Assembly (NCBI GenBank): GCA_964391595.1 | Contig: CAYMMM010000001.1 | Coordinates: 4,708 to 68,707 of the forward strand | Direction: 5' to 3' | Length of the DNA stretch: 64,000 nt | From: an uncultured Candidatus Saccharibacteria bacterium | GTDB taxonomy: Bacteria; Patescibacteriota; Saccharimonadia; CAILAD01; GCA-016700035 | Part shown: in pieces, positions 1 to 64,000 of the stretch | How positions within the stretch are numbered: position 1 is the first letter of the stretch | Layout of the letters: each line of letters starts with the position of its first letter | Position numbers and translations under genes: made by a program | The notes under the pieces: model-generated | What the model saw: only the letters and a program-made list of their open reading frames with translations | The model's database searches: none | Told to the model about the DNA's origin: nothing

Positions 1-1070
1 TGTTGGCGAATGAGACGTGTTAGAGCAATGCCGAGTAGGATGTACATACCATTTGCTGCAAAGACAAGATAGCGATCTTGATATATTGGCTTCATGATCG
101 ATACGGCGATCGTTGCGCCAATCGGTAGTACGGTATACCAGAAAAGAGCGCGAATTTCCTTATGTTCGTGTTTATGGAGCCAAGAAATCCACATGACGAG
201 TCCGATCACGATGCCTGGGACTGCCCAGAATACAAATGGAGGGAGTGCCATAGCATCGGTAAAGGTTAAGTTTTGCCAGATACTCTTAGGGAGTGTGTAG
301 AGCGTAGTAGCGGGTATCCAGCTGATGCCTTGGCCGCGGGAGAACTGCCCGTAGAAGGCAGGTAGCCAAGGGAGCCAGAGGACGATGACGGTTAGATTTG
401 TAAGCCACCAATCTGTGCGCAGCCAATGGCTTTTCCCGATTCGCCACTTCCAAGGGCGTTCGAGTGACATGAGGTAGAGCCAATGGGCTGCGATTGCAAA
501 GACCGTAAAGTAATGCGTGTAGAGCCCGGCTGCCATCGCGAGTGCGTACACCGACCACCATCGCCAATTGGTGTGCGCGTGCTCAGTAGCTCGTAAGAGA
601 GCAAATGTACCGCCAAGCAAAAAGAGACCAAGTAGCCCATACATTCGTGCTTCCTGACTGTAGCGAACGAGCATCGGTGCGACTGCCAGAATGCTCAAGC
701 TGATCGTGGCTGCCGCCCGACCAAAATATCGCTTAACCAGCAAGTATCCGATGTAAATTGTGGCGATGCCGGCCACAGCACTCATGCTGCGTACAGCTAG
801 TGTGCTGGTGCCGAACAGCCGCATCCAATAATGAAGGAGCTCGTAATACAGTGGTGGGTGTACGTCGCGAGCAGAACCCGCCCAAATCTCAGCAGGCGTG
901 CGCGATGAAAGCATTACTGTGAAGCCTTCGTCGTGCCAAATGCTCGCCTTGGTGATGGTGGTGAAGCGTGCAAGTGCTGCGACGAGGAGCAGGCAGCTTA
1001 CCACCCAACGCTCAGGGAGTCGCGATATGAAAGAAAGGTCTGAGAGCTTATTGCGTCTTGTATGGCTCAT
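1..1070 (-). CDS. GT39/ArnT-family (PMT_2-like) membrane glycosyltransferase; the C-terminal part runs off the left window edge
   Basis: I translated this by hand from the minus strand; it starts at ATG 1068-1070. The sequence MSHTRRNKLSDLSFISRLPERWVVSCLLLVAALARFTTITKASIWHDEGFTVMLSSRTPAEIWAGSARDVHPPLYYE shows the DE loop and the HPPL motif typical of ArnT/PMT-type GT-C enzymes, and it is multi-TM downstream. It is absent from the ORF track because it has no in-window stop. Confidence 0.55.
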   Translation of the reverse strand, partial: MSHTRRNKLSDLSFISRLPERWVVSCLLLVAALARFTTITKASIWHDEGFTVMLSSRTPAEIWAGSARDVHPPLYYELLHYWMRLFGTSTLAVRSMSAVAGIATIYIGYLLVKRYFGRAAATISLSILAVAPMLVRYSQEARMYGLLGLFLLGGTFALLRATEHAHTNWRWWSVYALAMAAGLYTHYFTVFAIAAHWLYLMSLERPWKWRIGKSHWLRTDWWLTNLTVIVLWLPWLPAFYGQFSRGQGISWIPATTLYTLPKSIWQNLTFTDAMALPPFVFWAVPGIVIGLVMWISWLHKHEHKEIRALFWYTVLPIGATIAVSIMKPIYQDRYLVFAANGMYILLGIALTRLIRQ

Positions 1071-1845
1071 AGCGAAAGTGTGTCTTTTTATACTTACCAG
1101 TCAGCAGGCCAAGTTTGATCGTTATTAGGTCAAAAAATACCTGTAGTGCTACTTTGATTGACTTAAGCTTGGAGCCACTTGAGATTTTTGAGCCCTCGAC
1201 GACGTCTTTCCAGTCTGGGACTTCGATAAGCTCAATACTATAGCCGAGCTTGCGTGCAAGAGCCAGTATTTCAAGATCGAATCCCCAGCCTAAAATCCGT
1301 TGTCTTCCAAAAAGCTCGTGAGCGGTTTGTCTTTCAAAAGCTTTAAACCCACATTGGGTGTCTGATATCCCCGGTACGAGGAGTGTTTGTGCGAGCCAGT
1401 TTCCGAAGGTAGAGATGAACTTACGGATGCCGGTGTGTGAATCTTCTAGGTTTCGAATGCATATACCAACCTGTCTTTTTTGTTCGATGAGCTGATATAC
1501 GTCCTCGAGGTATTTTAGGGGTGTCGCTAGGTCCGCATCCATGAACATGACATACTCCCCGCGCGCGGCAAAGATGCCATCACGTACTTGCTTGCCTTTA
1601 TTGTTTCCCTTGATTATGCCTGGACCTGTTTGAAGAAACTTGAACGATGTGAAGTGCTTACTTTCTGCTCTAGCTACTTTTTCGGTTTGATCACTGGACA
1701 TGGCGTCGACAACAATTACTTCTGCATCGTGCGCGTGTTCCTTGAGATACGTAGCAAGTGCCTTAAGGGTTGCACCAATACGTTTCTCTTCATTCAAAGT
1801 TGGGATGAGTATACTAAGCGTTGGCTTCCCAGCACGGGCATTCAT
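1048..1845 (-). CDS. GT2 polyprenol-phosphate sugar synthase (Dpm1/GtrB-like)
   Basis: 265 aa with an N-terminal LSILIPTLNEE stretch, a DAD motif (MFMDADLA), and overall GT2_2 architecture. Confidence 0.8.
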   Translation of the reverse strand: MNARAGKPTLSILIPTLNEEKRIGATLKALATYLKEHAHDAEVIVVDAMSSDQTEKVARAESKHFTSFKFLQTGPGIIKGNNKGKQVRDGIFAARGEYVMFMDADLATPLKYLEDVYQLIEQKRQVGICIRNLEDSHTGIRKFISTFGNWLAQTLLVPGISDTQCGFKAFERQTAHELFGRQRILGWGFDLEILALARKLGYSIELIEVPDWKDVVEGSKISSGSKLKSIKVALQVFFDLITIKLGLLTGKYKKTHFRYEPYKTQ

Positions 1846-3476
1846 CGGTTGACCTCGACCGTGTAGAAGAGTGTTCGCTGTGGGAAGCTCGGCGAAGTGA
1901 TCGCTTTGACTGGAGCAGCTGGGTACTTTGCCTTGAGGGTATCAAGTACGTATTGTCTGTGCTCGTTGTTTTGCACGAAGAAGATAGTAGGGTCTTGTGA
2001 AAGTGGTACTGATTTGACTTGCTCCCATTCGAGCCGCTTCCAGCCAGAACCGCGATCGAGCCCAAAGCCATCATCGATGTTGTATTTGTAATCGGATTTT
2101 ATGCGTGTCAGATAATCAAAACTACGGATAGAATATCCATCTACGACTAGATATGTGGTGGGCTGGCTTGAGCCCTTGAGGGTCGTGTTGTAGAGCTTGG
2201 CCATTTCTGACATATCTTCAGCATACGCATCGTATGTCTGGACATCCCCCGCCCACGCCACGAAGTATGCTTTATAGCTCTGTGCCAGTGTGGCTGCGAG
2301 GAGTATCAGTATAAATGTGAGCCCGACGTTGCGTGCAATTGAGTTGATTGGGAATATCGTATACCACCTACCGATAAAGTATGACAAGCCGACAGCCGCC
2401 AATATCATTACTGCCGGAGATGAGCCGATCGATCGTAGGCCGTGTGGCAGACCTTCCGCTGTGAGTGCAGCCGGCAACATCATGGCTGCAAAGATACCTA
2501 AGAGTGCCACATACCGCGAATGTCGTAAAGCGTACAGAGATATAAGTATGCCTAGGATAAACATAATGCCTACGAATGTATTCAGGTATGGTTCTGCAGG
2601 GATGTTGTGGCGTGGATTTGTGTCTCCAGCGAAATTGTATTGCAAGAGAGTCTTGGACACGCTGTCTGCAAGCGTCTGTATTGGTTTGCCTTTGTTCAGC
2701 TCTTTATTGAGGAAGCTGGTAGCACCGGCGCGTGCTGCGGCATCTTTGTGGGTTATGCCATATATACCAAGCGGGGCAAGTACCACGAGACATGCAATCA
2801 GCCCACTTCCAACCTGCCTCCAATGTGACTGCAAGAATGTGCGCCTAAAGAGTGCTATGTATATGAGGAGTCCTACCACTGCAGCAATCATGAGCTGAAA
2901 TGCAGTATACGTGTAGGCTCCGAGACCCAAAAAAATTCCAGCGCCAATGAAGTAATGCATCTGCTTGGTCTTGTAGGCACGGCCACCGAAGTATGCCACG
3001 AGTGAGACCATGAGCGCTGTCATGCTGGCGCGAAAGCCATCTCGAGAAATGACTACTACCCAGGGATTAATCGCCATGAAGAATGCTGCCAATAAGCCTA
3101 CTCGACGGCCGAACCAGTCAGTTCCCCAATAGTATACAGCAATGACAGCGAGGACACCGATCGTAGCCGGCGCGATGCGCAATGCCAGGATGGTGTTGCC
3201 CATAAGCCATACGAAGATAGCCTGAAGGAAAAAGAAAAGTGATTCTCGCGGACCATTTGTTGCATACAGGGGCCGAATGTCGCGACTAAAGATACGGAAG
3301 ATATCCTGCCCGTTCGCAGCTTCGTCTGGGTGAAGGCCTGGTGGAAGCTGATCGAGTTGGTAAAAGCGGAAAAAAATTGCAAGCAGCACGATAGTCGCCA
3401 GTACAATCCATGTGCCGTATTTGGCGATAAAGTGTTGTTGTTTGGTGGCCTTCTTCGGCTTCGGTCCAGGAGCCAT
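1842..3476 (-). CDS. GT39/ArnT-family membrane glycosyltransferase
   Basis: 544 aa and multi-TM, with an LHPDEAANG loop motif. It overlaps the upstream GT2 gene by 4 nt, consistent with an operon. Confidence 0.75.
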   Translation of the reverse strand: MAPGPKPKKATKQQHFIAKYGTWIVLATIVLLAIFFRFYQLDQLPPGLHPDEAANGQDIFRIFSRDIRPLYATNGPRESLFFFLQAIFVWLMGNTILALRIAPATIGVLAVIAVYYWGTDWFGRRVGLLAAFFMAINPWVVVISRDGFRASMTALMVSLVAYFGGRAYKTKQMHYFIGAGIFLGLGAYTYTAFQLMIAAVVGLLIYIALFRRTFLQSHWRQVGSGLIACLVVLAPLGIYGITHKDAAARAGATSFLNKELNKGKPIQTLADSVSKTLLQYNFAGDTNPRHNIPAEPYLNTFVGIMFILGILISLYALRHSRYVALLGIFAAMMLPAALTAEGLPHGLRSIGSSPAVMILAAVGLSYFIGRWYTIFPINSIARNVGLTFILILLAATLAQSYKAYFVAWAGDVQTYDAYAEDMSEMAKLYNTTLKGSSQPTTYLVVDGYSIRSFDYLTRIKSDYKYNIDDGFGLDRGSGWKRLEWEQVKSVPLSQDPTIFFVQNNEHRQYVLDTLKAKYPAAPVKAITSPSFPQRTLFYTVEVNR

Positions 3477-3991
3477 TACTCGTATTCCTTAAAGACGAAG
3501 CGCTTATAGGTGAGATAATTCCATGTCAAGCTTGCTAGGGTTGCTACAGCTTTCACGCCATTGGTGACAATAAATTTGTCATCGACGAGCCTGGTGACAC
3601 CGAGGACTTGTGCGAGATGGACGCCTACTCCCACGGGCCAGAGCCAAACATGTTCAAAGAAATATATGATACCGCTCTGAATGACGTACAGACCAAACGC
3701 AGTCACTAGGAAGAACCGCGCAGCCTGTTCGAACTGTGAATCGTGGGTATGAGCTTTGAAGACAAAATTGCGATTGGCAAAGAAGCTAAAAAGCATAGCT
3801 ATAGTTGTTGCTGGAATGTTTGCGGCGAGGTCGCTCAGTGCAAAAACTCTCGTGAGGAGGTTGAGGATGCCGAAATCAATCAGCGTATTGAGCACACCGA
3901 CGATACCAAATCGACCTACTCGAGCAGCTTCTTTGGCGGCTGTAGCTTTTGGTGTGGTAGGGTTTTTGGGTTTAGACTTCGTCTCTGGCAT
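3476..3991 (-). CDS. GtrA-family membrane protein (putative flippase)
   Basis: 171 aa with 4 TM helices and GtrA-like motifs (GVLNTLIDFGILNLL). Its stop overlaps the start of the GT39 gene. Confidence 0.75.
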   Translation of the reverse strand: MPETKSKPKNPTTPKATAAKEAARVGRFGIVGVLNTLIDFGILNLLTRVFALSDLAANIPATTIAMLFSFFANRNFVFKAHTHDSQFEQAARFFLVTAFGLYVIQSGIIYFFEHVWLWPVGVGVHLAQVLGVTRLVDDKFIVTNGVKAVATLASLTWNYLTYKRFVFKEYE

Positions 3992-4053
3992 GTGTCAAAT
4001 CTTTCGTGTCTAGTATAGCGTGGATCTAGTTCATGAGTAAACACGCTTGTGGT

Positions 4054-5421
4054 TTAATTGCTATGTTTCCGCTCCAGAGATCTGAATAGCATGAGCTCAG
4101 GACTGAAGAAGAGCTCTACGTCCCCAGTCGGTCCGTTACGGTGCTTAGCGATGATTATGTCGGCGATGTTTTTACGCTCGGTTTCTTTGTTCCATCGATC
4201 CTCGCGCGAGATAAACATGACAACGTCCGCATCTTGCTCGATTGATCCTGATTCACGTAAGTCAGACAGTTGTGGAATCGGCGGATTGCGGGATTCGACG
4301 GCGCGCGAAAGCTGCGATAGAGCGATGACTGGTACATCGAGTTCGCGGGCAAGACCCTTGATGGATCGAGATATCTCAGATACTTCATTCACGCGATTAT
4401 CGCTACCACCACTTGACCGGCCACTCATCAACTGCAAGTAGTCGATAACTATCAGCCCAAGCCCGTGCTCTGCTTGAAGTCGGCGGGCCTTCGTACGCAT
4501 CTCGAGTGAGTTAATCAGTGCACTATCATCGATATATATCGGTGCCTCTGCGAGCACCCCCATTGCACTGTTCAGTTTTTCAAAATCTTTGTCTTCCAGA
4601 TTCCCTGTTCTCAGCTTCCAGGAGTCGATGCCTGATTCCATAGCAAGCAAGCGATCAATGAGTTGTTCTTTGCTCATTTCGAGACTGAAAATGCCAACAG
4701 GCACGCCCTCGCGGATCGCAACATTGGCCGCAACATTAAGCGCAAAACTCGTCTTTCCAACACTCGGGCGAGCCGCCAGAATAATAAGATCAGAGCGCTG
4801 CAGCCCGGCCAAGAGATTGTCCATGGCTGGGAAACCAGTTGGTACACCGCGCAATTGTTTTTTGTCTTTGTGTAGAGCGTCTAGGCGGTCGAAACTATCC
4901 GCAAGGATTTGACTCGCGGAAATAAAGTTTTGCTTGAGGTGTTTCTGGCTAACCTGGAAGAGTGCTTGCTCGGACTCATCAAGGATATCCTCCAGTGGCT
5001 TTTCTTCATCGTGGGCGTAACCTGCAATTGTGTGGCCAGCGATATCGAGACGACGTAGGGTCGCCTTAGATGCCACGATCTTTGCGTATTCTGCTGCATG
5101 AGTGGCGCTCGGCACATTTGTGGCGAGTTCTGTCAAAAAAGTCATGCCTCCGATAAGCTTCAACTTCTTGGCATTCTGTAGAGTGTCACTGAGTGTGATG
5201 AGGTCGATTGGCTTACGTTTTTCGTAAAGACTAAGTATCGCAGCGTACACAATTCCGTGACGATTGTCATAGAAATCTTCTTCGTGTACGATGTCGGCCA
5301 CCCTGATGAGGGCGTCGGCGTCGATGAGTAGTGAGCCGAGTAACGATCGCTCGGCTTCAACATTATGCGGTGGAGTCAAGGACTTATCCACAGCATTTGA
5401 TGTCGGCGTATCAGCCATCAC
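4054..5421 (-). CDS. dnaB: Replicative DNA helicase DnaB
   Basis: 455 aa with a Walker A motif (AARPSVGKTSF), DnaB N- and C-domain motifs, and no intein. Confidence 0.9.
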   Translation of the reverse strand: MMADTPTSNAVDKSLTPPHNVEAERSLLGSLLIDADALIRVADIVHEEDFYDNRHGIVYAAILSLYEKRKPIDLITLSDTLQNAKKLKLIGGMTFLTELATNVPSATHAAEYAKIVASKATLRRLDIAGHTIAGYAHDEEKPLEDILDESEQALFQVSQKHLKQNFISASQILADSFDRLDALHKDKKQLRGVPTGFPAMDNLLAGLQRSDLIILAARPSVGKTSFALNVAANVAIREGVPVGIFSLEMSKEQLIDRLLAMESGIDSWKLRTGNLEDKDFEKLNSAMGVLAEAPIYIDDSALINSLEMRTKARRLQAEHGLGLIVIDYLQLMSGRSSGGSDNRVNEVSEISRSIKGLARELDVPVIALSQLSRAVESRNPPIPQLSDLRESGSIEQDADVVMFISREDRWNKETERKNIADIIIAKHRNGPTGDVELFFSPELMLFRSLERKHSN

Positions 5422-6878
5422 TCAACTACCTCGCCACCAAGTATTTCCAGGGCACTAGCCACAAGCTCTTGATCGTTATCTTGCTTCGGAGTGTTCGACT
5501 GAGACTCACCAGTGTGTTCAACCTTCAGTTCGATAGTCCTGCCAGATACCTTTGTAAATATTGCTTCGATGAGCTGGCGATTGTGCGCTTCTTCGATGCG
5601 TTCTTTGTGAAAACGGAAGCGACAGCGAATGAACAGTACACCGTCTTTGAGCTGCGGCTCACCTGAGCGTAGTACGGCATACAGCGAGTTGTTTTTTGTT
5701 TTGATGAGTGACAGTGCTTTCGTAGTGATAACTGAGTCATTCAGGCCTGTTGTCGGTATCGAAGATGCGGTGTCAGTGTTGCTTTCAACACTGGCTGGCT
5801 TTGGGGCTCTTCTTGCCTCCTTGGATGGATTCTGACCATGGGCTGGCGGTCTACTATATGGAGTGTTCGTTTGGGGTACTTGTGTTATTGCCTCTGCGCT
5901 CGTGAGCTCCCAGACTGCAAGCTCGAGTGGCAAGCTAGGGATATTTGCACTACGTTGCTCCGTGGCTGCTCGGGACAAAACACGCAATACCTGGTAGTAG
6001 CGATCTGCTTCAGTCTTGCTTGCAGCGAGGAATGCTTGCCGGACGTGACTCACGAGGTACTCAGTGAGGATCGAAGGATCTGCACCAGCAGAGAGTACGT
6101 CGGCAAGGTGTGATAATGCTAGTTTAGTATCCTTCTCGAGAATAGCATCTACCATGGCTAGAATGCGCGCTACATCGCCGATCCCGGAAGCTTGCGCTAC
6201 TACCGCACTCGTAATCGCGTCACCACGGCTTGCGAGTTGATCGAGGAGACTGAGCGCATCACGAAATCCTCCCTGAGCTTGCGTGGCGATAAGTTGTATC
6301 GCCTCTGGTTCTATACTGATCTGTTCTTTCTTCGCGACCACTGTAAGCGCCTCGGTTAGGTCTGTAGTAGATATTAGCCTGAAATCATGTCGCTGCGTGC
6401 GTGAGATAATAGTGTCGGGTAGCTTGTGCACCTCAGTTGTTGCTAGCACAAAGATGACGTGGGCTGGCGGCTCCTCGAGCGTCTTCAAGAGTGCATTAAA
6501 CGCCTCGCGTGTGAGCATGTGAACCTCGTCAATAATAAATACTTTGTATGGAAGGGTGCTTGGCGCGGTAGCTAGTTTGTCTCGGAGAGCACGAATCTCG
6601 TCAATACCACGATTTGATGCGGCATCAATCTCGATAATGTCGAGCTCGCGTACGATATCGGCCTCAGCAGGAAGGTTGTTTACTCGTCTCGCTATGATGC
6701 GCGCCACACTCGTCTTGCCGGTGCCTCTTGGACCAGTCAAAAGATACGCATGACTAATTGCGCCTTTTTGAAACGCTTTGTCGAGTGTGTCGGTCACATG
6801 CTTTTGTCCGACAACATCTTGCAGATCTAGTGGTCGATATGACCGATATAGAGCGAGCTGAACCACTCCCCTCCTCAC
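5418..6878 (-). CDS. dnaX: DNA polymerase III subunit gamma/tau
   Basis: 486 aa with a GPRGTGKT P-loop, a DEVHML box and an SRTQRHDF sensor motif. It overlaps dnaB by 4 nt. Confidence 0.9.
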   Translation of the reverse strand: MRRGVVQLALYRSYRPLDLQDVVGQKHVTDTLDKAFQKGAISHAYLLTGPRGTGKTSVARIIARRVNNLPAEADIVRELDIIEIDAASNRGIDEIRALRDKLATAPSTLPYKVFIIDEVHMLTREAFNALLKTLEEPPAHVIFVLATTEVHKLPDTIISRTQRHDFRLISTTDLTEALTVVAKKEQISIEPEAIQLIATQAQGGFRDALSLLDQLASRGDAITSAVVAQASGIGDVARILAMVDAILEKDTKLALSHLADVLSAGADPSILTEYLVSHVRQAFLAASKTEADRYYQVLRVLSRAATEQRSANIPSLPLELAVWELTSAEAITQVPQTNTPYSRPPAHGQNPSKEARRAPKPASVESNTDTASSIPTTGLNDSVITTKALSLIKTKNNSLYAVLRSGEPQLKDGVLFIRCRFRFHKERIEEAHNRQLIEAIFTKVSGRTIELKVEHTGESQSNTPKQDNDQELVASALEILGGEVVE

Positions 6879-6951
6879 TAATATTACTCAGACTATTATA
6901 ACGCAGAATGAGTTCGCAGGAGGAGTTCGAAGTGGCCTTATGGGATTAAAG

Positions 6952-7149
6952 TTAGCGTTTTTTGCGCTTGATTTCGACTTTGTCTACCAAGAAGTTCACG
7001 AGCCAGAGGGCGGCGATAAACTCGATGCAGATAAGCGGAACACCAATCGGACCATTGAGGGTATCAAGCAGCTGTTGGTTCGTTTGTAGCATTGCGACGC
7101 TAATCAAGCCGAGCAATATCCCTCTGAGGATAAGATCATAATTTTTCAT
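6952..7149 (-). CDS. Small membrane protein (hypothetical)
   Basis: 65 aa with two hydrophobic helices; there is no homolog I recognise. Confidence 0.3.
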   Translation of the reverse strand: MKNYDLILRGILLGLISVAMLQTNQQLLDTLNGPIGVPLICIEFIAALWLVNFLVDKVEIKRKKR

Positions 7150-7216
7150 GCGGCACTCATATTAATAGTGCTTATGATTATAGGCTTGCATCTGGAGATC
7201 AGGCAAGTTGCTATGT

Positions 7217-7759
7217 TTAGCCGATAACGGCTTCGATAGCAGCCCAAGAAGCCACACGATCGGCTGGAATGACGACAGTCACTTCGTCTCCGGGCTGCGC
7301 TTTGAAGTACGTGACGCTCGCGAAGAGTACGTGGTACAGCTTTCCGCCTGCCTCAACCATATATGTGCCGTCTTGGAGGGTAATCTTACCAATGAGTTTT
7401 TTGCGTTCGATTGGGCCGATTTGCTTGTAGATGAAACTGCCATCATCGGAGATGGTGAGCTTGAGAATGTCGCCTTCAACGAGCTTTGACTTGGAGGCAT
7501 AGTTCGCTGGCACAGGATAGGTCTTATCGCCAGGTCCCATCATGTTTTGACCGTCGAATACGCCCTCAATGACCTTGCCGGCATTTGCATCACTATTTTG
7601 ATAGGCTGTCTGGCGTGCCGATGGCTTGGCTGGGCTCGATTCCTCGGGCTTGACACCCATACCGGCGAGTTGCTCGTGGAGCTGTTTGAGCTGCTCCTCA
7701 GCTGCCTTGAGCTGAGCAGCGAGCTCGGTTACTTTTTCGTCTTGTGGGTTGTTTGCCAT
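7217..7759 (-). CDS. Hypothetical protein with an N-terminal coiled-coil
   Basis: 180 aa. The ELAAQLKAAEEQLKQLHEQL heptads are followed by a beta-rich C-terminal domain. It sits where rpoB would normally follow rplL. Confidence 0.5.
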   Translation of the reverse strand: MANNPQDEKVTELAAQLKAAEEQLKQLHEQLAGMGVKPEESSPAKPSARQTAYQNSDANAGKVIEGVFDGQNMMGPGDKTYPVPANYASKSKLVEGDILKLTISDDGSFIYKQIGPIERKKLIGKITLQDGTYMVEAGGKLYHVLFASVTYFKAQPGDEVTVVIPADRVASWAAIEAVIG

Positions 7760-7880
7760 ATAGTACTCACTTTCTGTTTCGGATTATCTGCGCAAGATAC
7801 CACCCTCATGTATCCACAAACTCATGCAACCTCTCGAGTCGCATTTACCTGGAGTATAGCACTCGTACCAGAAATAATGC

Positions 7881-7924
7881 AAACAAAAACACCCGCATAC
7901 AATACACGCGAGTGTTTTTGTTTA
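7881..7924 (-). terminator. Intrinsic terminator after rplL
   Basis: In minus-strand sense the transcript reads AAACAAAAACACUCGCGUGUAUUGUAUGCGGGUGUUUUUGUUU, a long stem followed by a U-run. Confidence 0.5.
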
Positions 7925-7938
7925 AAAATCCGAGGATT

Positions 7939-8376
7939 TTACTGGAGTTCGATTGTAGCGCCAGCAGCTTCGAGCTTTGTCTTAGCTTCTTCGGCTTCTT
8001 CTTTGGTTGCGCCTTCTTTGACCATCTTTGGAGCTTCGTCCACAACAGCCTTAGATTCTGCGAGACCAAGACCAGTGATTTCACGAACAGCCTTGATGAC
8101 GTCGATCTTCTTGTCGCCTGCAGCAGCGAGGAAGATGTTGAATGAAGTCTTCTCTTCTGCAGCTTCGCCAGCTTCGGCTGGAGCAGCAACGCCCGCAACT
8201 GCTACAGGGGCTGCTGCTGATACGCCGTAGTGATCTTCGAGAGTCTTCACGAACTCTGAGAGATCGAGAACGCTCATTTTGTCGAGTTCAGCAACGAGCT
8301 TTTCGAACTTTGCTGGAACTTCTTTTTGCTCTTCTTTTACTTCTTCTGCTACTGGAGCAGTTGTTTCTTCTGCCAT
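7939..8376 (-). CDS. rplL: Ribosomal protein bL12 (L7/L12)
   Basis: The listed ORF is N-terminally over-extended. The true start is [13 protein letters not shown] at ATG 8374-8376, with an AAGGAGAA RBS upstream, and the product has the typical L7/L12 C-terminal domain. Confidence 0.9.
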
Positions 8377-8401
8377 AATATTCTCCTTATTTGCAACTGC
8401 T

Positions 8402-8935
8402 TTACGCAGTAGCTTCTTTCTTATCTTTAATTGCTTGTAAGGCGTAGACCAATCCTGAGACGTTGCCATTGAGGGCGCGGACGAGGCCTGACATTGGAGC
8501 GGCGATAGTGCCAACCACCTGGGCCAGGAGCTGTTCGCGACTTGGCAACTTAGCGAGCGCGATGACTTCTTCTTTCGTGAGGATGTCACCAGTTTCGCTA
8601 ATTGCGCCAACTACTTCTACTGCATCATTGTCTTTTGTGAAGTCAACGATGAGTTTAGCGGCTTCAACCTCATCGGCGCCAAAAGCTACAGCCATTGGGC
8701 CTACAAAAGCTGACATGTCGGTGATTTCCTTATTACTCGCTTCGGCAGCTCGTTTGAGGAGCGTGTTCTTAGCGACCGTGAAGGTAATCCCCTTCTCGCG
8801 TCCAGCGTTACGCAAAGCGTTGATCGCTGGGACATCGAGTCCGCGGTAGTCGGTCAGGACGGCAAGCTTAGAAGCATTGAGGCGCTCGACCAGTTTTTCG
8901 AGGTCTTGCGTCTTTTGTTCACGGGTTTTTGCCAT
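8402..8935 (-). CDS. rplJ: Ribosomal protein uL10
   Basis: 177 aa and L10-like ([19 protein letters not shown]...). Confidence 0.9.
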
Positions 8936-9083
8936 CGTGAATTCCTTTATTTAATGAAAAAATCTTCGGTGCGAGCACTGAAGACACGAGAGACTGATCT
9001 TATGAAAAGATGTTGTCTTGGCCTCGGTAGCAGATTAAGGCAGGTTGAAGTGCCAGCTACTGTCTTCGGTTCGTACGAGAGAT
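8936..9083 (-). promoter_or_regulatory. Putative rplJ 5' leader (candidate L10(L12)4 autoregulatory leader)
   Basis: There is a ~150-nt untranslated region between the putative promoter and the rplJ start. The assignment rests on position only; the structure is not verified. Confidence 0.3.
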
Positions 9084-9112
9084 ATAGTAACAGATATGAG
9101 GGTATGGGTCAA
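9084..9112 (-). promoter_or_regulatory. Putative sigma70-type promoter for rplJL
   Basis: In minus-strand sense the sequence is TTGACC, a 17-nt spacer, then TACTAT. It lies immediately downstream of the island terminator. Confidence 0.35.
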
Positions 9113-9141
9113 TAGAAATGGCCCCCTCTCGCGAGGGGGCC
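9111..9141 (-). terminator. Intrinsic terminator after the ThyX-like gene
   Basis: A 9-bp GC stem (GGCCCCCUC / GAGGGGGCC) is followed by AUUUCUAUU on the minus strand. Confidence 0.5.
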
Positions 9142-9160
9142 AACAGATTCAAAGGAAAAC

Positions 9161-10840
9161 TCAGTCTTCGGTGAGTGCAGCCTGACGCCGCGCCTCAAGT
9201 CGCTGCTCAGCTGCGATACGGCCGAGATCATATCGTTCATAGTCGGCGTAGCGCATCATCTCTGCAATTGCAGTGTGCCCGGCCACATTCTCGACTGCTT
9301 CGTGTATCGACTGACAGACCCGTCGGTAGTCGTCGTGGCCGGCGGGCTGAGTACGCAGCTCCACCATGTGTGTTAGCGCCCGGGCGTTGATCTGGATCGC
9401 GTAACGCATACGGTATGCGAAACCGAGTGCGTATTGAGGCTGAGCGTCAGCGGGAAAGACTCCACGCAGCTCGTCGAACAGCGCCGCCTGGGCTTCGAGT
9501 GCAGCGTCGTAGTGACCGCGCAGTCCCGATAGCTCAATCAGCGGTGGCACGATGTAGCCATGCACCGGCGTCAGCGTCTGCCAGGTCATGGTCAGCATGC
9601 GGTGCCGCTGAAGGTCGCGGAAGGCGCCGTAGTCGCTGAGGATCTCGAAGCGGTAACCAACCATCTCAAGCTGTCGCCCTGGCTTGTGACGCCGGTTGTG
9701 TGATCGATCACCGAAGTACGCTTCGAGTATCGACAACTTCTCATGATGGCTCATCAATTCCACGCGCCTACGCAGCTGTACCTCTGAGAAGTGCGTCTGC
9801 TCTGCCAGGATCGCGGCAACGAGCTTCACCTCATAATCGGGATCGAAGTCGAGTAGCTGTACCTCTGACGAGGTGGGCTCGAGCGTCAAGTCAGCCAGGA
9901 GTGCATCGGCTCGTTCGTTCACCGCTTCTCGATTTTGCTCGAGATAAGCACTCCAAGCGTTCCCGCGGTCTGGAAGATCGACGCGCTGCAAGAAGGATGG
10001 AATGACCTTGCGCAATTCCTTCAGCATCATGCCCGCGTATGCACGAGCTTCGGGCAGTGGATGAGCTCGCATGCGCAGCAACAGATGCTCGTACGACTGG
10101 CCCGAGCCGTAGATGCCCAAGTTCGAGATCGTCGCCGCAGGCAACAGTCCTCGAACATTGTCGAGCACTTTCGAACGTACCGACGCTTGCCAGGCAGGAA
10201 TCGACTGCCCATCAGCACGTGGATACAACTCCTCGGCCAGCGGCATGAGTTGCTCGAGCAGCCAGCTGTACTGCTGGAAGGTGATGTCCATGACATCCAC
10301 ATAGCGACCTGCCAACGGTGAGGCCATGATCTCGGGGTCGCGATAGTAGCGGTAGCGACCGTTCACGGTGCCGTCGTACCTGATGTAACGCGTCGATTGC
10401 TCGAGGTAGCCCATCAGGCGACCCCACTCGAGGATCTTGGTCAGCAGATTGCTGGCCTGCTCGCAGGCGAGGTGAGCCCCGCCCAGCTGCGCGACTGAAT
10501 CGTCGCCGTAGTCGCTGAACACCTTGTCGAACAGCTGTGTTCCGCGTTGAAGACCTGCGCCAGCGCCAGGTGCCACGTCCTCGGCTTCCTCGAGCTTCTC
10601 GTAGAACTCGGTGAGAAAAAGCCGACGCAGGCTCAACTCGGTGCGTGAGTAGCGCGCGAACAGTGCGGCGCGCACCACTTCGTCAAGTCCGCGCACTGCG
10701 AAGACCGGCAGATGCGTGTTGGTGAAGTAGCGCTCGAGGATTGCACACTCTGCTTCGGTGAACTCCTCGGCCGTGTAGCCGATGATGTCGGTTGGGGACA
10801 TCTTGTTCTCTCTTTCTGTCATGGTACTCTTGTCGAACAA
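9161..10840 (-). CDS. ThyX-family (Thy1, FAD-dependent thymidylate synthase-like) protein, double-length form
   Basis: 559 aa. The C-terminal region matches the ThyX C-terminal signature: NARALTHMVELRTQPAGHDDYRRVCQSI versus ThyX NARSL..LR...HAQ.EIR. An RHR motif is present (LQRHRMLT). The N-terminal half looks like a degenerate second copy. The gene appears G+C-rich. Confidence 0.6.
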   Translation of the reverse strand: MFDKSTMTERENKMSPTDIIGYTAEEFTEAECAILERYFTNTHLPVFAVRGLDEVVRAALFARYSRTELSLRRLFLTEFYEKLEEAEDVAPGAGAGLQRGTQLFDKVFSDYGDDSVAQLGGAHLACEQASNLLTKILEWGRLMGYLEQSTRYIRYDGTVNGRYRYYRDPEIMASPLAGRYVDVMDITFQQYSWLLEQLMPLAEELYPRADGQSIPAWQASVRSKVLDNVRGLLPAATISNLGIYGSGQSYEHLLLRMRAHPLPEARAYAGMMLKELRKVIPSFLQRVDLPDRGNAWSAYLEQNREAVNERADALLADLTLEPTSSEVQLLDFDPDYEVKLVAAILAEQTHFSEVQLRRRVELMSHHEKLSILEAYFGDRSHNRRHKPGRQLEMVGYRFEILSDYGAFRDLQRHRMLTMTWQTLTPVHGYIVPPLIELSGLRGHYDAALEAQAALFDELRGVFPADAQPQYALGFAYRMRYAIQINARALTHMVELRTQPAGHDDYRRVCQSIHEAVENVAGHTAIAEMMRYADYERYDLGRIAAEQRLEARRQAALTED

Positions 10841-10894
10841 GTCGTATCAATAATATCTGAAAACGTACAAAATACGAAATCATAAGGACTTTGT

Positions 10895-10929
10895 GAGAAA
10901 AAATACAGCCCCGGGATTGCTCCCGGGGC
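10895..10929 (-). terminator. Intrinsic terminator after tmk
   Basis: A 9-bp stem (GCCCCGGGA / UCCCGGGGC) is followed by UGUAUUUUUUCUC on the minus strand. Confidence 0.6.
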
Positions 10930-10939
10930 AAGGCAGCAT

Positions 10940-11587
10940 TTAACTAGTAAGGACATTCTCCTCTAGTAACGTTTTGATCGCTAGCGACACGCGCTCGATG
11001 GACTGAAGCCCGTAGATCTCGTGAGTGGTATAGCCCATTTCACGCATGATTCTACAGGCATCCATATACCCGTTTGCGATCATACGTAAATACTGCTCAC
11101 CTTGTGACTCGAAGAAATCACGTGCTTCGCCGCGTCCATCAACACGTCTTTCTGATTCGTCGTACGGCAGCGTGATGACAATGAAGAGATCCGGTCTACA
11201 GATCGGGTCGACGTACTTCTCGTGGAGGAGTCTGATCTCGTCTAGGTCGGTACCCCCGACGATGCCTTGATACACGAAGGTAGAAGCTTCGCTCCGATCG
11301 GCGATCACCCATTCGCCAGCTTCGAGGGCTGGAAGAACAACGCGTCGTCGCATACCCATTCGAGCGGCTACAAACGTCAGAAGCTCTTCGTCTGCTTCAT
11401 GGTGAAGGTCGGGGTCCTTCAATACGAGCCTGAGCGCTTCACCGAAGGGGTCGCCCCCGGGCTCGCGCACTACGCGACATCTCTGCCCCATGCCAGCGAG
11501 CCAATTGGCAATGATCTCGCATTGCGTGCCTTTGCCTGCCCCTTCGGTTCCTTCGATGACGATGTACTTTCCTCTTTCAGTCATCAA
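10940..11587 (-). CDS. tmk: Thymidylate kinase
   Basis: 215 aa with a P-loop (IVIEGTEGAGKGTQ) and the typical dTMP kinase fold motifs. Confidence 0.85.
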   Translation of the reverse strand: MMTERGKYIVIEGTEGAGKGTQCEIIANWLAGMGQRCRVVREPGGDPFGEALRLVLKDPDLHHEADEELLTFVAARMGMRRRVVLPALEAGEWVIADRSEASTFVYQGIVGGTDLDEIRLLHEKYVDPICRPDLFIVITLPYDESERRVDGRGEARDFFESQGEQYLRMIANGYMDACRIMREMGYTTHEIYGLQSIERVSLAIKTLLEENVLTS

Positions 11588-12528
11588 CCCTCCTCGAGGT
11601 TTGCGATAGAATAGTCCGGGATTGGGAGCAACGGCAACGGGGCAACGAACTCATCCTTGTCGGCGCGAGGGATCATGCGCTTGACCGACCAGTCGGCGAT
11701 AGTCTTCTCGAGACTATCCGATGCCGTATGGTACTTCGATGATGTTCCGCCGTACGGCCGCAGCACGGCGCCGGTATGGTGAAACACGATCTGTGCGATG
11801 CGGTCACCTACGGCCAGGATGCACAACTCCTGGTTGAAATTGTGGATCTCCATAGTCCAGCGGGTTGCGTAGCCGGGATCCCCCCATCCCGCGTCAATGC
11901 AGACTGCGATACCGTTGCGGCCAATCGTGCTGCGAGACTGCATTGAAGTTGTGCCGGGTGGCAGAATCCCAATGAACTCATGTGTATGAGCCAGAATGCG
12001 CTCCCCTGGGAATACGGGGATGACAAGCGCATCATCGGGCAGATTTGCGAGCAGCCCAAGTCCATTGGACTCACAGAATTCGCGATGAGGTTTTGGCTTC
12101 TCGGCCCGGAAGAATCGCTCAATGTCCTCGGGGTTGCGGTGGTCGTAGATTGGGCTCTTATTGGCATTCGCTACGAAGAACCCGTCTCCACCCAGCGTTA
12201 CATCGACTGAACTCCCTTTGATGTTGGCTGGTACCAGCGGGTGGCAGATGATGTTACCGCGACGGATCGCACCAAGAATCTCGCTGTCCGAATACACTCC
12301 ACCGGCGATGCGCTCGATGTAGGCAAGCAGGTTCTTGACCCACTTCTCGAAAGCATCAGGAGTGTTCAGAAGAGCCTTGATCGCCCCCGGATCGGACAAG
12401 CCCGCGAGGATTGCGCTCCTGAGTTGATCCGACGCCCTCTGGTCAGGGTGGATGCCCTGTAGAAGAGAGGCTTGATCGACAGCTCGTCGCGTCTTATCGA
12501 CCAGTTCATCCAAGTTGTCACTTGGCAT
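11584..12528 (-). CDS. dCTP deaminase/dUTPase-family protein (Dcd-like) with N- and C-terminal extensions
   Basis: 314 aa with a central Dcd/Dut-like core (AGWGDPGY and ILAVGDRIAQIVF motifs). It overlaps tmk by 4 nt. Confidence 0.65.
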   Translation of the reverse strand: MPSDNLDELVDKTRRAVDQASLLQGIHPDQRASDQLRSAILAGLSDPGAIKALLNTPDAFEKWVKNLLAYIERIAGGVYSDSEILGAIRRGNIICHPLVPANIKGSSVDVTLGGDGFFVANANKSPIYDHRNPEDIERFFRAEKPKPHREFCESNGLGLLANLPDDALVIPVFPGERILAHTHEFIGILPPGTTSMQSRSTIGRNGIAVCIDAGWGDPGYATRWTMEIHNFNQELCILAVGDRIAQIVFHHTGAVLRPYGGTSSKYHTASDSLEKTIADWSVKRMIPRADKDEFVAPLPLLPIPDYSIANLEEG

Positions 12529-12630
12529 ACCGTCTCACTTTCTTAGTAGGTACAAAACGATCTGTATTAGTGTAGCGGAAATGTGCATGAGCTCAAAAGC
12601 ATAAGATGTAAGAATGTATGATTACGCACT

Positions 12631-12660
12631 AAAAAAACACCCTTACGGGTGCTTTTTTTA
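12631..12660. terminator. Bidirectional intrinsic terminator between rplA and the island
   Basis: The sequence AAAAAAACACCC-UUAC-GGGUGCUUUUUUU has A and T runs flanking the stem on both sides. Confidence 0.5.
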
Positions 12661-12678
12661 GTGTCGTGTGAAGCTAAA

Positions 12679-13620
12679 CTATTTCGCTACGAGTTCGGCG
12701 GTGTCGAGCTTCACGCCCGGTGTCATGGTGGCGGCAACGGTGATTGACTTCACGTATGTCCCCTTCACGCCAGATGGGCGGTTGGTTTGTACGCACTGTA
12801 ATACGGCGCGTCCGTTGGCAACGAGATCTTCTGCCTTGAAGCTGAGCTTACCGACTGCAGCGTGGATGATGCCGTTCGCATCGTTCTTGATCTCGAGACG
12901 GCCTTGCTTGATCTCCTTTACGGCAGTAGCTGGGTCAGCAGTCACGGTGCCACTCTTCGGTGATGGCATCAGTCCTTTTGGACCGAGCGTCTTCGCGTGG
13001 CGGCCGAGCTGAGCCATCGTGTCTGGTGTAGCTACTAGGACGTCAAAGTCGAGCGTACCCTTACCAATGTCGGCGAGCAATTGCTCTGAGTCAGTCACAT
13101 CAGCACCAGCTTCTGCAGCTGCTTTGGCTTTTTTGTCATCAGCTGTCAGTACTGCCACTCGAACGGTTTTACCACTTCCTGCTGGAAGTGCGGTAGATGC
13201 ACGGACGGTTTGGTCGGCCTGACGTGGGTCTATGTCAAGGCGAATATGGAGCTCAAGCGTGGGGTCAAACTTGGCGGTAGAAATCCTTTGAACGAGCGCA
13301 ACGGCTTCATCGAGTGTGTAGAGTTTATCGAAATCAATTGCTTCGCGCATGGCTTGTTGATTCTTGGAGTATCTCTTCACACGAGGCTTAGCCTTTGGCT
13401 TAGGAGCATCTGCTTTTTCGGCTGCCTCAGCTTTGCGTTCCTCTTTTGCCTCAGCTTCTTCTGCTTCTTTTGCGGCCTTGGCGCTGCGCTTCCCCGCTTT
13501 GGCAGTTGACGTTTTCTTGGCTGGCTTTTCTTCTACAGTCTCTACTTGTTCTTCAGCTACTACATCGGTTGGTTCGGTAGCGACTACTTCTTCTACGATT
13601 TCTTCAGATTTCTTTGGCAT
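12679..13620 (-). CDS. rplA: Ribosomal protein uL1 with an ~80-aa E/K/A-rich N-terminal extension
   Basis: The canonical L1 core begins around KPRVKRYSKNQQAMREAIDF. The start is MPKKSEE at ATG 13618-13620, preceded by an AAGGAGAA RBS; the listed ORF start at 13668 is probably over-extended. Confidence 0.85.
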   Translation of the reverse strand: MPKKSEEIVEEVVATEPTDVVAEEQVETVEEKPAKKTSTAKAGKRSAKAAKEAEEAEAKEERKAEAAEKADAPKPKAKPRVKRYSKNQQAMREAIDFDKLYTLDEAVALVQRISTAKFDPTLELHIRLDIDPRQADQTVRASTALPAGSGKTVRVAVLTADDKKAKAAAEAGADVTDSEQLLADIGKGTLDFDVLVATPDTMAQLGRHAKTLGPKGLMPSPKSGTVTADPATAVKEIKQGRLEIKNDANGIIHAAVGKLSFKAEDLVANGRAVLQCVQTNRPSGVKGTYVKSITVAATMTPGVKLDTAELVAK

Positions 13621-13675
13621 AATGTTCTCCTTGTGGTGCAAGCGGCGGATAGATATCACGCCTCCCACGGGTTAT
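13621..13675 (-). promoter_or_regulatory. Conserved leader element upstream of rplA (copy A; putative L1-binding autoregulatory site)
   Basis: A ~50-nt segment immediately 5' of the start codon is near-identical to the segment upstream of rplK. In mRNA sense it reads CCGUGGGAGGCG-stem-loop-CGCCGCUUGCACCACAAGGAGAA. Confidence 0.45.
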
Positions 13676-13683
13676 TTAGTGAT

Positions 13684-14115
13684 TTACTTCTCGACCTCTA
13701 CACCCATTGAGCGGGCTGTACCAGCAATGATTTTCTTCGCGGCATCGATGTCGTTTGCATTCAAGTCTGCCATCTTAGTCTCAGCGATTTCGGTCAGTTG
13801 GGCATCGGTGAGTTTACCGACCTTTTCCTTGTTCGGAACACCACTAGCCTTCTGGAGGCCGAGAGCTTGCTTGATTAGCATCTTGGCAGGCGTGCCTTTT
13901 ACTTCGAAGGTAAAGCTCTTGTCTTCATAAATAGTGATCTTGGTTGGGCACTGAGCGCCACGCATGTCCTTGGTCTGTTCATTGAAGGCGTTAATGAAGT
14001 CCATCATATTTACACCGTGCTGACCCAAGGCTGAACCAACTGGTGGAGCTGGTGTAGCACCGCCTGCTGGGATAACCATCTTGAGTTTTGCTGAGATCTT
14101 CTTTGCTTCTGCCAT
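13684..14115 (-). CDS. rplK: Ribosomal protein uL11
   Basis: 143 aa and L11-like ([27 protein letters not shown]...). Confidence 0.9.
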
Positions 14116-14172
14116 AATCTTTTCTCCTTGTGGTGCAAGCGGCGGGCAAATACCTCGCCTCCCACGGTTATT
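14116..14172 (-). promoter_or_regulatory. Conserved leader element upstream of rplK (copy B; putative L1-binding autoregulatory site)
   Basis: It shares the same core as copy A, with the RBS embedded. Confidence 0.45.
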
Positions 14173-14186
14173 GTTTATTGTTCAAA

Positions 14187-14723
14187 CTAAATCTTCTTAA
14201 CCTGCAGGCTGTCAAGCTCGACAGGCGTTTCGCGACCGAACATGGTCACGAGTACTTTGATCTTACCCTTAGCTTCGTCGATTTCGCTGATTTGCCCATC
14301 GCAGCCCTTGAATGGCCCGTCGGTAATATTCACCGTCTCGCCTATCGAGTAGTCGATCATGAACTTCGGTTCCTCGACGCCCATGCGCTTTTGGATGAGC
14401 TTGACCTCATCTTCAGCCATTGGACTTGGTGTGGTGCCAGTTCCGACGAAGCCGGTAACGTTTGGCGTGTTACGGACGACGAACCAGCTGTCTTCGGTGA
14501 CATCCATATTCACCAAGATATAGCCTGGGAAAATTTTACGTTCGACAATGCGTCGCTTACCATTCTTGATTTCAATCTGGTTTTCTTTTGGTACGACGAC
14601 ATCAAAAACCTTATCTTTCATACCCATTGTATCGATGCGGTGAAGTAGATTTTGTGCGACTTGGTCTTCATACCCTGAGTAGGTGTGGATGACATACCAT
14701 TGGCCTGGTGACGATGTTTTCAT
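14187..14723 (-). CDS. nusG: Transcription termination/antitermination factor NusG
   Basis: 178 aa with an NGN domain (WYVIHTYSGYE) and a KOW domain. Confidence 0.9.
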   Translation of the reverse strand: MKTSSPGQWYVIHTYSGYEDQVAQNLLHRIDTMGMKDKVFDVVVPKENQIEIKNGKRRIVERKIFPGYILVNMDVTEDSWFVVRNTPNVTGFVGTGTTPSPMAEDEVKLIQKRMGVEEPKFMIDYSIGETVNITDGPFKGCDGQISEIDEAKGKIKVLVTMFGRETPVELDSLQVKKI

Positions 14724-14767
14724 GAGTTCCTTTGGTGAATATTATGTTATTGCACGACTATAGTTGC

Positions 14768-14956
14768 TTAGGATCTGGTGAGTAACTTTTCAAGAATGGT
14801 TCGAAAAAGCAGATCAAATCCAGCCAGATAGACTGCTACTACGAGAGTAAAAACCAATACTACAGTCGTCAAAAATATTGTTTGACGGCGGCTCGGCCAA
14901 ATAACGCGGCGGAGCTCTTGATATGAACTGGTGAAATAACGTAGTAATTTTTTCAT
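14768..14956 (-). CDS. secE: Preprotein translocase subunit SecE
   Basis: 62 aa with a single TM helix, lying directly upstream of nusG. Confidence 0.75.
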   Translation of the reverse strand: MKKLLRYFTSSYQELRRVIWPSRRQTIFLTTVVLVFTLVVAVYLAGFDLLFRTILEKLLTRS

Positions 14957-14972
14957 ATAAAACGTGCTTAAT

Positions 14973-14995
14973 CTAAAAAAGCCGCTCGGGCTTTA
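14973..14995 (-). terminator. Stem-loop with a U6 tail just upstream of secE (terminator of the upstream gene or an attenuator)
   Basis: On the minus strand the sequence is AAAGCC-CGAGC-GGCUUUUUU. Confidence 0.4.
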
Positions 14996-15021
14996 CATGC
15001 GTATACATATTGTACAGTGCA

Positions 15022-15050
15022 ATTTTAACCTGTAGGGGTGTAGATGTCAA
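15022..15050 (-). promoter_or_regulatory. Putative sigma70 promoter (TTGACA, 17-nt spacer, TAAAAT) upstream of the secE leader
   Basis: Consensus-like -35 and -10 hexamers with 17-nt spacing on the minus strand. Confidence 0.3.
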
Positions 15051-15061
15051 TATTTCGAGGG

Positions 15062-16387
15062 CTACTTTCGGGTCACGAATTCACTGATGTTTACGGGTAG
15101 TTTTTCGTGGATGCTCGTGAAGAATCGTTGCGCTGGGGTGCGAAGTGCGATAAGTGCGATCGTAGCGATGATTGATAGCCCAACCAGGATCGTAATGACT
15201 TGGATAATGGCTGACTTCCGTGCCTTCTGGTGGGGCTTTGTGATGATGAGCTGTGAGACGGCTGATTTATAGCTCGTGTGAGCTATGTGGTGATAGACCA
15301 GTGCCCAATATCCTTGTGACCACAGGGTAAATCCAACCACGGCAGCATACATGAGGACTGTCGACAGTAGGATGAGGCCAGCTCGAGCGATTGCATGGCG
15401 ACCCACGGTGAATTGGCCGTAGCTAGCAGTAGACCAGATGAGAGCGAGCAGTAACCCGACTGCTAGTGTGGCGCTGAGGAGCCAAAACAGGCCAAATGCG
15501 AGGGTTCGCAAGAGTGTTCGCAATGTAAGTCCGAGGCTTTTGACGACTAGAAAGGCGGTGGATTGATTTGTGACCGCAAGCATGATTCTGACGATGGTTC
15601 TGTGCACAGCCATTATAGCTACCCCCAGGAGGAAAAGGACGAGGATAACATAGATCGAGAGACTTTTAATTTGAGTTAGATTTGAGTCAAATATCCTCAG
15701 AATGACTAGAGCTGTGAGGCTTGAAAAAGCCATGGTGGAGAATAGCTCGAATGCACTGATTGAGATGAGGCGATGAGATTTGGCCAGAGCTTGCCAACCA
15801 TATTCTTCTGCATCGACTGATCGATGGTCGATACGACGGATATTTGCTGCATAACTGACGAGTTGCAAGATGTGCCGAACCAGCCAGAGAATGAACGCAA
15901 CAGCTGCGATGGCGATCACGCTTATCACTATTCTGATATAAGGCGCGGTGAGAAGGCCGCGAATAAGCATGTATGCTTGCTGGATGGTGATGTTTTGGCT
16001 TTTTGTCAGGCTTAAGATTGCCCAAGGCGTGGCGGCGCAGAGCCAAAACCAGGGTGAGAGGATGGACATCACGAGTGCGGCATCAAAAGCGTGACGGTCT
16101 TGCTTTTCGCGGAAAGAACGCAAGATGACAGAAAGTACTGATTTCTGATGTGTCTGATGCTTAGGCTGCGCGGGCAGCGGGAGCGCTGGATGGCTCACTC
16201 GATGTGGGTGCATGAATTCTGCAGCGTCTGTATCGAGTTCGGAGCTTGCAACTGTCTGTGATTGCGGCGACTTTAGTGCGGACTGTCGTGTCGCACCAGT
16301 AAGCTTACGTCCGCTTTCGATCGAATATCGAATGCCGTCCACTGTCACGTGTCTTTGCGGTTTTTGATGATGAGTAGTGCGTTTCAT
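15062..16387 (-). CDS. Polytopic membrane protein (hypothetical)
   Basis: 441 aa with more than 8 predicted TM helices and a His/Gln-rich N-terminus; there is no family I recognise. Confidence 0.5.
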   Translation of the reverse strand: MKRTTHHQKPQRHVTVDGIRYSIESGRKLTGATRQSALKSPQSQTVASSELDTDAAEFMHPHRVSHPALPLPAQPKHQTHQKSVLSVILRSFREKQDRHAFDAALVMSILSPWFWLCAATPWAILSLTKSQNITIQQAYMLIRGLLTAPYIRIVISVIAIAAVAFILWLVRHILQLVSYAANIRRIDHRSVDAEEYGWQALAKSHRLISISAFELFSTMAFSSLTALVILRIFDSNLTQIKSLSIYVILVLFLLGVAIMAVHRTIVRIMLAVTNQSTAFLVVKSLGLTLRTLLRTLAFGLFWLLSATLAVGLLLALIWSTASYGQFTVGRHAIARAGLILLSTVLMYAAVVGFTLWSQGYWALVYHHIAHTSYKSAVSQLIITKPHQKARKSAIIQVITILVGLSIIATIALIALRTPAQRFFTSIHEKLPVNISEFVTRK

Positions 16388-16396
16388 AGTTGAGGC

Positions 16397-17236
16397 TTAA
16401 CGATTATGCCAGAGAAAAAGTAGCTTTTCGTATGTCGGGATGCTGACTCGCTGGCTGTATACAGTATACTGCTTTTGCTTAATCCTTTCGAGTAGCTCGG
16501 CATAGAGTCTCAAGATATACCGCACTGGCCGCTGGTAGCTAGGGTGTAGGTCATCTATAGCACGAGCTGCGTGCGTCAAGTAGGTCTGCGCGCGCTTTGT
16601 CAGTATGGTTAGCGCACGTTCGAGACCGGCTTGATTTGTGCGTTGTAGGAGTTGCGCGGGCGTGAGTTGCGCTTCTCGCAAAACACTCTGGGGTATGTAT
16701 ATTCTCTGTAAGTCTATGTCGGTGCCGACATCGCGAATAATATTGACATACTGCATACCGATACCGAGCTGCTTTGCGCCGAGTAATGTTGAACGCTTGG
16801 TAGCGCCGAGTATGCGCGCGCACAGTATGCCGACGATCCCAGCGACCTCGTAGCTGTATCGATCGAGCTCTGAGATCGTGAGAGGCTGTCGAAACACGAT
16901 GTCACTTGTGACGCCATCAAGTACGGTTTCGAGCTCTGCGATTGGAATCCGATATACTTTGATCAGATTAAAGACAGCCGGCCATATATCCGTTTCGACT
17001 GGTGGCGATTTGCGGATGTGCAGCGCTCGTCGCATCATCATGAGCTGTCGCCGCTTCATGCTTGATGTGAGGGTCGTACTGTCAGCAATGTCATCGGCTA
17101 CTCTACAAAATGCGTAGAGTGCTTGGATCGCTTGCCTCGTTTCACGGTCAAAAAGATAGGTCGCGAGGGTAAAGTTGGAACTTGCACGGCGCGTAATTCG
17201 TGCGCACGCCGCTTGGCTGGCACGCTGGCTGGTCAT
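16397..17236 (-). CDS. crtB: Phytoene synthase (squalene/phytoene synthase family)
   Basis: 279 aa with a DDxxD motif (RVADDIADS) and SQS/PSY family motifs. Confidence 0.8.
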   Translation of the reverse strand: MTSQRASQAACARITRRASSNFTLATYLFDRETRQAIQALYAFCRVADDIADSTTLTSSMKRRQLMMMRRALHIRKSPPVETDIWPAVFNLIKVYRIPIAELETVLDGVTSDIVFRQPLTISELDRYSYEVAGIVGILCARILGATKRSTLLGAKQLGIGMQYVNIIRDVGTDIDLQRIYIPQSVLREAQLTPAQLLQRTNQAGLERALTILTKRAQTYLTHAARAIDDLHPSYQRPVRYILRLYAELLERIKQKQYTVYSQRVSIPTYEKLLFLWHNR

Positions 17237-18324
17237 TTTGTCCTACTTACCAGGAAGTCAGTTAAAGCAATGAATTCATCACCGAGCCCGCCTGGGAGCG
17301 CAAGTTTACCGATAGCTTGCTTTGCTCGGGCGGCTTCTTCTTGTGCGAGAAAGGTTGTTTTTGCCTTTGCACCGTTTGCGCTGAGGATTTTGCGAACAAG
17401 TTTGAGATCAGATTGCGTGACATTTGGATTGCCAAAGAATTTCTTCAGAATGACAGATTGTGTCTCATCGGCAAATGCAAAGCCATAGTGCATAAGCAGT
17501 GTACGCTTGCCTTCACGCAAGTCCGAGATGATTGGTTTGCCGATTTCGCGCGCCGCACCAAACATGCCGAGTAAATCGTCAGTGATCTGGTATGAAACGC
17601 CAGCGTGGAGACCATACCGCTCTAAGATTTGTAGGATTGTTGGGTTGGCACCAGCCAAAATTGCTCCGCTACGAAGTGGTGTAACCATACTGTAGCGAGC
17701 TGTTTTGAGTATATAGATCTTTTTAATTTTTTCGATCTTGAGGTGCTGTTCGGTGCTGGCGAGATCGTCAAGCTGCTGTCCTCCGGCAAGTTGAAAGTGG
17801 AGTCGATTCAGTTCACCCTTGAGCTGACTACGAACCTCGAACTCCACCGGCATTGTATCTAGTACTTCGTGGCACATACCTAGAGCAATATCTCCAGCAA
17901 GGAGTGCCATGTTGCGAGCGTGTAGGCCCGTGTGCTCGTCAGTAAGTCGTCGTTTAAAGAGCCGGATATAAGAACCTGAAATATTTGGCCCGCCATAACG
18001 CTGATCGTCTTGATCCATAATGTCGTCGTGTATCACGGCAAATAGATGATAAAGTTCCCAGGCGACACCAAGCTGGATAGCCTCCTTCTCACGTTTGCCA
18101 CCCGCTACTTCATAGCCGAGTGCCACGAGATAAGGACGCAGGCGTTTGCCGCCGCGCAGACTAAATTTCTTAAGTTCGCTGATAAGCCGTCTGTACTGAC
18201 TATCGATTTTGCTCGCTTCAGTCAGTTTCTTATCCCAGAGCTTCGTCAGCTCGATATCGATACTAGTCTTGACCTGCTTAATGCGGTTCTGGAGTTGCTC
18301 AGTCGATGCTGCGTTTGTAGTCAT
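17233..18324 (-). CDS. crtE: Polyprenyl diphosphate synthase (GGPP synthase-like)
   Basis: 363 aa with both aspartate-rich motifs (HDDIMDQDD and QITDDLLG). It overlaps crtB by 4 nt. Confidence 0.8.
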   Translation of the reverse strand: MTTNAASTEQLQNRIKQVKTSIDIELTKLWDKKLTEASKIDSQYRRLISELKKFSLRGGKRLRPYLVALGYEVAGGKREKEAIQLGVAWELYHLFAVIHDDIMDQDDQRYGGPNISGSYIRLFKRRLTDEHTGLHARNMALLAGDIALGMCHEVLDTMPVEFEVRSQLKGELNRLHFQLAGGQQLDDLASTEQHLKIEKIKKIYILKTARYSMVTPLRSGAILAGANPTILQILERYGLHAGVSYQITDDLLGMFGAAREIGKPIISDLREGKRTLLMHYGFAFADETQSVILKKFFGNPNVTQSDLKLVRKILSANGAKAKTTFLAQEEAARAKQAIGKLALPGGLGDEFIALTDFLVSRTK

Positions 18325-19801
18325 GGTTTATCCGTTCTGCGACCAGCTTACCAGAAAGCGTCACCATCGGTACACCACTACCGGGATAGGTTGAAGCCCC
18401 GACAAAGTACAGGCCTTTGATATCGCGACTCACGTTGTGAGGTCGGAAGTAGCCGGATTGGAAAAAGTAGTGACTTAAGCCAAAGGCAGACCCATCGGTG
18501 AGATTGTATTTCGTGAGGAAGTCTTCCGGTGTGAAGACAGCTTCTGTCTTGATATGCTTCTTGAGATCTAGCTTCATAATAGTCTTCATGCGTTCGAGTA
18601 CGCGTGCTCGAGTTTTCTCGACCGCTGCATCCCAGTCGATGTCTGACTGCAAATTTGGTACAGGCACGAGTATGTAGAGTACATGCTTGCCCATCGGCGC
18701 CAAACTTGGGTCGGTTTTAGTCGGGATGTAGACATAAAACGCGGGGTCATCTGGGAGTTTCTTCTCATGGAAGATTTCGTTGAGATTGTGCTTGAAGTCA
18801 TCGGAGAAATAGACATTGTGATGGAGCATTTCTGGCAAGTCATGATCTACTCCCCAATAAAAAAGGAGTGCACTCGAGGCTTGCTTGAGCTTGGCAGTTT
18901 TTTTGTCAGACATTTTGGGTCGATGTTTGGCGTCCACAAGCTCGCGATATGAGTAGGTCAGGTCAGCGTTCGATATGACGATATCGCATTTGATGACTTG
19001 CTTATCCGTTAGCTCTACGCCCTGCACTTTGCCGTGATACACAAGAATCTGATTGATGGGTGTGTTGAGGCGTATGGTCACCCCTAGCTTCTCGCAGAGC
19101 TGCTGCAAGGCTCGTGGTAGCGCGTGCATCCCACCCTGCGGATACCATATACCTAGTCCCGTCTCCATATAGCTCACGACAGAATACACTGCAGGCGCTT
19201 CGTATGGGGTAACCCCGAGGTACATTGATTGGAAGCTGAAGAGTTGGCGCAGCCTCCAATCGGTGAAGTAACGAGAAACAAATGTGTATAGCTTGCTCAG
19301 TCCCCTGCCCTTGAGCAGTTCAATGCCAGCTGGCACATCAATAAAATCAGTCAGTTTGTCGAAGTTCTTGTCGATAAACTTCGCACGAGCGAGTCGATAG
19401 ATTTTGGCGACGTCAGCAAAGAAGCGATAAAACTGCTCGGGTGCCTTCTCATCTATGCGTGCGAGTTCTTTCGTGAACCGTGGGAGGTTTGAGCTCACCT
19501 CAATCGTCTCTCCGTCTGGAAACCACGTTTTGTAGTTTGGTTCGAGCTGCGAAAGCGAGACATAGTCGTCAAGATTTTCACCGCAATACGCGAATGTATC
19601 ATAGAGGACGTCGGTCATCATGAGGATGGTTGGCCCCATATCGAATGTGTAGCCGTCTTGCTTAATGACGTGAGCGCGACCACCTACAATAGATTCTTTT
19701 TCGTAGATTGTTACCTTATACCCATCGTGTGCCATGCGGGCTGCTGCACAGAGACCACCGATACCCGCACCAATTATTACCACCTGTTTCTGTTTCGTCA
19801 T
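18299..19801 (-). CDS. crtI: Phytoene desaturase
   Basis: 500 aa with an N-terminal FAD fold (VVIIGAGIGGLCAA) and CrtI-type architecture. It overlaps crtE by 26 nt. Confidence 0.85.
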   Translation of the reverse strand: MTKQKQVVIIGAGIGGLCAAARMAHDGYKVTIYEKESIVGGRAHVIKQDGYTFDMGPTILMMTDVLYDTFAYCGENLDDYVSLSQLEPNYKTWFPDGETIEVSSNLPRFTKELARIDEKAPEQFYRFFADVAKIYRLARAKFIDKNFDKLTDFIDVPAGIELLKGRGLSKLYTFVSRYFTDWRLRQLFSFQSMYLGVTPYEAPAVYSVVSYMETGLGIWYPQGGMHALPRALQQLCEKLGVTIRLNTPINQILVYHGKVQGVELTDKQVIKCDIVISNADLTYSYRELVDAKHRPKMSDKKTAKLKQASSALLFYWGVDHDLPEMLHHNVYFSDDFKHNLNEIFHEKKLPDDPAFYVYIPTKTDPSLAPMGKHVLYILVPVPNLQSDIDWDAAVEKTRARVLERMKTIMKLDLKKHIKTEAVFTPEDFLTKYNLTDGSAFGLSHYFFQSGYFRPHNVSRDIKGLYFVGASTYPGSGVPMVTLSGKLVAERINHDYKRSID

Positions 19802-19826
19802 AATGTTATCAATTATAATCTAGAGT

Positions 19827-20225
19827 ATGGCTTGGCTCTATACTCAATGGGCATATATCGTGATTTTATGCGTTTCACTGACGGGGCTCACGATACTAGA
19901 TTGGCGACACAACGCATTGCTTTGGAGAAGCGCTGCGAGCAAGCAAGCTACACTTGCGACACTCGGCTGCATGCTTGGGTTTTACCTCATTTGGGATTTT
20001 GTAGGTATTTGGCTTAAGATTTTCTCGACGAATCCGCGATATGTCGTAGGGGTCTACTTCTTCACGCGAGATTTACCGATTGAAGAAATCATCTTTCTTA
20101 CGTTGCTCACATATGTGATCCTATTAGTTGCGGCGTTTGTCGAGAGATTCTCATACAAGTCTCAAAGTAAGACGCATACTAGAAGGGCTAAGTCGAAAAT
20201 AAAGCATAAGCGAGGGCGTGTGTAG
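19827..20225 (+). CDS. Lycopene cyclase domain protein (CrtYc/CrtYe-like half)
   Basis: 132 aa and 3-TM, a small lycopene-cyclase-domain protein. It starts only 25 bp from the divergent crtI. Confidence 0.6.
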   Translation: MAWLYTQWAYIVILCVSLTGLTILDWRHNALLWRSAASKQATLATLGCMLGFYLIWDFVGIWLKIFSTNPRYVVGVYFFTRDLPIEEIIFLTLLTYVILLVAAFVERFSYKSQSKTHTRRAKSKIKHKRGRV

Positions 20226-20587
20226 TGCGATACACATATGTGCTCCTTGCCTGTGTATTTCTGTCCATCTCGTGGTTGATTGTACAGCGGCTGCAATATC
20301 GTGCATCGAAGAATATCCTAATTGTTACCACAATTTGCTACACGATGATGGTGGTGTTTAACACCTATCTGACCTCGCTCCCCATCGTGCAATACGATTG
20401 GCAAAAAGTGCTTGGTATCAAAATGATAAGCTGGCCAATAGAAGATTTAGCCTACTTGGTGGTAGGATTGTATATGTCCCAGGCCGTGTATCAGTATTGG
20501 CTCCAGCATTATGAAAAGAAGCAGCAAGCACAACCCGCGCAGCGCCCAACGGCAGCAGACAAGAAGCGTAACCCAGCCAACTCTTAG
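20225..20587 (+). CDS. Lycopene cyclase domain protein (CrtYd/CrtYf-like half)
   Basis: 120 aa and 3-TM, translationally coupled to the first half. Its C-terminal tail overlaps the next gene. Confidence 0.55.
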   Translation: MRYTYVLLACVFLSISWLIVQRLQYRASKNILIVTTICYTMMVVFNTYLTSLPIVQYDWQKVLGIKMISWPIEDLAYLVVGLYMSQAVYQYWLQHYEKKQQAQPAQRPTAADKKRNPANS

Positions 20588-20609
20588 TCAATCGCTCAGA
20601 GAAGTATTT

Positions 20610-22577
20610 ATGAGCAGTCGGCCGATTAGTTGGATTAATACTGCTGTACCTTTTGTAGTAGCGTATTTGATTGCTGGCGGCACGCTAGATCAGACGTTTC
20701 TAGCTCTCGCTACATATTTTCTCTTCCCGTATAACATTCTCGTGTATGGGGTGAATGATATTTTTGACTTTGAATCTGATATGAAAAATCCACGCAAGGG
20801 TGGTGTCGAAGGGAGTATCGTAGCCCCGGAACGACGTAGTATCGTCTGGCTTGCCATCGCACTGACGAGTCTGGTCTGGGGGGCGTGGTTGTGGCAGCTG
20901 CTCAAGCCAATTGAGATTGCTGCGATGCTTGTGGTTGGATTCTTGGCGCTGAGCTATTCGATCAAAGGACTTCGCTTTAAAGAGGTTCCTCTCCTTGACT
21001 CGATTAATTCTTCATTGCATTTTGTGGCGCCTGCATTTATTGGAGCATTAGTTGCGCCAAATCACCATGCGCTTGATTTGCCGCTGACTGCTTTTTTCTT
21101 CTGGGGTATCGCGAGTCATGCACTTGGTGCCATCCAGGATATCGAGCCTGATCGCGCGGCCGGCATTCGGTCTATCGCGACGCAATGGGGTGCCCGTCAA
21201 ACTATACGGTTTACGATTACTATGTATTTGTTGGCTTGTCTGAGTGTCATGTTTGTAGCTCCGCCAGTGTCGTTTCTAGCCACACTGTTAATCTCGCCGT
21301 ACGTACTCAATGCATGCTTTTTCTTGAAATATACCTCTGATGCACAGGCTGCCGAATATCGCCGGGCATGGACGAACTTCATGTGGTTGAATTTTATAGT
21401 CGGATTTTGGCTGACGCAATTGCTTCTTTGGACCTCAGATCCGTTTCAATTAGGACTCATGAAATATCAGATATTGCTGATCGTGAGTGTGTTGGTGAGT
21501 ATCGCACAGATGGGGCTCATCGCATACAACCTCGCACTTTTCCGACGTCCACAGACCACACGACTCGATGAATGGCCCCGTGTTTCGATACTGATTTATG
21601 CGTATAATCAGGCCGAAAATATTGCCAGCACCCTTCTGGCCGCGCTTGGTCAAAACTATCCTGATTTTGAAATAATTTTTACCGATCTTAACTCAGATGA
21701 CAACACCCTGAAGATTGCTTCTTCGTATGATGATCCAAAGTTACAGATTGAGAAAATCGACAAAATAAAGCCTGGCTGGAGTATACAGGCTTGGGCGTCA
21801 GATCAGCTCATGCGACGCGCGACTGGCGAATACGCAATCCTTGTGTCTGCTGATACGGTACTACACCCCAATGCACTGGCGCAAATCGCCAGCATTATGA
21901 CCGCTCAACGCTTACAACTCGCTTCCCTGCTCCCTGCTGATCAGAACAAATCATTCGCACAAAAAACGATATTAGCACACAATCAATACTTGCTCCTGGC
22001 TGCTTATCCAGCCGCGTACATGCAGCAACATTCTCCCGAGCGCTCGACTGTCCATGGCGGTGTCTTGGCGATGGCGGTAGATCCGGTACGAGAGCTCGGT
22101 GGTTTTGCGCTCATTAAGGCAAGCCCACTGGAAGAGCATGAATTGTTTCATCGTGCACGCCAGTTTGGACTAAAAGCCGGCCTCTTTAGGGCTAGCGACC
22201 TTGCTACAAGCCAGAATCACCTCGATATACGGTCGATTATCGCTGACGATATTCAGCGCATGTATCCTGCGTTAAGGTTCCACTTCCCTATCGCTTGGAT
22301 GTTGGCCTTGAGTGGCCTAACGATTTTTACAGGGCCACTGATTATTGCTGGCTATGCTCTCGCAACAGATAATCAAGCACTCCTCATGCTGGCACTTCTC
22401 GCATTATTCGCTCAATTGGTTACTCGTTGGATAGTAGCTTGGGAGAGTAAGCAAAATATGTTGGCGCAGATTCTTGCTCCGGCGACAAATGTTCTCGCGA
22501 TGGCTCTGATCTTAATATCCGTTCTGCAATATGAGCTGCTCAAGCCGCGTTGGCAAAATCGCACTGAGTTGGTATAG
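20610..22577 (+). CDS. UbiA-family prenyltransferase (lycopene elongase-like) fused to a GT2 glycosyltransferase
   Basis: The N-terminal half is polytopic with a UbiA Asp-rich motif (NDIFDFESD). The C-terminal half is a GT2 domain (VSILIYAYNQAENI...FTDLNSDDNT) followed by TM helices. The listed ORF start at 20511 is probably too far upstream; ATG 20610 (MSSRPISW) fits better. Confidence 0.6.
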   Translation: MSSRPISWINTAVPFVVAYLIAGGTLDQTFLALATYFLFPYNILVYGVNDIFDFESDMKNPRKGGVEGSIVAPERRSIVWLAIALTSLVWGAWLWQLLKPIEIAAMLVVGFLALSYSIKGLRFKEVPLLDSINSSLHFVAPAFIGALVAPNHHALDLPLTAFFFWGIASHALGAIQDIEPDRAAGIRSIATQWGARQTIRFTITMYLLACLSVMFVAPPVSFLATLLISPYVLNACFFLKYTSDAQAAEYRRAWTNFMWLNFIVGFWLTQLLLWTSDPFQLGLMKYQILLIVSVLVSIAQMGLIAYNLALFRRPQTTRLDEWPRVSILIYAYNQAENIASTLLAALGQNYPDFEIIFTDLNSDDNTLKIASSYDDPKLQIEKIDKIKPGWSIQAWASDQLMRRATGEYAILVSADTVLHPNALAQIASIMTAQRLQLASLLPADQNKSFAQKTILAHNQYLLLAAYPAAYMQQHSPERSTVHGGVLAMAVDPVRELGGFALIKASPLEEHELFHRARQFGLKAGLFRASDLATSQNHLDIRSIIADDIQRMYPALRFHFPIAWMLALSGLTIFTGPLIIAGYALATDNQALLMLALLALFAQLVTRWIVAWESKQNMLAQILAPATNVLAMALILISVLQYELLKPRWQNRTELV

Positions 22578-22620
22578 CGGATAATATCTAACACATGAAC
22601 GATTAATATCAGCGTGCGTT

Positions 22621-23547
22621 CTAGCGACGCGGGATCGCTGTTTTTATGCTCGTGTTGGGGTGATAACGATTCCAGACGAGAATGGCCAGGATATATACCG
22701 CGATACAAACACCCAAGGATACGAAGCTCGGTATGAGGAAATGACTGGCGATCTGTAGGCTAAGGTTGCCTGGAAGATTTTCATAAGTCATAGCACCATC
22801 ATTGCGTAAGGCGTACGGGATGCCCAAGCAGATAATGCTGATTATGAAGCTTTCGATTGCGAGTGCGAGGCTTGGAGCTTGCAGCATACTGACCTTCGTG
22901 AGCCGCGCAAATATTGTGTATAGCACTAGTGCGACAGTGAAGATTATGCTGAGTGCAATTTGGGCAAGACCGATGTTTTCATACAATGTCTTTGCGAGAG
23001 TGATTACTTTCTCAAACTCTTGTTGAGATGATTGTGATTGCGTGTCGGTTTGTGCGCCCTGTGCGCCGGTCAGCTGCTGCAAACTTGATAGTTTTATCTG
23101 ATCCGGTACTTGTTGCGTGAGGGTCGCTTTGAATAACGTAAGTTCTGCTTGAGGTAATCCATTCTGCTGAAGGGCGGCGATCAGATCATCCTTGATTGGC
23201 TTTATGACCAAGATAACATCAGGTGCAGGGGTATCTTTTGGTTGCTGAAACCAAGTGACAACATCAATGAGCGCAGGCTGAATGATCTGCTCGACTGCAT
23301 CATCAGTCACCGCCGTGTCGACGGATTTCTGGAAGATTTCTTGATCTTTTTCTGGCACTCGTTGAGATGAGACAATAGATGAGCGCATTTGATCGCTTAC
23401 TACTGCATATACCCCACCGTTTTTGAGAAGACGATTTGTGCTTGTGCCTGAATTAAAAATTGAGAGCATGACAAAGCTGCTGAGCAAGAACGGAAAACTC
23501 AAGACTATAAAAAAAAGACAGAGGCGGCGCAAGATTGTCATATTCAC
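22621..23547 (-). CDS. Membrane protein (hypothetical)
   Basis: 308 aa with N-terminal and C-terminal TM segments and a Q/S-rich middle region. Confidence 0.45.
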   Translation of the reverse strand: MNMTILRRLCLFFIVLSFPFLLSSFVMLSIFNSGTSTNRLLKNGGVYAVVSDQMRSSIVSSQRVPEKDQEIFQKSVDTAVTDDAVEQIIQPALIDVVTWFQQPKDTPAPDVILVIKPIKDDLIAALQQNGLPQAELTLFKATLTQQVPDQIKLSSLQQLTGAQGAQTDTQSQSSQQEFEKVITLAKTLYENIGLAQIALSIIFTVALVLYTIFARLTKVSMLQAPSLALAIESFIISIICLGIPYALRNDGAMTYENLPGNLSLQIASHFLIPSFVSLGVCIAVYILAILVWNRYHPNTSIKTAIPRR

Positions 23548-23607
23548 ATTGTGACGTGGTGGTTGAGGTCTGGCAAGACTCAGATCTAGAAAATACTAGA
23601 GATGAGT

Positions 23608-25974
23608 TTAAGATAAGTGGCCAGCGTTTAGCCAACGATGCACCTTTGAGAGAAATAAGTATCGGAGTGAGAAGAATTGCGCCGTGATTGCGGCACTTGC
23701 GATGGCGATTCCAAGAACCAGCCAATCAGGTCGAATGGGATCGAGGCCAAAGAATGATCTTAGTGGCGTAATTATGAAGATGAGCACCAGACCGCCACAT
23801 GCAATTAGGCAACTCCATATAACGCTCCTGTGATAGCGCGGTGAGTGAGTGATTCCCAGTGCGCGTGGTGCGATGAAAAGCAGATTCATGCCAAGAAGTA
23901 ATGTCGAAACAAAGACAGTCATTTGTACATCGATGAAATAAATCTCTGCCATCAGGTACGCAGTGATGGTTGCCGCTGACGTAATCATACCGTTTAGGAT
24001 TACAAAAGGCATGATTTGTCGCAAATAGCTTGGTTCAAACGCTGTTCTCTTTCTATTGCGTGGGTATAATGTCCAAATAAGGATTGGCAAGCCAATAATG
24101 AAGTAGTTTAAGACAGTAATATTGCGTGGCGTGAATGGATATGGTTCAACGGTGATAAACGCCAGCGTTAAGAGAGTCAGGCCCACTATAACCTTATTGA
24201 GGAAGAGTGCGCCAATTAGCTCCATCGTTGTAATGATTGAGTCGGCTAGTCGCACGCCTCGAGGAAGATCGGTAAATTCATTTTTCATTAATACGATATC
24301 GGCAACCGATCGGGTGATTTCGGCGCCGTCGAGCATGCTTATGCCAATGTCTGCTTTCTTAATCGCAAGTGCATCATTTGCTCCATCACCGACCATGCCG
24401 GTATACCCAATAGTCTGACAAGCAGTGATGAGTTGTGCTTTCTGATCTGGCGAAATACGTGCGAAAAGTGCATGGTCACGCACAACCGATATAAGCTCGT
24501 GAGGGCTTTTTTTACGCAGTTCATCGCCAGTAATTACTCTGTCAAATTGATTGTCTGAGGACAGCTGTAGCTGTTGTGCGACCGATAGAACGGCAGATTG
24601 GTGGTCTCCAGAGATAATTTTGATGGCAACCGAGCGTCTCTTGAAGAAGCGTAAGACCGGCTCGGCGGAGTGCTTAACTGCCTGCTCAAAGGCGATGATG
24701 CCTCGAATTCGTGCCTGGGCCTGTGCCATTGAAGAATCTTTAGGCATCGTTACGACTAATAGTACCCGTTTCCCGCTCCTTGCCAGTTCTTCGGAGGATG
24801 CATGTAGATTTGCGGGCAATGCGAGTGAGAGATGCTGGCAGATACTCTCTACAGCACCGATAGCAATGCGTTGAGTCGGGGTTTGTACGACGCCAAATCG
24901 TCTGTCACTTGAAAAGCTGGTGACCACCTCGCCCGTAGCGGCAGATTTTATGCCAAGCGCGCGAGACATGCTGCTGGTATGATCACTGATTGCAAAATAT
25001 TGCGTAGCAAGCGAAGTGACAGTCGAGACAGTATGGTTTTTTGCCGCTCGTACTTCGGCTAAGGTTACGTTAGATTCAGTGAGCGTCCCTGTTTTATCAA
25101 GGCACAAGATTTGTAACCGTGCTAATCCTTCGGCTGAATGAATGTGCTGTAGGAGCACTTGTCGGCGCAAAAGTTTGATTGCACCATATGCAAATAGCAG
25201 TGTGGACGCCAGGATAAGTCCCTCGGGGATTAAGCTGCCCGTGATAGCTGCAATTTGCTTGATGAGGGAAATCGCATCACCACCGATTAGGCGCTGCCGT
25301 ATGGTGAGTCCGATGACAGCAATAAGCAGTACATAGCTCAAGGTACTAATGATACCAGCAAGCGCACGCTGTATGGGTGTGCTGTGCCATTCGTGCTTCT
25401 TGACCTGGTTGGTCATGGTGCCCAGCTTGGTGTCTTGTCCAATTGCCTTTATGCGGATAACACCACTCCCCGCCGTGACGAAACTGCCGGCGTAGACTCT
25501 ACTAGCCCTGTTTTTCGCTAGGCTGATAGATTCTCCTGTTAAAAATGCCTCATTCACTTCGAGGCCTTGCTCGGATCGAACCACGCCATCAACAGGTATT
25601 TGGTCACCCCCCTGCACCTGTATGACTTCACCTGCCTGGAGGGCTTGTAGTGATACTTCTTGGAGTGTGCCGTCGGGTAGCACTTGTTTTGCTACTTTTG
25701 GCATGAGTTCCGAGAGCCGCTCGAGTATGCGACGAGCTCTGATTTCTTGGGCGATGCCGGTGATGACATTGATTGCTAATACGCTGGAAAGAAACAGTGC
25801 GTCGCGTGCCTCGCCAAACCACAAGAGCAACACAATAACGCTTCCCATCACAATGGTTACGAGGCTTACGGTGTGTCGCAGGATAATTGATCGAATATCC
25901 TGCCAATAGCTGTGACGATCTTGCCTCATCGCGTTAGCTGCCTGTGCGACATAAACATAGGCATATTGTAGCAT
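23608..25974 (-). CDS. P-type cation-transporting ATPase (type II)
   Basis: 788 aa with the DKTGTLT phosphorylation motif, the GDGANDA hinge and 10 TM helices. Confidence 0.85.
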   Translation of the reverse strand: MLQYAYVYVAQAANAMRQDRHSYWQDIRSIILRHTVSLVTIVMGSVIVLLLWFGEARDALFLSSVLAINVITGIAQEIRARRILERLSELMPKVAKQVLPDGTLQEVSLQALQAGEVIQVQGGDQIPVDGVVRSEQGLEVNEAFLTGESISLAKNRASRVYAGSFVTAGSGVIRIKAIGQDTKLGTMTNQVKKHEWHSTPIQRALAGIISTLSYVLLIAVIGLTIRQRLIGGDAISLIKQIAAITGSLIPEGLILASTLLFAYGAIKLLRRQVLLQHIHSAEGLARLQILCLDKTGTLTESNVTLAEVRAAKNHTVSTVTSLATQYFAISDHTSSMSRALGIKSAATGEVVTSFSSDRRFGVVQTPTQRIAIGAVESICQHLSLALPANLHASSEELARSGKRVLLVVTMPKDSSMAQAQARIRGIIAFEQAVKHSAEPVLRFFKRRSVAIKIISGDHQSAVLSVAQQLQLSSDNQFDRVITGDELRKKSPHELISVVRDHALFARISPDQKAQLITACQTIGYTGMVGDGANDALAIKKADIGISMLDGAEITRSVADIVLMKNEFTDLPRGVRLADSIITTMELIGALFLNKVIVGLTLLTLAFITVEPYPFTPRNITVLNYFIIGLPILIWTLYPRNRKRTAFEPSYLRQIMPFVILNGMITSAATITAYLMAEIYFIDVQMTVFVSTLLLGMNLLFIAPRALGITHSPRYHRSVIWSCLIACGGLVLIFIITPLRSFFGLDPIRPDWLVLGIAIASAAITAQFFSLRYLFLSKVHRWLNAGHLS

Positions 25975-26005
25975 GAGAGTGAATCGCTTCTGTTAGAATA
26001 AGCTT

Positions 26006-26728
26006 ATGGTAGATCGTATATCGAGTGATAAACCTAAGCTTCATATCTCACGCACACAATTAAGGCAAATGTGTGCGGTATATGAGCCAGGCGTTGGGTT
26101 AGATCCAGACAATTCAGAACGACTCAATCGCATTGATCGTGAGTTTCGAGAAGCGTTCAAGTTGCTCGAGGATATGCCGAAGAGTGTAAGTATCTTTGGC
26201 TCAAACGTCGTCACGGAGGGCAATCAATACTATGGTGAAGCGAGAAGGCTAGCTGCAAGACTAGCGCGCGAGCTACACTATGCGGTTGTGACTGGTGGCG
26301 GCCCAGGTATTATGGAGGCGGCAAATCGAGGTGCTGCAGAGGCGGGCGGGGTTTCAGTTGGTTTTACAATAGACATCGCACACGCCGAGCCGAGCAATGC
26401 GTATGCAAACCGCGAACTCCCCTTTCATTATTTCTTTACGCGCAAGGTGGCATTAAGTTTTGCTGCCAGTATGTATATTTTCTTCCCCGGGGGCTACGGG
26501 ACACTCGATGAGTTTTTTGAACTCATCACCCTAATACAGACTCGTAAGATCCAATCAATTCCTATCGTGTGCTTTGGGACAAGATATTGGCATCCCGTGG
26601 AGCGTTTGCTCGATACATACGCGCGTCAGGAGGGTTATATTTCTGATAATGATCTCGCACTTTTCACCGTTACTGATGATCTTGATGAGATCATTAGGCT
26701 GGCTCGTCAGGCGCCGCTGCGCGAGTAA
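26006..26728 (+). CDS. LOG-family protein (TIGR00730; cytokinin riboside 5'-monophosphate phosphoribohydrolase-like)
   Basis: 240 aa with the GGGPGIMEA and PGGYGTLDE motifs. Confidence 0.8.
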   Translation: MVDRISSDKPKLHISRTQLRQMCAVYEPGVGLDPDNSERLNRIDREFREAFKLLEDMPKSVSIFGSNVVTEGNQYYGEARRLAARLARELHYAVVTGGGPGIMEAANRGAAEAGGVSVGFTIDIAHAEPSNAYANRELPFHYFFTRKVALSFAASMYIFFPGGYGTLDEFFELITLIQTRKIQSIPIVCFGTRYWHPVERLLDTYARQEGYISDNDLALFTVTDDLDEIIRLARQAPLRE

Positions 26729-27527
26729 TGGCGCGTACGATCGCATGAAACATTCTCGGCTTGATCTCGTGCGGAGCAATTACTCGAGTGATGTGTGTGT
26801 GCGGCCGATCCCGAAATACATGTTTGAGATTGCTCGATAATACGACTTGATCGAGTGAGCCATACAGCACCTCGACCGGCAGCTGACTTGGGAGGTGTGC
26901 GATATCTTGGAGCGTGTCCTGTTCTTCGATCGTGCTTTTGAGCGAACTAACAACCGGATACCAGGTAGCTTGATCGAGCTTTGCTTGCACGCTGAGTGTC
27001 CGGGCATGTTTTAAGACATTGGCCGCTGAGCGTATAACCAAGTCGCGGGGTGCATTTCTGAGGATTTTATAGAAAGCTAGATAGCCTTGGTCAATGAGGA
27101 GCTCGAGTCGATCGCGGGCCGCCGTCCCCTCGCTTCGTCGATAGATCGGCATCGATACGAGCACGAGCTTACGTATCTTCCGCGGGTGTCTGGATGCCCA
27201 GTGTGAGGCTATAATGCCGCCCATCGAGTAGCCAACCACAATTTTCGGACCCCAGATCCCCTTCCAAAAGAGCGTCCAACGCAGAGAGCGGAGATGGGCT
27301 TCGACAGAATAATTGATATTTGTCGGTTTCGGACTTGCGCCGTGTCCGAGCAAATCAATCGTTACACATTGGTAGTCGCGCATGAGAGAATCAAGCGCGG
27401 GCTGCCATATTTCTTTGTATGAAGCAATGCCATGCAAAAAGATAATGGTTTGCTTACCACGACCATGTCGCTGGAGCTTGAGCAGGTATGGGAGTCTCAA
27501 TATTGTATGGAGTCGTGCTGGTAGCAT
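26694..27527 (-). CDS. Alpha/beta-fold hydrolase
   Basis: 277 aa with an HG oxyanion motif (IFLHGIAS) and a GYSMGG nucleophile elbow. Confidence 0.7.
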   Translation of the reverse strand: MLPARLHTILRLPYLLKLQRHGRGKQTIIFLHGIASYKEIWQPALDSLMRDYQCVTIDLLGHGASPKPTNINYSVEAHLRSLRWTLFWKGIWGPKIVVGYSMGGIIASHWASRHPRKIRKLVLVSMPIYRRSEGTAARDRLELLIDQGYLAFYKILRNAPRDLVIRSAANVLKHARTLSVQAKLDQATWYPVVSSLKSTIEEQDTLQDIAHLPSQLPVEVLYGSLDQVVLSSNLKHVFRDRPHTHITRVIAPHEIKPRMFHAIVRAITRAAAPDEPA

Positions 27528-27557
27528 ACTACTAGTATAGCTTAGGTTGGCTTGTCT

Positions 27558-28583
27558 CTATTTATGAAAGTGATTGACGACATTGATCGGGCGACCTTCA
27601 TAGGCGGCCTGAATGTTGTTTCTAGTAGTTTCTCGTATTCGTTGAAGCGCCTCGGCTGAGTTATAGGCATTGTGTGAAGTGAGAACGACGTTTGGTAGCG
27701 AACGAAGGATTTCGAGCTGCTTGATTTCTGCTGGTAGCGTGCGCTTCTCTGCGATGAGGTGGAGTTCTTCTTCGAGCTCAAGAAATTGCTCGCCCTCGAC
27801 AACATCGAGACCAGCGCCGGCTAGCTTCTTTTCCGTAAGCGCTTTGATGAGTGCGCCGGTATGTACCAATGATCCACGTGACGTATTGATGAGTATGGCA
27901 GTGTGTTTCATACGCTCAAGTGCGCGGGCATTGATGAGATGCTTATTTTGTTTTGTAGCCGGTAGATGAAGGCTGAGAATATCAGCCTGTGCGAGTACAT
28001 CGTTCAGGACACAGTATTCAAATCCAAGTTCGATAGAACGAGCATAGTCAGGAAATAGGTCATGGGCTATGACGCGCATCCCAAATCCCCTTCCTATCTG
28101 AATCATGCGCTCTCCAATCCGGCCGGTACCTATCACGCCTAGGGTTTTGCCAAATAATTCAGTGCCTGTAAGCTCACTAGCAGTAATTTCGCCTTCTCGA
28201 ACGGCTTCGATTGTATCTGGCAGTCTACGCAACAATGAAAGTACGAGGAGCATTGCGTATTCAGCTACCGTGTGCTCACCATAGCTTGGAATGTTTGTGA
28301 CGATGATGCCTCTTTTTGTAGCTGCTGCGATATCTACTGCATCATAGCCGGTTGAACGGCAAGCAATGTGCTTGAGCTTCGGAAAGTATTTTAGCTGTAC
28401 TGGACCAATTGTACTCGCAACATGAATGGCGATGACCTCTGCTCGTTTGACAGCTTCGTGAGTGGGGTCAATAACCGGACTTGGTGTCGTAATGACGTCG
28501 TATTGTGGGAAAGAACGCCGAAAGACACGCTCATCTTCTCGAGTACTAGAATATACCAGTAATGCTGGTTTCCTCTTGCTCAT
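27558..28583 (-). CDS. D-isomer-specific 2-hydroxyacid dehydrogenase (hydroxypyruvate/glycerate dehydrogenase-like)
   Basis: 341 aa with an NAD-binding motif (GVIGTGRIGERM) and a catalytic R/E/H triad region. Confidence 0.85.
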   Translation of the reverse strand: MSKRKPALLVYSSTREDERVFRRSFPQYDVITTPSPVIDPTHEAVKRAEVIAIHVASTIGPVQLKYFPKLKHIACRSTGYDAVDIAAATKRGIIVTNIPSYGEHTVAEYAMLLVLSLLRRLPDTIEAVREGEITASELTGTELFGKTLGVIGTGRIGERMIQIGRGFGMRVIAHDLFPDYARSIELGFEYCVLNDVLAQADILSLHLPATKQNKHLINARALERMKHTAILINTSRGSLVHTGALIKALTEKKLAGAGLDVVEGEQFLELEEELHLIAEKRTLPAEIKQLEILRSLPNVVLTSHNAYNSAEALQRIRETTRNNIQAAYEGRPINVVNHFHK

Positions 28584-29854
28584 TGCATATCTCGCAATAC
28601 AAGCATGAAGTCCGAGACATTGGCTGTAACTTTGTTGATATGGAGATGATCATGGAGTTTGCGAAGAGCTTTATAGCTACGATTTGCTTCTACCGCTTGA
28701 TGCGGATTGATTTTTTTACGCTTACATTGCGCGACTGACCACACACTATCGGCGATGGCTCCGGCAACTGGTACGTTGTCCTTGCCATCCGACGCGGCCG
28801 AGATTATGACACTATGCGCTGGCAGATGACCGATTGCAGACAACGCAAGGTCTTGATTTCGACCGCCTTTGCCGGGATGTGAAACAATCACCTCGGTTTC
28901 GCCACATGCGATGAGAGCTTCTCCTGGCTTCACTGCTTTCGCCATCGTAGGGCCGACGTGATTTGCGAGACCATTGACGTGCGTAGAATATACTCTTGGC
29001 TTATATCCTAGGGCGCGAGCTTTGCTTTTCATAGCCTCGAGAGTAGTCCTGCCGTGAGCAATCAGTATGTTGTGTACTTTTGCAAAATATCGTTTGTCCT
29101 TTGGTGTTTCGAGTAGCTGGAGATTTGGGAGACCATATTTCTTAATGATTCGTTGCGCTTGATTCCGCGTTGTTGCATCCATGACAGTTGGGCCTGATGA
29201 AACCATGCTCAGATCATCACCTGGTACATCTGAGATGATCAAACTGGCAACTGTTGAGGGATATGCATAGGCTGCCATGTGGCCGCCATGGAATAGCGAG
29301 ACGTGCTTGCGAACAGTATTGATTTCCTGAATGGTCGCGCCAGCGCGCAGTAAAACAGAACTAATAAACTGCAGCTCAAGACAAGTGAGTCCCCCGGGCT
29401 GGCAAGCTAGTGCTGAACCTCCACCACAGATTAGTGCAATGACCAGATCATTGGCTTGTGTTTGTTTAAGTAGATGAACCATTTGGTTGGTGGCTTTGAT
29501 GTTTTTTTGGGAGGGTAGTGGATGGGTTCCAGCGTAAGATCTGATTTTTTTGAGTCGACGCTTCGTGATGTCGATAACTATGCCGGACTTGATTCGGTGC
29601 ACGCCAAGGATGTGTTCGATATGCTTTGCGGCAAGCGATGAACCCTTACCAACGCCAACGACATAGATATCTTCATATTGCGTTAAATCAAAGGATTGCG
29701 GGCCAATCGTGAGGCGATCATGATCGAGGGACAGACTGTTTTCGAAAATTGTTTCGATTGATATCGACTCGTAGCCCGCCTCGATAATCTCGAGAGCATC
29801 TCGTCTGAGAGGTGTTTTCGCCAGGCTTTCGAAATTTTTGAGAATCATATCCAT
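28580..29854 (-). CDS. Glycerate 2-kinase (MOFRL family)
   Basis: 424 aa with DUF4147/MOFRL-type motifs (VVGVGKGS, LICGGGSAL). It overlaps the dehydrogenase by 4 nt. Confidence 0.7.
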   Translation of the reverse strand: MDMILKNFESLAKTPLRRDALEIIEAGYESISIETIFENSLSLDHDRLTIGPQSFDLTQYEDIYVVGVGKGSSLAAKHIEHILGVHRIKSGIVIDITKRRLKKIRSYAGTHPLPSQKNIKATNQMVHLLKQTQANDLVIALICGGGSALACQPGGLTCLELQFISSVLLRAGATIQEINTVRKHVSLFHGGHMAAYAYPSTVASLIISDVPGDDLSMVSSGPTVMDATTRNQAQRIIKKYGLPNLQLLETPKDKRYFAKVHNILIAHGRTTLEAMKSKARALGYKPRVYSTHVNGLANHVGPTMAKAVKPGEALIACGETEVIVSHPGKGGRNQDLALSAIGHLPAHSVIISAASDGKDNVPVAGAIADSVWSVAQCKRKKINPHQAVEANRSYKALRKLHDHLHINKVTANVSDFMLVLRDMQ

Positions 29855-29899
29855 ATCTTAGCATAAGCATATTGGGAATATATTATCAATGCTGCCTAC

Positions 29900-31102
29900 T
29901 TATCCAACGAAGATCATAACGGCTGAGAGAATCAGACCGAAAATCGGGATGATCAGAGGTATAGATACGGCTGGTTGGCGTTTTGATGGGCGTAGCTTGA
30001 TTGCAATGAGGCTTGCATTCACGAGACAGAAGAGTGCCAATACGGCGTAGCTCGTGAGGCTCGCCAGCGAAACGATAGGGAGACTTAATGCTGCAACTGC
30101 CATAACTATCATGCTTATGACAGTTGCCAGCACGGGTGTCTGCGTTTTGCTGTGTACAGTTGCGAGGTGGGCATGTATAAGTCCTCGTTTCGCCATGCCG
30201 TAAAGAAGCCTCGATACGAGCACGAGGTGGACCAGTATGCCATTGATGGCCGACATGATGCCAATGACAGAAATCAAAGTAGCAGGTGTCTTCGTGATCC
30301 CTGTGAATATGTCGGCTAACGGGGTCTTTGATTGGGCGAGTGTATCGATGGGTATCGCGTGTGTCGCAACTATCACTACCAGCATATATAGTACGGTGGC
30401 GGAGATAAGGGCGATAATGATTGCTTTTGGCATAATGGTCGCTGCCGCGCGAGATTCCTCAGCTACATTGACGATATCTTCGAAGCCGATAAAAGCATAA
30501 AAGGCCAGAAATGCCCCACCCAGCACAGCCGTAGCGGGTACATTGAGTGAGAATGCAGCCTGATAACTCGTCGCGTCTGCAAGTATCCCTCGTCCGGCCC
30601 AGATGATCATCGCCAGCCCTAAGATTTCGAGGATAGTAATAAAAGCCGCGGCGCGCGAAGATTCCTTAATGCCATATGCGGCGATTGCACCAAGGCCGAG
30701 GAAGAGCAGAATGACGAGGAAAGGGGTTGGCAGGTTAACGAAGCTTTGAGTATAGCCCGCAAATCCGATCGCGAGAGTGGCGGACGAGAAGATTGCCGAG
30801 AGCAAGATTAGTATGCCGACGATTTGTGCGAGAGGTTTGAAGCGGAAACCTTCGTGCACGTAGGCGCTTGCCCCCGCGCTGACCGGATAACGGTGCGAGA
30901 GTTCCATATATGAGGCTGCTGTCAGCCCCGCGATGCAAGCCGCGATGATGAATGATAAAGGCGCAGCCTGGCCAGCCACCCCAGCAACCTTACCGATAAG
31001 AACATAAATGCCCGCACCGAGAACATTTCCGAGCCCGAAGAGGGTTAGGATGGGTAGTGTCACGCTGCGCTTGAGTGGTACGGATCGTTGTGCCATTACC
31101 AT
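29900..31102 (-). CDS. APC-family amino acid permease
   Basis: 400 aa with 11-12 TM helices and an amino-acid permease N-terminal signature (GLGNVLGAGIYVLIG). Confidence 0.8.
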   Translation of the reverse strand: MVMAQRSVPLKRSVTLPILTLFGLGNVLGAGIYVLIGKVAGVAGQAAPLSFIIAACIAGLTAASYMELSHRYPVSAGASAYVHEGFRFKPLAQIVGILILLSAIFSSATLAIGFAGYTQSFVNLPTPFLVILLFLGLGAIAAYGIKESSRAAAFITILEILGLAMIIWAGRGILADATSYQAAFSLNVPATAVLGGAFLAFYAFIGFEDIVNVAEESRAAATIMPKAIIIALISATVLYMLVVIVATHAIPIDTLAQSKTPLADIFTGITKTPATLISVIGIMSAINGILVHLVLVSRLLYGMAKRGLIHAHLATVHSKTQTPVLATVISMIVMAVAALSLPIVSLASLTSYAVLALFCLVNASLIAIKLRPSKRQPAVSIPLIIPIFGLILSAVMIFVG

Positions 31103-31153
31103 CTATTTTAGCATGAGTAGTATCAGGTGAAGGCTGTGGAATCCTGGATGAGC

Positions 31154-31411
31154 TTATTGTGCGATGAGCGTTAATTTTTCGCTGCGACTCAGTGTTTTTA
31201 TGCGAGCTTCTTCGCGTAGTGCAGCGCCCTTACCTGTCAGCCGTTGCGAATACACGAGCTGTACAGGTCTGCGTGATCGAGTATACTTTGCGCCCGCATC
31301 TCCCATATTGTGTTGGTTGATTCGCTTGGTAAGATCTCTGCAGACTCCAGTATAGAGGCTGTCGTCGCTGCATCTCACTATATACACCCAATATGGATGA
31401 GTGGCAGGCAC
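31154..31411 (-). CDS. GIY-YIG domain protein (UPF0213-like minimal nuclease)
   Basis: 85 aa with a YWVYIVRCSDDSLYTG...R...H motif arrangement. Confidence 0.7.
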   Translation of the reverse strand: MPATHPYWVYIVRCSDDSLYTGVCRDLTKRINQHNMGDAGAKYTRSRRPVQLVYSQRLTGKGAALREEARIKTLSRSEKLTLIAQ

Positions 31412-32754
31412 TACTCCGTTCGGAGGGCTTCGATTGGGTCGAGCTTAGCGGCCTTGCGTGATGGCAGCCAGCCGGCGAATATCGATACGATCATGAGGAT
31501 GCCAACCAAGCCAACGACTTCATACCATGAGAATATGAGTAGCGAGTTGCCTTCACCGAGATCAAGTTGCTTGGTGATCCAGGGATTAAGTGCTGCGCCG
31601 ACTGCAACCGCACCGAGCGAGCCAATGATGCCGCCGAGAAATCCAATCCACGCCGCTTCAAATCGGAAGAGTCGACCGATGTCACGTTTGCGCATACCAA
31701 GGGCTTTCATGAGTCCAATCTCACGTGTTCTCTGGAGAACACTTATATACATCGTATTGATGACACCGAAGACAGAAGCAATAATCGCGATTGCACCAAA
31801 CCCAGCCACAATCCCCTGTAATACTGTAATGAACTGCGTCAGTGTTTCTTGAGTTTCTTTGACGGACTGCGATATGTAGCCCTGTTCTTTGAATTTGTCC
31901 TGAGCTGCTTTGAGCGTAGCTGGGTCTTCACCATCTTTGATTTGTGCAAAGACGAACAGGTATTTGCGATAGTTGGCTGTCCCCTTTGTGGCGATATCTT
32001 GCAGGTCTCGAGCATCATCTTGGCCTACGAAGAGATACAGCTCGGTACCAGGCTGTACCGCAGAAGAGCGCTTGAGTACTGCGGATATCGTAAACTCCGT
32101 AGCGACAATCTCTTTTGCGGGATCGACGGATCCGGTTGGGCTAAATTGTGCCGTATTACTGGCGGGCTTAGCTACAGCCAAAGAAATCTTCTTACCTATA
32201 GCATCTTGTGGCGAATTGAAGCCGAGTACAGAGAGATAAGCCTCTGGTATGACAACATTTTTGTCGCCAAGTGGGCGCTGTATTTCTCCAGCCAAAAGCT
32301 CCGGCTTTTCAAATGGATTGACTGCCTGGGCGTTACCGAGGTATTTCTTCTGGCCATCACGAGTAATATATTCGAGACTCGCCGTGATATTTTCGCGAAC
32401 CCTCGTCACACCCTCGATTTGTTTGATCTTTTGTATATCATCATCGGTGATCTGTTTAATCTGCGTACTTGCTCCAGCGCGGATGACTGAAGTGGATGCT
32501 CCGCCGTCATATTCTTTTGGTTTAGAGTTATCACCCCGACCGAGTAGTGCCTCGTCATTGCCGACGATGAGTTCAGCTGGATCAAAATTGTCAGAGATAA
32601 TTTTATTCACATAGCTATTGGCACCATTGCTCGCGGCTAGCGTGAGGGTGAGCGCAAAAGTACCAACGGCGATAGCGAGCGCGGTGAGTATGGTACGCCC
32701 TTTGGCTGAGCGGAGGCTACGTCCAGAACGACGTATCAGGTCTCGTAATATCAT
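31411..32754 (-). CDS. ABC transporter permease, FtsX/MacB-type
   Basis: 447 aa with an N-terminal TM helix, a large extracytoplasmic domain and a C-terminal FtsX 3-TM bundle. Confidence 0.8.
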   Translation of the reverse strand: MILRDLIRRSGRSLRSAKGRTILTALAIAVGTFALTLTLAASNGANSYVNKIISDNFDPAELIVGNDEALLGRGDNSKPKEYDGGASTSVIRAGASTQIKQITDDDIQKIKQIEGVTRVRENITASLEYITRDGQKKYLGNAQAVNPFEKPELLAGEIQRPLGDKNVVIPEAYLSVLGFNSPQDAIGKKISLAVAKPASNTAQFSPTGSVDPAKEIVATEFTISAVLKRSSAVQPGTELYLFVGQDDARDLQDIATKGTANYRKYLFVFAQIKDGEDPATLKAAQDKFKEQGYISQSVKETQETLTQFITVLQGIVAGFGAIAIIASVFGVINTMYISVLQRTREIGLMKALGMRKRDIGRLFRFEAAWIGFLGGIIGSLGAVAVGAALNPWITKQLDLGEGNSLLIFSWYEVVGLVGILMIVSIFAGWLPSRKAAKLDPIEALRTE

Positions 32755-33467
32755 TATTTTTTGCCCACTTTCTTAGCTTGCTTGAATTTACTCATGCCGA
32801 CTACTTCGCGAATCTCGCCGTCTTTCATGTATATTTTCAGTTCACATCTATCGGCAAGTTCTTCATCGTGCGTGACGATCACAAGTGTACACCCGAGTTT
32901 TTTATTGAGGTCAAAGAGTAGCTTAATAATGAGCTCACCAGTAGTGCTGTCGAGATTACCGGTCGGCTCGTCAGCGAAGATAAGCTTTGGCTTATTGACG
33001 ATGGCGCGTGCGATCGCCAGGCGTTGTTTTTGACCGCCAGATAGATTCGCAGCCAGTGAATTGATTTTGTCGAGCAAGTCCACTGCCTTGAGCGCTTCCT
33101 CTACCTTCTTGCGACGCTCACGATTTGGGACCTTTGCAATCTCGAGCGGGAGCATGACGTTTTGGTAGCAGGTTTGGTTTGCTTCAACGAAAAATGCCTG
33201 GAAGATAAAGCTCATCTCAGTAGCGCGGAAGCGGTCCATTTGCTTAGCTTTCATGCTTTGCAAGCTGGTGCCGTTGATAATTACCTCGCCACTCGTAGCG
33301 TGGTCGAGTCCACTCATGACATGCATGAGAGTCGACTTGCCAGAGCCAGATTTACCAATCACAGCTACCGTAGCGCCTTTCGGGATAGTTGTATTGATCT
33401 TATAGAGTGCGGTGAATAGATTTTCACCCTTGCCATAAGTTTTGGTGACGTCTTTTACTTCAATCAT
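32754..33467 (-). CDS. ABC transporter ATP-binding protein (MacB/LolD-type)
   Basis: 237 aa with Walker A (GKSGSGKST), the LSGGQKQR signature and Walker B. Confidence 0.9.
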   Translation of the reverse strand: MIEVKDVTKTYGKGENLFTALYKINTTIPKGATVAVIGKSGSGKSTLMHVMSGLDHATSGEVIINGTSLQSMKAKQMDRFRATEMSFIFQAFFVEANQTCYQNVMLPLEIAKVPNRERRKKVEEALKAVDLLDKINSLAANLSGGQKQRLAIARAIVNKPKLIFADEPTGNLDSTTGELIIKLLFDLNKKLGCTLVIVTHDEELADRCELKIYMKDGEIREVVGMSKFKQAKKVGKK

Positions 33468-33527
33468 TAAAGTTAATTATACCAAACTTTTCTGAGACTT
33501 TTCTGAGCATGCCTAGCTAATCTGTAA

Positions 33528-34100
33528 TTAGTTGAAGCGAACGATCATCCAGCCAGCTACCATCACAGTCCAGGCAGCCCAAAACGCAAGATCATACCGT
33601 TTGGCGACTGCATGTGCGAGTAAGGTGCGTGTCGGTCTATGTGGGAAGTCCTCGACATTTAAGCGTAGCCAAACAAGGTTGAGTAAAATAACTGCCCCGT
33701 AGCAAAATATGCAGAAGATACACAGGCTACCGATCACGAACGTACTTTGCCAGAGATACCAAGCTCCGAAGAGCAAGAAAAAGACGCTTGCAGCCTGCAG
33801 GCTTAGGCGCAGATTGCGCGAGAGCTGAGCACCGGTCAGTCCGGCTAGTCCAGCGCCCAGTAGAACCGCAAAAAATGCCAGACACATGATAGCGTTTGAG
33901 AAGCCAAAGACCGAGGATTGCCAGGCACCGAAGACATTTGAGCAACTGAAGACACTATTGAGGTTACAAAAGAGGTCTTTCGTTGGTGCTTCGGCGTATT
34001 GGATGCGCTCGATAATTTGGATAAATGATGCTGTTCCGCCGACGAGTGCGGCACCGACGACTGTCTGCCAGAGATAGAGATGTTTCGTGGGCTTTGTCAT
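33528..34100 (-). CDS. VKOR-like membrane oxidoreductase (putative)
   Basis: 190 aa, polytopic, with a loop Cys pair and an intramembrane CIFC (CxxC). Confidence 0.5.
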   Translation of the reverse strand: MTKPTKHLYLWQTVVGAALVGGTASFIQIIERIQYAEAPTKDLFCNLNSVFSCSNVFGAWQSSVFGFSNAIMCLAFFAVLLGAGLAGLTGAQLSRNLRLSLQAASVFFLLFGAWYLWQSTFVIGSLCIFCIFCYGAVILLNLVWLRLNVEDFPHRPTRTLLAHAVAKRYDLAFWAAWTVMVAGWMIVRFN

Positions 34101-34139
34101 AACCCCAGTATACGCCCATCGGGGTTAGGCGTCTGCTTC

Positions 34140-34439
34140 TTAGGCTTCCGAGCTAGCTCCGCCGAGGAGTTGTTGTAGATCCTCCAGGATCCCCTGTCCA
34201 ATGCCTAATATTCCTGCCACCCAAGACTGAACGGTACCGAGTAATTGGTTGATATCGAGGGCGATATTGGTGTTTGAGGCCAGCTGGAAGATCGCCAGTG
34301 CACCGACGACGAGCACGACTGCGGCGAGTCCGAAGAGCGCAAATGCGGCGACCATCGCCACGACTCCGAGGGATTTAATCCTTGGATCCTTGAGATTGAT
34401 ATATTTCATCAGGCCTGCAAATTTTAGGGCTTTTTTCAC
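34140..34439 (-). CDS. Small membrane protein (hypothetical)
   Basis: 99 aa with two TM helices. Confidence 0.35.
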   Translation of the reverse strand: MKKALKFAGLMKYINLKDPRIKSLGVVAMVAAFALFGLAAVVLVVGALAIFQLASNTNIALDINQLLGTVQSWVAGILGIGQGILEDLQQLLGGASSEA

Positions 34440-34511
34440 ACTGCCTCCATATATTACTGGCTCATTGTATGAGAGTTTTCTAAGAATTTGCTGAGCGTTT
34501 ACGTATGGGCA

Positions 34512-34781
34512 CTAAAGTTCGGAGTCGGACTCGAGTGTCTCTTGGTTGATGCCGTTTGTCACGTTCGTGAAGCCGAGCCTGGTGAGGATTTGCGAGGACT
34601 GATGCGCACGTACACCCGAGCGGCAGTAGACGATGATCGGAGTGTCTTTTGCGAGATTAGCGAGTACCGGTGGGTTTGACTCGAGCGTACCGACTGGAGC
34701 GTTTATCGCCCCCTCGGCATGGCCGGCGGCATATTCACTCGGTTCGCGCACATCGATGATCGTTGGCTGGGTGGTATTCAT
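34512..34781 (-). CDS. Single-domain rhodanese-like sulfurtransferase
   Basis: 89 aa with an active-site loop CRSGVRA. Confidence 0.8.
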   Translation of the reverse strand: MNTTQPTIIDVREPSEYAAGHAEGAINAPVGTLESNPPVLANLAKDTPIIVYCRSGVRAHQSSQILTRLGFTNVTNGINQETLESDSEL

Positions 34782-34906
34782 ACTTATATTATACTCTCCT
34801 CGCGCAAGCTACGTATCCTTACCAAGATATGCAAGAGCTTATTACATGCCTAGGTAAAGGCCAGACTATCGCGCTGGCCGGCGGGTCTCATGTGACCTGA
34901 GAAGTG

Positions 34907-35314
34907 TCAGAGGTACTGACCGGGAAAACTGTCTCCCTGGGGTTCTGAGCCGATCTTCTGGCGAACCCTCTCGAGTGTCTGCTCGATAATCTGCCTGCGA
35001 ATGGCTTCCAATTCTTCGCCGATGGCAGGGTGTTGCGTAAGGCGCATGACGATTTCTTCTAGTGCTTCATAGCCATCAACCTCATGGTATTCAGGCTCCT
35101 GCAGACCAAGCGCGACACCAAGATCGGATTCAAGCTTGGCAATCATGCGCTGGGCCTGCGGCGGTAGATCCATATCTTCTACTTCGAAGACTGTCAGGAT
35201 GTACGTACATGCGTAGAACGGTGTTGTACTTGTGATCTGAAAGATCTCGATCTGAGGCGGCATGAGCGCACGCGGCGTGACTCGAAGCTCAAACGTGGGT
35301 GTTAGATTGGTCAT
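34907..35314 (-). CDS. Hypothetical acidic protein, divergent from phhA
   Basis: Probable start is MTNLTP at ATG 35312-35314, preceded by AAAGGGGAG; the listed ORF start is further upstream. There is no family I recognise. Confidence 0.45.
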   Translation of the reverse strand: MTNLTPTFELRVTPRALMPPQIEIFQITSTTPFYACTYILTVFEVEDMDLPPQAQRMIAKLESDLGVALGLQEPEYHEVDGYEALEEIVMRLTQHPAIGEELEAIRRQIIEQTLERVRQKIGSEPQGDSFPGQYL

Positions 35315-35401
35315 GGACTCCCCTTTCGGGTGGTAGGTGCGAGGTGCAAGAATTATGTCAAATAATACTGACAGTGTCAAGCAAATTAGTCCATTTTTGA
35401 T

Positions 35402-35430
35402 TGACAATGTATGTACATACTGATACTGTC
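35402..35430 (+). promoter_or_regulatory. Putative promoter (TTGACA, 17-nt spacer, TACTGT) for the phhA leader
   Basis: The -35 hexamer is consensus but the -10 is weak. It overlaps palindromic operator-like motifs. Confidence 0.3.
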
Positions 35431-35436
35431 AGACGT

Positions 35437-35514
35437 ATGAATATCTCATTTGGCAAGCGCTATTACGAAGTCCCCCACTATTCGGCGGACTATTTGCGCA
35501 TGTCATATATATAA
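35437..35514 (+). CDS. Putative Tyr-rich leader peptide (MNISFGKRYYEVPHYSADYLRMSYI)
   Basis: A 25-codon ORF (ATG to TAA) with 5 Tyr codons including a tandem YY. It ends 24 nt before the terminator hairpin and has no strong SD (possibly leaderless). This is speculative. Confidence 0.3.
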   Translation: MNISFGKRYYEVPHYSADYLRMSYI

Positions 35515-35537
35515 AACGAACTATTGTAACTACACAG

Positions 35538-35559
35538 ACCGCCGAAAGGCGGTTTTTTT
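35538..35559 (+). terminator. Intrinsic terminator/attenuator immediately upstream of the phhA RBS
   Basis: An ACCGCC-GAAA-GGCGGU stem with a GNRA loop is followed by U7. Its 5' arm (CCGCCGAA, 35539-35546) is perfectly complementary to the upstream UUCGGCGG (35481-35488), offering an antiterminator alternative. Confidence 0.55.
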
Positions 35560-35588
35560 GTTTCAGATCAATATTTATAGGAGATAGT

Positions 35589-36365
35589 ATGAAATCATCT
35601 ACACGACAATTAGAAATCATAAACCTAGCAACCGCTGCTCATGCCACTCCTGCCCACATTGTGTACACACCAGAAGAACATCGGGTGTGGGAGACCGTTT
35701 GTGATGCACTGATGCCTATCTGGGAAGCACGGGTTGCTTACGAGGTATTGATAGCTAGCGCGCGACTAAACTTACCCACCGGGTCGATCCCGCAACTGAC
35801 GGATGTATCGCGCGCACTTGAGTGTGTAAGTGGTTTTGAATTTCGGGCAGTGGGAGGACTGGCTCCGCGCGAAGAATTCTTTGGCAATCTAGCCCATAAA
35901 CGCTTCTTGTCTACCCAGTACATTCGAGATGCGCAGACACCGTTTTACACCGAGCAGCCCGACATCATCCATGAAGTAATTGGGCATGCGACCTTACTAG
36001 CCGATCCGCAGCTGGCTGAGCTGCATCGCTTGGCTGGAAAAGCATTAATATCTGTAGAGACCGAATCGGCTAAGCAGTTCATCGCAAATGTCTGGTGGTT
36101 TTCGGGAGAATTTGGCCTGGTGCGCCAAAGTGATGGCATTCGTGCTGTTGGAGCAGGGCTTCTATCATCAGTGCATGAGCTGCAGAATATGCTGCAAGCT
36201 AAGCTCGTCCCGATGGACCCGACTGTCATGGGTCATACTTCGTATGACATTGATCAGCTTCAGACTACGCTCTTCGTGGCTGAATCGATGGCGCAGTTTG
36301 TGCAGCTCATCGGTGACTTTTTTAGGAAAGTGGATGACCAGATGATTGCCGAGATTATGATGTGA
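35589..36365 (+). CDS. phhA: Phenylalanine 4-hydroxylase (biopterin-dependent aromatic amino acid hydroxylase)
   Basis: 258 aa. The PDIIHEVIGHATLL segment carries the two iron-ligand His residues, and the length is typical of prokaryotic PAH. Confidence 0.8.
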   Translation: MKSSTRQLEIINLATAAHATPAHIVYTPEEHRVWETVCDALMPIWEARVAYEVLIASARLNLPTGSIPQLTDVSRALECVSGFEFRAVGGLAPREEFFGNLAHKRFLSTQYIRDAQTPFYTEQPDIIHEVIGHATLLADPQLAELHRLAGKALISVETESAKQFIANVWWFSGEFGLVRQSDGIRAVGAGLLSSVHELQNMLQAKLVPMDPTVMGHTSYDIDQLQTTLFVAESMAQFVQLIGDFFRKVDDQMIAEIMM

Positions 36366-36396
36366 ATGAAAAGGCATCCATTGCTTCAGATAATCT

Positions 36397-36822
36397 TTAG
36401 ATAGCAACTGGGAAGCTGCGGACAAAATCTGACAGTTGATTTGGATCTTTGTGAAAGTTTACGAGGATGTGATTGTCCAGGGCATTGTGCTTAATAAGTG
36501 TTTCGCGCTCGATCGTGTACAGATCGTCGTCAAACCAAAGGAATGGTTTTGTAAAATCAATCCCCTCAGTCTTCCAGGTGCCCCACTCGCTATCTTTGAT
36601 GAGATGTAGACGTTGCGCCACCTCTGGCTTGAGGTACGGCGCGAGGTGTGCGATGGCGTTACTCTCGCCGTGCCATTGGTGGGTAGTTAGCCAGTACGTT
36701 GTATCGGGATAACGGTCGAGCACGAGACTGAGAAATTCATTCGCATATGGAGCAGCCTCGCCAATGTCCATTAGAAGTACGCCATCTATATCGAGATAGA
36801 TATTAGGCGTATGCTTACTCAT
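36397..36822 (-). CDS. HAD-superfamily-like hydrolase (putative)
   Basis: 141 aa with the N-terminal motif I (IYLDIDGVLL). Confidence 0.5.
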   Translation of the reverse strand: MSKHTPNIYLDIDGVLLMDIGEAAPYANEFLSLVLDRYPDTTYWLTTHQWHGESNAIAHLAPYLKPEVAQRLHLIKDSEWGTWKTEGIDFTKPFLWFDDDLYTIERETLIKHNALDNHILVNFHKDPNQLSDFVRSFPVAI

Positions 36823-37101
36823 CTATTGCCTACTTTGCCAATAGTCCCAATATTTTTCAAATGCTCTGGTTTGAGCATCAACTACTATAAACCTCGTGAC
36901 AAGTATTCCGATAACCACAAGAGCGATCAGTAAAAGTATCGAAATATGAAGTACTAGGATACCTATAAATAGAATAACTAATGTTATTAAAATAATTGCT
37001 TTACCTTGCTCAAGCTCCTCCTGCGGAGCCCATATCATTTTTTGATAGGATTTGTTATTCGCATGTTCTCCAGATGGGGCGGTTGAGTACAATTTACTCA
37101 C
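36823..37101 (-). CDS. Small membrane protein in an AT-rich insert (hypothetical)
   Basis: 92 aa with two long hydrophobic helices; it lies in a locally AT-rich segment. Confidence 0.35.
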   Translation of the reverse strand: MSKLYSTAPSGEHANNKSYQKMIWAPQEELEQGKAIILITLVILFIGILVLHISILLLIALVVIGILVTRFIVVDAQTRAFEKYWDYWQSRQ

Positions 37102-37198
37102 TTTCTATTACTCCCTTAATTAGCCTTTATTATAGGCTTAAATATTATCTCATAGAAGCGTTTGATTATTGTGATTATATTCAGGGATTTTTTGACAA

Positions 37199-37259
37199 TA
37201 TCTATCAGTAGTACGCCATCGATATCGAGATAGATATTAGGCTTCGTCTCGTTGCTCAT
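37199..37259 (-). pseudogene. Duplicated 5' fragment of the HAD-like gene (MSNETKPNIYLDIDGVLLID...)
   Basis: It has a 33-bp core with 32/33 identity to 36776-36808, plus flanking codon-level similarity. The reading frame then decays into AT-rich sequence. Confidence 0.4.
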
Positions 37260-37992
37260 CAGATTTCTCTTTATTCTCCGGCATATCAAGTTTTCTCCTG
37301 AGGACTTTTCGTGGCTTCGCACCATTATGTGGGCCAATGATTCCATTCTCTTCGAGGGCGTCCATCATAAATGCTGCTCGCGCGTAACCCATGTTAAATC
37401 GACGCTGTAACATGCTTGTCGTAAAACGTTGCTGCTCGATAATATAGCGCTCGACTTCCTCATACATCGAATCCTCGACGCCTGCCTTGAATTGCAGCTC
37501 TTTTTCACCACCCTTATCAATCAGCTGCACTGAGGATTCAAAGGGGTCATACCAATTATTTCCTGCACTGGCTACTTCTTCCTCATCGAGCACTCGATAC
37601 ATCGGTGTTTCTTCGATAACACCGAGATTTTTTAGCAGCTCGAGAATCTCGATGGTTCGCTTCTCATCTACACCAAGGATGAGACTAATCTGCTCAAGGT
37701 CATTTTTGCGTAAATGCGTCATGTCTCGCATGTAGCGAACAGCGACATTTATGAGAGTATGGATCTCGCGATTATCTGTGTCGGCGCGAGGTGCTCTGGG
37801 TCGTAATACGATAAACTCCCCCTCGTCCTTTTCGGACTCGCTGATCACATTATGACTCTCGAGCGTGAGGAGTATCTTCATCGCATCGAGGTCGGATATC
37901 TTGAAATAGTCACGAATGAGCGGTACATTCGCCTTTTGCTCCCAGATGACAAGCTGCTCGGCGCGGTACATATAACGAGTAATATCAGACAT
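37237..37992 (-). CDS. FtsK gamma-domain (winged-helix) protein, stand-alone
   Basis: 251 aa. The C-terminus, QRRFNMGYARAAFMMDALEENGIIGPHNGAKPRKVL, matches the FtsK/SpoIIIE gamma domain, and the N-terminal part has wHTH-like repeats. Confidence 0.55.
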   Translation of the reverse strand: MSDITRYMYRAEQLVIWEQKANVPLIRDYFKISDLDAMKILLTLESHNVISESEKDEGEFIVLRPRAPRADTDNREIHTLINVAVRYMRDMTHLRKNDLEQISLILGVDEKRTIEILELLKNLGVIEETPMYRVLDEEEVASAGNNWYDPFESSVQLIDKGGEKELQFKAGVEDSMYEEVERYIIEQQRFTTSMLQRRFNMGYARAAFMMDALEENGIIGPHNGAKPRKVLRRKLDMPENKEKSDEQRDEA

Positions 37993-38632
37993 GTGATTCC
38001 TTTGTGGTGCTTAGAAGATCGACTGTGTTAATAAAATCATCAAAATGTTTACCGGTGAATTGATGATCAGCCCCACGTATGATGTGCGTTTCTACCCACT
38101 CGGCGAGATCATTCGCAAAGTCTATCGACGGATCCTGATCTCCGTAGACTATATGCGTTTTGCCGCTGTAGTTGCGCAGTCCTCGCTTAATCAGCTGAGG
38201 TTGTAGATTTGCAGACATATTAATGAGTACAAGTTTAGTAATTTCAGGATACTCATGTGCCATCCAAGCCACTACGCTCGCTCCTGCTGAGTGTGCAATT
38301 ATCTCTAGATCGTATTTTTGCTCACCACAGATATTCCTGCTGTTTCTATGGATATACTGCATAATATGATCGATATTATCTCCCCATCCCTGTTGTGATA
38401 TGTACGGATTTGATACTCGTATGACAGACTTATGCTGTTCTGTAAGGATTTTCTCTGCCATCTTTATATATTTATCCTTATAGCCATCAACCGATCCATC
38501 TATGCCGGGTATGATTAGTACGATGCTATGGGATGGCCTTGGATGTAGTCTGACATCTACTTGGTGCTTGATGGGGTCACCTGCGAGATTTTCTTTCCAG
38601 GTTATTGAGTCTTCGATGAGTTTTATTGCCAT
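37985..38632 (-). CDS. Alpha/beta hydrolase-like protein
   Basis: 215 aa with an AHSAGA nucleophile elbow. Confidence 0.6.
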   Translation of the reverse strand: MAIKLIEDSITWKENLAGDPIKHQVDVRLHPRPSHSIVLIIPGIDGSVDGYKDKYIKMAEKILTEQHKSVIRVSNPYISQQGWGDNIDHIMQYIHRNSRNICGEQKYDLEIIAHSAGASVVAWMAHEYPEITKLVLINMSANLQPQLIKRGLRNYSGKTHIVYGDQDPSIDFANDLAEWVETHIIRGADHQFTGKHFDDFINTVDLLSTTKESHV

Positions 38633-38756
38633 ATATTTAGGATCGTCTTAATAGTAATGAAGTGTTAATTGATATCCTTCGCCGCGGCAGTGAGCATAGT
38701 ACTTTGCTTGATATATTGATAAGTGTTTCATGCTTATAAAAATAACTTTTTTCTAT

Positions 38757-39032
38757 CTAACCTTGATCCGCCCTGAAAACAATATCACATCTTGTACAGT
38801 GCCACTCTGGGTCCATCGAGAAGCCTGATTGGCGATGCAGCCACTTCATACCTTCATCTGTCCATTGAATATTTATATGCTCACCATCTCCGTTGAGTAT
38901 TGAAAATTTTCTATTCCATTCGACAACCCCGACTTGCTTGCACTGAGGACATCGAATTTTCTTATTCAAATCTGGATCTGGAGGGGTGTAATTATTCATA
39001 TTCTCAATAAGCATATAACCATTATACGACAT
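38757..39032 (-). CDS. Zinc-ribbon protein (hypothetical)
   Basis: 91 aa with a CPQC...CTRC pair. Confidence 0.4.
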   Translation of the reverse strand: MSYNGYMLIENMNNYTPPDPDLNKKIRCPQCKQVGVVEWNRKFSILNGDGEHINIQWTDEGMKWLHRQSGFSMDPEWHCTRCDIVFRADQG

Positions 39033-39106
39033 GGCAAATATGAAAAATCCAACCTCTCACCGCTCATGCTTTTACATCTGACCCTCATCTGGCAATATAG
39101 AGAGCA

Positions 39107-39901
39107 ATGGCAAAATCGACAACACAAACCTTATCTGAGATCACGCTCTCGAAGCGTGCCTTCTGGTACTTCTATGGCTACCATGCTTGGCAAGTCATCA
39201 AAAAGTTCGGACTCTGGATCGTCATCCTGACTGTCGCTGGCACGTCAGTTAATCTCATTCGTACTGCTAAGATATTCGGCATGTCGGACGCTGAGCTGGC
39301 GGTCGCCTTCCTCAAGCCCGTCCCCTATGTCGCGGCTGGGTTTGCTGCTGCTGTCATACTCTATGGGTTAATCCGCGGACTCACCTCAACACTTACGACC
39401 AAATACCGCCTCACCCCTCAGGGTGTCATGCTCGAGCTGGGCTGGATGAATCGCACCACTACCCTCGTGAGCTTCGAGCAGATTCAGCGCATGACTATCG
39501 TCTCAAACCCCTACGACCGCATGCTCAAGGCCTCATATATCAATCTTGATCTCATCGGTGGCGCAAATGCCATCCAGCTCGAAGCCATCGATAAGTCTGC
39601 TGTCGAGGATCTGTATGAAGTACTGGCTGCCTCGCGTATGCAGGCGCTGCAAGCCGTTGCGCTCCAGACGCTCGAGCTCGAACGCAAGCTGATCGAAAAC
39701 ACCTCAAAGCGCTCGGTAGTAAAGGCAGAAAAGACCAAAACTACCAAGAAGAAATCGTCGACTGGCAAAAAGTCAGCTCGTACTACCACCAAGAAGAAGG
39801 CTCCGGCTAAAAAACCAGCTCGGACTAAGTCACCAAAAAGCGCAAAATCAAAACGAGCCGCCACACGGACAGCTCGTCGTTCGCAGCCTGTTACTGCTTA
39901 A
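39107..39901 (+). CDS. Membrane protein with a bacterial PH (YdbS/YdbT-like) domain and a K/A/T-rich basic C-terminal tail
   Basis: 264 aa with a 2-TM hairpin, a bPH-like core, and a ~60-aa histone H1-like tail (KKKSSTGKKSARTTTKKKAPAKKPARTKSPKSAKSKR). Confidence 0.5.
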   Translation: MAKSTTQTLSEITLSKRAFWYFYGYHAWQVIKKFGLWIVILTVAGTSVNLIRTAKIFGMSDAELAVAFLKPVPYVAAGFAAAVILYGLIRGLTSTLTTKYRLTPQGVMLELGWMNRTTTLVSFEQIQRMTIVSNPYDRMLKASYINLDLIGGANAIQLEAIDKSAVEDLYEVLAASRMQALQAVALQTLELERKLIENTSKRSVVKAEKTKTTKKKSSTGKKSARTTTKKKAPAKKPARTKSPKSAKSKRAATRTARRSQPVTA

Positions 39902-39910
39902 GTAGCTAGT

Positions 39911-40765
39911 CTACATACAGTAATCACTCTGCTTGCCGCTCGCACTATCTCCTGCTGACAAGCTCTTGAGTATTGCATTATCGGCGTCTGAGAACATGTC
40001 AAACCAACACAGTGCGTGACCAGCCTGGGCAAGGAATTCTTGATGCTTGGCTACATAGCTAGCATTTTGGGCAGCTTCATTACGTTGACGATAATCGTAC
40101 ACTCCGAGGTCGAAGCTGACATTGCGAATCTTCGGGAAGCCGATCGCAGTGGCAACTTCATCTCCAGCTTTTACACTGACGGGGTTATCGAAATTGGTCG
40201 TACGCGAATCATCAGGCTTGGCTGCTGGGAGGGCGTCAGCGATCTTCTGGAAGGTCGGGCTCAGCGTGAGTAAGTGGTCGAAGCGATACGCGACGCCGCA
40301 GTCATTTACAATCGTAAACATATACTGCGTCTCGCCCATCTCGATGTAGCGCGCCCCACTAACCACTCGTCCATCCATGATCGCCTTCACGCTGAGATTA
40401 TTGTCGCTCGCGCGATCGAACCGAAGACCACCGTGTGGCTTATAGTTGTTGCCGCGTGATTGGCCGGGGTATAAGACAGCAGTCGCCTTAGACAGATCGG
40501 CTGGTGCAACGGAGAATTTCACCGGCTCAGTGCAATCGGGTGGCGTGCTGCTGGCCTGCCACTTGTCCCCGCTCCATTGCCACTGGATTGCAGTTTGCGT
40601 CGCATTCGTAGAGGTTGATGCTTGTGTCGAGCTCGAGGGTTGCGGCGAAGCATCTGCCTTCTTCTTCGACCCGGCAGTGGCGTAGATAATGAGGCCAGAT
40701 ATGGCTGCCACAACCGCGACGGCGATAAGTACTTCGATGATGGTAAAACCTGACTTGCGATGCAT
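39911..40765 (-). CDS. Type IV pilin-like protein (class III signal peptide)
   Basis: It has a prepilin N-terminus, MHRKS-GFTIIEVLIAVAVVA, with the G/F cleavage site and E5. The listed ORF is extended 14 codons upstream; the likely start is ATG 40763-40765. Confidence 0.6.
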   Translation of the reverse strand: MHRKSGFTIIEVLIAVAVVAAISGLIIYATAGSKKKADASPQPSSSTQASTSTNATQTAIQWQWSGDKWQASSTPPDCTEPVKFSVAPADLSKATAVLYPGQSRGNNYKPHGGLRFDRASDNNLSVKAIMDGRVVSGARYIEMGETQYMFTIVNDCGVAYRFDHLLTLSPTFQKIADALPAAKPDDSRTTNFDNPVSVKAGDEVATAIGFPKIRNVSFDLGVYDYRQRNEAAQNASYVAKHQEFLAQAGHALCWFDMFSDADNAILKSLSAGDSASGKQSDYCM

Positions 40766-40834
40766 AGATGAATCCCTGATTAAACTTACGCTTATAATAG
40801 CATGCAATAGTCGCTGATTTACACCATAATTGGT

Positions 40835-41785
40835 ATGATAAACATAACCACTATGGGTACATTTCTCACCATACTTCCGATCTTTCTGATCATCGCACTT
40901 GGCTATGGCTTGCGGGCTCGCAATATCGTCAAAGCAAGCTGGGTGAAACCGCTCAATAGCTTTGTATATAATGTCGGCTTGCCGGCGCTGATCGTGTATA
41001 GCTTTGCCACCCTGCAGTGGCGCGAACTACTAGCAGGACGGCTATTAGGGTATCAGGTACTGATTGTAGTTGTGACGGCTATCTTGATTGCGATACTCGT
41101 TCGGGCACTGCCTATGAGCAATAAGGATCGAGCGGCGATATATCTTGCTGCCTTGCTGGGGAATACCGTCTATCTCGGCATTCCACTCGTGAGTAGCGCT
41201 CTGCCGGGCGTTGTTACGACAGATGTCACGAGTATAACGACCGCGGTCGGCGTTGTGCAGTTGGCTGCGAGTCTGCTGGTCGGGCTGGTGGGCATTGAGT
41301 ATGTGTTCTTGGGTACGCGCGACATTCGCTTCATCACGAAGCATTTGATCATTAACCCCCTCACCCTCTCCATCGTGGCAGGCTTCGCACTTGCATTCTT
41401 GGGCTGGCCGCAGTGGCTTGATCGCAGCATCGGCGTGCCGCTCAAGATGCTCGCCGGCACCGCCTCTCCCCTGGCTCTCTTTGCGCTTGGTAGTTTTCTG
41501 TACGGCCATAAGATCAATCGCAAGCAGTCACGGCTCGGGCTGGCTGTCGGGCTAAAGCTCATCGGCGTCCCTCTCATTGCCTGGGCAGTTATGGTAGCGG
41601 CTCAGATATTTTCTACCGAACGTAATATCACCGTGCTGATGATGAGTATGCCAACCGCAGTAACAGCCTTTGTGCTGGCGGACACCTATGATCTGGATAC
41701 AACCTTTGTCGCTTCGGTGATGATGGTAAGCACAGTTGCGAGCGTGGTCGCAGTGCCGGTGATAGCGAATTTACTTGGATTATAA
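40835..41785 (+). CDS. AEC-family (auxin efflux carrier-type) transporter
   Basis: 316 aa with 10 TM helices in two 5-TM repeats. Confidence 0.75.
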   Translation: MINITTMGTFLTILPIFLIIALGYGLRARNIVKASWVKPLNSFVYNVGLPALIVYSFATLQWRELLAGRLLGYQVLIVVVTAILIAILVRALPMSNKDRAAIYLAALLGNTVYLGIPLVSSALPGVVTTDVTSITTAVGVVQLAASLLVGLVGIEYVFLGTRDIRFITKHLIINPLTLSIVAGFALAFLGWPQWLDRSIGVPLKMLAGTASPLALFALGSFLYGHKINRKQSRLGLAVGLKLIGVPLIAWAVMVAAQIFSTERNITVLMMSMPTAVTAFVLADTYDLDTTFVASVMMVSTVASVVAVPVIANLLGL

Positions 41786-41786
41786 G

Positions 41787-42176
41787 CTATCGTTTTCGTT
41801 TGATGAGATTCTTAACGTATTTGTAACGTACGAAAAGTGCGAATAGTACGGCCGGGATAAGCGGAATGAGGATGTTGCCAAAAACGATAGTTGCTTCACT
41901 TGGATCTGACTCGGCATAGTATGATATTCCCTGCTCACCTACGCAGTCGATACATTCGGACTTAATAGCAATGAAGCCGCGGTAGCGTATATCATATCCG
42001 GGGACACAGCTGCTATCCCCCGGGTAAGGCTCGTATTTTGGCAGAGATAATGAAGCGATGGTTATTTGGTAAGAAGACATGTCGGCGCAGGCATATTCGC
42101 GTGTCTCGACTCCGTATGCTAAGAAGAGGCCGAGCAATATTGCGGCAAATATCAATAGCATGGATAAGCGTCGCAT
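41787..42176 (-). CDS. Secreted or membrane-anchored Cys-rich protein (hypothetical)
   Basis: 129 aa with an N-terminal signal/anchor and multiple Cys residues. Confidence 0.4.
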   Translation of the reverse strand: MRRLSMLLIFAAILLGLFLAYGVETREYACADMSSYQITIASLSLPKYEPYPGDSSCVPGYDIRYRGFIAIKSECIDCVGEQGISYYAESDPSEATIVFGNILIPLIPAVLFALFVRYKYVKNLIKRKR

Positions 42177-42208
42177 ATGCGCCAGTATAGCATATGCGTT
42201 TTGCTATT

Positions 42209-44008
42209 CTAGTGATTGATCTGCGGCTTGGCAGGCTTGTCGGTCATGAGTGAACTGATATTTGGTAAACCGAGTCCGATGAATACGCTCAATATCCCAA
42301 AACCAAGCGCTACCCATAGGGTGTCACGCGCTGCGGTTGTAATAGCGCTTTTTACGTCCCGCTGGACCTGATAACCTACTCGCTCTTGCTCCATGCGATA
42401 GAAGTCAATTGCTGCCTGGCGCTTGTTTGGCGGGAGTTTTGTGATTTGTTGTAGAAATTCGGCTGGGATTTCGGTCGGACGGCTCTCTTGATCAAATCCT
42501 CCTGTGCGGCTGGATTCTTGGGCTGCGCTGACGATCTTTGCCCTAGCAGCATCTGGTATGACTGGGTCGGCAGAAATCTTGCTGCTAATTTGTGTGGCGA
42601 TCATCGCAAAGAGGGTTGCGCCAATAATTGCGGCACCAAAGCTTGAGCCAACCTGGCGCATGGTATTATTCACCCCGCTCGCTTCCCCAGCATATTGCCC
42701 GCTCACGGCCGAGAGAGTGAGATTGTTGATCTGGCTTTGAACCAGACCCATCCCAATTCCAAAAAGTATGAATCCAGGCATCAATACTTGTGATGTTACG
42801 CCATCTTTGAGCATAAAGATCATCACAAGAATAGAGAGTACCGTAATAACAAGACCAGCCATGATGATTGGTTTTGGCCTGACCTTGCGCGCAATGATGA
42901 GCGCAATTGGCGAGACAATAAATACGGTCAGCGACAGCGGGAAAAGCGCAAGTCCAGTATGGAACGCGTCCAATCCGTGAACGGCCTGGTAATATATTGG
43001 GAAGACAAAAATCAGGCCAGTCAGCGAAAGTGATATCGCAGCAGTCACCGCCATCCCGCTGACGAATTGTCGGTTTTCGAAGAGATGTAATGACACGAGC
43101 GGGGTGTGGCCAAGTGATTCTCTGCGAAGTTGCCACCACGCAAAGAATATAAGCAACACGATACCAAGAGCAATTGCGACTGGTGTGATTGATAATGGTG
43201 CAAAATTGAGTGTAACATTTCCGAGACTAAAGGCTTTTTTAGCGATCCACCAGCCGTACTCCGAGCTCTGAATAATCCCAAAGACGAGCGAGAGAAGTCC
43301 AGTCGAGCTTAGGAGCACCCCGATCCAATCGAGTTCTTTTTTCTCAGCTGTGTCGCGACTGTCTTTGATAAGCAATGAGCCTAACAACAAGATCAGAACT
43401 ACGAAGATATTGATGCGAAATCCCCAGCGCCACGAATACGCGCTAGTGAGCCATCCGCCCAAGATCGGACCGACTGCGCTGGCAGCACCAGCCGTCGCAC
43501 CAAAGACCGCGAAACCAATCGCCCGGTCTTTGCCTTCAAAATTTGTAAGTAGCAGTGAAGCTGCAGCTGGCATCATGAGTGCTGCACCAATACCCTCGAT
43601 GATTGATTCACCGAGTAGCAGCATACCGACATTGTGCGAGATGCTCGCAATATAGCTCCCGATTGCGAATAGGACCGCGCCGAGCATAAACATACGCTTA
43701 CGACCATACAGGTCACCTAGTCGCCCACCAGTGATCGTGAGAGCTGCAAGGACTAGGGTGTAGATCGTGATAACCCACTGGATGTCAGTGAAGTTTGAGT
43801 TTAAATCCTGGATGATGTTGCGTAAGCTCACGTTTAGGAGCGTCGTATCTATCAGGATGATAGCGAGTGATAACGCGATGACGATCATCTTCCCCCACTT
43901 ACGCCAAGCTGGCTCGGGCTGGGCTGGTGCTAGTGTAGCTTCCTTTGGCGCCGAGCTTTTTTTGTTGCTGCGTGATATGGAAGGTGATTTCTTAGACATA
44001 GTTAACAT
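42209..44008 (-). CDS. MFS transporter, DHA2 (EmrB/QacA-like, 14-TM) family
   Basis: 599 aa with the MFS motif GRLGDLYGRKR. Confidence 0.85.
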   Translation of the reverse strand: MLTMSKKSPSISRSNKKSSAPKEATLAPAQPEPAWRKWGKMIVIALSLAIILIDTTLLNVSLRNIIQDLNSNFTDIQWVITIYTLVLAALTITGGRLGDLYGRKRMFMLGAVLFAIGSYIASISHNVGMLLLGESIIEGIGAALMMPAAASLLLTNFEGKDRAIGFAVFGATAGAASAVGPILGGWLTSAYSWRWGFRINIFVVLILLLGSLLIKDSRDTAEKKELDWIGVLLSSTGLLSLVFGIIQSSEYGWWIAKKAFSLGNVTLNFAPLSITPVAIALGIVLLIFFAWWQLRRESLGHTPLVSLHLFENRQFVSGMAVTAAISLSLTGLIFVFPIYYQAVHGLDAFHTGLALFPLSLTVFIVSPIALIIARKVRPKPIIMAGLVITVLSILVMIFMLKDGVTSQVLMPGFILFGIGMGLVQSQINNLTLSAVSGQYAGEASGVNNTMRQVGSSFGAAIIGATLFAMIATQISSKISADPVIPDAARAKIVSAAQESSRTGGFDQESRPTEIPAEFLQQITKLPPNKRQAAIDFYRMEQERVGYQVQRDVKSAITTAARDTLWVALGFGILSVFIGLGLPNISSLMTDKPAKPQINH

Positions 44009-44071
44009 GTTAATAGCTTACTGACTTGGTGTCAAAAGACATGCTACAATGACTTGGTTTTGGAGAAACCT

Positions 44072-44521
44072 ATGCAAGAAGACACACAGACTAAACCTGC
44101 TCAGGAAGTCAAGCAGACCGAGGAAAAGACAACTAAGAATGATGGCACTGGTGCGACACTCGACTCGATCCATCGTCTCGTCATAGAGGCCGCGGAGACA
44201 CGTAATGCCGTTGCCGCAGTACGCGATCAACTCAAAGACGTCATGGAGAATAATCCAGAATATCGTCAGATCGTCGATGAGATGAAAGAGCTCACCAAGA
44301 AGCGAGCAGAAGCCAAGAAGGCGCTAGCTGAAGACAAGGATTATCAGCAATTCTCCGCTGATCTGGACGATTTGCGCCTAAAGCTCAAAGATATCAATGA
44401 AATCCTCTCGCAGCATCTTGTGCTCTACTACAATCAAACTAGCTCAACTAAATTGATTGATTCAAATGGCGAGACACGATCACTCATATTGTCCGCAAAG
44501 CTTGGTAAGACTGAAGCCTAG
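44072..44521 (+). CDS. Hypothetical coiled-coil protein
   Basis: Preferred start is ATG 44072 (MQEDTQ), preceded by a GGAG RBS. The listed ORF begins at a TTG at 44054. Confidence 0.45.
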   Translation: MQEDTQTKPAQEVKQTEEKTTKNDGTGATLDSIHRLVIEAAETRNAVAAVRDQLKDVMENNPEYRQIVDEMKELTKKRAEAKKALAEDKDYQQFSADLDDLRLKLKDINEILSQHLVLYYNQTSSTKLIDSNGETRSLILSAKLGKTEA

Positions 44522-44537
44522 CAGTTTTTACACTCGG

Positions 44538-44566
44538 AAAAAGCCCCGTTGATTTGGGGCTTTTTT
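44538..44566. terminator. Bidirectional intrinsic terminator
   Basis: The sequence is AAAAAGCCCC-loop-GGGGCUUUUUU. It serves the convergent genes at 44072-44521 and 44583-45002. Confidence 0.6.
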
Positions 44567-44582
44567 AGTACGGTTGTGAATG

Positions 44583-45002
44583 TTATTCGCTGTGATGCTC
44601 GGCTTCGGCGGCGTCGGCCTCTTCTTTGGTCTTATGGACAGTACCTGGAGCATGTTCAGCTGGGCTATAGAGTGAGTATACTTTGAGGTCACTATCCCCG
44701 ATATTCTTCACATTGTGCCATGTGCCAGCTGGGATTAGTACCGCAGTATCAGGCTGTAGCTCGCCAGTCTGCTCGACTTCTTCTTTCGACGGGCCGGTGT
44801 GAAGTGAGGCGGCCCCAGCTTCGACGCGCAGGAATTGATCAACATCCCCATGGACCTCGAGTCCAATCTCGCCACCCGCAGGAATCGACATGACCGTGAG
44901 CTGGGTGTGTTCACCTGTCCATAGTGTCGTGCGGAAGTTTGTATTGTTCTTCGTTTCATCTTCAATCTGTACGATATATACTTTCTTGTCATTGTCAGTC
45001 AT
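44583..45002 (-). CDS. Cupin-domain protein
   Basis: 139 aa with cupin motifs (HGDVDQFLRVEAG...GTWHNVKN). Confidence 0.7.
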   Translation of the reverse strand: MTDNDKKVYIVQIEDETKNNTNFRTTLWTGEHTQLTVMSIPAGGEIGLEVHGDVDQFLRVEAGAASLHTGPSKEEVEQTGELQPDTAVLIPAGTWHNVKNIGDSDLKVYSLYSPAEHAPGTVHKTKEEADAAEAEHHSE

Positions 45003-45045
45003 GGCGGTATTCCTTGTTTACACTTCTATTATACTCCATAGCGCT

Positions 45046-45074
45046 ACCGTTTCTATCTGATATTTGCTATAATG
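45046..45074 (+). promoter_or_regulatory. Putative extended -10 promoter (TGcTATAAT) for tRNA-Trp
   Basis: TGCTATAAT lies at 45066-45074, ~25 nt upstream of the tRNA 5' end. The -35 element is weak. Confidence 0.35.
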
Positions 45075-45099
45075 CTGGGGTTCTCACAACAATACATAG

Positions 45100-45176
45100 A
45101 GGGGTGTAGCTCAGCTGGCTAGAGCGTCGGTCTCCAAAACCGAAGGCCGCGGGTTCGATCCCTGCCACCCCTGCCA
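45100..45176 (+). tRNA. tRNA-Trp (anticodon CCA), 3' CCA encoded
   Basis: I folded this by hand into a cloverleaf: acceptor AGGGGUG/CACCCCU, U8, D-loop GG, anticodon loop CUCCAAA, T-loop UUCGAUC, discriminator G, then CCA. Confidence 0.85.
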
Positions 45177-45252
45177 ATATTAATAACACTTATGTATGTA
45201 TGATCATTAATATTTATACAAGCAAATCAGTTACTACTACGGGTTTTTGGCG

Positions 45253-45645
45253 TTATTTCGTCTTTGAGGATCTCTTTAATATCGAGTTTACCTTTTCAAC
45301 TATAGTGTCGAGTGAAGTGTTTGACTTCAGTATGTAGTCAACTGCACCCGATATACTTAATTCGACCCTCCTATCAGTACTATCGAGATTGCTCATGACA
45401 ATCACTGGGATATCTTTTGTTGAAGCTTCAGACTTAATCTCTTCGAGCACATCCCAGCCTGTCGTGTCGGTGAGCATCACATCGAGCAAGACCAAATCGA
45501 TATCATGACTCACCTCTTTTAGACCCTCGCTACCTGTTCGAGCCGACTTTACTGCATATCCGGCATGCTTGAGCGATTCACAAAGTGCAGTATTGAGTGC
45601 TGCTTCGTCATCAATTACGAGTAAAGTATATTTCTTGTCTGACAT
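45253..45645 (-). CDS. Single-domain response regulator (receiver only)
   Basis: 130 aa with the phospho-acceptor Asp pocket (DD...D...K) and a C-terminal LKSNTSL tail. Confidence 0.8.
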   Translation of the reverse strand: MSDKKYTLLVIDDEAALNTALCESLKHAGYAVKSARTGSEGLKEVSHDIDLVLLDVMLTDTTGWDVLEEIKSEASTKDIPVIVMSNLDSTDRRVELSISGAVDYILKSNTSLDTIVEKVNSILKRSSKTK

Positions 45646-45670
45646 TACACCCTCCTTGGGTAGGTATTAC

Positions 45671-46054
45671 TTATGCTAATCGCTGCTTCACTAGCTGGAG
45701 TAGAAGCTCAATGGACGTATCTGACTTCACGAGATAGTCGTTGAGCATACCATCTTTGCGCACTTGATTCAGGTTTTTCAACATTTCTTCTTCTGTAGTG
45801 ACATTTGAGAGAATAATGACTGGTACCTGTGCACCCCACTCATCCTCGCGTAGCTTTGTGAGCATTTGTTCTCCACTCATCTTAGGCATCAGTAAGTCTA
45901 ATACAATGAGGCTTGGCTTTGACTCGAAGGCTATCTGTAAACCGTCTTCTCCATTGTCGGCATGCTGGATTTCGTACCCGTGGTCTGTCAGAGCATCTAT
46001 AAGCCCCTTACGAAGACTTTGGTCATCCTCAACGATAAGAATGCGTTTTGTCAT
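45671..46054 (-). CDS. Single-domain response regulator (receiver only)
   Basis: 127 aa with a C-terminal VKSDTSI tail. Confidence 0.8.
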   Translation of the reverse strand: MTKRILIVEDDQSLRKGLIDALTDHGYEIQHADNGEDGLQIAFESKPSLIVLDLLMPKMSGEQMLTKLREDEWGAQVPVIILSNVTTEEEMLKNLNQVRKDGMLNDYLVKSDTSIELLLQLVKQRLA

Positions 46055-46065
46055 AGTAATGCCCT

Positions 46066-46449
46066 CTACTTTAGAATTTCTGTACGAATATGGTTTATGA
46101 GTGCATCGAGCCTGAAGTCACTCTTGATATAGTATTCTTTTGCCCCAAACTGCAAATATGCAGACCGCTTGTCCTCACCTCCGGTGTTCGTGACAACAAA
46201 TACTGGGATATCCTTCCACTCAGACTGTTTAACGTGCTGTAAAAAGTCGAGGCCGTCTAATTTGCCGAGTAAATAATGATCCAGCCAAATAGCGTCAATT
46301 TGAGGCAAGTCATGCAGGTAGCCGAGTGCTTGCTCGACGCTTCGTGCTGTGACCGAGTCAAAGCCGTATGACTCGAGTTTACGCGATATAGCCAGTAATA
46401 GCGGCTTCTCATCTTCTATAATAAGTATGGTTTTATCGAGGTTAGACAT
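46066..46449 (-). CDS. Single-domain response regulator (receiver only)
   Basis: 127 aa with a C-terminal IKSDFRL tail. Confidence 0.8.
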   Translation of the reverse strand: MSNLDKTILIIEDEKPLLLAISRKLESYGFDSVTARSVEQALGYLHDLPQIDAIWLDHYLLGKLDGLDFLQHVKQSEWKDIPVFVVTNTGGEDKRSAYLQFGAKEYYIKSDFRLDALINHIRTEILK

Positions 46450-46462
46450 ACGCTATATTATA

Positions 46463-48082
46463 TCACTCAACGGAGAGTTTCTTAGCCCCAACACGACTAA
46501 TAGTCTTCAGTGGTAGATATACGTAAAATGTTGTTCCCTCTTTTACCTTTGATGTAAACCAGATATTACCATTTCCCTGATCAATAATGGATTTTAGAAT
46601 GTAAAGACCCAAACCGGTTCCGTCTGTATCTTTGTCCCTTACATTGTCTGCACGAAACATTTTACTAAAAATTTTGTGTTGCTGATTTTTGGGAATACCA
46701 TAACCAGTATCACTAACAGAAATAAGTACCCCAGCTCCTGGCAGCTTAAAGTCGGCTACCTTGCTGCCCGACTTAGCGCGCGTAATTGTGAGTGCAATCT
46801 TGCCTTTAGGAGGAGTGTATTTCGAAGCATTGGACAAGAGGTTTTGGATAATCATCGAAAAGTACTGAGGATCAAATGTAATTTTCGGTAGGGTTTGTTC
46901 TAATTTTACATTTAGAGTTTGGTCATGCTTACTACAGATAAACTCCAGGTCTTTTACGGTATCCTTGATGCATCGGGCAATATTGAAGGGCTTGGAGTTG
47001 AAAGAAAACGTTCCCAACTCTAGCCTACTCACATTGAGAAGCGCATTGATAAGCTTGACCATGCGCTGGTTGGCATTATAGATTTCTTCGACATATTCTT
47101 TTTGCGCGGCAGAGAGATCACCTACATCTCCGTTCAGGAGCATCTCACTAAACCAATTGATTGCCGACAGTGGTGTGCGTAATTGATGTGAGGCTAGGGA
47201 CACAAACTCAGTTTTTGCTTTATCGATATCCTTCTCGATAGTGATGTCTCGCTCGGTACCGATAAAAAACTTAACTTCGTTTTTATCATTCAAGACCGGG
47301 GCTATTGTGGCTTGGGCGATATATTTCTGTCCGCTCTTACGAATGTTCGTAATTTCACCCGTAAAAAGTTTTTTCTCAACCTTAATGGTGTGCCAAAGCT
47401 TCCGATAGAAGGAACTTTCCATCAGTCCGCCCCATAGGGTGCCGGCCTTCGTGCCGATCATTTCTTTACTTGAGTAGCCCGTCATCTTCTCCGCAGCGGA
47501 ATTAGCATACAGAACTATCCCCTCGGCGTCTGTGATGATTATATGTTCGCCGCTGTTTTCGACAGCCAGGAAAAACTTTTGAGTTTCGAGGATTTGCCTC
47601 TTGTAGTTCTTCTGTTGAAGTTCTAGCTCTTCGAGAGAAGAAATGAGCTGCTCTTGTTGGATCTGACTCTTCTGCTCTTCGATTTTTTTGTGGGTGATGA
47701 GGATGCGAACAGACAAATATTTCTCTGGTTTCTTGTCTCGCCCCATGATTGGCACGATGGTAGTATCCACCCAATACAGTTTGCCAGTCTTTGATTTATT
47801 GAGTAGATCACCCCGCCAGGTCTGCCCACTACTGATAGTTTTCCATAAATCTTTATATACTTTTTGAGGCATGAGACCGGACTTGAGAATACGATGGTTC
47901 TGCCCAAGTAGCTCTTGCATGGTGTATTTTGATACTTCAGTAAACTTCGGATTCGTGTATATTATGTCGCCGTTTTTATCGGTTAACGAAATCATAGCCG
48001 CTTTGTTTACTGCTGTAAATAGTGCCTTATAGTCGAGTGTCTCGACAGGTTGGTTGTGCTTCAAATGCTTCCTACTTGGCAT
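46463..48082 (-). CDS. Sensor histidine kinase with tandem PAS domains
   Basis: 539 aa with an H-box (SHQLRTPLSAI) and N/G1/G2 boxes. It is cytoplasmic, with no TM helices evident. Confidence 0.85.
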   Translation of the reverse strand: MPSRKHLKHNQPVETLDYKALFTAVNKAAMISLTDKNGDIIYTNPKFTEVSKYTMQELLGQNHRILKSGLMPQKVYKDLWKTISSGQTWRGDLLNKSKTGKLYWVDTTIVPIMGRDKKPEKYLSVRILITHKKIEEQKSQIQQEQLISSLEELELQQKNYKRQILETQKFFLAVENSGEHIIITDAEGIVLYANSAAEKMTGYSSKEMIGTKAGTLWGGLMESSFYRKLWHTIKVEKKLFTGEITNIRKSGQKYIAQATIAPVLNDKNEVKFFIGTERDITIEKDIDKAKTEFVSLASHQLRTPLSAINWFSEMLLNGDVGDLSAAQKEYVEEIYNANQRMVKLINALLNVSRLELGTFSFNSKPFNIARCIKDTVKDLEFICSKHDQTLNVKLEQTLPKITFDPQYFSMIIQNLLSNASKYTPPKGKIALTITRAKSGSKVADFKLPGAGVLISVSDTGYGIPKNQQHKIFSKMFRADNVRDKDTDGTGLGLYILKSIIDQGNGNIWFTSKVKEGTTFYVYLPLKTISRVGAKKLSVE

Positions 48083-48752
48083 ACCCGACGAAATCCTCTG
48101 TCATTATGCGGTTAACCTGAACGCCATGCTGGGTTAGTGAAGTTAGAACGGCGTGGACCATATCTGGGGGGCCTGCTACGTACCATGTCCTATCTTTTTC
48201 ACGTAATTCAGCAGGAGAGATATGGCCAATAGTATACTTGTCGGACACTTCATGTATAGAAATGATATCTTGCATAGATCGAAGTTCATCACTAAATACA
48301 GCGTGACTCTTCTCTCTATGAAAATAATATATGCTTGAGCTAGGGTGACCTTCTAGCTGTCCTCTCGTCTGCAGCATACTCATAAATGGTGTAATCCCTA
48401 TACCTCCAGCGATTATTGATACCGGCCCATGTGCTGCCAATACGAACACCCCCTTGGGTCCAGCCACATGTACTTCATCACCTTTTTTGCGGTTTGCGAT
48501 GTGTTGCTTAAATTTTGATTCACTCATCCTAAAGGCTATCGAAATTAGAGGCAACGTAATTGGTGATGAGCAGATTGAGAAGTCTCGAACATTTTCCCTA
48601 GAAGACTCGGCAGACAATTCAGGAAGTGTGAGCGTTATATATTGTCCAGGAGTAAATGTGAATCCATCTATCATCCTGATTGTAACGCACAGCGTATTCT
48701 TGGAAAGATAATCTAGTCGCTCGATTGTAGCGCTTGACGGCTGAGTGTTCAT
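48072..48752 (-). CDS. FNR-like oxidoreductase (FAD-binding_6 plus NAD-binding_1)
   Basis: 226 aa with an RDFSICSSP motif (RxYS-type FAD site) and GGIGITPFMSM (NAD(P) site). It overlaps the kinase by 11 nt. Confidence 0.65.
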   Translation of the reverse strand: MNTQPSSATIERLDYLSKNTLCVTIRMIDGFTFTPGQYITLTLPELSAESSRENVRDFSICSSPITLPLISIAFRMSESKFKQHIANRKKGDEVHVAGPKGVFVLAAHGPVSIIAGGIGITPFMSMLQTRGQLEGHPSSSIYYFHREKSHAVFSDELRSMQDIISIHEVSDKYTIGHISPAELREKDRTWYVAGPPDMVHAVLTSLTQHGVQVNRIMTEDFVGYAK

Positions 48753-48804
48753 GCGTAGCTACTCAATCTCACTCGAGTAGAGCTCATTACTGCTACACAC
48801 TTCA

Positions 48805-49176
48805 TCATATGTTTCTTTCTACAACTTGGTCAAATTCGCGTAGCGAAATGTTAGCCTTCACTATAAACAATTTCGCGCCAAGTCTTTTACAGCGCTGTTT
48901 ATCTTCTTCTTGAGTTAGATTGGTCATGACAATCACTGGCGTATCTATGAGATTTTGCTGGACGTGACCAAGCACCGAAAAGCCATCTTCGATTGGCATA
49001 ATTATGTCGAGTAAGATGAGATCGTAGTGCTTTTTGTCTAAATATTTGTTGGCTTCTTTGCCATTTTCGGCGATAGTAACATCATAGCCATTTTTATGCA
49101 GGCGCAGCTTCATGGCCTTTGATAGGCTTTTTTCATCCTCAGCAATTAAAATGCTTTTTTTAGCTGATGTAATCAT
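48805..49176 (-). CDS. Single-domain response regulator (receiver only)
   Basis: 123 aa with a C-terminal VKANISL tail. Confidence 0.8.
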   Translation of the reverse strand: MITSAKKSILIAEDEKSLSKAMKLRLHKNGYDVTIAENGKEANKYLDKKHYDLILLDIIMPIEDGFSVLGHVQQNLIDTPVIVMTNLTQEEDKQRCKRLGAKLFIVKANISLREFDQVVERNI

Positions 49177-49229
49177 AACTTTGTTATAACTCTGATCTAA
49201 ATAACTAAAAAAGTCAAATTCGGGCTACC

Positions 49230-50696
49230 TTAATGTTGCTGAGCTGAAGTTAGTACTGGCGCGCGACGCGTTTTTTTCGAGTACTCACCGAGCTGGAGAC
49301 CCTTCATGACTATAGGTAATAGCCAGTAGGTCATCACAATAATCCAAAAGCCAGAAAACAGTAAGATTGTAGACACCCCGTATTCTAAGAAGTTATACGC
49401 GAGCGCAACATAGCCGATACTTAGAAAAGCTATTTGTGGAAATACCAGGTGGGCTTCTCGCTTACCGTGATCTGTTTTTGGCGTCACTCGATAGCTCGGT
49501 TTCTTTGTTGCAAACAGCGCGAGTACGGCAGCTCGAGCATAGACAGGGAACAGCCCCGCCCATACCCGTGATGTTAGCTGCCCTCTACTCAGCCACCCGA
49601 AAAACATCAGTGTCGCAATTAGTGCTGGTAGGCGGAAGGCAATATACCAATACCCCCCGTTGTGGATCTGAATGTTTGTAAAGAGCGTATAAAAATTTAT
49701 TGTGTAAATACCCGTAAGAAAGAACGCGCTCACAAGATAGCAATAGCCTATCTCAAAATAATGCAGTCGCTGACGGAAGCTCAACCCCGACATAAAAATA
49801 GGACTCTGCCAATACATGATCCGTAAGGTGTCGAGTGCCCAAGTTCCCCGTTGCTTGTAAATAGCGCTAAGGTCCGTTGGGGCATGGCCGAGGACATATG
49901 GTTGACTGACGTAGACACTCTTATAGCCTTTAGTATGAAAGATATATGAGGTATGCAGATCTTCTACGAGGTTCCACTCGCTAAACCCTCCTATGGCATC
50001 GAGAGCCTTACGACGGTATATTACCCCCGAGCCACAGCTTATGGCGGCGTCGTTTGCATTCTTCCCTGTTTGCATATGGTTATAGAACATGTAGTCATGA
50101 TTAAAATCATTATCTTCTACAGTAAAGGACTGCCTGGATGCGACAAGCGCTACCTCTTTATCTTTGAAATGACCCAATAGGTCATCAAGAATATTTGGCT
50201 GCACAACATTATCTGCGTCAATCGTTAATACATAGGGGGATTTGGCAAAGCGCAACCCATAATTCATATTTGCCGACTTGTACCGCTTCTGTGCACGATC
50301 TGGTCTTGACAGATAGGTGAAGCCATATTTCTCGGCTAGCTTCTTTACCCCTGCCCTACCGCCATCATCCAGAACATACAGATATAGGCTAGGGTGTTGT
50401 ATCTGAGATGCGGCGCGCATACTTTCCTCGAGCATCTTTAATGGCTCGTCCACGGTGGGTATAAATACATCAACCGATGCACGCAGAGAATACTCGCCGC
50501 CCAAAAGAACAAACTTTCTTGACCAATGATTCACTAAAAAGAGTAACGAAACAATGTAGACTAATATTTCAAATGCATAAAATAGCCATCCTAATGCGCC
50601 TACAACATGAAAGAACAACCAAGCCAAATACGTAGTGTTTGCCAGGAACATAATGAGCCCAAGTCGCCTGGTTTTGTCGAGCCTCGAGTGCTTCAC
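49230..50696 (-). CDS. Processive GT2 glycosyltransferase, cellulose/chitin-synthase-like membrane protein
   Basis: 488 aa with N- and C-terminal TM helices, a D, DxD (IDADN), D pattern, and a QRGTW motif, a variant of QxxRW. No PilZ domain is present. Confidence 0.7.
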   Translation of the reverse strand: MKHSRLDKTRRLGLIMFLANTTYLAWLFFHVVGALGWLFYAFEILVYIVSLLFLVNHWSRKFVLLGGEYSLRASVDVFIPTVDEPLKMLEESMRAASQIQHPSLYLYVLDDGGRAGVKKLAEKYGFTYLSRPDRAQKRYKSANMNYGLRFAKSPYVLTIDADNVVQPNILDDLLGHFKDKEVALVASRQSFTVEDNDFNHDYMFYNHMQTGKNANDAAISCGSGVIYRRKALDAIGGFSEWNLVEDLHTSYIFHTKGYKSVYVSQPYVLGHAPTDLSAIYKQRGTWALDTLRIMYWQSPIFMSGLSFRQRLHYFEIGYCYLVSAFFLTGIYTINFYTLFTNIQIHNGGYWYIAFRLPALIATLMFFGWLSRGQLTSRVWAGLFPVYARAAVLALFATKKPSYRVTPKTDHGKREAHLVFPQIAFLSIGYVALAYNFLEYGVSTILLFSGFWIIVMTYWLLPIVMKGLQLGEYSKKTRRAPVLTSAQQH

Positions 50697-50735
50697 ACTT
50701 GCCGATCCTTTATTAACTAGTTACTATTAAAGCAG

Positions 50736-51116
50736 ATGCGAGACATAAGCAAAACCACTAAGTCCGTAATGGTTGTAGAAGACGAGCCTTCACTCCTGGA
50801 AGTGATCTCGAAGCGCATGAAGGCGGCAGGCTACCGAGTTATGGAAGCAAGGGATGGCCAAGAGGCTGTTTCTCTCGCAAAACACGACATGCCAAATGTG
50901 CTTATTACCGACGTTATTATGCCGAAGAAGAATGGCTTTGACCTCATACAAGAATTGACGCGCATAAACCCCGATCTCCCGGCTATTATCATTACAAATC
51001 TCGAGGGTGATCAGGATCGAGATACTGGCACGCAGCTAAAAGTGAAGCATTTCCTCATTAAGTCAAATATTTCACTCCGTGAGCTTGATCAAAAAGTCGC
51101 GGCACTCATGAAATAG
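50736..51116 (+). CDS. Single-domain response regulator (receiver only)
   Basis: 126 aa with a C-terminal IKSNISL tail. It is divergent from the GT2 gene, with a 39-bp spacer. Confidence 0.8.
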   Translation: MRDISKTTKSVMVVEDEPSLLEVISKRMKAAGYRVMEARDGQEAVSLAKHDMPNVLITDVIMPKKNGFDLIQELTRINPDLPAIIITNLEGDQDRDTGTQLKVKHFLIKSNISLRELDQKVAALMK

Positions 51117-51184
51117 CGAGGCGTGGTTATTGTTAGTAGTAAAAAAATTGCCCGTCGTCGACTGACGAGGGGCTTTTTGACTCA

Positions 51185-51661
51185 CTAAGCAGCGATACCA
51201 TGCTGACTGAGGTAGTTGATAATCCGGCGAATATCGGCTTCATCTTTCTTACGGCCAATCGCCTGCTTCCAAGCTAGTATCCCCTCGGGAGTGAGTACTC
51301 GAATACCCTGGACGATACGTGACGATGGCTTAAGCTCTGTGAACGAAGCTCGATAAAGTGCGTCATTTGGCGGCAGCATGATGGTTATGTGGCCATTGAC
51401 CTCACGTTCACCATAGTCACCCACTACTTGTTCTAGATTCTTGAGTCGCGTTCCACGGCTTGTGGGGAGACCAATTTTACGAGCTTCATTGATGAGGCAG
51501 CCAGGTGTCACGATGATGTCATAGTCACTTATCTGAGGCTTGATGCCCCAGACCGCTAGGGCGGCCCCGCCGACCAGCATCGACTTTGTAGTCGGAAGAT
51601 CAAGTGCTCGTATGGGCGCCAATAGCGCGGTGAGCTGTGCAGCTTCGATTGGTGCTGGCAT
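51185..51661 (-). CDS. Minimal nucleotidyltransferase-fold protein (putative)
   Basis: 158 aa with a GGAALAVWG...SDYDIIV pattern resembling the pol-beta-superfamily NTase motif. This is weak evidence. Confidence 0.35.
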   Translation of the reverse strand: MPAPIEAAQLTALLAPIRALDLPTTKSMLVGGAALAVWGIKPQISDYDIIVTPGCLINEARKIGLPTSRGTRLKNLEQVVGDYGEREVNGHITIMLPPNDALYRASFTELKPSSRIVQGIRVLTPEGILAWKQAIGRKKDEADIRRIINYLSQHGIAA

Positions 51662-51890
51662 TGTTACTCCTAGGTAGGTACTTCACAATTGAATATACCC
51701 ATCATACTCGGTGTGTATGACGCGAGAAAAGCATGAGGGCTTGAACACATGTTGCTTTCGTCGCCGTTACGACTCATCAGCACAGCTTATACTCTGTGGA
51801 GCAACGACAAGCAGATCATGAGCTTCACCTCCCGAGAGGCGCACCGTGATGGTGGTCGTTGCCTCCCTGAAGGGATGTGTTGAGCCGGCG

Positions 51891-52271
51891 CTAGCGCTTG
51901 ATGCCCGCCTTGGCCAGCACGTCGGCGGGGACCCCCGCCTTGCGCCAGATGCCGTACTCGATGCCCTTGGAACTCGAGTAGGCGAGTCCGTGCAGGATGA
52001 ACGCTGCCTCCAGCTCCTCGAAGCCGTCGTCGGACTCGAGTTGCTTTAGCTCGACCTCGAGGTCGGACTGCTCCTGGATCAGGAGGACCTCCTGCAGCGC
52101 ATCGGCTTCGGGCAACATTTCGGCGATCTTGGCGAGACGTGCCTTGATCGAGTCGGGGGTGCGCTTGCGGCCCCGACTCGGCTTGTTCTTCCTGAGGGCG
52201 TCGAGGTACGCCTTCACGGCTCGGCCCTGGGCACGTCCGGCAGCGAGCGCGGCCTTGTGCTGGTCGGTCAT
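51891..52271 (-). CDS. Hypothetical protein encoded in a very G+C-rich insert (MTDQHKAALAAGRAQGRAVKAYLDAL...)
   Basis: 126 aa from ATG 52269-52271. The codon usage is strongly GC3-biased, unlike the flanking genes. The longer listed ORFs in this region are alternate-frame artefacts. Confidence 0.4.
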   Translation of the reverse strand: MTDQHKAALAAGRAQGRAVKAYLDALRKNKPSRGRKRTPDSIKARLAKIAEMLPEADALQEVLLIQEQSDLEVELKQLESDDGFEELEAAFILHGLAYSSSKGIEYGIWRKAGVPADVLAKAGIKR

Positions 52272-52636
52272 CGTTCTGTGCGGGCGCGGCGAGTGTCGGG
52301 CGCTGTCCGCCCGAACTGCACCCCGCATGTTGCGAGGACGGGATTCCGTGTGAATGGGCATTGGGATGCTTTCTTCCACCCTTGAAGGAGCTATGCAGGA
52401 CTTCTGCCTCGGCTTGCACGGGTGTGCTGGGTGGAAAGCGTGATTCTGATGCAGCCCCATCACACATCGGCTCCTTGCAAAATCACCTTTTCCACCAAGC
52501 ACAGCTCATGATCTGCTTGTGAATATACGAATCTTCTTTTGTGAGAAAATCCGCATATATATTAGTATAATATTGTGAATTTGTCAATTAATTTCATTAT
52601 ACTAAGGACTATGGAAGGATTGCGCGAAGCGGTATA

Positions 52637-53392
52637 ATGATGAGCATTATGGTGTCGCCACCCCAGCCGCGAGCAAATCAGAGAACTCAGACAAGCAGTA
52701 CAGTGCCGCCTTCTCCCGTGCCGGCCGCTACACCACCAAAGTCCCCAGGACATAAATGGCTGCCGGTGGTATTGATCTTTGCAATTCCGCTGCTTGCACT
52801 TGCATATAAGTTGATCGACAGCACAGTACACTCCCCAGCAATTGTCTGGAAGCTGCAGCGATCGCAGGCAGAATCTAAGCAAGCACAGGCGAAGACTGAT
52901 GCCGAAAGCGCGCTTGCAAGCACAGTTAATCGGCTTAAGAGCGTAGCTGAGAACTATGAAGTTAATACACAAAATACTCAGCTCGAAGTCCTGGATGAGA
53001 AGTTTGTCGATCATGGTTGCCAAGCAATTACGATTACGGGTGGAAGTAAATTTAATGAGCATCCGATCGGACGCAATATGAAGTGCATCTACGTAGTCGC
53101 GCAAGCAGTGCGACTGAGCCCTTATACGACGAGCCTAGCTGACCTCGTCGACGTAGCAAATCAAGATCAATCTGACAAAATCGGTATAACGTTTGGAGAC
53201 TCACGTCCGCAGCTTGGTGTGAAAACATACACTTCGGATAGCGCTACATCTTCTCCCCTCGTTGGCTATGGCGCCGAATGGGAGTATATCTATAATCGTC
53301 AGTGGTCAAATATTCAGCTTGTCGGCGGAAGCGATACAAAAGTCGTCTACGCTGTCTCGACGTACTATATTTTCTTCGATCAGGATCTCTAA
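52637..53392 (+). CDS. Membrane-anchored extracytoplasmic protein (hypothetical)
   Basis: 251 aa with a P/S/T-rich N-terminus, one TM helix and a beta-rich C-terminal domain. Confidence 0.45.
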   Translation: MMSIMVSPPQPRANQRTQTSSTVPPSPVPAATPPKSPGHKWLPVVLIFAIPLLALAYKLIDSTVHSPAIVWKLQRSQAESKQAQAKTDAESALASTVNRLKSVAENYEVNTQNTQLEVLDEKFVDHGCQAITITGGSKFNEHPIGRNMKCIYVVAQAVRLSPYTTSLADLVDVANQDQSDKIGITFGDSRPQLGVKTYTSDSATSSPLVGYGAEWEYIYNRQWSNIQLVGGSDTKVVYAVSTYYIFFDQDL

Positions 53393-53427
53393 GCGTGCCG
53401 GGCAATCGAACTGCGACTCAACATGGC

Positions 53428-54363
53428 ATGGAGCTACCGATCCGTGCACTGTTCTTGCCGTACGCGGTGTGCATACTCTCACTCCTGTTTCTACTGGTAC
53501 TTAAGGCGGTGCAGTTTGATTTTACACGTCTCCCCCAACAGCCAAGCGATATCGCGTTCCTGCTCATATTTCTGGAGCTGCCACATATCGTCGCCAGTCA
53601 TTTGATGCTGATTGATCGCGAGTACGGGGAGTTTTATTGGCCGAAATTAGCGGGGAGATATGCCATTGCTGCCGTGAGCTTGACCGGAATTTGGTACTTT
53701 CTCGGAGCAGCAAGCTTCTTTGCGGCGTATTTCATCTGGACTGTCTACCACGTTCTCAAGCAGCAAATTGGCATCGGTCGCATTATGAATCGTCAGCCGA
53801 ATCAACTGTATGAGCTGTGGGGCTACATCCTGATTGCTGGCTCACTGATCTTAGCGGCAGTTATCGGTTACTACAGAGTTGGGCTTGGCGGCTACGAAGG
53901 CTGGCTCAAACTAGTTTCGTATGTCTTCGCGTGCGTGATACTTGGCCTAGGCTTCATGGCGTCTCGACAGCTCAAGCAGCAGCTAGGTAAATGGTATGTC
54001 TTCGCGAATACTACAATGTATCTTAGTGTACTTGCTTGCTTTTTACTCGGAGCGCCGTTTTTTGTAATCTTCATTCCGCGTATCATCCATGACGCGACAG
54101 CGTATATGCTCTACATCAACCATGACATAAATCGCAATGCGCGCGTGCGCAAAAATATCATCTATCGCACAGCCTGGTTTGTCCCCGTGTGGGCTGCAAC
54201 GCTGCTTTTCTCAATCATGTTTGGTGGTCTCATAACCTTTGGTATCGTGCCCTTTGCCTTTCAGCTTAGTGTAACCGTGACTCTATCACACTATGTCCTT
54301 GAGTCAGTCGTATGGCGCGGCACGAGCATCCATCGGAAGTCTCTTCGACTCTCTTTTACTTAG
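53428..54363 (+). CDS. Polytopic membrane protein (hypothetical)
   Basis: The start is MELPIRAL at 53428; the listed ORF start overlaps the upstream gene. It has about 8 TM helices. Confidence 0.45.
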   Translation: MELPIRALFLPYAVCILSLLFLLVLKAVQFDFTRLPQQPSDIAFLLIFLELPHIVASHLMLIDREYGEFYWPKLAGRYAIAAVSLTGIWYFLGAASFFAAYFIWTVYHVLKQQIGIGRIMNRQPNQLYELWGYILIAGSLILAAVIGYYRVGLGGYEGWLKLVSYVFACVILGLGFMASRQLKQQLGKWYVFANTTMYLSVLACFLLGAPFFVIFIPRIIHDATAYMLYINHDINRNARVRKNIIYRTAWFVPVWAATLLFSIMFGGLITFGIVPFAFQLSVTVTLSHYVLESVVWRGTSIHRKSLRLSFT

Positions 54364-54438
54364 CTTTGTGGGTATGGTACTTGTTTTGCGACTCAGAGCA
54401 TAGAGCCAGACAAGCATAAGCTGTATAATGTAGAGGCT

Positions 54439-56121
54439 ATGACCGATTCCGACAAAATGTTTGAGGGTGCGAGCGAGTACTCAGTTACGGCAGAGCTCAT
54501 AAGCCCCATTACGCTGCTGTCGGCCGCACTCTTGGCGATTGATTACATCCGCGGTATGACCTTTGCCACTTCGCCGCAGTTGGTGTTTATCTTCGTTGGG
54601 CTTCTGGTAGTTACATCTCTCGTACTTTTCATCCCCGCTTTAAAGTTTGGTAAGCGGCATGCCATCTATCTCATTATCTACCACATCACTCTAGCATTTG
54701 CGCTGATATTTATCGTCAATACTCAGTCGTATTATCTGCTGCTCTGGGTACTGCTAGCGTACATTACGAGCAATTATTATCAGGTTTGGGGCCTTACAAC
54801 CACGCTCGCGCTACTCTTAGTTGTGATGATCGCTAGTGTTAGCTATCAGGCGCATGGCCTCACAGTGACACATGTCCTCGATATTCTGCCGGCATACACC
54901 ATGGTGGCTGCGCTTTGCACTCTCCTTGCGCGCATTGGCCTAGGGAATCGCAAACAGCGACTTGCCATGAAGCAAAAAATCACACAGGCAGGATACGAGC
55001 ACGAACGCCTCATTGCCCTCATTAACTCAGTAAGTGAGGCGGTGATTGCAATCAATCAAGAGGGTCAGATTACTCTCTTTAATGCAGCTGCACTCGATCT
55101 GATTGACACAAATATGGAGCTTACGGGACAAGCTATAAACAACGTTCTGCGCTTGCGTGATGAGAAGAACAATGGCATTGATATGCTCAAGCTCATTCGA
55201 GATACCAAGTACATTCAACGACGAAGTGACTTGATCATGCCCGTTGGTAGCGATGACCACATTGCTCTTGATGTAAATATCAGCCGCGTGTCGATCACAG
55301 CACCGATGACGCAGAAGCAAGAAGGCTACATTCTCCTCCTGCGCGACATCACGCAAGAAAAGTCACTGGATGAAGAGCGCGAACTCTTCATATCCGAAGT
55401 GAGCCACGAATTACGTACTCCCCTCACGATCGCAGAAGCCAACGTGTCGATGGCAGAATTGTCTGCAGGAAAACCAGACATGGATCGAACGAAGCTCGTA
55501 GAGGTCATCGCAAAAGCCCATAAGCAGATACTCTTCCTTGCTGATATGGTTAATGATCTCTCCACCTTATCGCGGGCTCAAAGACCAGATGCTGAGATGG
55601 ACGTTGCCACGTTCCTAGTGCAAGAGGTTATTGATGAGCTCATACGTACGTATGCCCCGCAGGCTCAGAAGAAGAATCTCTACTTACATGCTCAAGTTGC
55701 ACCAGATTTGCCACAAGTAACGACCTCCAGGCTTTATTTCAAAGAAATCATGCAAAACTTCATCACGAATGCGATCAAATACACGCCTTCTGGAGGTGTG
55801 ACTGTGATCGCGCAGCTCGCCAATGATCATACACTGCAGATAGGTGTACGCGACACCGGTATTGGCATTTCGAAAAGTGAACTGAATAAAGTGTATGAGA
55901 AGTTCTGGCGCTCAGAGGATCCATATACGCGCCAGACAAGTGGCACCGGTCTTGGTCTCTTCATCACTGCAAAGCTCGCAAAACGCATTGGTGCACAACT
56001 GAATCTCGAGAGTGAGCTCAAGAAGGGATCGACTTTCAGCCTGCTCTTACCTGTTGTTGCCGTTAAGGATGTAGACGTCAAGAACTTGGTTAAAGAAGAA
56101 GTTCAACACCTCTATGAGTAG
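54439..56121 (+). CDS. Membrane-bound sensor histidine kinase (multi-TM sensor, PAS, HisKA, HATPase)
   Basis: 560 aa with an H-box (VSHELRTPLT), a G2 box (GTGLGL) and 5-6 N-terminal TM helices. Confidence 0.85.
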   Translation: MTDSDKMFEGASEYSVTAELISPITLLSAALLAIDYIRGMTFATSPQLVFIFVGLLVVTSLVLFIPALKFGKRHAIYLIIYHITLAFALIFIVNTQSYYLLLWVLLAYITSNYYQVWGLTTTLALLLVVMIASVSYQAHGLTVTHVLDILPAYTMVAALCTLLARIGLGNRKQRLAMKQKITQAGYEHERLIALINSVSEAVIAINQEGQITLFNAAALDLIDTNMELTGQAINNVLRLRDEKNNGIDMLKLIRDTKYIQRRSDLIMPVGSDDHIALDVNISRVSITAPMTQKQEGYILLLRDITQEKSLDEERELFISEVSHELRTPLTIAEANVSMAELSAGKPDMDRTKLVEVIAKAHKQILFLADMVNDLSTLSRAQRPDAEMDVATFLVQEVIDELIRTYAPQAQKKNLYLHAQVAPDLPQVTTSRLYFKEIMQNFITNAIKYTPSGGVTVIAQLANDHTLQIGVRDTGIGISKSELNKVYEKFWRSEDPYTRQTSGTGLGLFITAKLAKRIGAQLNLESELKKGSTFSLLLPVVAVKDVDVKNLVKEEVQHLYE

Positions 56122-56140
56122 CCTGCACTTGCCGCAAGAT

Positions 56141-56869
56141 CTATGATTTTGCGATAGTCTGTGACTCTTTGCGGCGTATAGCACTGGCAACAAGTAGCAA
56201 GAATGCGAGCAATAAGAAGCCGATAATCATCGATGCGGTATATCCGTACGACTGCATGTCAAATGACAAGATTGGCTGGGATACAAACAGAGCTCCGACT
56301 ATTCCGAAAAATGCAGCGAAGGCTAGGAGTCTCCATTTGAGACCGGATGAGTTTGGTAATTTGAAAGCTTGCTTGCCGAAGTGAATGGCAATAATGATCA
56401 GAGATAGAAAATCTACCGCCGTAGCCACAGCGTACGAAAACGGGTAAGCAAAATCGAGAAAAGCATGGCCATTTTTCATAATTATCTGTGTATTGTATGG
56501 GATATTTGCCAGATATGAGGTACTTGCGCAAACACCAGCTAAGATAGTTGCGGCTAGAATTGCCGCCAACTCTAATGGCTTATTACCGCTGAGGTAGATC
56601 CGAATCACGATAAGCCATATCAGATACAATGAGAAATATTGGAAGAGGTCACCGATAAATATTGCCTTACCTATCAAACTACCATCTGTCGTGAAGGTTA
56701 CGGGTATGACATAAATTGTCAGTGCTGCTGCCATCAAGAACCCGGCAACAGATAAGTTTTTGGTTATCTGGTTTGGGCGTTTTTTTGCAGACCGCCATCC
56801 ACTAACTCCAAGAAGTAGCATTACCGGTATACCTACATACCATTGGAGGACATTTGTGGGAATCTGCAT
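56141..56869 (-). CDS. Polytopic membrane protein (hypothetical)
   Basis: The likely start is MQIPTNV at ATG 56867-56869. The listed ORF extends into the tRNA gene. Confidence 0.5.
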   Translation of the reverse strand: MQIPTNVLQWYVGIPVMLLLGVSGWRSAKKRPNQITKNLSVAGFLMAAALTIYVIPVTFTTDGSLIGKAIFIGDLFQYFSLYLIWLIVIRIYLSGNKPLELAAILAATILAGVCASTSYLANIPYNTQIIMKNGHAFLDFAYPFSYAVATAVDFLSLIIIAIHFGKQAFKLPNSSGLKWRLLAFAAFFGIVGALFVSQPILSFDMQSYGYTASMIIGFLLLAFLLLVASAIRRKESQTIAKS

Positions 56870-56947
56870 GATAGCTCTAGTATATCGCAAGGACAAGGAA
56901 TCAAAAAGCTCACGCTTATGTACGTGAGCAATATATCTTGCATTATC

Positions 56948-57023
56948 TGGAGCCCGCGAGAGGAATCGAACCCCCAACCTACGGTTTACAAAACCGTTGC
57001 TCTGCCAATTGAGCTACGCGGGC
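56948..57023 (-). tRNA. tRNA-Thr (anticodon UGU), CCA encoded
   Basis: The reverse complement folds as GCCCGCG...anticodon loop UUUGUAA...T-loop UUCGAUU...CGCGGGC U CCA. Confidence 0.85.
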
Positions 57024-57093
57024 AAAAAATACGCTATCACTTACTACTGATGCACTTAATTAGGAGATCACGTAGCCGGCACATTATCTCATA

Positions 57094-57612
57094 TTATCTC
57101 ACTTTCGACCACATTTTCGCCGCCAACATGAGGATCATATACTCGTGCCCAGAAGTCATCTCATCAATAGATAATTCGCTCGGAAACTTCCAGATAAACC
57201 GCGATACTTCATCGGAGGCTCTAAAATCTCGATTCTGTAAGGTACTGTAGAAAAGGAAACCCAGTCTTTGTCTCGGGTCTCCTTCCTCGGCATGATTATC
57301 TGACCGACTCCCTACATACTTTAGTTCGCTATAATCATCTTGTTTTAGGCCAAGCTCCTCACGTATTTCACGCTGTGCAGCATCCTCAATTGTCTCCTCA
57401 AGATCAACGAAACCACCAGGGAGATTGAGTTTGCCTTTGCAGGGTGAGTTCTTTCGCACACCAAGCAGTACTTTGCCCGCTTCATCGAAGAATGCAACGT
57501 CTACTGTTGGTATAGGGTTTGCAAACTGGTGTCGCCCGCATGATGAGCACTTCCAATGCAGGTTGGTTTCTATAGAGAGCAATTTGCTTCCGCAGCGTGA
57601 GCAGTAATTCAT
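57094..57612 (-). CDS. NUDIX hydrolase with an N-terminal zinc ribbon
   Basis: 172 aa with CSRCG...CSSCG and a Nudix box (GGFVDLEETIEDAAQREIREELG). Confidence 0.8.
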   Translation of the reverse strand: MNYCSRCGSKLLSIETNLHWKCSSCGRHQFANPIPTVDVAFFDEAGKVLLGVRKNSPCKGKLNLPGGFVDLEETIEDAAQREIREELGLKQDDYSELKYVGSRSDNHAEEGDPRQRLGFLFYSTLQNRDFRASDEVSRFIWKFPSELSIDEMTSGHEYMILMLAAKMWSKVR

Positions 57613-57623
57613 AAATTAATTGA

Positions 57624-57710
57624 TGGTGCAGGGGGAGGGATTCGAACCCCCGAAGGCATAAAGCCGACAGATTTACAGTCTGTTGCGTTTGACCGCTTCG
57701 CTACCCCTGC
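57624..57710 (-). tRNA. tRNA-Tyr (anticodon GUA), long variable arm, CCA encoded
   Basis: The reverse complement has acceptor GCAGGGG, anticodon stem-loop ACAGA-CUGUAAA-UCUGU, a long extra arm, T-loop UUCGAAU, and ends CCCCUGC A CCA. Confidence 0.8.
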
Positions 57711-57722
57711 ATAGTTGTGTTC

Positions 57723-57797
<75 letters not shown>

Positions 57798-57860
57798 ATC
57801 ATTTGCTCCGACAATTCTACGTATTTGTATGTCAAACTACACCAAGAAAGCTTACCATTT

Positions 57861-58532
57861 TTACGTCTTTCTTTCAATAATTTGTTGCCTCCACGAAGCA
57901 GCTTGTTGTGGCTGATTATGATCGCTGTACCAGTGGACTATTGCTTGCACTATGGATGCATCATTTTTATCAAGCTCATGGGCCGCAAGTAAGGCCTCCA
58001 GTTGCTTCTGTGGCTGATTCCTGAGCCCGTACAGCTTGCTTATGGCAATGAAGCGAGCAAGTGTAGGCTCAAGCTCAATCGCCTGCTCCATAGCCTGTAT
58101 GGACGTATCGAATTGGCGCGTGTGATACAGTATAGTGCTGTAATTATGAAGATCGGCGGCAGTAGTTTCGCGCTGCATAACAAGCTCAAGGCATTCTTGT
58201 GCATCTCCGTAATTTCGCGAATATGAATATATCATCGCCAGTCTACGGTATGCGGTGAGGTTTTTGTGATCGAGCTTCAGTACGCGTAAAAACGCTTTTT
58301 CGGCCGGGCCCCACTTACGCTCTTTATAATATCGCTCAGCTGTTTCGATAAGCCGACCCAACTCCGATTCATGCGTCACTATCGAGTTATCAGCCCCGGC
58401 ATTGAGAAAATGAGCTAGTTGATTATACGAGCTACGTGATAGCCTCCAGCTGATGAAGCCAAACACAACAAATACTAGTATTGGGAGCATTAAGGTCATG
58501 CACGACCCTCCTGTGCAGCATGGACCGCCCAA
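57861..58532 (-). CDS. TPR-repeat protein with an N-terminal membrane anchor
   Basis: 223 aa with one N-terminal TM helix followed by 3-4 TPR-like repeats. Confidence 0.6.
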   Translation of the reverse strand: MGGPCCTGGSCMTLMLPILVFVVFGFISWRLSRSSYNQLAHFLNAGADNSIVTHESELGRLIETAERYYKERKWGPAEKAFLRVLKLDHKNLTAYRRLAMIYSYSRNYGDAQECLELVMQRETTAADLHNYSTILYHTRQFDTSIQAMEQAIELEPTLARFIAISKLYGLRNQPQKQLEALLAAHELDKNDASIVQAIVHWYSDHNQPQQAASWRQQIIERKT

Positions 58533-59134
58533 GCTTCAAGTAAGAGACGATAATTTGGCACATTCTGGACGTACTGATCATAATGAGTCAGCCACTTAAG
58601 CTCAGCAAAACGTTTTTCGTGACGCAAACTTAGTACAAGATCATGATAAGCCGTAGCAAGCGACTGTGCTTCGTGCAGCATTGTTATGAGTGATAGTCGC
58701 TCGCCAACAGTCTTCGCTTCCACAAGTATCGATGGCTCATAGTTTTCTGCCGCAGGCTTGACGGTACGTATAGCTGTCCGCGATCGGATCGTGGGCAGTA
58801 AGTTTGCGGCAGAACGTGCAGTGAGCAAAAACGTCGATCGTGGCGGTGGCTCTTCAAGAAGCTTCAAGAGTGCGTTTGCAGCTTCTTTGTTCATCGTATC
58901 AGCCTGGAAGATCACGACCCAGCGCTGCTGATCTGAAGCCGTCGTAAGTGCGAGATCCGATATTACATCAAGGATTTGCTTGCGAATGATCTTATTATTC
59001 TCGGGGCGAACAATGCGCACATGTGGGTGCGTAAGGGCACTATCAGGAGGACAACTCAAGACATCGGCAATATGCTCAGCAATGATGTGCTCGACAGCGT
59101 TAGTATTTATTCCGGTGTATGTAATCGCATGCAT
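58496..59134 (-). CDS. DNA polymerase III delta-prime-like (HolB-like) short protein
   Basis: 212 aa with an AANALLKLLEEPPPRSTFLL box and an SRT sensor-2 (TIRSRTA). A canonical P-loop is lacking. Confidence 0.6.
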   Translation of the reverse strand: MHAITYTGINTNAVEHIIAEHIADVLSCPPDSALTHPHVRIVRPENNKIIRKQILDVISDLALTTASDQQRWVVIFQADTMNKEAANALLKLLEEPPPRSTFLLTARSAANLLPTIRSRTAIRTVKPAAENYEPSILVEAKTVGERLSLITMLHEAQSLATAYHDLVLSLRHEKRFAELKWLTHYDQYVQNVPNYRLLLEAWAVHAAQEGRA

Positions 59135-59164
59135 TGTTTTACGACGTAATGAGTAATGTTTCCT

Positions 59165-60082
59165 CTATTGTACCTGGTAATCAATATGAAAGTCTGCAAG
59201 TACAGACATAAAGTCTTCTCCCGGAGGTACAACAAAGGTTTGTATTTTGCCATTTGGTAAAGGCAGCTTCAGACTATAGGCATGAAGCATAAGCCGATAC
59301 CTCTTGTTTTCGCGCTGCCCATACATATCATCACCGACAATGGGATGTTGCAGCGCGGCAAGATGCACGCGAATCTGATGTGTGCGCCCAGTTGTCGGTC
59401 GCGCGAGTACAAGTGACGCTGCATCATTGCCCGTTAGATTTTGGATGTATGTCTCAGATGGCTTGCCAAGTGGGTCTACTTCCATCTGAGTTGCTTTGCG
59501 CGTTGAGCGAGATAATCCAAAATGTATTCGTTGGACACCGATGCTAACCTGTCCATGAACGAGGGCGAAGTATTCTTTGGTTACTGCTCGAGCCTTGAAG
59601 GCAGCTTGGAGAGATTGCTTGGCCGATTGATGCTTGGCTATGATCATAACGCCCGAGGTGTCCTTATCAAGACGATGTACGATGCCAGGGCGAATATTAT
59701 CCATATCTTGCACACGCGCAAGCATGCTGCCGGATACACTGGGCTCATGCGAGCCAAGCTTAGGATGCGTAATCAACCCTGAAGGTTTGTTGATAACCAA
59801 TACATCATCATCCTCATAGATAATTGGGATTTCGCTGGCGCTGGCGATCTGCTCGATACTTTGCCGATCTGGCTCACCTTCAACCACGAGCTGTTCACCG
59901 CCATGCAAAAGCTGGCTAGGTTTTACTACGCGCCCATCAACAGCTACCTTGCCTGCCTTCAGGTGCTTCTGCCACGCCGTCCGAGTAAAGTCTGGTCGAA
60001 GCTGATAAAGAGCACTGTCAATGCGTACGCCAGACATCTCCTCGCCCACCTCGATGATCGATCCCCCTCGCTCAGGTTTCAT
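59165..60082 (-). CDS. RluA-family 23S rRNA pseudouridine synthase (RluD-like) with an S4 domain
   Basis: 305 aa with the catalytic motif HRLDKDTSGVMIIAK. Confidence 0.85.
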   Translation of the reverse strand: MKPERGGSIIEVGEEMSGVRIDSALYQLRPDFTRTAWQKHLKAGKVAVDGRVVKPSQLLHGGEQLVVEGEPDRQSIEQIASASEIPIIYEDDDVLVINKPSGLITHPKLGSHEPSVSGSMLARVQDMDNIRPGIVHRLDKDTSGVMIIAKHQSAKQSLQAAFKARAVTKEYFALVHGQVSIGVQRIHFGLSRSTRKATQMEVDPLGKPSETYIQNLTGNDAASLVLARPTTGRTHQIRVHLAALQHPIVGDDMYGQRENKRYRLMLHAYSLKLPLPNGKIQTFVVPPGEDFMSVLADFHIDYQVQ

Positions 60083-61063
60083 CTAGACGAGCTCGTGCAC
60101 TTGCTTGAGTTGCTCGTGCGTACCCATGACAACCAAGCGGTCACCAGCATATACGGTCTCGTTTCCAGACGGATTGACTTTACTCATTCCGTCGGCAGCA
60201 TTGAGCGCAAGTACGGTCGCCCCGACACGCTCATGGTAGAGGTCATTGAGTGATTTACCGGCCATCTTGCTATGATGTGGTACATGAATTTCCTCGACGT
60301 GCAGCTCACTATTATCATTTGATGAGAGTACTTCCAGAAAATCAACCGCGTTTGGTCGGGTGAGCATGGTTGCCATATGGTATGCGCCGATTTGATATGG
60401 AAGAGCTGTCCTGTCAGCACCCGCGCGTTGCATGCGCTGACGATTTTCTTCTCGATTCACTCTCGAAACTATAAATATGTCTGGGTTGAGCTGTCTGCTT
60501 GCTAGGGTTACAAACAGGTTTGTACTGTCGTCTCCAAGCGAGGCGACGATCCCCCGTGCGCGCTCAATGCCCACAGCTTTTAATACTTCCTCGTCTGACG
60601 AATCTCCCAGCAATGCTATGTGTCCTTTTGCGATAGCTTGCTTAACGCGCTCTTCATTCGTATCAAGCGCAACATACGTGATGCCTTCATCACGCAATTC
60701 TTCAGCTACCTGTGCACCAACTCTGCCGAGTCCACAGACAATATAGTGCTGTTTCATTTTCGCTACTTTGCTACGCATTTGATGTCGTTTGAGTCCGTCT
60801 CCTAACCCTACTATATAGTCTGCCAAAACCTTAAGCAAATATGCCACAACAACTATCGAGCTCATCACGAGCACCACTACCAAGACTCTACTAGCCGGAT
60901 CTTTAAAGCCATGGTGATCGAAATGACTCAATAAAATCATTATTGTTTCATAGAATGACTCCCAAGGAGTGAGATCGGAGGTAATAGTAAAGCCTATCGT
61001 GCCGCCAGCGATGAGGAGGCATGTAAAGAGGAAGATCTTGCGGATAAGTTTGCTATCAACCAT
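60083..61063 (-). CDS. Two-TM ion channel with an RCK/TrkA-N domain (Kch/MthK-like) and a non-canonical pore filter
   Basis: 326 aa with an RCK Rossmann motif (IVCGLGRVG). The pore region is SFYETIMILLSHFDHHGFKD where a canonical TVGYGD would sit. Confidence 0.7.
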   Translation of the reverse strand: MVDSKLIRKIFLFTCLLIAGGTIGFTITSDLTPWESFYETIMILLSHFDHHGFKDPASRVLVVVLVMSSIVVVAYLLKVLADYIVGLGDGLKRHQMRSKVAKMKQHYIVCGLGRVGAQVAEELRDEGITYVALDTNEERVKQAIAKGHIALLGDSSDEEVLKAVGIERARGIVASLGDDSTNLFVTLASRQLNPDIFIVSRVNREENRQRMQRAGADRTALPYQIGAYHMATMLTRPNAVDFLEVLSSNDNSELHVEEIHVPHHSKMAGKSLNDLYHERVGATVLALNAADGMSKVNPSGNETVYAGDRLVVMGTHEQLKQVHELV

Positions 61064-61153
61064 AAGCGCTTCATTGTATTATACCTGGTTTGATTGTGGG
61101 CGCCTAACAAATATAGCCCCGAATGAGGCTTTATTTGTTTATCGTCTGCAAGA

Positions 61154-61555
61154 CTAGCGTTTTGAGAACTGAGGGGCTTTACGCGCTTTCTTAAGCCCGT
61201 ATTTCTTGCGTTCTTTTTCGCGCGGATCACGAGTGAGATGGCCGGCCTTCTTGAGGCTGAGGCGAAAATCATCGCTCATTTCTACGAGCGCACGAGCTAT
61301 GCCGAGACGAATTGCGTCGACTTGTCCGCGCTTCCCCCCGCCTTCAACACGAATGATAGCATCGAGCTGGCTTTGCTTGCTCACTTGCTCGAGTGGTGAA
61401 GCCATGAGCTTAATGAGCGTGTCGTTATTGAAGTACTCACCAGCCGGAATAGTATTTACAGTGATTGCGCCCTTGCCAGGCATGAGTCGCACAGTTGCGA
61501 CGGCGGCCTTGCGACGACCAACGGCATAATAATACTGTTTCTTGGTTTCAGCCAT
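61154..61555 (-). CDS. rpsI: Ribosomal protein uS9
   Basis: The preferred start is MAETKKQYYYAVGRRK at ATG 61553-61555, 2 nt after the rplM stop. The C-terminus is ...KKARKAPQFSKR. Confidence 0.85.
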   Translation of the reverse strand: MAETKKQYYYAVGRRKAAVATVRLMPGKGAITVNTIPAGEYFNNDTLIKLMASPLEQVSKQSQLDAIIRVEGGGKRGQVDAIRLGIARALVEMSDDFRLSLKKAGHLTRDPREKERKKYGLKKARKAPQFSKR

Positions 61556-61557
61556 AC

Positions 61558-62010
61558 TTATTTGACCTTCCATTCTTTAGGTTGCTGAGCAGTATGTGGG
61601 TGTTCGCTGCCAGCATGAATATGCAAGCGTCCAAGCATATGGCGAGCGAGCTTATTCTTGGGGAGCATGCCTTTTACTGCAGTCTGCAACACGCGCTCTG
61701 GGTGCTTCTCGAGCTGTTCTTGCAGTGAGACTTCTTTAATGCCGCCCGGATATCCGCTGTGTCGATAGTATTTCTTGTCAACCAACTTATTGCCTGTGAC
61801 AGCAACTTTCTCAGCGTTAATCACGATAACGCAGTCACCTACTAGTGCATGTGGACTGTATTGTGGTTTGTCTTTGCCCATAAGCTTCATGGCAATCTGA
61901 GTAGCAAGACGACCAAGCACTACATCTGTAGCGTCGACAATATACCAGTCAGGCTTCACTTCAAGTGGCTTCGGCACGTATGAGCGGTTATCTTTGGTGA
62001 TCAAGCTCAT
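61558..62010 (-). CDS. rplM: Ribosomal protein uL13
   Basis: 150 aa and L13-like. Confidence 0.9.
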   Translation of the reverse strand: MSLITKDNRSYVPKPLEVKPDWYIVDATDVVLGRLATQIAMKLMGKDKPQYSPHALVGDCVIVINAEKVAVTGNKLVDKKYYRHSGYPGGIKEVSLQEQLEKHPERVLQTAVKGMLPKNKLARHMLGRLHIHAGSEHPHTAQQPKEWKVK

Positions 62011-62480
62011 TGTTTTTTCTCCTTAGCCGTTTCTTTTGCGACAGGCTTAGCTGTTTTTTTAGTATCTTTAGCGACAGCGACTTTTTCGGCTTGGATTTTC
62101 TTAATTTTATCCTCAAAATCGTCATCCAAGAGTAAGCTAACCTTAACCATCGGGGCTGCGTCACCTCGACGATATCCTGTTGCTATTAAGCTAGTGTACC
62201 CAGAGGGCCGACTCTGAAATCCATGAACGAGTTCTTGAGTCAACTTCTCAGCCGCGACCTTTGAACCAAGATCAGCATGGATGCGACGGATATCATGTAG
62301 TCCACCGCGCTTTGCACGCGTGACAAGACGATCAAAGACTGGCTTAATCGCCTTTGCTTTTGACTCGGTCGTTTCTATTGACTCATAGAGTACGAGTGAT
62401 TCGAGTAAACCCTTGATCACCGCTGATCGTGGGCCGATCTTGCGTGAGAGCTTAGAGGTTGTGTGGTAGTGAGCGTGCAT
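62007..62480 (-). CDS. rplQ: Ribosomal protein bL17 with a K/A-rich C-terminal tail
   Basis: 157 aa with an L17 core and a ~35-aa basic C-terminal extension. Confidence 0.85.
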   Translation of the reverse strand: MHAHYHTTSKLSRKIGPRSAVIKGLLESLVLYESIETTESKAKAIKPVFDRLVTRAKRGGLHDIRRIHADLGSKVAAEKLTQELVHGFQSRPSGYTSLIATGYRRGDAAPMVKVSLLLDDDFEDKIKKIQAEKVAVAKDTKKTAKPVAKETAKEKKQ

Positions 62481-62504
62481 ACGATTTATTCCTTCGAGCC
62501 TAGC

Positions 62505-63446
62505 CTATTCGGCGAGCGCAATCCCCATTTCTTCGAGTTTTTCGAGGACTTCTTCAAAAGCTTTTTGACCAAAGCCCTTGAGAGACTTGATGTCGCCCTT
62601 AGAAAGCTGTGTCAGATCACTGACAGTGAGAATGTCGTTATTGATGAGGGCATTGGTAGTGCGTTGGCTCATCGAGAGTTCTTCGATGGCGATCTGTCCG
62701 TGCTCAGCTTCCGCCTTTGCTTCGGCAGTCATGATGCCTTCAACACCGACCGACACTACGTTCATGCCAGCCAACACCTGGAAGTGTCCGACGAGGATCT
62801 GTGCTGTCTGCTGCATAGCGTCGGCAGGAGTAACGCTACCGTCAGTCTCAACTTCCATGACAAGACTGTCAAGGTTGGTCATCTGACCTACACGAGTGTT
62901 TTCGATGTCAAAACGTACACGCTTAATTGGTGTATAGATTGCATCGACTGCAATGTAGCCGATTGGCAGCTTTTCAGAACCACGAGTTTCTACGGGGCTG
63001 TATCCACGCCCTTGCTCAACGCGCAATTCAATTTCGATTTTGCCCTTGGCATCATCGATATAGCAGAGTTCGAGATCCTTATTGATCACTTTCACTTCAT
63101 CAGATTCTTTGATGTCACCAGCGGTAACCATGCCTTTACCTGATTTACTGAGGGTAATGAATGCTGCTTCTTCACCGTGATAAGAAACTTTGAGCTGTTT
63201 GATATTTAGAATCAAAGTGATGACATCTTCTCGGATGCCCTTGATGGTAGTAAACTCGTGGTCTACTCCCTCGATCTTAACTGCAGTTACGGCTGCACCT
63301 GCCAAGCTTGACAGTAAGACGCGGCGCATAGAGTTGCCGATAGTCATACCATAGCCTGGGTACAGAGGTTCTACAGTGAAGCGGCTCGCTACTTCTGAGA
63401 GCTGCTCCTCTTTCATTTCTGGTAGGTTAATGTCGTAAAGCGCCAT
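62505..63446 (-). CDS. rpoA: DNA-directed RNA polymerase subunit alpha
   Basis: 313 aa with an alpha N-terminal domain and a C-terminal domain (helix-hairpin-helix). Confidence 0.9.
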   Translation of the reverse strand: MALYDINLPEMKEEQLSEVASRFTVEPLYPGYGMTIGNSMRRVLLSSLAGAAVTAVKIEGVDHEFTTIKGIREDVITLILNIKQLKVSYHGEEAAFITLSKSGKGMVTAGDIKESDEVKVINKDLELCYIDDAKGKIEIELRVEQGRGYSPVETRGSEKLPIGYIAVDAIYTPIKRVRFDIENTRVGQMTNLDSLVMEVETDGSVTPADAMQQTAQILVGHFQVLAGMNVVSVGVEGIMTAEAKAEAEHGQIAIEELSMSQRTTNALINNDILTVSDLTQLSKGDIKSLKGFGQKAFEEVLEKLEEMGIALAE

Positions 63447-63468
63447 GATAACTCCTCATTAGTTTGGT

Positions 63469-64000
63469 TTAACGCGAGTAGAACTCGATGATTAATTGCT
63501 CTTCGATGAAATTGTCGCTATCCTCGCGCAATGGCAAGCTAGTAACAGTTCCGGTTAATTTCTTGGGGTCTAACGTAAGCCAGCTAGGCATTTCTTGCCC
63601 TTTTAGGGCTTCTGCGCGTTCCGTAAAGTATGCATTCTTTTGGCTGGATGGCTTGATTGAAATCTCATCCCCTACCTTGACGGCCGCTGACGGGATGTTG
63701 ATTTTCTTCCCATTCAAGCGAATATGTGCGTGACTTACGAGCTGACGGGCCGCTTGGCGAGATGGCGCGAAGCCAAGGCGGTACACGGCATTATCGAGTC
63801 GTAGCTCGAGAAGCCGTAAGAGATTCTCACCAGCGACACCTTCGCGACGGATCGCTTCTGTCACGTAGCGACGGAATTGCTTCTCCATTACTACGTATAG
63901 TCGCTTCACTTTTTGTTTTTCTCGCAACTGAACTGCATAGTCAGATGGTTTCGGACGCCGTGCCTGACCATGCTGGCCTGGAGCAAAGTTACGACGAGTG
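63469..64000 (-). CDS. rpsD: Ribosomal protein uS4; the 5' end runs off the right window edge
   Basis: The S4 domain is recognisable. My translation continues past the listed ORF start (..RRNFAPGQHGQARRPKPSDYAVQLREKQKVKRLY..) to the window end. Confidence 0.85.
   Translation of the reverse strand, partial: TRRNFAPGQHGQARRPKPSDYAVQLREKQKVKRLYVVMEKQFRRYVTEAIRREGVAGENLLRLLELRLDNAVYRLGFAPSRQAARQLVSHAHIRLNGKKINIPSAAVKVGDEISIKPSSQKNAYFTERAEALKGQEMPSWLTLDPKKLTGTVTSLPLREDSDNFIEEQLIIEFYSR

Follow-up and report, generated by a model that had tools for sequence, protein, structure and literature searches.

A resident thymidylate supply module, probably replaced repeatedly in place, between rplA and rplJ of Saccharibacteria

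In E. coli and Bacillus the genes secE-nusG-rplKA and rplJL(-rpoBC) form a cluster with autoregulation through an L10 leader, and in E. coli the gap between the rplKA and rplJL operons measures a few hundred bases. The replacement of genes in situ, inside conserved operons and gene neighbourhoods, is reportedly the subject of work by Omelchenko et al. 2003. For the synthesis of thymidylate, mycobacteria and some archaea use a bifunctional dCTP deaminase:dUTPase together with ThyX, while a long (about 530-560 aa) two-domain ThyX is found in Acidimicrobiia, Chloroflexota and others. It is annotated as ‘FAD-dependent thymidylate synthase’, and we take a Chlamydia enzyme of similar length to be the characterised example. 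ThyA and ThyX are moreover known for non-homologous displacement (Myllykallio 2002; Stern et al. 2010, PMC2826268), and frequent lateral transfer of thy genes, which we also infer for the locus described here, has been described (PMC2826268). A literature search returned no paper combining Saccharibacteria with ThyX.

Here we analyzed a 64,000-nucleotide stretch from an uncultured Candidatus Saccharibacteria bacterium (the window), in which the minus-strand order is rplA, a Dcd-like gene, tmk, thyX, an L10 leader and rplJ-rplL. The left (upstream) border of what we call the slot is rplA (uL1; 12679..13668, minus strand; PF00687, 180 bits; TIGR01169, 284 bits with a cut-off of 216), whose product has a Lys/Glu/Ala-rich N-terminal extension of ~100 aa, and the right (downstream) border is the Ribosomal protein L10 leader (8947..9087, minus strand; Rfam RF00557, 52.9 bits, gathering 44), which was also found 5' of rplJ in five relatives (L005, L007, L009, L062 and L064). 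Profile matches confirm the three-gene set that an earlier note had placed between rplA and rplJ, all on the minus strand: a 314-aa member of the dCTP deaminase family (11584..12528; PF22769, 100 bits, E 1.3e-28), a 214-aa dTMP kinase (tmk, 10940..11584; PF02223; TIGR00041, 118.9 bits with a cut-off of 83.25) and a long two-domain ThyX (9161..10801; PF02511, 115 bits, two Thy1 stretches), whose ORF has 546 aa from its ATG and extends to a TTG at 10840. They are followed on the same strand by rplJ (8402..8935) and rplL (7939..8376), which rest on gene calls on L003 and joint Pfam matches (PF00466, PF16320 and PF00542), and then by a 180-aa gene, dnaX and dnaB, not rpoBC. A second thyA, folA, dcd, tmk or glyA did not turn up in the 64 kb window; a dut gene, a further thymidylate synthase, glyA or salvage genes may lie elsewhere in the genome. 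In or beside the segment there was no integrase, structural gene, mobility gene or flanking or attachment-like repeat.

Taken together, our results make it roughly 80% probable that the segment is a resident dTMP/dTDP supply module in a lineage-specific slot, replaced repeatedly in place. Judging by family matches, Dcd would convert dCTP to dUTP, or directly to dUMP if bifunctional, the long ThyX would methylate dUMP to dTMP with the help of methylene-tetrahydrofolate and reduced flavin, which would make DHFR dispensable, and Tmk would convert dTMP to dTDP. The Dcd-like protein (87.3 bits to TIGR02274, cut-off 92.8) and ThyX (47.4 bits to TIGR02170, cut-off 87.9) fall short of the NCBIfam equivalog cut-offs, so that neither exact activity can be taken for granted. 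The Dcd-like core (~residues 79-270) follows an N-terminal extension of ~78 aa, and its SRSTIGRNG and TMEIHN align to the Ser/Arg and Glu motifs of its best, although weak, PDB matches (4xjc, 2qxx and 1ogh, E 1e-10 to 1e-5), of which 1ogh is deposited as bifunctional and 2qxx and 4xjc are likewise structures of bifunctional dCTP deaminase:dUTPase. For ThyX no solved structure was found by phmmer at E ≤ 1e-3, and its AlphaFold2 model (pLDDT 73) matches ThyX structures with a Foldseek probability of 1.0 and TMt of 0.52-0.68; model and family matches place it in the flavin-dependent thymidylate synthase family. With 834 representatives at E ≤ 1e-30, the family of these long enzymes is large. Only the C-terminal domain keeps an RHR motif, R399-H400-R401, which our alignment shows to be invariant, and the N-terminal domain has an ELSLRR stretch resembling the canonical ...ELSxRY, which we take from the T. 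maritima motif to be the substrate-binding part, an arrangement that suggests a fused pseudo-dimer with divided roles.

The tmk ATG and the dcd stop codon share 1 nt (on L004, an identical contig, the two genes are called at 2052-2996 and 2996-3640), which suggests translational coupling. Such coupling of a kinase-fold protein to a Dcd with an unexplained N-terminal extension, and a match of Tmk to the PADLOC candidate model PDC-M51B (E 2.4e-13), might be taken as signs of anti-phage nucleotide depletion by a defensive dCTP deaminase and kinase instead of biosynthesis. However, we consider this extremely improbable: neither Dcd nor ThyX has a PADLOC match, Tmk scores above the equivalog cut-off for dTMP kinases, a coherent dTMP pathway is always present at the slot, SHMT or DHFR come and go with the type of synthase, as biochemistry predicts, and the module is conserved across the whole class beside ribosomal operons.

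An interruption between rplA and rplJ was found in every relative whose locus spans both genes (about two dozen loci with RplJ 57-96% identical, plus L062), and all of these loci carry thymidylate-pathway genes in between. Loci with rplA visible also share a wider synteny (secE-nusG-rplK-rplA ... rplJ-rplL-180 aa-dnaX-dnaB). The oral, TM7i-like L062, with ~51% flank identity, reads rplA-x-ThyA-DHFR-Dcd-x-x-rplJ, and L030 has a ThyA-type set upstream of rplJ. Since every spanning relative is interrupted, including the distant L062, the split is ancestral and not the inserted cassette that the earlier note had proposed, and this is an outcome that the note itself had named as speaking against its reading; thymidylate genes would have stood in the Saccharibacteria gap since before the environmental and oral lineages separated.

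That note had also read the three genes as one cassette from a higher-GC, possibly actinobacterial donor. By its identities the Dcd-like protein is a Saccharibacteria-type Dcd and groups with its host lineage: named Saccharibacteria and Nomurabacteria reach 50-57%, members of clade A, to which it belongs, 63-71%, tracking flank identity, and the TM7i-like Dcd 54%. Tmk, which has a small family of close relatives (46-74%) and then ~40% identity to Proteobacteria and Gemmatimonadota, gives no actinobacterial signal. Dcd is 63% and Tmk 56% identical between the window and L063, and in the window's lineage both look inherited within the clade. For ThyX the proposal stood in part, as its most similar proteins outside Saccharibacteria are from Acidimicrobiia (55-59% identity), to which the window ThyX clade is sister with 100% support in a tree limited to best hits. 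However, with broad sampling this link has a bootstrap of 25% or less and no donor is identified, all trees being neighbour-joining only with a poorly supported deep ThyX backbone. Moreover, in the Acidimicrobiia loci examined the long thyX is a solitary gene, set in a conserved TatA-TatC-HelY-YegS neighbourhood that lacks dcd and tmk.

The higher G+C claimed for the segment is upheld, as it forms the top 3.5 kb of the window (9001-12500; G+C 0.568, z 3.1, rank 1/122) and also ranks 1/122 in raw tetranucleotide distance (z 3.8), while its composition-normalised tetranucleotide correlation is ordinary (rank 61/122). Compared with 63 other ORFs (GC3 0.505±0.047), synonymous sites deviate in thyX (0.705, z 4.3), dcd (0.660, z 3.3) and tmk (0.588, z 1.8), and the elevation is thus a real synonymous-site shift across the module. 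In most relatives the slot genes are mildly GC3-rich whatever their type; GC3 z-scores reach 4-5 in the window versus ~1-2 in clade-B carriers of the same ThyX type, and L063, with the same Dcd and Tmk types, has no excess. Because the excess covers the vertically-looking Dcd and Tmk and is missing in L063, simple import fails to explain it, and we infer that the shift is most likely a by-product of exchange, through either a G+C-richer import or GC-biased repair at a recombination-prone site. A single cassette from a G+C-rich actinobacterial donor, splitting a contiguous rplKAJL, would agree with the GC3 excess in all three genes, with the ThyX best-hit tree and with the 71-72% G+C of the Acidimicrobiia thyX loci. 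We nevertheless hold it to be extremely improbable given the interruption in every relative examined with rplA visible, the host-type Dcd, a Tmk of no actinobacterial affinity, an Acidimicrobiia thyX lacking both partners, a sister relation that dissolves with wider sampling, the lack of repeats or mobility genes, and an identity of 55-59% that would make the transfer too old for un-ameliorated donor composition.

These are ordinary housekeeping enzymes, and the version of the pathway at the slot differs between relatives. The ThyX version comprises Dcd, ThyX and in some cases Tmk and SHMT; the ThyA version comprises a cytidylyltransferase-like protein, dCMP deaminase, DHFR, ThyA, sometimes a NUDIX protein, and SHMT; Pfam matches support dCMP deaminase, ThyA, NUDIX and DHFR, the last in some cases as a fusion to HIT. 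The two are non-homologous and alternate between close relatives. L005, which pairs with the window in the flank-marker tree (96% support, 80% identity) and is its sister among species representatives, carries the ThyA version, and the two versions also meet in L020 (ThyA) and L025 (ThyX), with flanks 84% identical, and in L010 (ThyA) and L011 (ThyX), with flanks 92% identical. ThyX has likewise been exchanged for ThyX: L008 and L012 have flanks 89% identical but ThyX proteins of merely 33%, and the Thy1-family ORFs of the window and L063 have no BLASTP similarity despite their shared Dcd, Tmk and leader. Nucleotide homology between L020 and L025 stops exactly at the end of rplA and resumes at the start of SHMT, and that between the window and its relatives runs through rplA, ends at ~12700-12750 and, for L005 and L007, resumes at ~9095-9098, at the L10 leader. 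The stretch non-homologous to L005 (~12747 to 9096) nearly coincides with the interval 9111-12660 singled out by the earlier note. SHMT, rplA and rplJ agree with the species tree. The ThyX position is taken by at least five Thy1-family genes that are distant from one another, and parsimony on about 25 genomes gave at least five ThyA/ThyX switches by our count. The alternation and its gene-boundary breakpoints bear out an exchange of thymidylate synthase genes at the slot, which would proceed by recombination in the conserved flanks and not by insertion of a mobile cassette.

The module would occupy a gap between two transcription units, rplKA with a terminator and rplJL with its own promoter and L10 leader, and the candidate signals are consistent with this. 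Terminator-like hairpins lie at the ends of rplA, tmk and thyX, in keeping with the bracketing and internal terminators noted earlier. The first (12631..12659; CACCC-GTAA-GGGTG flanked by A7 and T7, read from the sequence; 12638-12651 in the plus-strand reading of the terminator scan) is symmetrical and so possibly bidirectional. The second (10898..10929, minus strand; GCCCCGGGAGCAATCCCGGGGC then TGTATTTTTT; scan hairpin 10908-10929) is retained in L063 with a different sequence, and the third (9119..9142, minus strand) has 8 G-C pairs among its 10 bp and precedes TTTCTATT. Because the scan gave 20 terminator-like sites in 8 kb versus 8.3±2.7 in shuffles, any single site is merely suggestive; these three are placed exactly at gene ends. 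An own promoter for rplJ, also claimed earlier, finds a sigma-70-like candidate at 9084..9112 on the minus strand (TTGACC, 17 nt, TACTAT, with TG before the -10) ahead of the L10 leader, a consensus match of a kind seen at 7 sites in 8 kb versus 5.7 expected. A putative leader upstream of thyX (10836..10886, minus strand) consists of the block CTTATGATTTCGTATTTTGTACGTTTTC followed, ahead of the ribosome-binding site, by a small palindrome; a promoter-like site (10850-10821) lies inside it. It is 88% identical over 51 nt in L063, where an unrelated Thy1-family ORF stands downstream, so that in the window's lineage the ThyX ORF alone would differ from L063, beneath a conserved leader.

The type-B ThyX clade is monophyletic with 100% support, the window ThyX is 64-66% identical to those of clade-B L001, L017 and L018, equal to the 65% of the flanks, and the ThyX of L065, a close relative (RplJ 96%), is the same one at 90% identity, again with raised GC3 (0.634). 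These observations, and the mild GC3 richness of slot genes of any type, would fit a ThyX that is ancestral in clades A and B and vertically inherited, with replacement in L005, L007, L063 and L014 and a mutational or selective G+C effect specific to the gene or region instead of import. We regard this as possible but doubtful, as it would call for four or more separate replacements in clades A and B and leaves the window's GC3 well above that of the clade-B carriers and L063. As to direction and timing alone, an old vertical inheritance, with L005, L007 and L063 having replaced their genes, fits as well as acquisition in the window's lineage. A phage or mobile-element remnant with nucleotide-metabolism genes could be invoked since IMG/VR contigs carry relatives of the long ThyX (49% identity over the full length for L066, and 21-32% on many large viral contigs), PHROG families match all three proteins and a role of viruses as vectors in the transfer of thy genes has been proposed (PMC2826268). 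We judge it very unlikely, and it could hold for the delivery step only: the matches to PHROG are generic ones to enzyme families, the ribosomal operons on either side are conserved in all relatives, and no integrase, structural genes or attachment-like repeats accompany the segment.

Compared with known systems, the resident module shares with the E. coli and Bacillus cluster its gene order, its separate rplKA and rplJL units and an L10 leader (RF00557) directly upstream of rplJ, but in Saccharibacteria the gap is a 1-7 kb slot with thymidylate genes throughout, and rpoBC does not follow rplL. Similar to the mycobacterial and archaeal route it combines a Dcd-family enzyme, with Ser/Arg/Glu motifs kept, with ThyX and Tmk; however, this Dcd has N- and C-terminal extensions and weak PDB matches, bifunctionality is not readable from its sequence, and it belongs phylogenetically to Saccharibacteria rather than Actinobacteria. 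Its ThyX has the same length and tandem Thy1 domains as the long enzymes of Acidimicrobiia, Chloroflexota and others. As in the described ThyA/ThyX displacement, both synthases are scattered among close relatives and DHFR accompanies ThyA, not ThyX, yet here the swaps happen at a single fixed place in the chromosome, break at gene boundaries, take along the whole upstream pathway (Dcd versus dCMP deaminase) and include replacement of ThyX by ThyX. Finally, as in in situ displacement, a distant homologue or analogue replaces the resident gene and the flanks stay vertical, but at this slot such replacement is unusually frequent within one small clade.

All genes of the region are carried on the minus strand, and between rplA (12679-13668) and rplJ (8402-8935) we find, as the earlier note had claimed, a dCTP-deaminase-family gene (Dcd, 314 aa; 11584-12528), tmk (10940-11584) and a long Thy1/ThyX-family gene (546 aa counted from its ATG; 9161-10801), with secE (14768-14956), nusG (14187-14723) and rplK (13684-14115) on the rplA side and rplL (7939-8376) on the other. 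The gene calls of the identical contig, L004, give dcd and tmk a one-base overlap, between the stop codon of the former and the ATG of the latter. The predicted terminators held up as well, with hairpins and T-runs after rplA (12631-12659, seen in the sequence itself, its A7 and T7 making it symmetrical), after tmk (10908-10929) and after thyX (9119-9142), the latter two from a consensus scan, and so did the separate start signals for rplJ: 3' of the thyX hairpin there is a candidate sigma-70-like site (9112-9084, consensus scan), and directly upstream of rplJ an L10 leader (8947-9087, minus strand; Rfam RF00557, 52.9 bits against a gathering threshold of 44) that also precedes rplJ in the related loci L005, L007, L009, L062 and L064. 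Terminator-like sites numbered 20 in the scan (8.3±2.7 in shuffles) and promoter-like sites 7 (versus 5.7), so that single sites are suggestive only, and the operon picture is credible because the predicted signals are placed at gene ends and are joined by the Rfam leader match. Among the neighbors, the rplA product uL1 (12679-13668) is extended at its N-terminus by ~100 aa in which Lys, Glu and Ala are abundant (329 aa overall; 313-349 aa in relatives, the oral-type L062 included), and the gene of a conserved 180-aa protein (7217-7759, minus strand) lies between rplL and dnaX, with dnaX and dnaB next in transcription order; this protein is without a Pfam match and is kept clade-wide at 54-91% identity.

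Relatives were found by an RplJ scan of species-representative genomes, and their loci (L numbers) were mapped with the window's proteins and with alternative proteins of the rplA-rplJ gap, here called the slot. The matches came from Candidatus Saccharibacteria/Saccharimonadia (Patescibacteria), with one clade at 57-74% identity followed by a fall to ~45% or less. In all clade loci with rplA visible the rplA-rplJ spacing is 1.2-6.7 kb and the wider synteny is unchanged, and the contents of the slot vary. Dcd-Tmk-ThyX stands in the window, L007, L017, L018 and L064, Dcd-Tmk followed by a 380-aa Thy1-family gene in the close relative L063, Dcd-Tmk-ThyX-SHMT in L008 and L014 (the latter with an additional Crp-family regulator), Dcd-ThyX-SHMT in L001 and L012, Dcd-ThyX in L061, ThyX-SHMT in L025 and L027, Dcd alone in L015 and L016, and Dcd with a Crp-family regulator in L026. 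Another version, seen in L005 (the window's sister among the species representatives), L009, L010 and L020-L024, comprises a cytidylyltransferase-like gene, a dCMP deaminase, DHFR and, on the opposite strand, ThyA, sometimes with a NUDIX gene and usually with SHMT; L019 is a partial locus of this type on a contig without rplA. Further afield, the oral-type, TM7i-like L062, with flanks 51% identical to the window's, reads rplA-x-ThyA-DHFR-Dcd-x-x-L10 leader-rplJ, the more distant Saccharibacterium L030 has a ThyA-type set upstream of rplJ, and another Patescibacterium (L047) has rplA-tmk-rplJ, while in many other Patescibacteria rplA lies away from rplJ and in one locus, L044, the two are contiguous. 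Because the same interruption runs across the clade and L062, the separation of rplA from rplJ is old and lineage-wide. The earlier note had these genes splitting the ribosomal cluster and had itself counted a shared interruption in relatives against its view; the synteny comparison finds the interruption shared, with thymidylate-pathway genes at the site in all related loci examined that have rplA visible, and a recent split of the cluster is contradicted.

ThyA oxidizes folate and needs DHFR, and ThyX has no such need. In these loci ThyA usually goes with dCMP deaminase and ThyX with Dcd, with L062 mixing ThyA, DHFR and Dcd, and by established pathway knowledge the two versions of the slot are biochemically coherent. 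The DHFR of ThyA-type loci is often extended at its C-terminus (~330 aa; L005 7918-8934, L009 4924-5907, L030 5878-6861), the extension matching HIT in L005, and in L030 HIT is fused to NUDIX; the N-terminal ~130 aa of the dCMP deaminase are without a family match, and the cytidylyltransferase-like protein precedes this enzyme. In L015, L016 and L026 the slot is without a thymidylate synthase, which is either elsewhere in the genome or lost. In L064 a DUF3800-II RNA (10102-10165, minus strand; RF02961, 62.6 bits) adjoins a weak DUF3800 protein match.

That the occupants have been replaced in place is seen from a neighbor-joining tree built on the flanks (up to eight proteins, 1,937 columns, 200 bootstraps), which has four well-supported groups. 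The window pairs with L005 (96% support, 80% identity), and L005 carries the ThyA version; L020 and L025, with flanks 84% identical, and L010 and L011, at 92%, likewise set the ThyA set against ThyX, and in L008 and L012 (flanks 89% identical) the ThyX proteins are only 33% identical and Tmk is present in one and absent from the other. The breakpoints are sharp at the nucleotide level: collinearity of L020 with L025 stops where rplA ends and returns with the first bases of SHMT, with unrelated stretches of 3.6 kb versus 2.0 kb in between, and homology between the window and L005 is lost at ~12748 and regained at ~9095, at the L10 leader. SHMT identities track the species tree, and ThyX identity between types is 31-41%. 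Simple parsimony on the flank tree and slot contents gives at least five switches between ThyA and ThyX among ~25 genomes. With conserved vertical flanks, analogous or distant occupants and conflict with the species tree, the slot is a case of non-orthologous or xenologous displacement in situ, and the window's three genes are the present occupant of an ancient, exchange-prone thymidylate slot. Moreover, the ThyX of L008 is 74-81% identical to that of L014 with flanks of only 68%, which gives good evidence for a transfer between Saccharimonadia lineages.

One exchange involves the synthase alone. L063 is close to the window (RplK 94%, DnaB 82%, Dcd 63% and Tmk 56% identical) and retains the post-tmk hairpin with a different sequence, followed by a 51-nt leader (window 10886-10836, minus strand; L063 5474-5524) that is 88% identical, ends at the ribosome-binding site and contains the CTTATGATTTCGTATTTTGTACGTTTTC block as well as a short palindrome ahead of that site. 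The leader matched no family in Rfam, and a check of all retrieved loci places it in the window, its identical contigs, L065 and L063 and in no other. The 380-aa Thy1-family protein of L063 has no BLASTP similarity to the window's ThyX, and homology resumes at 9124-9021, in the region of the thyX terminator and L10 leader, so that between these two loci the thymidylate synthase ORF alone has been exchanged with its flanking signals conserved. The window's ThyX and the copies of clade B, a further Saccharibacteria group, are 64-66% identical, equal to the 65% of the flanks, which would fit old vertical descent.

We then consider where the three proteins come from, since the earlier note read them as a cassette from Actinobacteria. 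Dcd matches PF22769 with 100.4 bits (cut-off 27) and falls just under the NCBIfam equivalog cut-off (TIGR02274, 87.3 against 92.8). Aligned with 4xjc, its SRSTIGRNG lies opposite GRSSVGRLG and its AGWGDPGY...TMEIHN opposite AGWVDPGF...TLELFN, and the protein keeps the catalytic Ser/Arg and Glu motifs of the deaminase site. Its PDB sequence matches place 4xjc, 2qxx and 1ogh ahead of the E. coli 1xs1; 1ogh is deposited as a bifunctional enzyme, and 2qxx and 4xjc are likewise bifunctional dCTP deaminase:dUTPases, an order that weakly suggests Dcd might form dUMP directly. An N-terminal extension of ~78 aa (about residues 1-78) occurs only in the closest relatives (the 303-314-aa proteins P0122-P0128, and L063); neither L007 (255 aa) nor the usual Saccharibacteria Dcd (224-240 aa) has it. 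The named homologues are from Candidatus Saccharibacteria (TM7i included) and Nomurabacteria, at 50-57% over the core; within clade A, the window's own clade, Dcd is 63-71% identical, and to L062 54%, in step with the flanks. Given the Saccharibacteria homologues and identities parallel to the flanks, Dcd belongs to the host lineage; in clades B-D the Dcd is of another type, further diverged at 32-40% identity. Tmk exceeds the equivalog cut-off (TIGR00041, 118.9 bits against 83.25), matches PF02223 (103.6 bits) and has the P-loop GTEGAGKGT in its translation, and by equivalog score and P-loop we assign it to the dTMP kinase family on its sequence. It belongs to a small family at 46-74% identity, which includes the gene beside the 63% Dcd of L063, beyond which identities of ~40% lead to assorted Proteobacteria and Gemmatimonadota, with no actinobacterial signal among the homologues found.

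ThyX is the one protein for which an actinobacterial link can be drawn. It matches PF02511 in two stretches (115.4 bits, cut-off 24.8) and scores below the equivalog cut-off (TIGR02170, 47.4 against 87.9), and a phmmer search of PDB sequences gave no match, the fold being addressed instead with AlphaFold2 and Foldseek. The model (pLDDT 73, above 85 in the C-terminal domain) matched 2af6, TM0449 entries, 6j61 and the PolB entry 4p5b in the PDB with probability 1.00 and TMt 0.52-0.68, each match spanning about half of the chain. A ThyX fold is thus predicted, and the two Pfam stretches together with the half-chain matches indicate a tandem Thy1 protein. The ThyX family motif is RHR(X)7S. The C-terminal domain has RHRMLTMTWQT, with Thr at the expected Ser, and in a 39-sequence alignment RHR is invariant in this domain only; the N-terminal domain is without RHR and keeps ELSLRR, which resembles the substrate-binding end of the canonical motif. 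We infer that the protein may be a fused pseudo-dimer with divided roles.

The sequences closest to ThyX are an identical protein, one at 90% in L065 (RplJ 96%) and several at 60-66%, and those of the latter with context examined are all Saccharimonadia slot genes (L001, L017, L018 and L061). Next come more than 100 proteins at 55-58%, of which the named ones are from Acidimicrobiia or Actinomycetota. In a tree of the best 120 matches the window's type, type B (Saccharimonadia), is monophyletic (100%) and sister to an Acidimicrobiia-like set (100%). An exhaustive search gave 834 representatives of the long-ThyX family at E <= 1e-30, and with 127 diverse sequences the backbone bootstrap is at most 25%, with types B, C and D/E staying separate, well-supported clades and one neighboring cluster being from Chloroflexota. 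The sister relation of the best matches is lost with wider sampling, and an actinobacterial source of ThyX is a possibility. A whole-cassette origin in Acidimicrobiia was also considered and rejected: in two Acidimicrobiia genomes thyX stands alone in a conserved TatA-TatC-HelY-YegS context (loci of 71-72% G+C, thyX GC3 0.90-0.97). Thus the expectation that all three proteins would be nearest to Actinobacteria is borne out for ThyX by identity, to Acidimicrobiia, with bootstraps of at most 25% in the backbone of the broad tree, but not for Dcd or Tmk, and the cassette as a whole is contradicted by the occupied site in relatives, the host-lineage Dcd and the Tmk without actinobacterial signal.

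Composition had been the other argument for foreign genes, and it stands in part. Of 122 sliding windows none exceeds the 3.5-kb stretch 9001-12500 in G+C (0.568, z 3.1) or in raw tetranucleotide distance (z 3.8), and GC3 is 0.705 in thyX, 0.660 in dcd and 0.588 in tmk versus 0.505±0.047 in the window's other ORFs (z 4.3, 3.3 and 1.8), so that the shift sits at synonymous sites. What the earlier note had observed is thus borne out throughout. The composition-normalized tetranucleotide correlation, in contrast, is ordinary (rank 61/122). We therefore set aside the tetranucleotide signature as evidence of foreignness, as it deviates in its G+C-dependent part alone. Strong GC3 excess is also found in L007 (z 5.2, 3.4 and 5.5), L008 (up to 8.7) and the ThyA of L062 (3.8); most other loci have a mild excess, L064 mostly none and L063 none. 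The excess of the window's module (z 4-5) is much stronger than that of clade-B carriers (z 1-2), which hints at a more recent exchange. It extends to Dcd and Tmk, both vertical-looking, and may stem from a tract recombined in from a clade-A relative richer in G+C, or from GC-biased repair at a site prone to recombination. For genome scanning, a conserved cluster broken by a G+C-rich block is not in itself a sign of recent insertion. One other ORF with deviating composition, 51787-52467 (minus strand; G+C 0.633, GC1 0.77, GC2 0.64, GC3 0.49), is without a Pfam match and could be spurious or encode a low-complexity protein.

Around the locus we found short chance repeats only, no tRNA and no integrase-like ORF, and the PHROG matches are to generic enzyme families; for the locus itself a mobile element or prophage was rejected on these grounds. 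Neither Dcd nor ThyX had a PADLOC match, and Tmk had only a generic kinase match to a candidate model; a defense system was likewise dismissed. Long ThyX does occur on viral contigs in IMG/VR: L066 (UViG_3300034990_000021, 60.8 kb), a putative viral contig, encodes at 6001-7596 a long ThyX, full-length and sharing 49% identity with that of the window, among neighbors mostly without known function or in PHROG families of unknown function, and ~28 further large viral contigs have relatives at 21-32%. Phage delivery of incoming genes is a possibility on this basis, and viruses have been proposed as a delivery route for thy genes (PMC2826268).

Repeated replacement in the slot is observed here; what drives it and who the donors are is speculation. 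One reading is that the gap is a dedicated exchange site in which synthase, dUMP-supply and folate-recycling genes are swapped ORF-for-ORF, with the regulatory flanks conserved, far more often than their neighbors, by conflict and not by drift. A possible pressure would be escape from inhibitors of ThyA, DHFR or ThyX that come from bacterial hosts, competitors or phages, and the genes would be supplied by the hosts (Actinomycetota) or by phages with long ThyX. We consider this reading unlikely, at roughly 15%.

On the other side of secE-nusG the window has a carotenoid cluster (16397-22577), with the same set in L001: a phytoene/squalene synthase (16397-17236), a polyprenyl synthase (17233-18324) and a CrtI-like amine oxidase (18299-19801) on the minus strand, and on the plus strand two small ORFs (19827-20225 and 20225-20587), the second matching the lycopene cyclase family PF18916, and a UbiA prenyltransferase-GT2 glycosyltransferase fusion (20511-22577). 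The arrangement is reminiscent of actinobacterial C50-carotenoid clusters, and such a cluster is notable in a reduced-genome epibiont.

The genes of the slot are ordinary; what gives them value is the pattern seen by comparison. In a whole class of ultra-small episymbionts the thymidylate pathway stays at one fixed place, the gap that separates two operons of ribosomal proteins, and near relatives differ there, with clean breakpoints, in having ThyA/DHFR/dCMP deaminase or ThyX/Dcd and several very different ThyX. The slot is thus a delimited natural system for studying in-place replacement of non-homologous enzymes, and it bears on whether epibionts draw their genes from hosts or phages. Drugs are aimed at both ThyX and DHFR, and the target changes from one near relative to another, which matters for predicting sensitivity to antifolates and ThyX inhibitors. 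In situ displacement within conserved neighborhoods is an established concept. Our literature search found no paper that joins Saccharibacteria with ThyX or describes the slot, and a Saccharibacteria genome-collection paper makes no mention of thymidylate. It is well established (PMC2826268; PMC5954106) that ThyA and ThyX are sporadically distributed and often undergo lateral, non-homologous displacement. Against this background the enzymes are new members of known families, and the slot, with its recurrent whole-pathway and ThyX-for-ThyX replacement, is a clear and well-delimited example of a known evolutionary process and not a new kind of system.

Follow-up and report, generated by a model that had tools for sequence, protein, structure and literature searches.

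The locus lies in a genome of Candidatus Saccharibacteria (CPR) with approximately 49% GC, within a 64-kb stretch of DNA (the window, the whole of the sequence analysed), and comprises six intact open reading frames arranged as two divergent units (Table 1). An initial annotation had placed six carotenoid genes here in a genome that looked reduced. Their coordinates and domains were recovered with profile E-values far past chance, and the identity of the genome agrees with the second point, this being a tiny-genome bacterium that probably depends on a host. The GC content of the carotenoid locus was the same as that of the remaining window. In the leftward unit, which is led by crtI, the start of crtB overlapped the stop of crtE by 4 nt and crtE overlapped the 3' end of crtI by 26 nt, while in the rightward unit half-cyclase 2 began with GTG and had one base in common with the stop codon of half-cyclase 1. 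Public gene calls begin the fusion ORF at 20610 (655 aa), but we favoured the start at 20511 because an N-terminal helix at aa 25-35 was conserved in homologues and well modelled (pLDDT ~90); with this start the fusion ORF and half-cyclase 2 overlap by 77 nt. The membrane protein whose gene follows crtB on its strand after 9 nt matched no Pfam or NCBIfam model and may be co-transcribed with crtB, but a protein of similar size stood at its position in relatives, including loci that have lost the crt genes, and it therefore probably has no part in carotenogenesis.

Table 1. Features of the carotenoid locus and its flank, with positions counted from the first letter of the window
Feature	Position	Strand	Length and evidence
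Multi-pass membrane protein, no family match	15062-16387	-	441 aa; conserved
crtB, phytoene synthase	16397-17236	-	279 aa; Pfam SQS_PSY E=4e-62
crtE-like short-chain prenyl diphosphate synthase	17233-18324	-	363 aa; Pfam polyprenyl_synt E=4e-42
crtI, CrtI-family phytoene desaturase	18299-19801	-	500 aa; TIGR02734 crtI_fam 522 bits, cut-off 238
Divergent intergenic spacer	19802-19826		25 bp; read from sequence
Half-cyclase 1, CrtYe-position subunit	19827-20225	+	132 aa; TIGR03462 47.5 bits, cut-off 39.4
Half-cyclase 2, CrtYf-position subunit	20225-20587	+	120 aa; TIGR03462 41.9 bits, cut-off 39.4; Pfam Lycopene_cyc 38.3, cut-off 27
UbiA-GT2 fusion ORF	20511-22577	+	688 aa; UbiA at aa 46-295, GT2 at ~356-590
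Fusion: N-terminal extension (aa 1-33) and UbiA domain	20511-21440	+	NF009608 313 bits
Fusion: linker transmembrane helix (aa 317-343)	21459-21539	+	AF2 helix H317-343, pLDDT >90
Fusion: GT2 (GT-A fold) domain	21576-22280	+	Pfam Glycos_transf_2 E=1e-15
Fusion: C-terminal helical membrane region (aa 592-677), tail and stop codon	22284-22577	+	AF2 helices

The spacer between the two units was exactly the length first reported, from which it had been argued that the promoters must lie inside coding sequence. That argument holds only for a -35 element, which would reach into the neighbouring gene, since a -10-like box lies within the spacer itself: the palindrome ATTATAAT at 19812-19819 gives each strand a -10-like TATAAT, located 7 nt ahead of the half-cyclase ATG and 10 nt ahead of that of crtI. 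In 8 related loci the start of the first half-cyclase is likewise preceded, at a distance of 7-9 nt, by a conserved TATAAT or TATACT box, and the identical layout with no Shine-Dalgarno sequence recurred at many first genes of the window. We infer that the palindromic box would serve as a promoter for leaderless transcripts, both divergent units probably being transcribed from it.

Lycopene supply, half-cyclases and elongase

The lycopene-supplying genes crtE, crtB, and crtI are linked, as in cyclic C50 clusters. Compared with PDB structures, CrtI scored 314 bits against a gamma-carotene desaturase (4REP) and 285 bits against Pantoea CrtI (4DGK), and about 118 sequence clusters from Patescibacteria matched it at 55-100% identity, beyond which identity fell to 44-46%. 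The crtE-like protein matched NCBIfam GGPP_syn and IdsA-type models, every one under its equivalog cut-off. Its first motif, DDIMD, has Phe at -5, Ala at -4, and no insertion, a context that we take to fit a C20 product under published chain-length rules, and the protein is probably a GGPP synthase. CrtI, CrtB, and CrtE were only 24-35% identical to the enzymes of actinobacterial C50 clusters, so the Saccharibacteria cluster is not simply copied from its actinobacterial counterpart.

Both small proteins passed the cut-off for the lycopene-cyclase-domain family, to which they had been assigned at the outset, and both carry a PxE(E/D) motif (LPIEE in half-cyclase 1 and WPIED in half-cyclase 2), with P84 and E86 of half-cyclase 1 invariant in the alignment. 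They aligned subunit by subunit with the genes at the CrtYe and CrtYf positions of Actinobacteria, phmmer retrieving for half-cyclase 1 the first cyclase subunit from the equivalent operon position, and the pair lies directly upstream of the elongase in the order of actinobacterial C50 operons.

The UbiA domain scored 313 bits on the NCBIfam equivalog NF009608 (cut-off 217), on which the crtEb-position genes of Agromyces mediolanus, Glutamicibacter, Clavibacter, and others scored 433-480 bits, and it was 44-48% identical to more than 60 actinobacterial genes within crtE-B-I-Ye-Yf-Eb operons. As in the elongases of C50 clusters, this CrtEb-subfamily domain retains both Asp-rich motifs, NDIFDFESD (aa 82-90; pattern NDxxDxxxD) and DIEPD (aa 210-214; DxxxD). 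An identity of the MenA, MqnP, UbiA, or CyoE type was considered and rejected, since MqnP models reached 19-20 bits and the 4-HB octaprenyltransferase model 21, which sets the domain apart from the menaquinone and heme-O prenyltransferases, as the initial annotation had supposed.

The glycosyltransferase domain of the fusion

The same annotation had described the last ORF as a UbiA prenyltransferase, which is accurate for its UbiA domain but overlooked the GT2 domain that follows. In an AF2 model of the fusion (pLDDT 89.9, pTM 0.87), the nine-helix UbiA fold is followed by the linker as a tenth helix, the GT2 domain, and three C-terminal helices (H592-618, H622-645, and H651-677), the last region aligning across every fusion homologue. 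The Asp-rich loops of UbiA-family proteins lie on the cytoplasmic side, and because of this and the helix count of the model, the linker would be expected to lead the chain back across the membrane, so that the GT2 domain lies in the cytoplasm. Fusions are known elsewhere in this UbiA subfamily, including cyclase-elongase, cyclase-cyclase-elongase, and phytoene synthase-elongase proteins.

Membership in the GT2 superfamily was indicated by a PF00535 score of 58 bits (cut-off 23.3) and by a Foldseek probability of 1.0 to GT2 structures, the matches including the membrane GT2s PcManGT, cellulose synthases, and hyaluronan synthases. The motifs FTDLNSDD, SAD (DxD equivalent), and PLEE (ED equivalent) were conserved across 120 homologues, with Glu replacing the usual Asp in the ED-type motif of the window protein. 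The domain reached no named NCBIfam equivalog cut-off (HpnB 85.8 vs 379 for the whole model, CruG 46.4 vs 600, HpnI 30.4 vs 310), which places it outside the CruG, HpnB, and HpnI equivalogs, and at best it may work like one of them. The GT2 region is similar to glycosyltransferases of isoprenoid lipids, to HpnB over the full length and to CruG in part, and in a homologous fusion from Chloroflexota CruG aligned over the whole length. No clear GT2 orthologue was found adjoining actinobacterial C50 clusters.

Conservation, proposed pathway, and alternatives

Saccharibacteria contributed more than 100 sequence clusters of the UbiA-GT2 fusion, which also occurs in Chloroflexota, and outside eroded loci the fusion adjoins crt genes and half-cyclases. 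The Chloroflexota operon has the order FMN_dh-family gene-Yh-Yh-fusion-crtI-crtB, its first gene possibly being a type-2 IPP isomerase, as assigned by Pfam family only. The nine complete Saccharibacteria loci whose elongase motif is intact all contained crtB, crtE, crtI, and both half-cyclases, whereas in all five loci with a degenerate motif the crt cluster was eroded, leaving none, crtB only, none, none, and crtE only (Fisher p=5e-4 for the 9 and 5 loci, phylogeny uncorrected). These five loci had lost the catalytic aspartates of the UbiA domain but kept the GT2 motifs. Since the GT2 domain is kept where the carotenoid genes are lost, its acceptor may not be, or not solely, a C50 carotenoid. 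Relative to a related locus (L008), amino acid identity was 60-84% (72% for crtB) with synonymous sites saturated (pN 0.11-0.27, pS 0.66-0.88), which shows strong purifying selection on the carotenoid genes.

Based on these data, the earlier reading of the locus as a C50-type carotenoid cluster is supported at the level of sequence, and we consider it reasonably probable that the genes of this Saccharibacteria cluster together make a cyclic C50 carotenoid that is glycosylated. In the proposed pathway, CrtE would form GGPP from IPP and DMAPP, CrtB would join two GGPP into phytoene, and CrtI would desaturate phytoene to lycopene. The UbiA domain, acting like CrtEb, would then extend lycopene by a C5 unit at either end to give an acyclic hydroxylated C45/C50 intermediate, the half-cyclase subunits would pair as a heterodimer to close the end rings, and the GT2 domain would attach a sugar to the hydroxyls of the C50 product. 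The extra membrane helix would join the GT2 domain to the elongase with both active sites facing the cytoplasm.

No MEP, mevalonate, or idi genes were found within the 64-kb window, and because an IPP pathway is missing from published Saccharibacteria genomes (PMC6031116, PMC9166423), the C5 precursors may be scavenged from a host. Taken further, the same observation would suit an organism that cannot make C5 units and a cluster whose only substrates are prenyl diphosphates or carotenoids from an actinobacterial host, the GT2 domain chiefly glycosylating host-derived isoprenoid lipids, as its retention after crt gene loss might also suggest. We regard this as unlikely, since the cluster keeps a full GGPP-to-lycopene set under strong purifying selection, which would serve no purpose in an organism that imported its carotenoids ready-made.

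Domain models fail to separate CrtYc/d from CrtYe/f, which are homologues (PMC2889829), so the half-cyclases could instead form a CrtYc/CrtYd-type lycopene cyclase yielding gamma- or beta-carotene, with the UbiA-GT2 protein doing an unrelated envelope job such as adding prenyl or glycosyl groups to a polyprenyl-phosphate or a cell-wall acceptor. The survival of the fusion without crt genes in the five eroded loci fits such a role, as do further genes for polyprenyl-phosphate-linked glycosylation in the window (PMT_2, GT2, and GtrA at 1-3991). However, a CrtYc/CrtYd cluster would be expected to have no associated elongase, whereas here the cyclases adjoin an elongase that has intact motifs and is co-conserved and co-lost, its catalytic aspartates decaying exactly where the crt genes are lost. 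The UbiA domain also lies above the cut-off of a model common to crtEb-position genes, its subfamily includes fusions of elongases with cyclases and with phytoene synthase, and the Chloroflexota fusion is embedded in a crt operon, all of which make a C40 product improbable.

Homologues of lyeJ, crtD, and cruF have been reported in Patescibacteria, one Saccharibacteria genome included, and a bacterioruberin-type pathway was proposed (PMC9948471). The elongase families are homologous, and the window protein scored 149 bits on NF009516 and 145 bits on NF010119, so that its UbiA domain might be a LyeJ-like elongase/hydratase leading to an acyclic hydroxylated C50 carotenoid. This appears quite improbable for the present locus: NF009608 was the best family, ahead of both models, the elongase is conserved together with two cyclase subunits whose catalytic motifs are intact, and the approximately 56 ORFs scanned in the window contained a single CrtI-family gene, with neither a CruF-like (Caroten_synth) protein nor a separate CrtD. 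That the cluster is a silent relic of an old transfer, neither expressed nor functional now, is very improbable even though related lineages are visibly shedding it, given six intact ORFs with intact catalytic motifs, the amino acid identity kept against saturated synonymous sites, more than 100 sequence clusters each for CrtI and the fusion, and a GC content matching that elsewhere in the window.

Comparison with known carotenoid systems

Actinobacterial C50 clusters have been described in C. glutamicum, with CrtX (PMC5401885), and as lctABC of A. mediolanus and lbtA/lbtBC of Dietzia (PMC6669644), and we found the same operon type in Agromyces mediolanus (lctABC), Glutamicibacter, Clavibacter, and Microbacterium. 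The favoured reading, a glycosylated cyclic C50 carotenoid cluster, shares with these operons a GGPP synthase, a phytoene synthase, CrtI, two half-size cyclases, and a UbiA-family elongase (PMC5401885, PMC6669644), as well as the cyclase1-cyclase2-elongase order and an elongase of the same equivalog. The match to actinobacterial architecture that was first claimed thus extends to the enzyme set but not to the layout, which is divergent with crtI-crtE-crtB on one arm rather than colinear with crtE-crtB-crtI leading crtYe-Yf-Eb. The Saccharibacteria cluster further differs in having no RND/MMPL gene and no CrtR regulator, in carrying its glycosyltransferase fused to the elongase rather than as a separate gene, and in residing in a CPR host at about 49% GC.

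With the bacterioruberin pathway of haloarchaea and Arthrobacter (LyeJ, CrtD, and CruF) the locus shares a homologous UbiA-family elongase and a proposed C50 end product, but in the window cyclase subunits take the place of CruF and a separate CrtD, and the best-scoring NCBIfam subfamily is another one. Membrane GT2 glycosyltransferases that act on isoprenoid lipids include CrtQ of staphyloxanthin. The GT2 domain differs from HpnB and HpnI (hopanoids) and from CruG (myxol 2'-O-glycoside) in scoring far under their equivalog cut-offs and in being fused to a prenyltransferase, but resembles them in having a helical membrane region C-terminal to its GT-A domain. An LbtBC-type cyclase-elongase fusion was rejected for our locus, in which half-cyclase 2 has an ORF of its own, in a different frame from that of the elongase. 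Like LbtA/LbtBC of Dietzia sp. CQ4 (C.p.450) and the Paenarthrobacter-type fusions (PMC6669644), the locus nevertheless couples its elongase to another pathway enzyme and has the second cyclase gene directly upstream of it, but the fusion partner in those systems is an N-terminal second cyclase subunit, whereas here it is a C-terminal GT2 domain.

Gene content and family of the elongase

All six open reading frames of the C50-type carotenoid locus proposed in the initial annotation were present at the coordinates assigned to them, and their domains were confirmed with Pfam and NCBIfam at scores well over the curated cut-offs. The 25-bp gap between the divergent units was likewise recovered as the spacer between both ATG codons (19802-19826), and the GC content of the locus (0.47-0.51) equals that of the rest of the window. 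In CrtE, the first motif (DDIMD) lacks an insertion and has Phe at position -5 and Ala at position -4, a context that fits a C20 product under the published chain-length rules for prenyl diphosphate synthases. Both half-cyclases carry the invariant P-x-E (LPIEE in half-cyclase 1, WPIED in half-cyclase 2), and each aligns with its counterpart subunit in the pairs from Actinobacteria, Chloroflexota and other Saccharibacteria.

Coordinates of the carotenoid genes in the window and of related genes in the comparison loci
Feature	Sequence	Coordinates	Strand	Details
Phytoene/squalene-synthase-family gene (crtB)	window	16397-17236	-	279 aa; SQS_PSY E=4e-62
Polyprenyl diphosphate synthase (crtE-like)	window	17233-18324	-	363 aa; polyprenyl_synt E=4e-42
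crtI	window	18299-19801	-	500 aa; crtI_fam 522 bits (cut-off 238)
Half-cyclase 1	window	19827-20225	+	132 aa; TIGR03462 lycopene-cyclase domain 47.5 bits (cut-off 39.4)
Half-cyclase 2	window	20225-20587	+	120 aa; TIGR03462 41.9 bits (cut-off 39.4)
UbiA-GT2 fusion ORF	window	20511-22577	+	688 aa; UbiA E=5e-24
Colinear unfused cluster	L035	3940-8828		
Colinear unfused cluster	L065	2-2416		
Colinear unfused cluster	L077	3968-8825		
Retained UbiA-GT2 gene, degenerate UbiA	L006	8001-9986		
Retained UbiA-GT2 gene, degenerate UbiA	L088	8001-10004		
Retained UbiA-GT2 gene, degenerate UbiA	L089	8001-9953		
Retained UbiA-GT2 gene, degenerate UbiA	L090	8001-10094		
Retained UbiA-GT2 gene, degenerate UbiA	L091	8001-9983		

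Scanning 1.84 billion representative proteins by HMMER with the UbiA domain as query gave 695 relatives at E<=1e-10, and the best 80 loci were taken from a genome scan. These loci were mostly from Micrococcales and other Actinobacteria, with 44-48% identity to the UbiA domain of the window, and included Agromyces mediolanus, Glutamicibacter, Clavibacter, Microbacterium, Leifsonia, Cryobacterium, Paenarthrobacter, and Brevibacterium. ORF and phmmer annotation revealed in them a colinear operon, crtE-crtB-crtI-cyclase1-cyclase2-elongase, which matches the gene order published for decaprenoxanthin-type clusters (PMC5401885, PMC6669644). Against the NCBIfam equivalog NF009608, the genes in the crtEb position of the actinobacterial operons scored 433-480 bits and the UbiA domain of the window 313 bits (cut-off 217), whereas quinone and heme prenyltransferase models gave at most 21 bits; a separate group of ~280-aa UbiA relatives prefers NF009516. 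Grouping with menaquinone or heme-O enzymes, which the initial annotation had named, together with small proteins outside the lycopene-cyclase-domain family, as fatal to its claim, is thus contradicted by NF009608 membership, by the low quinone and heme scores and by the two intact Asp-rich motifs (NDIFDFESD and DIEPD). The anchors for this assignment were the A. mediolanus, Glutamicibacter, Clavibacter, and Microbacterium operons together with the shared NCBIfam model; the strains of C. glutamicum CrtEb, M. luteus CrtE2, Dietzia LbtBC, and haloarchaeal LyeJ were absent from the best 80 loci, and the UbiA domain had no match among PDB sequences.

An elongase-glycosyltransferase fusion and its fate in eroded loci

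The last ORF had been annotated as a UbiA prenyltransferase, which holds for residues 46-295 but misses the other half of what is a two-enzyme fusion, with a GT2 domain at residues ~356-590 (Pfam Glycos_transf_2, E=1e-15). This C-terminal half aligned with the full HpnB model of NCBIfam at 86 bits and partly matched CruG, a carotenoid 2'-O-glycosyltransferase, at 46 bits, both far under the equivalog cut-offs. An AlphaFold2 model built with 83 homologues (pLDDT 89.9, pTM 0.87) ordered the protein as nine UbiA-fold helices, a tenth linker helix (residues 317-343), a GT-A domain and three C-terminal helices, and Foldseek matched the GT-A part to the membrane GT2 enzymes PcManGT, cellulose synthases, and hyaluronan synthases. 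Ten membrane passes would place the GT2 domain on the cytoplasmic side, the same side as the Asp-rich loops of UbiA. A search beside the actinobacterial clusters for a CrtX-like GT2 orthologue gave only generic N-terminal-half matches, in 6 loci, and on account of these limited matches we do not claim the GT2 as a CrtX orthologue.

Public gene calls begin the fusion protein at 20610 (655 aa). We favour the start at 20511 because the LREVF segment just upstream of 20610 is conserved in homologues without Met at that position, because this segment was modelled by AlphaFold2 as an ordered helix (pLDDT ~90), and because there are no other in-frame start codons between 20511 and 20610. With this start, the 3' end of half-cyclase 2 (20511-20587) is overlapped by 77 nt in another frame; the corresponding overlap is 56 nt in L008 and 74 nt in L004, the closest relatives.

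The UbiA-GT2 fusion was seen in more than 100 sequence clusters, and the named homologues, whether of the fusion or of CrtI, were labelled Candidatus Saccharibacteria, Saccharimonadales, or Patescibacteria. It also occurs in a Chloroflexota genome, in an operon ordered FMN_dh-family gene, half-cyclase, half-cyclase, fusion, crtI, crtB; the first gene, established at the level of its Pfam family, is possibly a type-2 IPP isomerase.

A motif scan of 120 fusion homologues revealed degenerate UbiA aspartate motifs alongside intact GT2 motifs in 11. It had been predicted beforehand that homologues with degenerate motifs would stand without carotenoid genes, and in each of the five contexts looked up, the cluster at the shared syntenic position proved to be eroded. 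No crt genes were left in L006, L089, and L090; L088 kept only crtB, and L091 only crtE. The full set of crt and half-cyclase genes was found in 9/9 complete loci with an intact UbiA motif, and the association between motif state and cluster completeness across these 9 intact and 5 degenerate loci gave a Fisher p=5e-4 with shared ancestry ignored. One degenerate homologue, P0092, fell under the NF009608 cut-off at 136 bits. The differing remnants and two separate tree positions point to more than one loss. The co-loss ties the predicted catalytic function of UbiA to the crt genes and cyclases. The same loci show that the GT2 module is kept where the crt genes are partly or wholly gone, which is not explained by any simple version of the pathway.

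Age, setting and expression of the cluster

The cluster has the same layout in nine complete loci (the window, L004, L005, L008, L009, and L011-L014). From called genes, the site lies beside secE-nusG-rplK-rplA and an unannotated membrane protein of ~440-490 aa in the window, L004, and L005; in the remaining six, there was only a weak match to this membrane protein, in 3/6. The nearest named genome locus, L008, is a Saccharibacteria MAG with 77-84% identity, against which the six proteins showed 60-84% identity. Since synonymous sites are saturated against this nearest relative, dN/dS was set aside and pN (0.11-0.27) and pS (0.66-0.88, saturated) are given instead; the ratio for half-cyclase 2 against L008 is 0.18. 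CrtI forms about 118 sequence clusters at 55-100% identity, in which all named members are Patescibacteria, and the next matches drop to 44-46%. Based on this gap, the purifying pN and pS values and the 24-35% identity of CrtI, CrtB, and CrtE to their actinobacterial counterparts, we concluded that the cluster is old and vertically maintained in the lineage. That low identity, the deep Patescibacteria-specific CrtI group and the absence of a GC anomaly rule out that the entire cluster was acquired recently from Actinobacteria.

A second form of the cluster occurs in three other Saccharibacteria MAGs (L035, L065, and L077), where the order crtE-B-I-Ye-Yf-Eb is colinear and the 285-aa elongase is unfused. 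Actinobacterial contamination was ruled out as its source for L035, where the operon lies between aminoacyl-tRNA synthetase genes and the GC content is that of the genome itself, 44-49% throughout.

The initial annotation had placed the promoters of the divergent units inside coding sequence. A -10-like box in fact sits in the spacer, so that only a -35 element, if any, would lie inside the neighbouring gene. This box is the palindrome ATTATAAT at 19812-19819, which reads as TATAAT in either direction and lies 7 nt upstream of the ATG of half-cyclase 1 and 10 nt upstream of that of crtI. The palindrome recurs in compact relatives (ATTATAAT in L008, AGTATACT in L004), and in eight related loci the first cyclase start is preceded, at 7-9 nt, by a conserved TATAAT or TATACT box. 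A generic promoter scan gave no enrichment over shuffles. Many first genes in the window share this geometry and lack a Shine-Dalgarno sequence, with boxes beginning 11-15 nt before the start at, for example, 26006(+), 27527(-), 33467(-), 34100(-), 46449(-), 53302(+), 54439(+), and 61063(-), unlike the ribosomal-protein and several internal genes, at which a Shine-Dalgarno sequence is present. This genome may make frequent use of leaderless mRNAs, and the divergent units are likely transcribed leaderless from the spacer box as a putative promoter.

Multi-pass membrane proteins without family assignment flank the cluster at 15062-16387(-) and 22621-23547(-). Relatives carry proteins of similar size there, also in loci without crt genes, and these evolve faster than the crt genes (49-56% identity to L008 vs 60-84%). 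Housekeeping genes of the window include secE-nusG-rplK-rplA, rplJ with an L10 leader, dnaB, dnaX, thyX, tmk, and rpoA, along with transporters and two-component systems. The ThyX homologue at 9161-10840(-) matches Thy1 in two stretches and, at 559 aa, is about 1.6 times as long as usual; its relatives at the same position in L088-L091 range from 340 to 599 aa. A run at 45253-48752(-) encodes three single-domain response regulators in a row, a histidine kinase with two PAS domains and a small protein with an NAD-binding oxidoreductase domain. In the kinase, at 46463-48082, the first PAS domain has a LOV-like motif, GQNHRILKSG, in which the photoactive cysteine is absent, and there was no rhodopsin among the ORFs scanned; a light-sensor link was therefore dropped. 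Unexpected extras for a reduced genome were a VKOR-family protein at 33528-34100(-), a biopterin-dependent aromatic amino acid hydroxylase at 35589-36365(+), and a LOG ('Lonely Guy', Lysine_decarbox family) protein at 26006-26728(+), the last also noted in a rhizosphere Saccharibacteria genome (PMC6031116).

Proposed pathway, precursor supply and known systems

Building on the domain identities, motifs, family membership and co-evolution shown here, we propose a pathway in which the substrates, ring type, sugar, and product are predicted. CrtE would supply GGPP, CrtB would form phytoene and CrtI lycopene; the UbiA domain would attach C5 units to both ends, the heterodimeric cyclase would close the rings, and the fused GT2 would add sugar to the hydroxyls of the C50 diol.

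Most biosynthetic capacity, that for lipids and isoprenoid precursors included, is usually said to be missing from CPR bacteria. No MEP, mevalonate, or idi genes were found among the ORFs scanned in the 64-kb window. The IPP pathway is reported absent in Saccharibacteria (PMC6031116), and only a C10-C20 prenyl module is reported for freshwater CPR classes except Gracilibacteria, thus for Saccharimonadia too (PMC9166423). Such an absence, which the initial annotation had counted against its claim, would not refute the finding; it would mean that the cluster relies on scavenged C5 units. Saccharibacteria presumably need IPP for undecaprenyl phosphate as well. Two PMT_2 (ArnT/PMT-like) glycosyltransferases, a GT2, and a GtrA-family protein form one run at 1-3991(-), by its gene content a glycosylation set of the polyprenyl-phosphate-sugar type and a further consumer of isoprenoid carriers.

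Taken jointly, these data allow a tentative reading, which we consider possible but rather unlikely as a whole. Many environmental Saccharibacteria, episymbionts apparently unable to make IPP or fatty acids, would assemble a glycosylated C50 membrane carotenoid of their own, drawing on C5 units scavenged from the host and using a bifunctional elongase-glycosyltransferase so far seen only in Saccharibacteria and Chloroflexota; in sub-lineages that lost the pathway, the fusion would persist with its UbiA scaffold catalytically dead, its glycosyltransferase having been turned to another lipid, possibly one from the host. That purifying selection maintains a six-enzyme pigment pathway across more than 100 Saccharibacteria sequence clusters suggests that membrane carotenoids matter there, plausibly for photo-oxidative protection or membrane rigidity. 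If the IPP pathway is truly absent, the pigment would be a visible read-out, traceable by mass spectrometry, of precursor transfer from host to episymbiont. The present annotation of the fusion as "prenyltransferase" or "4-hydroxybenzoate polyprenyltransferase" can steer metabolic reconstructions wrongly to quinone synthesis. As a natural single-polypeptide elongase-glycosyltransferase, it is also a candidate part for C50 glycoside production in carotenoid biotechnology.

C50 carotenoid clusters of the same enzyme composition are a familiar feature of Actinobacteria. A search of the literature available to us found no account of half-cyclases in Saccharibacteria, of an elongase-GT2 fusion, or of the erosion series. 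Homologues of lyeJ, crtD, and cruF in Patescibacteria have been read as bacterioruberin genes (PMC9948471), and with half-cyclases and no cruF in the window, that assignment is worth re-examining. Other fusions occur in the same UbiA subfamily: a phytoene synthase-elongase protein (P0259, 630 aa), and two 515-aa proteins of Ca. Limnocylindrus (P0188 and P0291) with a C-terminal elongase and one Lycopene_cyc match in the N-terminal ~235 aa, in which, from length only, we infer a second cyclase domain. Cyclase-elongase fusions of 405-422 aa with one cyclase domain, such as that of Paenarthrobacter (P0124, 405 aa), resemble the LbtBC type, and the colinear order with an unfused elongase in L035, L065, and L077 is that of Actinobacteria.

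Follow-up and report, generated by a model that had tools for sequence, protein, structure and literature searches.

The stretch of 64,000 nucleotides analysed here (the window) carries on its forward strand, where the parts of the leader described below also lie, a gene, phhA (35589-36365), predicted from Pfam, NCBIfam and PDB comparisons to code for a pterin-dependent aromatic amino acid hydroxylase of 258 amino acids. The protein matches Pfam Biopterin_H with E = 1.4e-49. Among NCBIfam models, phenylalanine 4-monooxygenase NF008877 fits best, at 232.5 bits against a cut-off of 247, hence just under equivalog level, and phenylalanine hydroxylases of the PDB match it at 1e-39. The iron ligands His128, His133 and Glu174, which make up the 2-His-1-Glu set, are invariant in 28 relatives. 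The Biopterin_H and NCBIfam matches agree with the original prediction that this gene encodes a phenylalanine hydroxylase, with a substrate specificity that is a predicted one. Amino acid synthesis is generally missing in Patescibacteria (PMC11665869), and hydroxylation of phenylalanine is therefore a plausible source of tyrosine. In one relative, L093, phhA is followed after 4 nt by a biosynthetic gene, that of a class-II DAHP synthase. Pfam and NCBIfam give no match for the divergent gene of 135 amino acids or for the downstream one of 141 amino acids; the surroundings of phhA are not conserved, and we do not count these two genes as part of the system.

Upstream of phhA, a -35 box, TTGACA, is read directly in the sequence at 35401-35406; it had been noticed before, placed one base off, at 35402. 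After a spacer of 17 nt comes a -10 box, TACTGT (35424-35429), which ends 7 nt before the ATG of a small ORF. Where upstream DNA is available, 13 of 14 relatives show such a -35/-10 pair of sigma-70 type with a spacer of 16-17 nt, and the distance from the end of the -10 box to the ATG of the small ORF is 6-7 nt in 13 of 14 leaders. No separate Shine-Dalgarno sequence precedes the leader ORF in the 14 leaders checked; by contrast, 13 of 15 loci carry a GGAG or AGGA motif before phhA (in the window AGGAG, 35579-35583). Since the -10 box ends so close to the ATG, and with no Shine-Dalgarno sequence at hand, the small ORF is probably translated from a leaderless mRNA, with a predicted start of transcription that is probably at the A of the ATG or next to it. 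The promoter is the sole recognisable one, and a terminator sits between it and phhA; in the interval of 16-63 nt which separates terminator and phhA start in the leaders compared, no second promoter was recognised.

The small ORF (35437-35514, stop codon at 35512-35514) has 25 codons and codes for MNISFGKRYYEVPHYSADYLRMSYI. As originally claimed, it comprises five tyrosine codons (9, 10, 15, 19 and 24) that include a tandem pair. This pair, TAT TAC at codons 9-10 (35461-35466), is the proposed sensing site, a proposal made on the basis of masked folding and of the upkeep of a cluster at codons 9-13. For the window alone, the chance of finding at least five tyrosines in 24 codons is about 0.001. 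Across 15 distinct leaders the ORF is 23 codons long in 11, 24 in one and 25 in three. There are three to five in-frame Tyr codons per leader, at least one of them at codons 9-13 in all 15. Tyrosine makes up 56 of 335 leader residues, 16.7% against a background of 3.4% (binomial P = 8e-23, leaders being treated as independent), and no other residue shows a comparable excess at the sensing positions in the 15 leaders, phenylalanine being at background. TAY triplets number 56 in frame versus 16 and 12 in the two other frames, and TAT and TAC replace each other synonymously at the same codon positions. In L013 and L095 a GGCGG motif, to which we return below, is read in a different frame with the tyrosine cluster still upstream, and it is therefore the Tyr codons and the RNA pairings that are conserved, not the peptide. 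A short ORF enriched in codons for the amino acid linked to the gene, as in the class of attenuators, is what the 15 leaders display.

Between this ORF and phhA lies an intrinsic terminator, ACCGCC-GAAA-GGCGGT at 35538-35553, followed by a run of seven T up to 35559; a pattern scan extends its stem to eight pairs (35536-35555). We name region 3 its 5' arm and loop (35536-35547), and region 4 its 3' arm GGCGGU with the T run (35548-35559), as delimited by pattern scan and folding. The textbook terminator of the original prediction is thus present, at about 20 nt, not 26, from the end of the T run to the ribosome-binding site of phhA. Strict intrinsic terminators number six in the 64 kb window, and this one is the only one that is not behind a gene. 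A hairpin then a U-run is found 16-63 nt before phhA in all 15 leaders, as attenuators have it between leader ORF and structural gene, the U-run being interrupted in L014 and L015. Two loci, L016 and L017, carry a different terminator, CUCCC/GGGAG, together with a matching region 2.

Region 2 (UUCGGCGG, 35481-35488) lies within the ORF and has two alternative partners, region 1 (via 35484-35491) or region 3. Its full complementarity to CCGCCGAA (35539-35546), in region 3, reads as had been predicted. A perfect complement of 8 nt between the ORF and 35530-35548 came up in 34 of 5000 dinucleotide shuffles. The cognate 2:3 duplex of the window amounts to -15.9 kcal/mol; over the leaders, cognate duplexes have a mean of -16.8 kcal/mol versus -12.7 for non-cognate ones (permutation p < 5e-5). 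In an alignment anchored on the core, with an anchor chosen from the very same sequences, 71% of the cells are paired, against 60% after shuffling (a value reached in 0 of 500) and 33-40% after sliding. In 13 of 15 pairs the 2:3 positions have changed on both sides, and the covariation score is 0.263 versus 0.110 (0/500). Bases G35544, A35545 and A35546 of the terminator loop covary with region 2, though they are dispensable for the terminator itself: the first loop position occurs as C-G, U-A or A-U, each of them a pair with region 2. The idea that two mutually exclusive structures exist is upheld by the overlap of the 2:3 pairing with the terminator and by this covariation in relatives, which is what an attenuator displays.

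Several analyses are less telling. A pooled column test ignoring subfamilies is weak (84 of 182 non-core cells paired, versus 50-70 after sliding) because the helix extends toward the loop in subfamily A and toward the 5' flank in subfamily B. A pairing string placed out of register gave 41.8% paired, in effect a further negative control. RNAalifold, applied to a MAFFT alignment, recovers the terminator only, and in equilibrium folds of full-length leaders the terminator dominates, which is uninformative on the switch. The switch was examined by folding the transcript up to region 3.

A hairpin predicted inside the ORF would make a third element, beyond the picture given originally. The 5' strand of this putative anti-antiterminator, region 1 (35451-35475), comprises the 5' side of an outer helix (35451-35460) and an inner GUCCCCC (35469-35475), seen in both the minimum free energy and the centroid folds; the outer helix is closed in folding by its 3' strand, 35496-35505. 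Equivalent outer helices are built from different sequences elsewhere, ACACAGU/ACUGUGU in L002 and AACAGCAACU/AGUUGCUGUU in L009, and region 1 sequences are not homologous between subfamilies. When the ORF is folded by itself, bases farther upstream in it pair with region 2 in 15 of 15 leaders (P = 0.39-0.99). The 123-nt leader of the window folds with z = -4.05, and none of 200 shuffles folds as well. Just before region 4 appears, the ribosome-free equilibrium fold already prefers the antiterminator in 9 of the 15 leaders, so that termination in the basal state would be a matter of kinetics or of where the ribosome stands.

All 15 distinct phhA loci from Saccharibacteria-like contigs, where PhhA is 53-100% identical to that of the window, have this module. 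Leader ORF, Tyr codons and antiterminator complementarity are all kept at this distance (PhhA at least 53% identical), with compensatory changes in the 2:3 pairing, which gives the original prediction its comparative support. The genomes nearest by PhhA are labelled Saccharibacteria, and the L10 relatives that bear a name belong to Candidatus Saccharibacteria or Patescibacteria, save entries labelled 'bacterium' only. Subfamily A has a stretch conserved at the nucleotide level, GUCCCCyAyUAUyyGGCGGACUAy. Between subfamilies, 16 columns are invariant, consisting of the ATG, parts of the GGCGG core, the terminator and little else. A covariance model made of the 15 leaders was run on 202 kb, the window and 25 GC-rich phhA loci among them, and matched phhA leaders only. 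Viral contigs, scanned twice for the motif, returned 0 and 4 matches; these four, with no covariance-model match, are due to chance.

The absence of a known family had been set as a check on the idea, and Rfam returned no riboswitch, T-box or other family at threshold for the locus and 14 relatives. A scan of the whole window at gathering scores found nothing at the leader locus, and there was no match at the leaders of the 14 relatives with E up to 0.1. At E up to 10 the locus matched only two amino acid leaders, both below threshold and on the strength of the terminator, and neither fits: Trp_leader (RF00513) reached 29.1 bits versus 41 for a window ORF with no Trp codon, and Phe_leader (RF01859) 17.7 bits versus 55 for a set of 15 leaders where phenylalanine is at background. 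The T-box model (RF00230) had no match at E up to 10 at the locus, or up to 0.1 in the relatives, for a leader of about 120 nt. As for riboswitches, no Rfam family fits, the locus having been scanned at E up to 10 in addition to the 14 relatives.

How would a ribosome moving along the ORF act on these pairings? Folding with a 28-nt ribosome mask predicts that the antiterminator forms when the A site is at one of codons 4-12 of the window's ORF, or of codons 2-12 or so in most leaders; for A sites from about codon 13 to about codon 22, region 2 is covered in most leaders. No leader lacks a Tyr codon in the productive interval (at codons 9-13), which is the placement of sensing codons expected of an attenuator; in four subfamily A leaders codon 10 is the single one. 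The earlier proposal that stalling at Tyr codons favours the antiterminator is therefore reproduced by masked folding for the early codons, 9-13, and not for Tyr 15 or 19, at which the ribosome, once stalled, would hide region 2. Indeed, a stall at the Tyr codons conserved in subfamily A, 14, 15 and 19, would cover region 2 and favour termination, and these mid-ORF codons, as modelled, do not fit a simple stalling model. The stop codon is about 18 nt past region 2, and a ribosome standing there leaves region 2 unmasked, unlike the situation in trpL.

We consider it quite likely, on the grounds of sequence and of modelled folding, that the leader is a ribosome-mediated, tyrosine-specific transcription attenuator, set on a leaderless mRNA and controlling phhA, a gene which would then most likely be switched on only when tyrosine is short. 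The elements, their conservation, their covariation and their geometry are seen directly; from these we infer where transcription starts, that the ORF is translated, that translation is coupled to transcription and that the leader responds to tyrosine. Transcription would begin at, or next to, the ATG of the 25-codon ORF, as promoter geometry suggests, and a ribosome would load on the 5'-terminal AUG, then trail the polymerase. With charged tRNA-Tyr plentiful, it would clear codons 9-10 and cover region 2 (35481-35488) while at codons 13-22. Once it is gone, region 1 (35469-35475, closed by 35451-35460/35496-35505) would re-capture region 2, letting regions 3 and 4 pair into the terminator (35536-35559), and phhA would be left untranscribed. 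With Tyr-tRNA scarce, the ribosome would stall at the early Tyr codons with its footprint over region 1 and short of region 2; the latter would pair with region 3 (35539-35546) before region 4 exists, the terminator would be blocked, and polymerase would read through, allowing PhhA to be made.

Alternative structures supported by covariation are expected of any terminator/antiterminator switch, be it worked by a metabolite, by an RNA-binding protein or by uncharged tRNA, and the ORF might then be incidental. The misfit of the mid-ORF Tyr codons with simple stalling and the strong nucleotide conservation of GUCCCCyAyUAUyyGGCGGACUAy in subfamily A both speak in favour of a switch of this kind. 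Against it, a candidate ligand-binding core is nowhere to be seen, with 16 invariant columns across subfamilies, and L016 and L017 swap the entire set of regions 2, 3 and 4 yet keep Tyr codons 9 and 11 and the length of the ORF. It would also leave without explanation the in-frame excess of TAY, the synonymy of TAT and TAC, the fixed length of the ORF and the fixed spacing from promoter to ATG; besides, Rfam gives no match to a T-box or riboswitch at the locus or in 14 relatives, and some 120 nt are too short for a T-box. We regard such a non-ribosomal control as unlikely.

It is still less probable that the unit is an independent small RNA gene of about 120 nt, possibly trans-acting, or a constitutive partial terminator, with phhA expressed by unregulated leak-through or from another promoter. 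A strong promoter and a strong terminator in the same unit would suit a small RNA, and there is a precedent in other bacteria, where attenuator RNAs, once terminated, can act in trans, as rnTrpL does (PMC6614838). In the sequences compared, however, the unit is seen only before phhA, in varying genomic neighbourhoods, and 16-63 nt from the start of the gene with no intervening promoter recognised; the covarying antiterminator and the Tyr codons would have no explanation, and a role in trans could add to attenuation, not replace it. Very improbable in our eyes is the reading that makes the small ORF a functional micro-protein, or a TnaC-like arrest peptide sensing free tyrosine or phenylalanine in the exit tunnel. 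The core VP(Y/H)Y-x-AD(Y/S) in six of seven subfamily A members, and NPYLLADY in L094, could be taken as a conserved peptide, but between subfamilies only the Tyr residues and the length are shared (for example MRLFNSNSYYYTDYLPAVVAVRS, MQLVSLQSYSYTYPETRCLFSMY and MTQASTVFASYYYRASLGGLACY), in subfamily A the nucleotides that are conserved fall on RNA pairings, and L013 and L095 have GGCGG in another reading frame.

The attenuator thus proposed is best compared with those of enterobacteria (trpL, pheL/pheA, pheM/pheST, hisL, thrL, leuL). These, too, have a short ORF rich in cognate codons, three overlapping pairings, 1:2, 2:3 and 3:4, of which the first is for the phhA leader a prediction from folding and the last is a terminator just 5' of the gene, and sensing codons whose placement lets the ribosome, when stalled, mask region 1 and leave region 2 free. 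In the phhA leader, by contrast, the amino acid concerned is tyrosine, the host belongs to the Saccharibacteria and the target is an enzyme that converts phenylalanine to tyrosine instead of a de novo pathway; the leader ORF is apparently leaderless, as predicted, instead of being led by a Shine-Dalgarno sequence, and its stop codon is well past region 2. Another ribosome-mediated aromatic attenuator, from a Gram-positive lineage, is the aroR leader before aroF in Corynebacterium glutamicum, which has a Tyr codon (Phe-Tyr-Phe). It responds to limitation in phenylalanine and reportedly not to tyrosine availability (Neshat et al. 2014, summarised in PMC11802643). In the phhA leaders only tyrosine is enriched in the sensing interval, with phenylalanine at background, and the gene is phhA. 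A further comparison is offered by the mycobacterial family of leaderless polycysteine short ORFs (Canestrari et al., bioRxiv 10.1101/834739), in which an ORF at the 5' end senses one amino acid and ribosome stalling at a codon cluster switches an RNA structure, as is proposed here. Amino acid, target and phylum differ, and the control of phhA would be exerted at the level of transcription, because the structure that switches is an intrinsic terminator ending in a run of U. The Shine-Dalgarno sequence of phhA is 20 nt beyond it, outside the conserved pairings, which is not the mycobacterial arrangement.

In the open-access literature searched, no tyrosine-specific leader-peptide attenuator was found, only control by T-boxes and proteins, and tyrosine genes are listed as T-box-regulated (PMC1262725). 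Tyrosine T-box leaders, of the B. subtilis tyrS type, monitor the same signal, charging of tRNA-Tyr, and also choose between terminator and antiterminator. They bind uncharged tRNA directly with no involvement of translation, and their Stem I, specifier loop and T-box sequence call for some 200 nt, where the phhA leader has about 120 nt. For some species of Bacillus, comparative studies are reported to list a tyrosine T-box upstream of pah, which codes for a phenylalanine hydroxylase.

The same literature yielded no report of such control in ultrasmall bacteria of the Saccharibacteria type. It is probable that we have here at once the first tyrosine-specific leader-peptide attenuator, the first control of a phenylalanine hydroxylase gene by ribosome stalling, and, for Patescibacteria (CPR), the first description of an attenuator. 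To our knowledge almost nothing is known of regulation in Saccharibacteria, and the module provides testable evidence on the control of gene expression in these organisms and would extend a textbook mechanism to tyrosine. Judged from the aligned leaders, it is kept through complete turnover of the terminator and antiterminator sequences. Because the attenuator would rest on a leaderless mRNA, it could work only if the ribosomes of these ultrasmall bacteria initiate at a 5'-terminal AUG and follow RNA polymerase in tight coupling, and it would imply a CPR lineage in which leaderless translation and transcription are coupled. The leader suggests amino acid auxotrophs that would monitor the charging of tRNA-Tyr and top up tyrosine from phenylalanine, and it lends independent support to the enzyme being a tyrosine-producing phenylalanine hydroxylase. 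A bolder extension would have Tyr codons 14, 15 and 19, with the terminal one, create a two-interval, non-monotonic response to tyrosine shortage. With reference to engineering, an inducible expression system for Patescibacteria is still to be developed (PMC11665869), and this compact native promoter-plus-switch of about 160 bp is a candidate part for it.

Control of phhA by proteins is also met in bacteria. PhhR/TyrR are DNA-binding protein regulators of this gene in Pseudomonas. Among GC-rich relatives, where PhhA is 42-50% identical to that of the window, the leader was found in 0 of the 23 examined, and in both of those checked for neighbouring genes, L021 and L034 (PhhA 42-46%), an Lrp/AsnC regulator gene is divergently encoded. 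Regulators of this type would control the same gene as the leader, but as DNA-binding proteins; in the Saccharibacteria-like clade, the leader is present and there is no conserved neighbouring regulator. Other GC-rich relatives have an upstream sequence resembling that of L021 and L034.

Upstream of phhA, on the + strand, the window displays a compact leader. It opens with a -35 box TTGACA (35401-35406, one base off the 35402 of the original prediction) and, 17 nt after it, a -10 box TACTGT (35424-35429). There follow, as predicted, a 25-codon ORF (ATG 35437, end 35514; peptide MNISFGKRYYEVPHYSADYLRMSYI) with five Tyr codons, at positions 9, 10, 15, 19 and 24, the first two in tandem, and an intrinsic terminator, ACCGCC-GAAA-GGCGGT and T7 (35538-35559), called by a pattern scan as an 8-pair stem (35536-35555). 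The phhA Shine-Dalgarno sequence (35579-35583) and ATG (35589) come next. Within the ORF, region 2, UUCGGCGG (35481-35488), is the perfect complement of CCGCCGAA (35539-35546), as had also been claimed. Evidence for a switch from the window alone is suggestive but not decisive: five or more Tyr in 24 codons have a probability of about 0.001, the 8-nt complement turns up in 34 of 5000 shuffles, the fold has z = -4.05, and, among six strict terminators in 64 kb, only that of the leader is not behind a gene. Both divergent -35 boxes lie within the span of a 20-nt inverted repeat that is 80% complementary (35366-35385 with 35396-35415), and a perfect 12-bp palindrome, GTATGTACATAC (35409-35420), lies inside the spacer of the leader promoter. 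These repeats (35366-35420) could form a candidate operator for an additional protein regulator; they are not evident in L008, the closest relative.

Upstream regions of phhA relatives, gathered from genome contigs, exact-protein look-ups and a metagenome scan, gave 15 distinct leaders, at loci where PhhA is 53-100% identical to that of the window. The same module is present in all 15: a small ORF (23 codons in 11 leaders, 24 in one, 25 in three) with its Tyr codons, the pairing of region 2 with the terminator arm, and a hairpin with a U-run, 16-63 nt ahead of phhA. These leaders sort into at least four sequence groups: group A, whose seven members share ..Y(Y)-x-VP-(Y/H)Y-x-AD-Y.. except for L094, where NPYL replaces VP-(Y/H)Y; group B, with ..Y-x-Y-T-D-Y-x-x-A-V..; the loci L013 and L095, where GGCGG falls in a different frame; and group C (L016 and L017), whose terminator differs (CUCCC/GGGAG). 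The gene neighbours of the leader-phhA unit vary between loci, and the unit is therefore self-contained; in the window the flanking genes (34907-35314, - strand, 135 aa; 36397-36822, - strand, 141 aa) have no match in Pfam or NCBIfam and are not conserved beside phhA in relatives. None of 23 GC-rich relatives with PhhA 42-50% identical carries such a leader. The two checked (L021 and L034, 42-46% identical) have instead a divergent Lrp/AsnC-type regulator, and upstream sequence like theirs is seen at other GC-rich loci (among L019-L040). One gene family would thus be under protein control or under RNA/ribosome control, depending on the lineage.

The small ORF behaves as a coding, tyrosine-specific feature, judging from its composition. 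Tyr makes up 56 of the 335 leader residues (16.7%, against 3.4% in the long ORFs of the window; P = 8e-23, kinship ignored), while Phe stays at background level; TAT and TAC number 56 in the reading frame of the ORF but 16 and 12 in the other two, and they swap at shared codon positions. Between groups, the leader peptides are otherwise unrelated, and in L013 and L095, where the conserved GGCGG is in a different frame, the Tyr cluster still lies upstream of it. The conserved features are therefore the Tyr codons and the RNA pairings rather than a peptide. At 57624-57710 (- strand), 22 kb from the leader and clustered with two tRNA-Thr genes, the window has its tRNA-Tyr gene, with anticodon GTA, which would read both TAT and TAC. 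Of the 14 leaders whose upstream sequence was covered, 13 have a good -35/-10 pair, with a 16-17 nt spacer, ending 6-7 nt before the ATG; L013 fits the same geometry by way of an extended -10 box (TGATATAGT) lying 6 nt from the ATG. No Shine-Dalgarno sequence was seen before the small-ORF ATG in these 14 leaders, whereas phhA itself has GGAG or AGGA at 13 of 15 loci. The promoter geometry indicates that the small ORF is probably leaderless.

The antiterminator, region 2 with region 3 (35536-35547), is a real pairing. In every leader, the best duplex between ORF nucleotides 37-63 and the terminator 5' arm, flank and loop reaches -12 to -24 kcal/mol, and cognate duplexes are stronger (mean -16.8 against -12.7 kcal/mol for non-cognate ones; permutation p < 5e-5). 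In an alignment of these related leaders anchored on a 5-bp core, an anchoring chosen from the sequences, pairing holds in 71% of cells, compared with 60% after shuffling (0/500) and 33-40% with the partner slid by 1-3 columns; both sides change in 13 of 15 pairs, with a covariation score of 0.263 against 0.110 (0/500). Several covarying bases belong to the terminator loop, where the terminator places no constraint of its own (window UUCGGCGG/CCGCCGAA; L007 UCUGGCGG/CCGCCAGA; L094 UUUGGCGG/CCGCCAAA; L013 UCAGGCGG/CCGCCUGA). Group B leaders extend the helix in the opposite direction (GGCGGUAG/CUACCGCC, GGCGGUAUU/AAUACCGCC), and group C has replacements of both strands (GGAGGUG/CGCCUCC).

The predicted mutually exclusive terminator and antiterminator stand, but a third pairing joins these two. 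The window ORF folds as a long hairpin, in which an outer helix (35451-35460 with 35496-35505) encloses an inner one (35469-35475 with 35484-35491) that sequesters GGCGG, region 1 (35451-35475) providing the 5' strand of a putative anti-antiterminator. Relatives form equivalent hairpins from different sequences, and, when the ORF alone is folded, each of the 15 leaders pairs region 2 with bases upstream of it (P = 0.39-0.99). In the ribosome-free fold, region 1 locks region 2 in six of 15; equilibrium prefers the antiterminator in the other nine, so that basal termination would have to use local co-transcriptional folding or a ribosome covering region 2. Stalling was modelled by folding the transcript as far as the terminator loop with a ribosome footprint (A site -15 to +12) masked out. 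With the A site at about codons 2-12 the antiterminator forms; at about codons 13-22 the ribosome covers region 2 and prevents it. No leader lacks a Tyr codon at codons 9-13, and most have two or three there. Of the stalling geometry originally proposed, the early Tyr codons are thus productively placed in masked folds, but only these. The conserved Tyr codons 14, 15 and 19 of group A sit where stalling would bring the ribosome over region 2, and five of the 15 ORFs have Tyr as last or second-last sense codon (window, 35506-35508; L013, L095, L016, L017), where masked folds suggest that the ribosome also leaves region 2 free in most cases. Unlike in trpL, the stop codon lies about 18 nt beyond region 2. 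The group A codons, the terminal ones and the distant stop do not fit a simple stalling model; they suggest a more complex response or codon constraints at the RNA level.

The gene under this putative control encodes a Biopterin_H hydroxylase (Pfam), whose best NCBIfam match, phenylalanine 4-monooxygenase, scores just below cut-off; it also matches solved structures of phenylalanine hydroxylases. Its nearest counterparts in reference genomes (57-61% identity) are from Candidatus Saccharibacteria MAGs, and the named relatives of the window's ribosomal protein L10, besides entries labelled only 'bacterium', are Candidatus Saccharibacteria or Patescibacteria. Amino acid biosynthesis is generally absent from Patescibacteria (PMC11665869); the host is expected to be auxotrophic for amino acids. 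In the contig L093, a class-II DAHP synthase gene (1340-2152, + strand; Pfam E = 4.8e-72; cut at the contig end) starts 4 nt after phhA. At that locus, control by the Tyr leader would extend to the first enzyme of the shikimate pathway, and some such organisms therefore retain a part of aromatic amino acid biosynthesis.

Comparison of sequences thus lends strong support to a tyrosine attenuator of the classical kind, read by the ribosome, and we regard a functional Tyr-responsive device as likely. When Tyr-tRNA is scarce, the ribosome would stall at the early Tyr codons and mask region 1, so that regions 2 and 3 pair; polymerase would read through, and PhhA would turn Phe into Tyr. When Tyr-tRNA is plentiful, the terminator (region 3 with region 4, 35548-35559) would form. 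The direction of this response fits the biology, given the expected auxotrophy and the phhA-DAHP synthase pairing in L093. The leader would work like a trp/phe-type attenuator, while belonging to no curated family: in Rfam, which had been named as a check, nothing reaches threshold at the locus (Trp_leader 29.1 against 41, Phe_leader 17.7 against 55), and no match was found at the leaders of 14 relatives. Our literature search turned up neither a Tyr-specific leader-peptide attenuator nor any account of how phhA is regulated in Saccharibacteria. In a comparative study, tyrosine genes are listed as T-box-controlled, and His, Thr and Phe genes as under attenuators (PMC1262725); the aroR leader of C. 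glutamicum (Phe-Tyr-Phe) is reported to respond to Phe, not Tyr (PMC11802643). A leaderless sensing ORF would be shared with the mycobacterial poly-Cys ORFs, which differ in acting on translation (10.1101/834739).

Other elements were seen along the way. A 559-aa ORF of the window (9161-10840, - strand) contains two stretches of ThyX (Thy1) domain and is about double a normal ThyX in length; from its listed TTG start it has no exact match in the protein collection, hence the start may be miscalled. Upstream of rplJ (8402-8935), an L10_leader match (RF00557, 8947-9087, - strand, 52.9 bits) would be another RNA-level control element in the window. Finally, L001, a Candidatus Saccharibacteria MAG contig, carries a SAM riboswitch (RF00162, 1549-1660, - strand, 51.3 bits against a threshold of 44.4) about 1.2 kb from its phhA leader.
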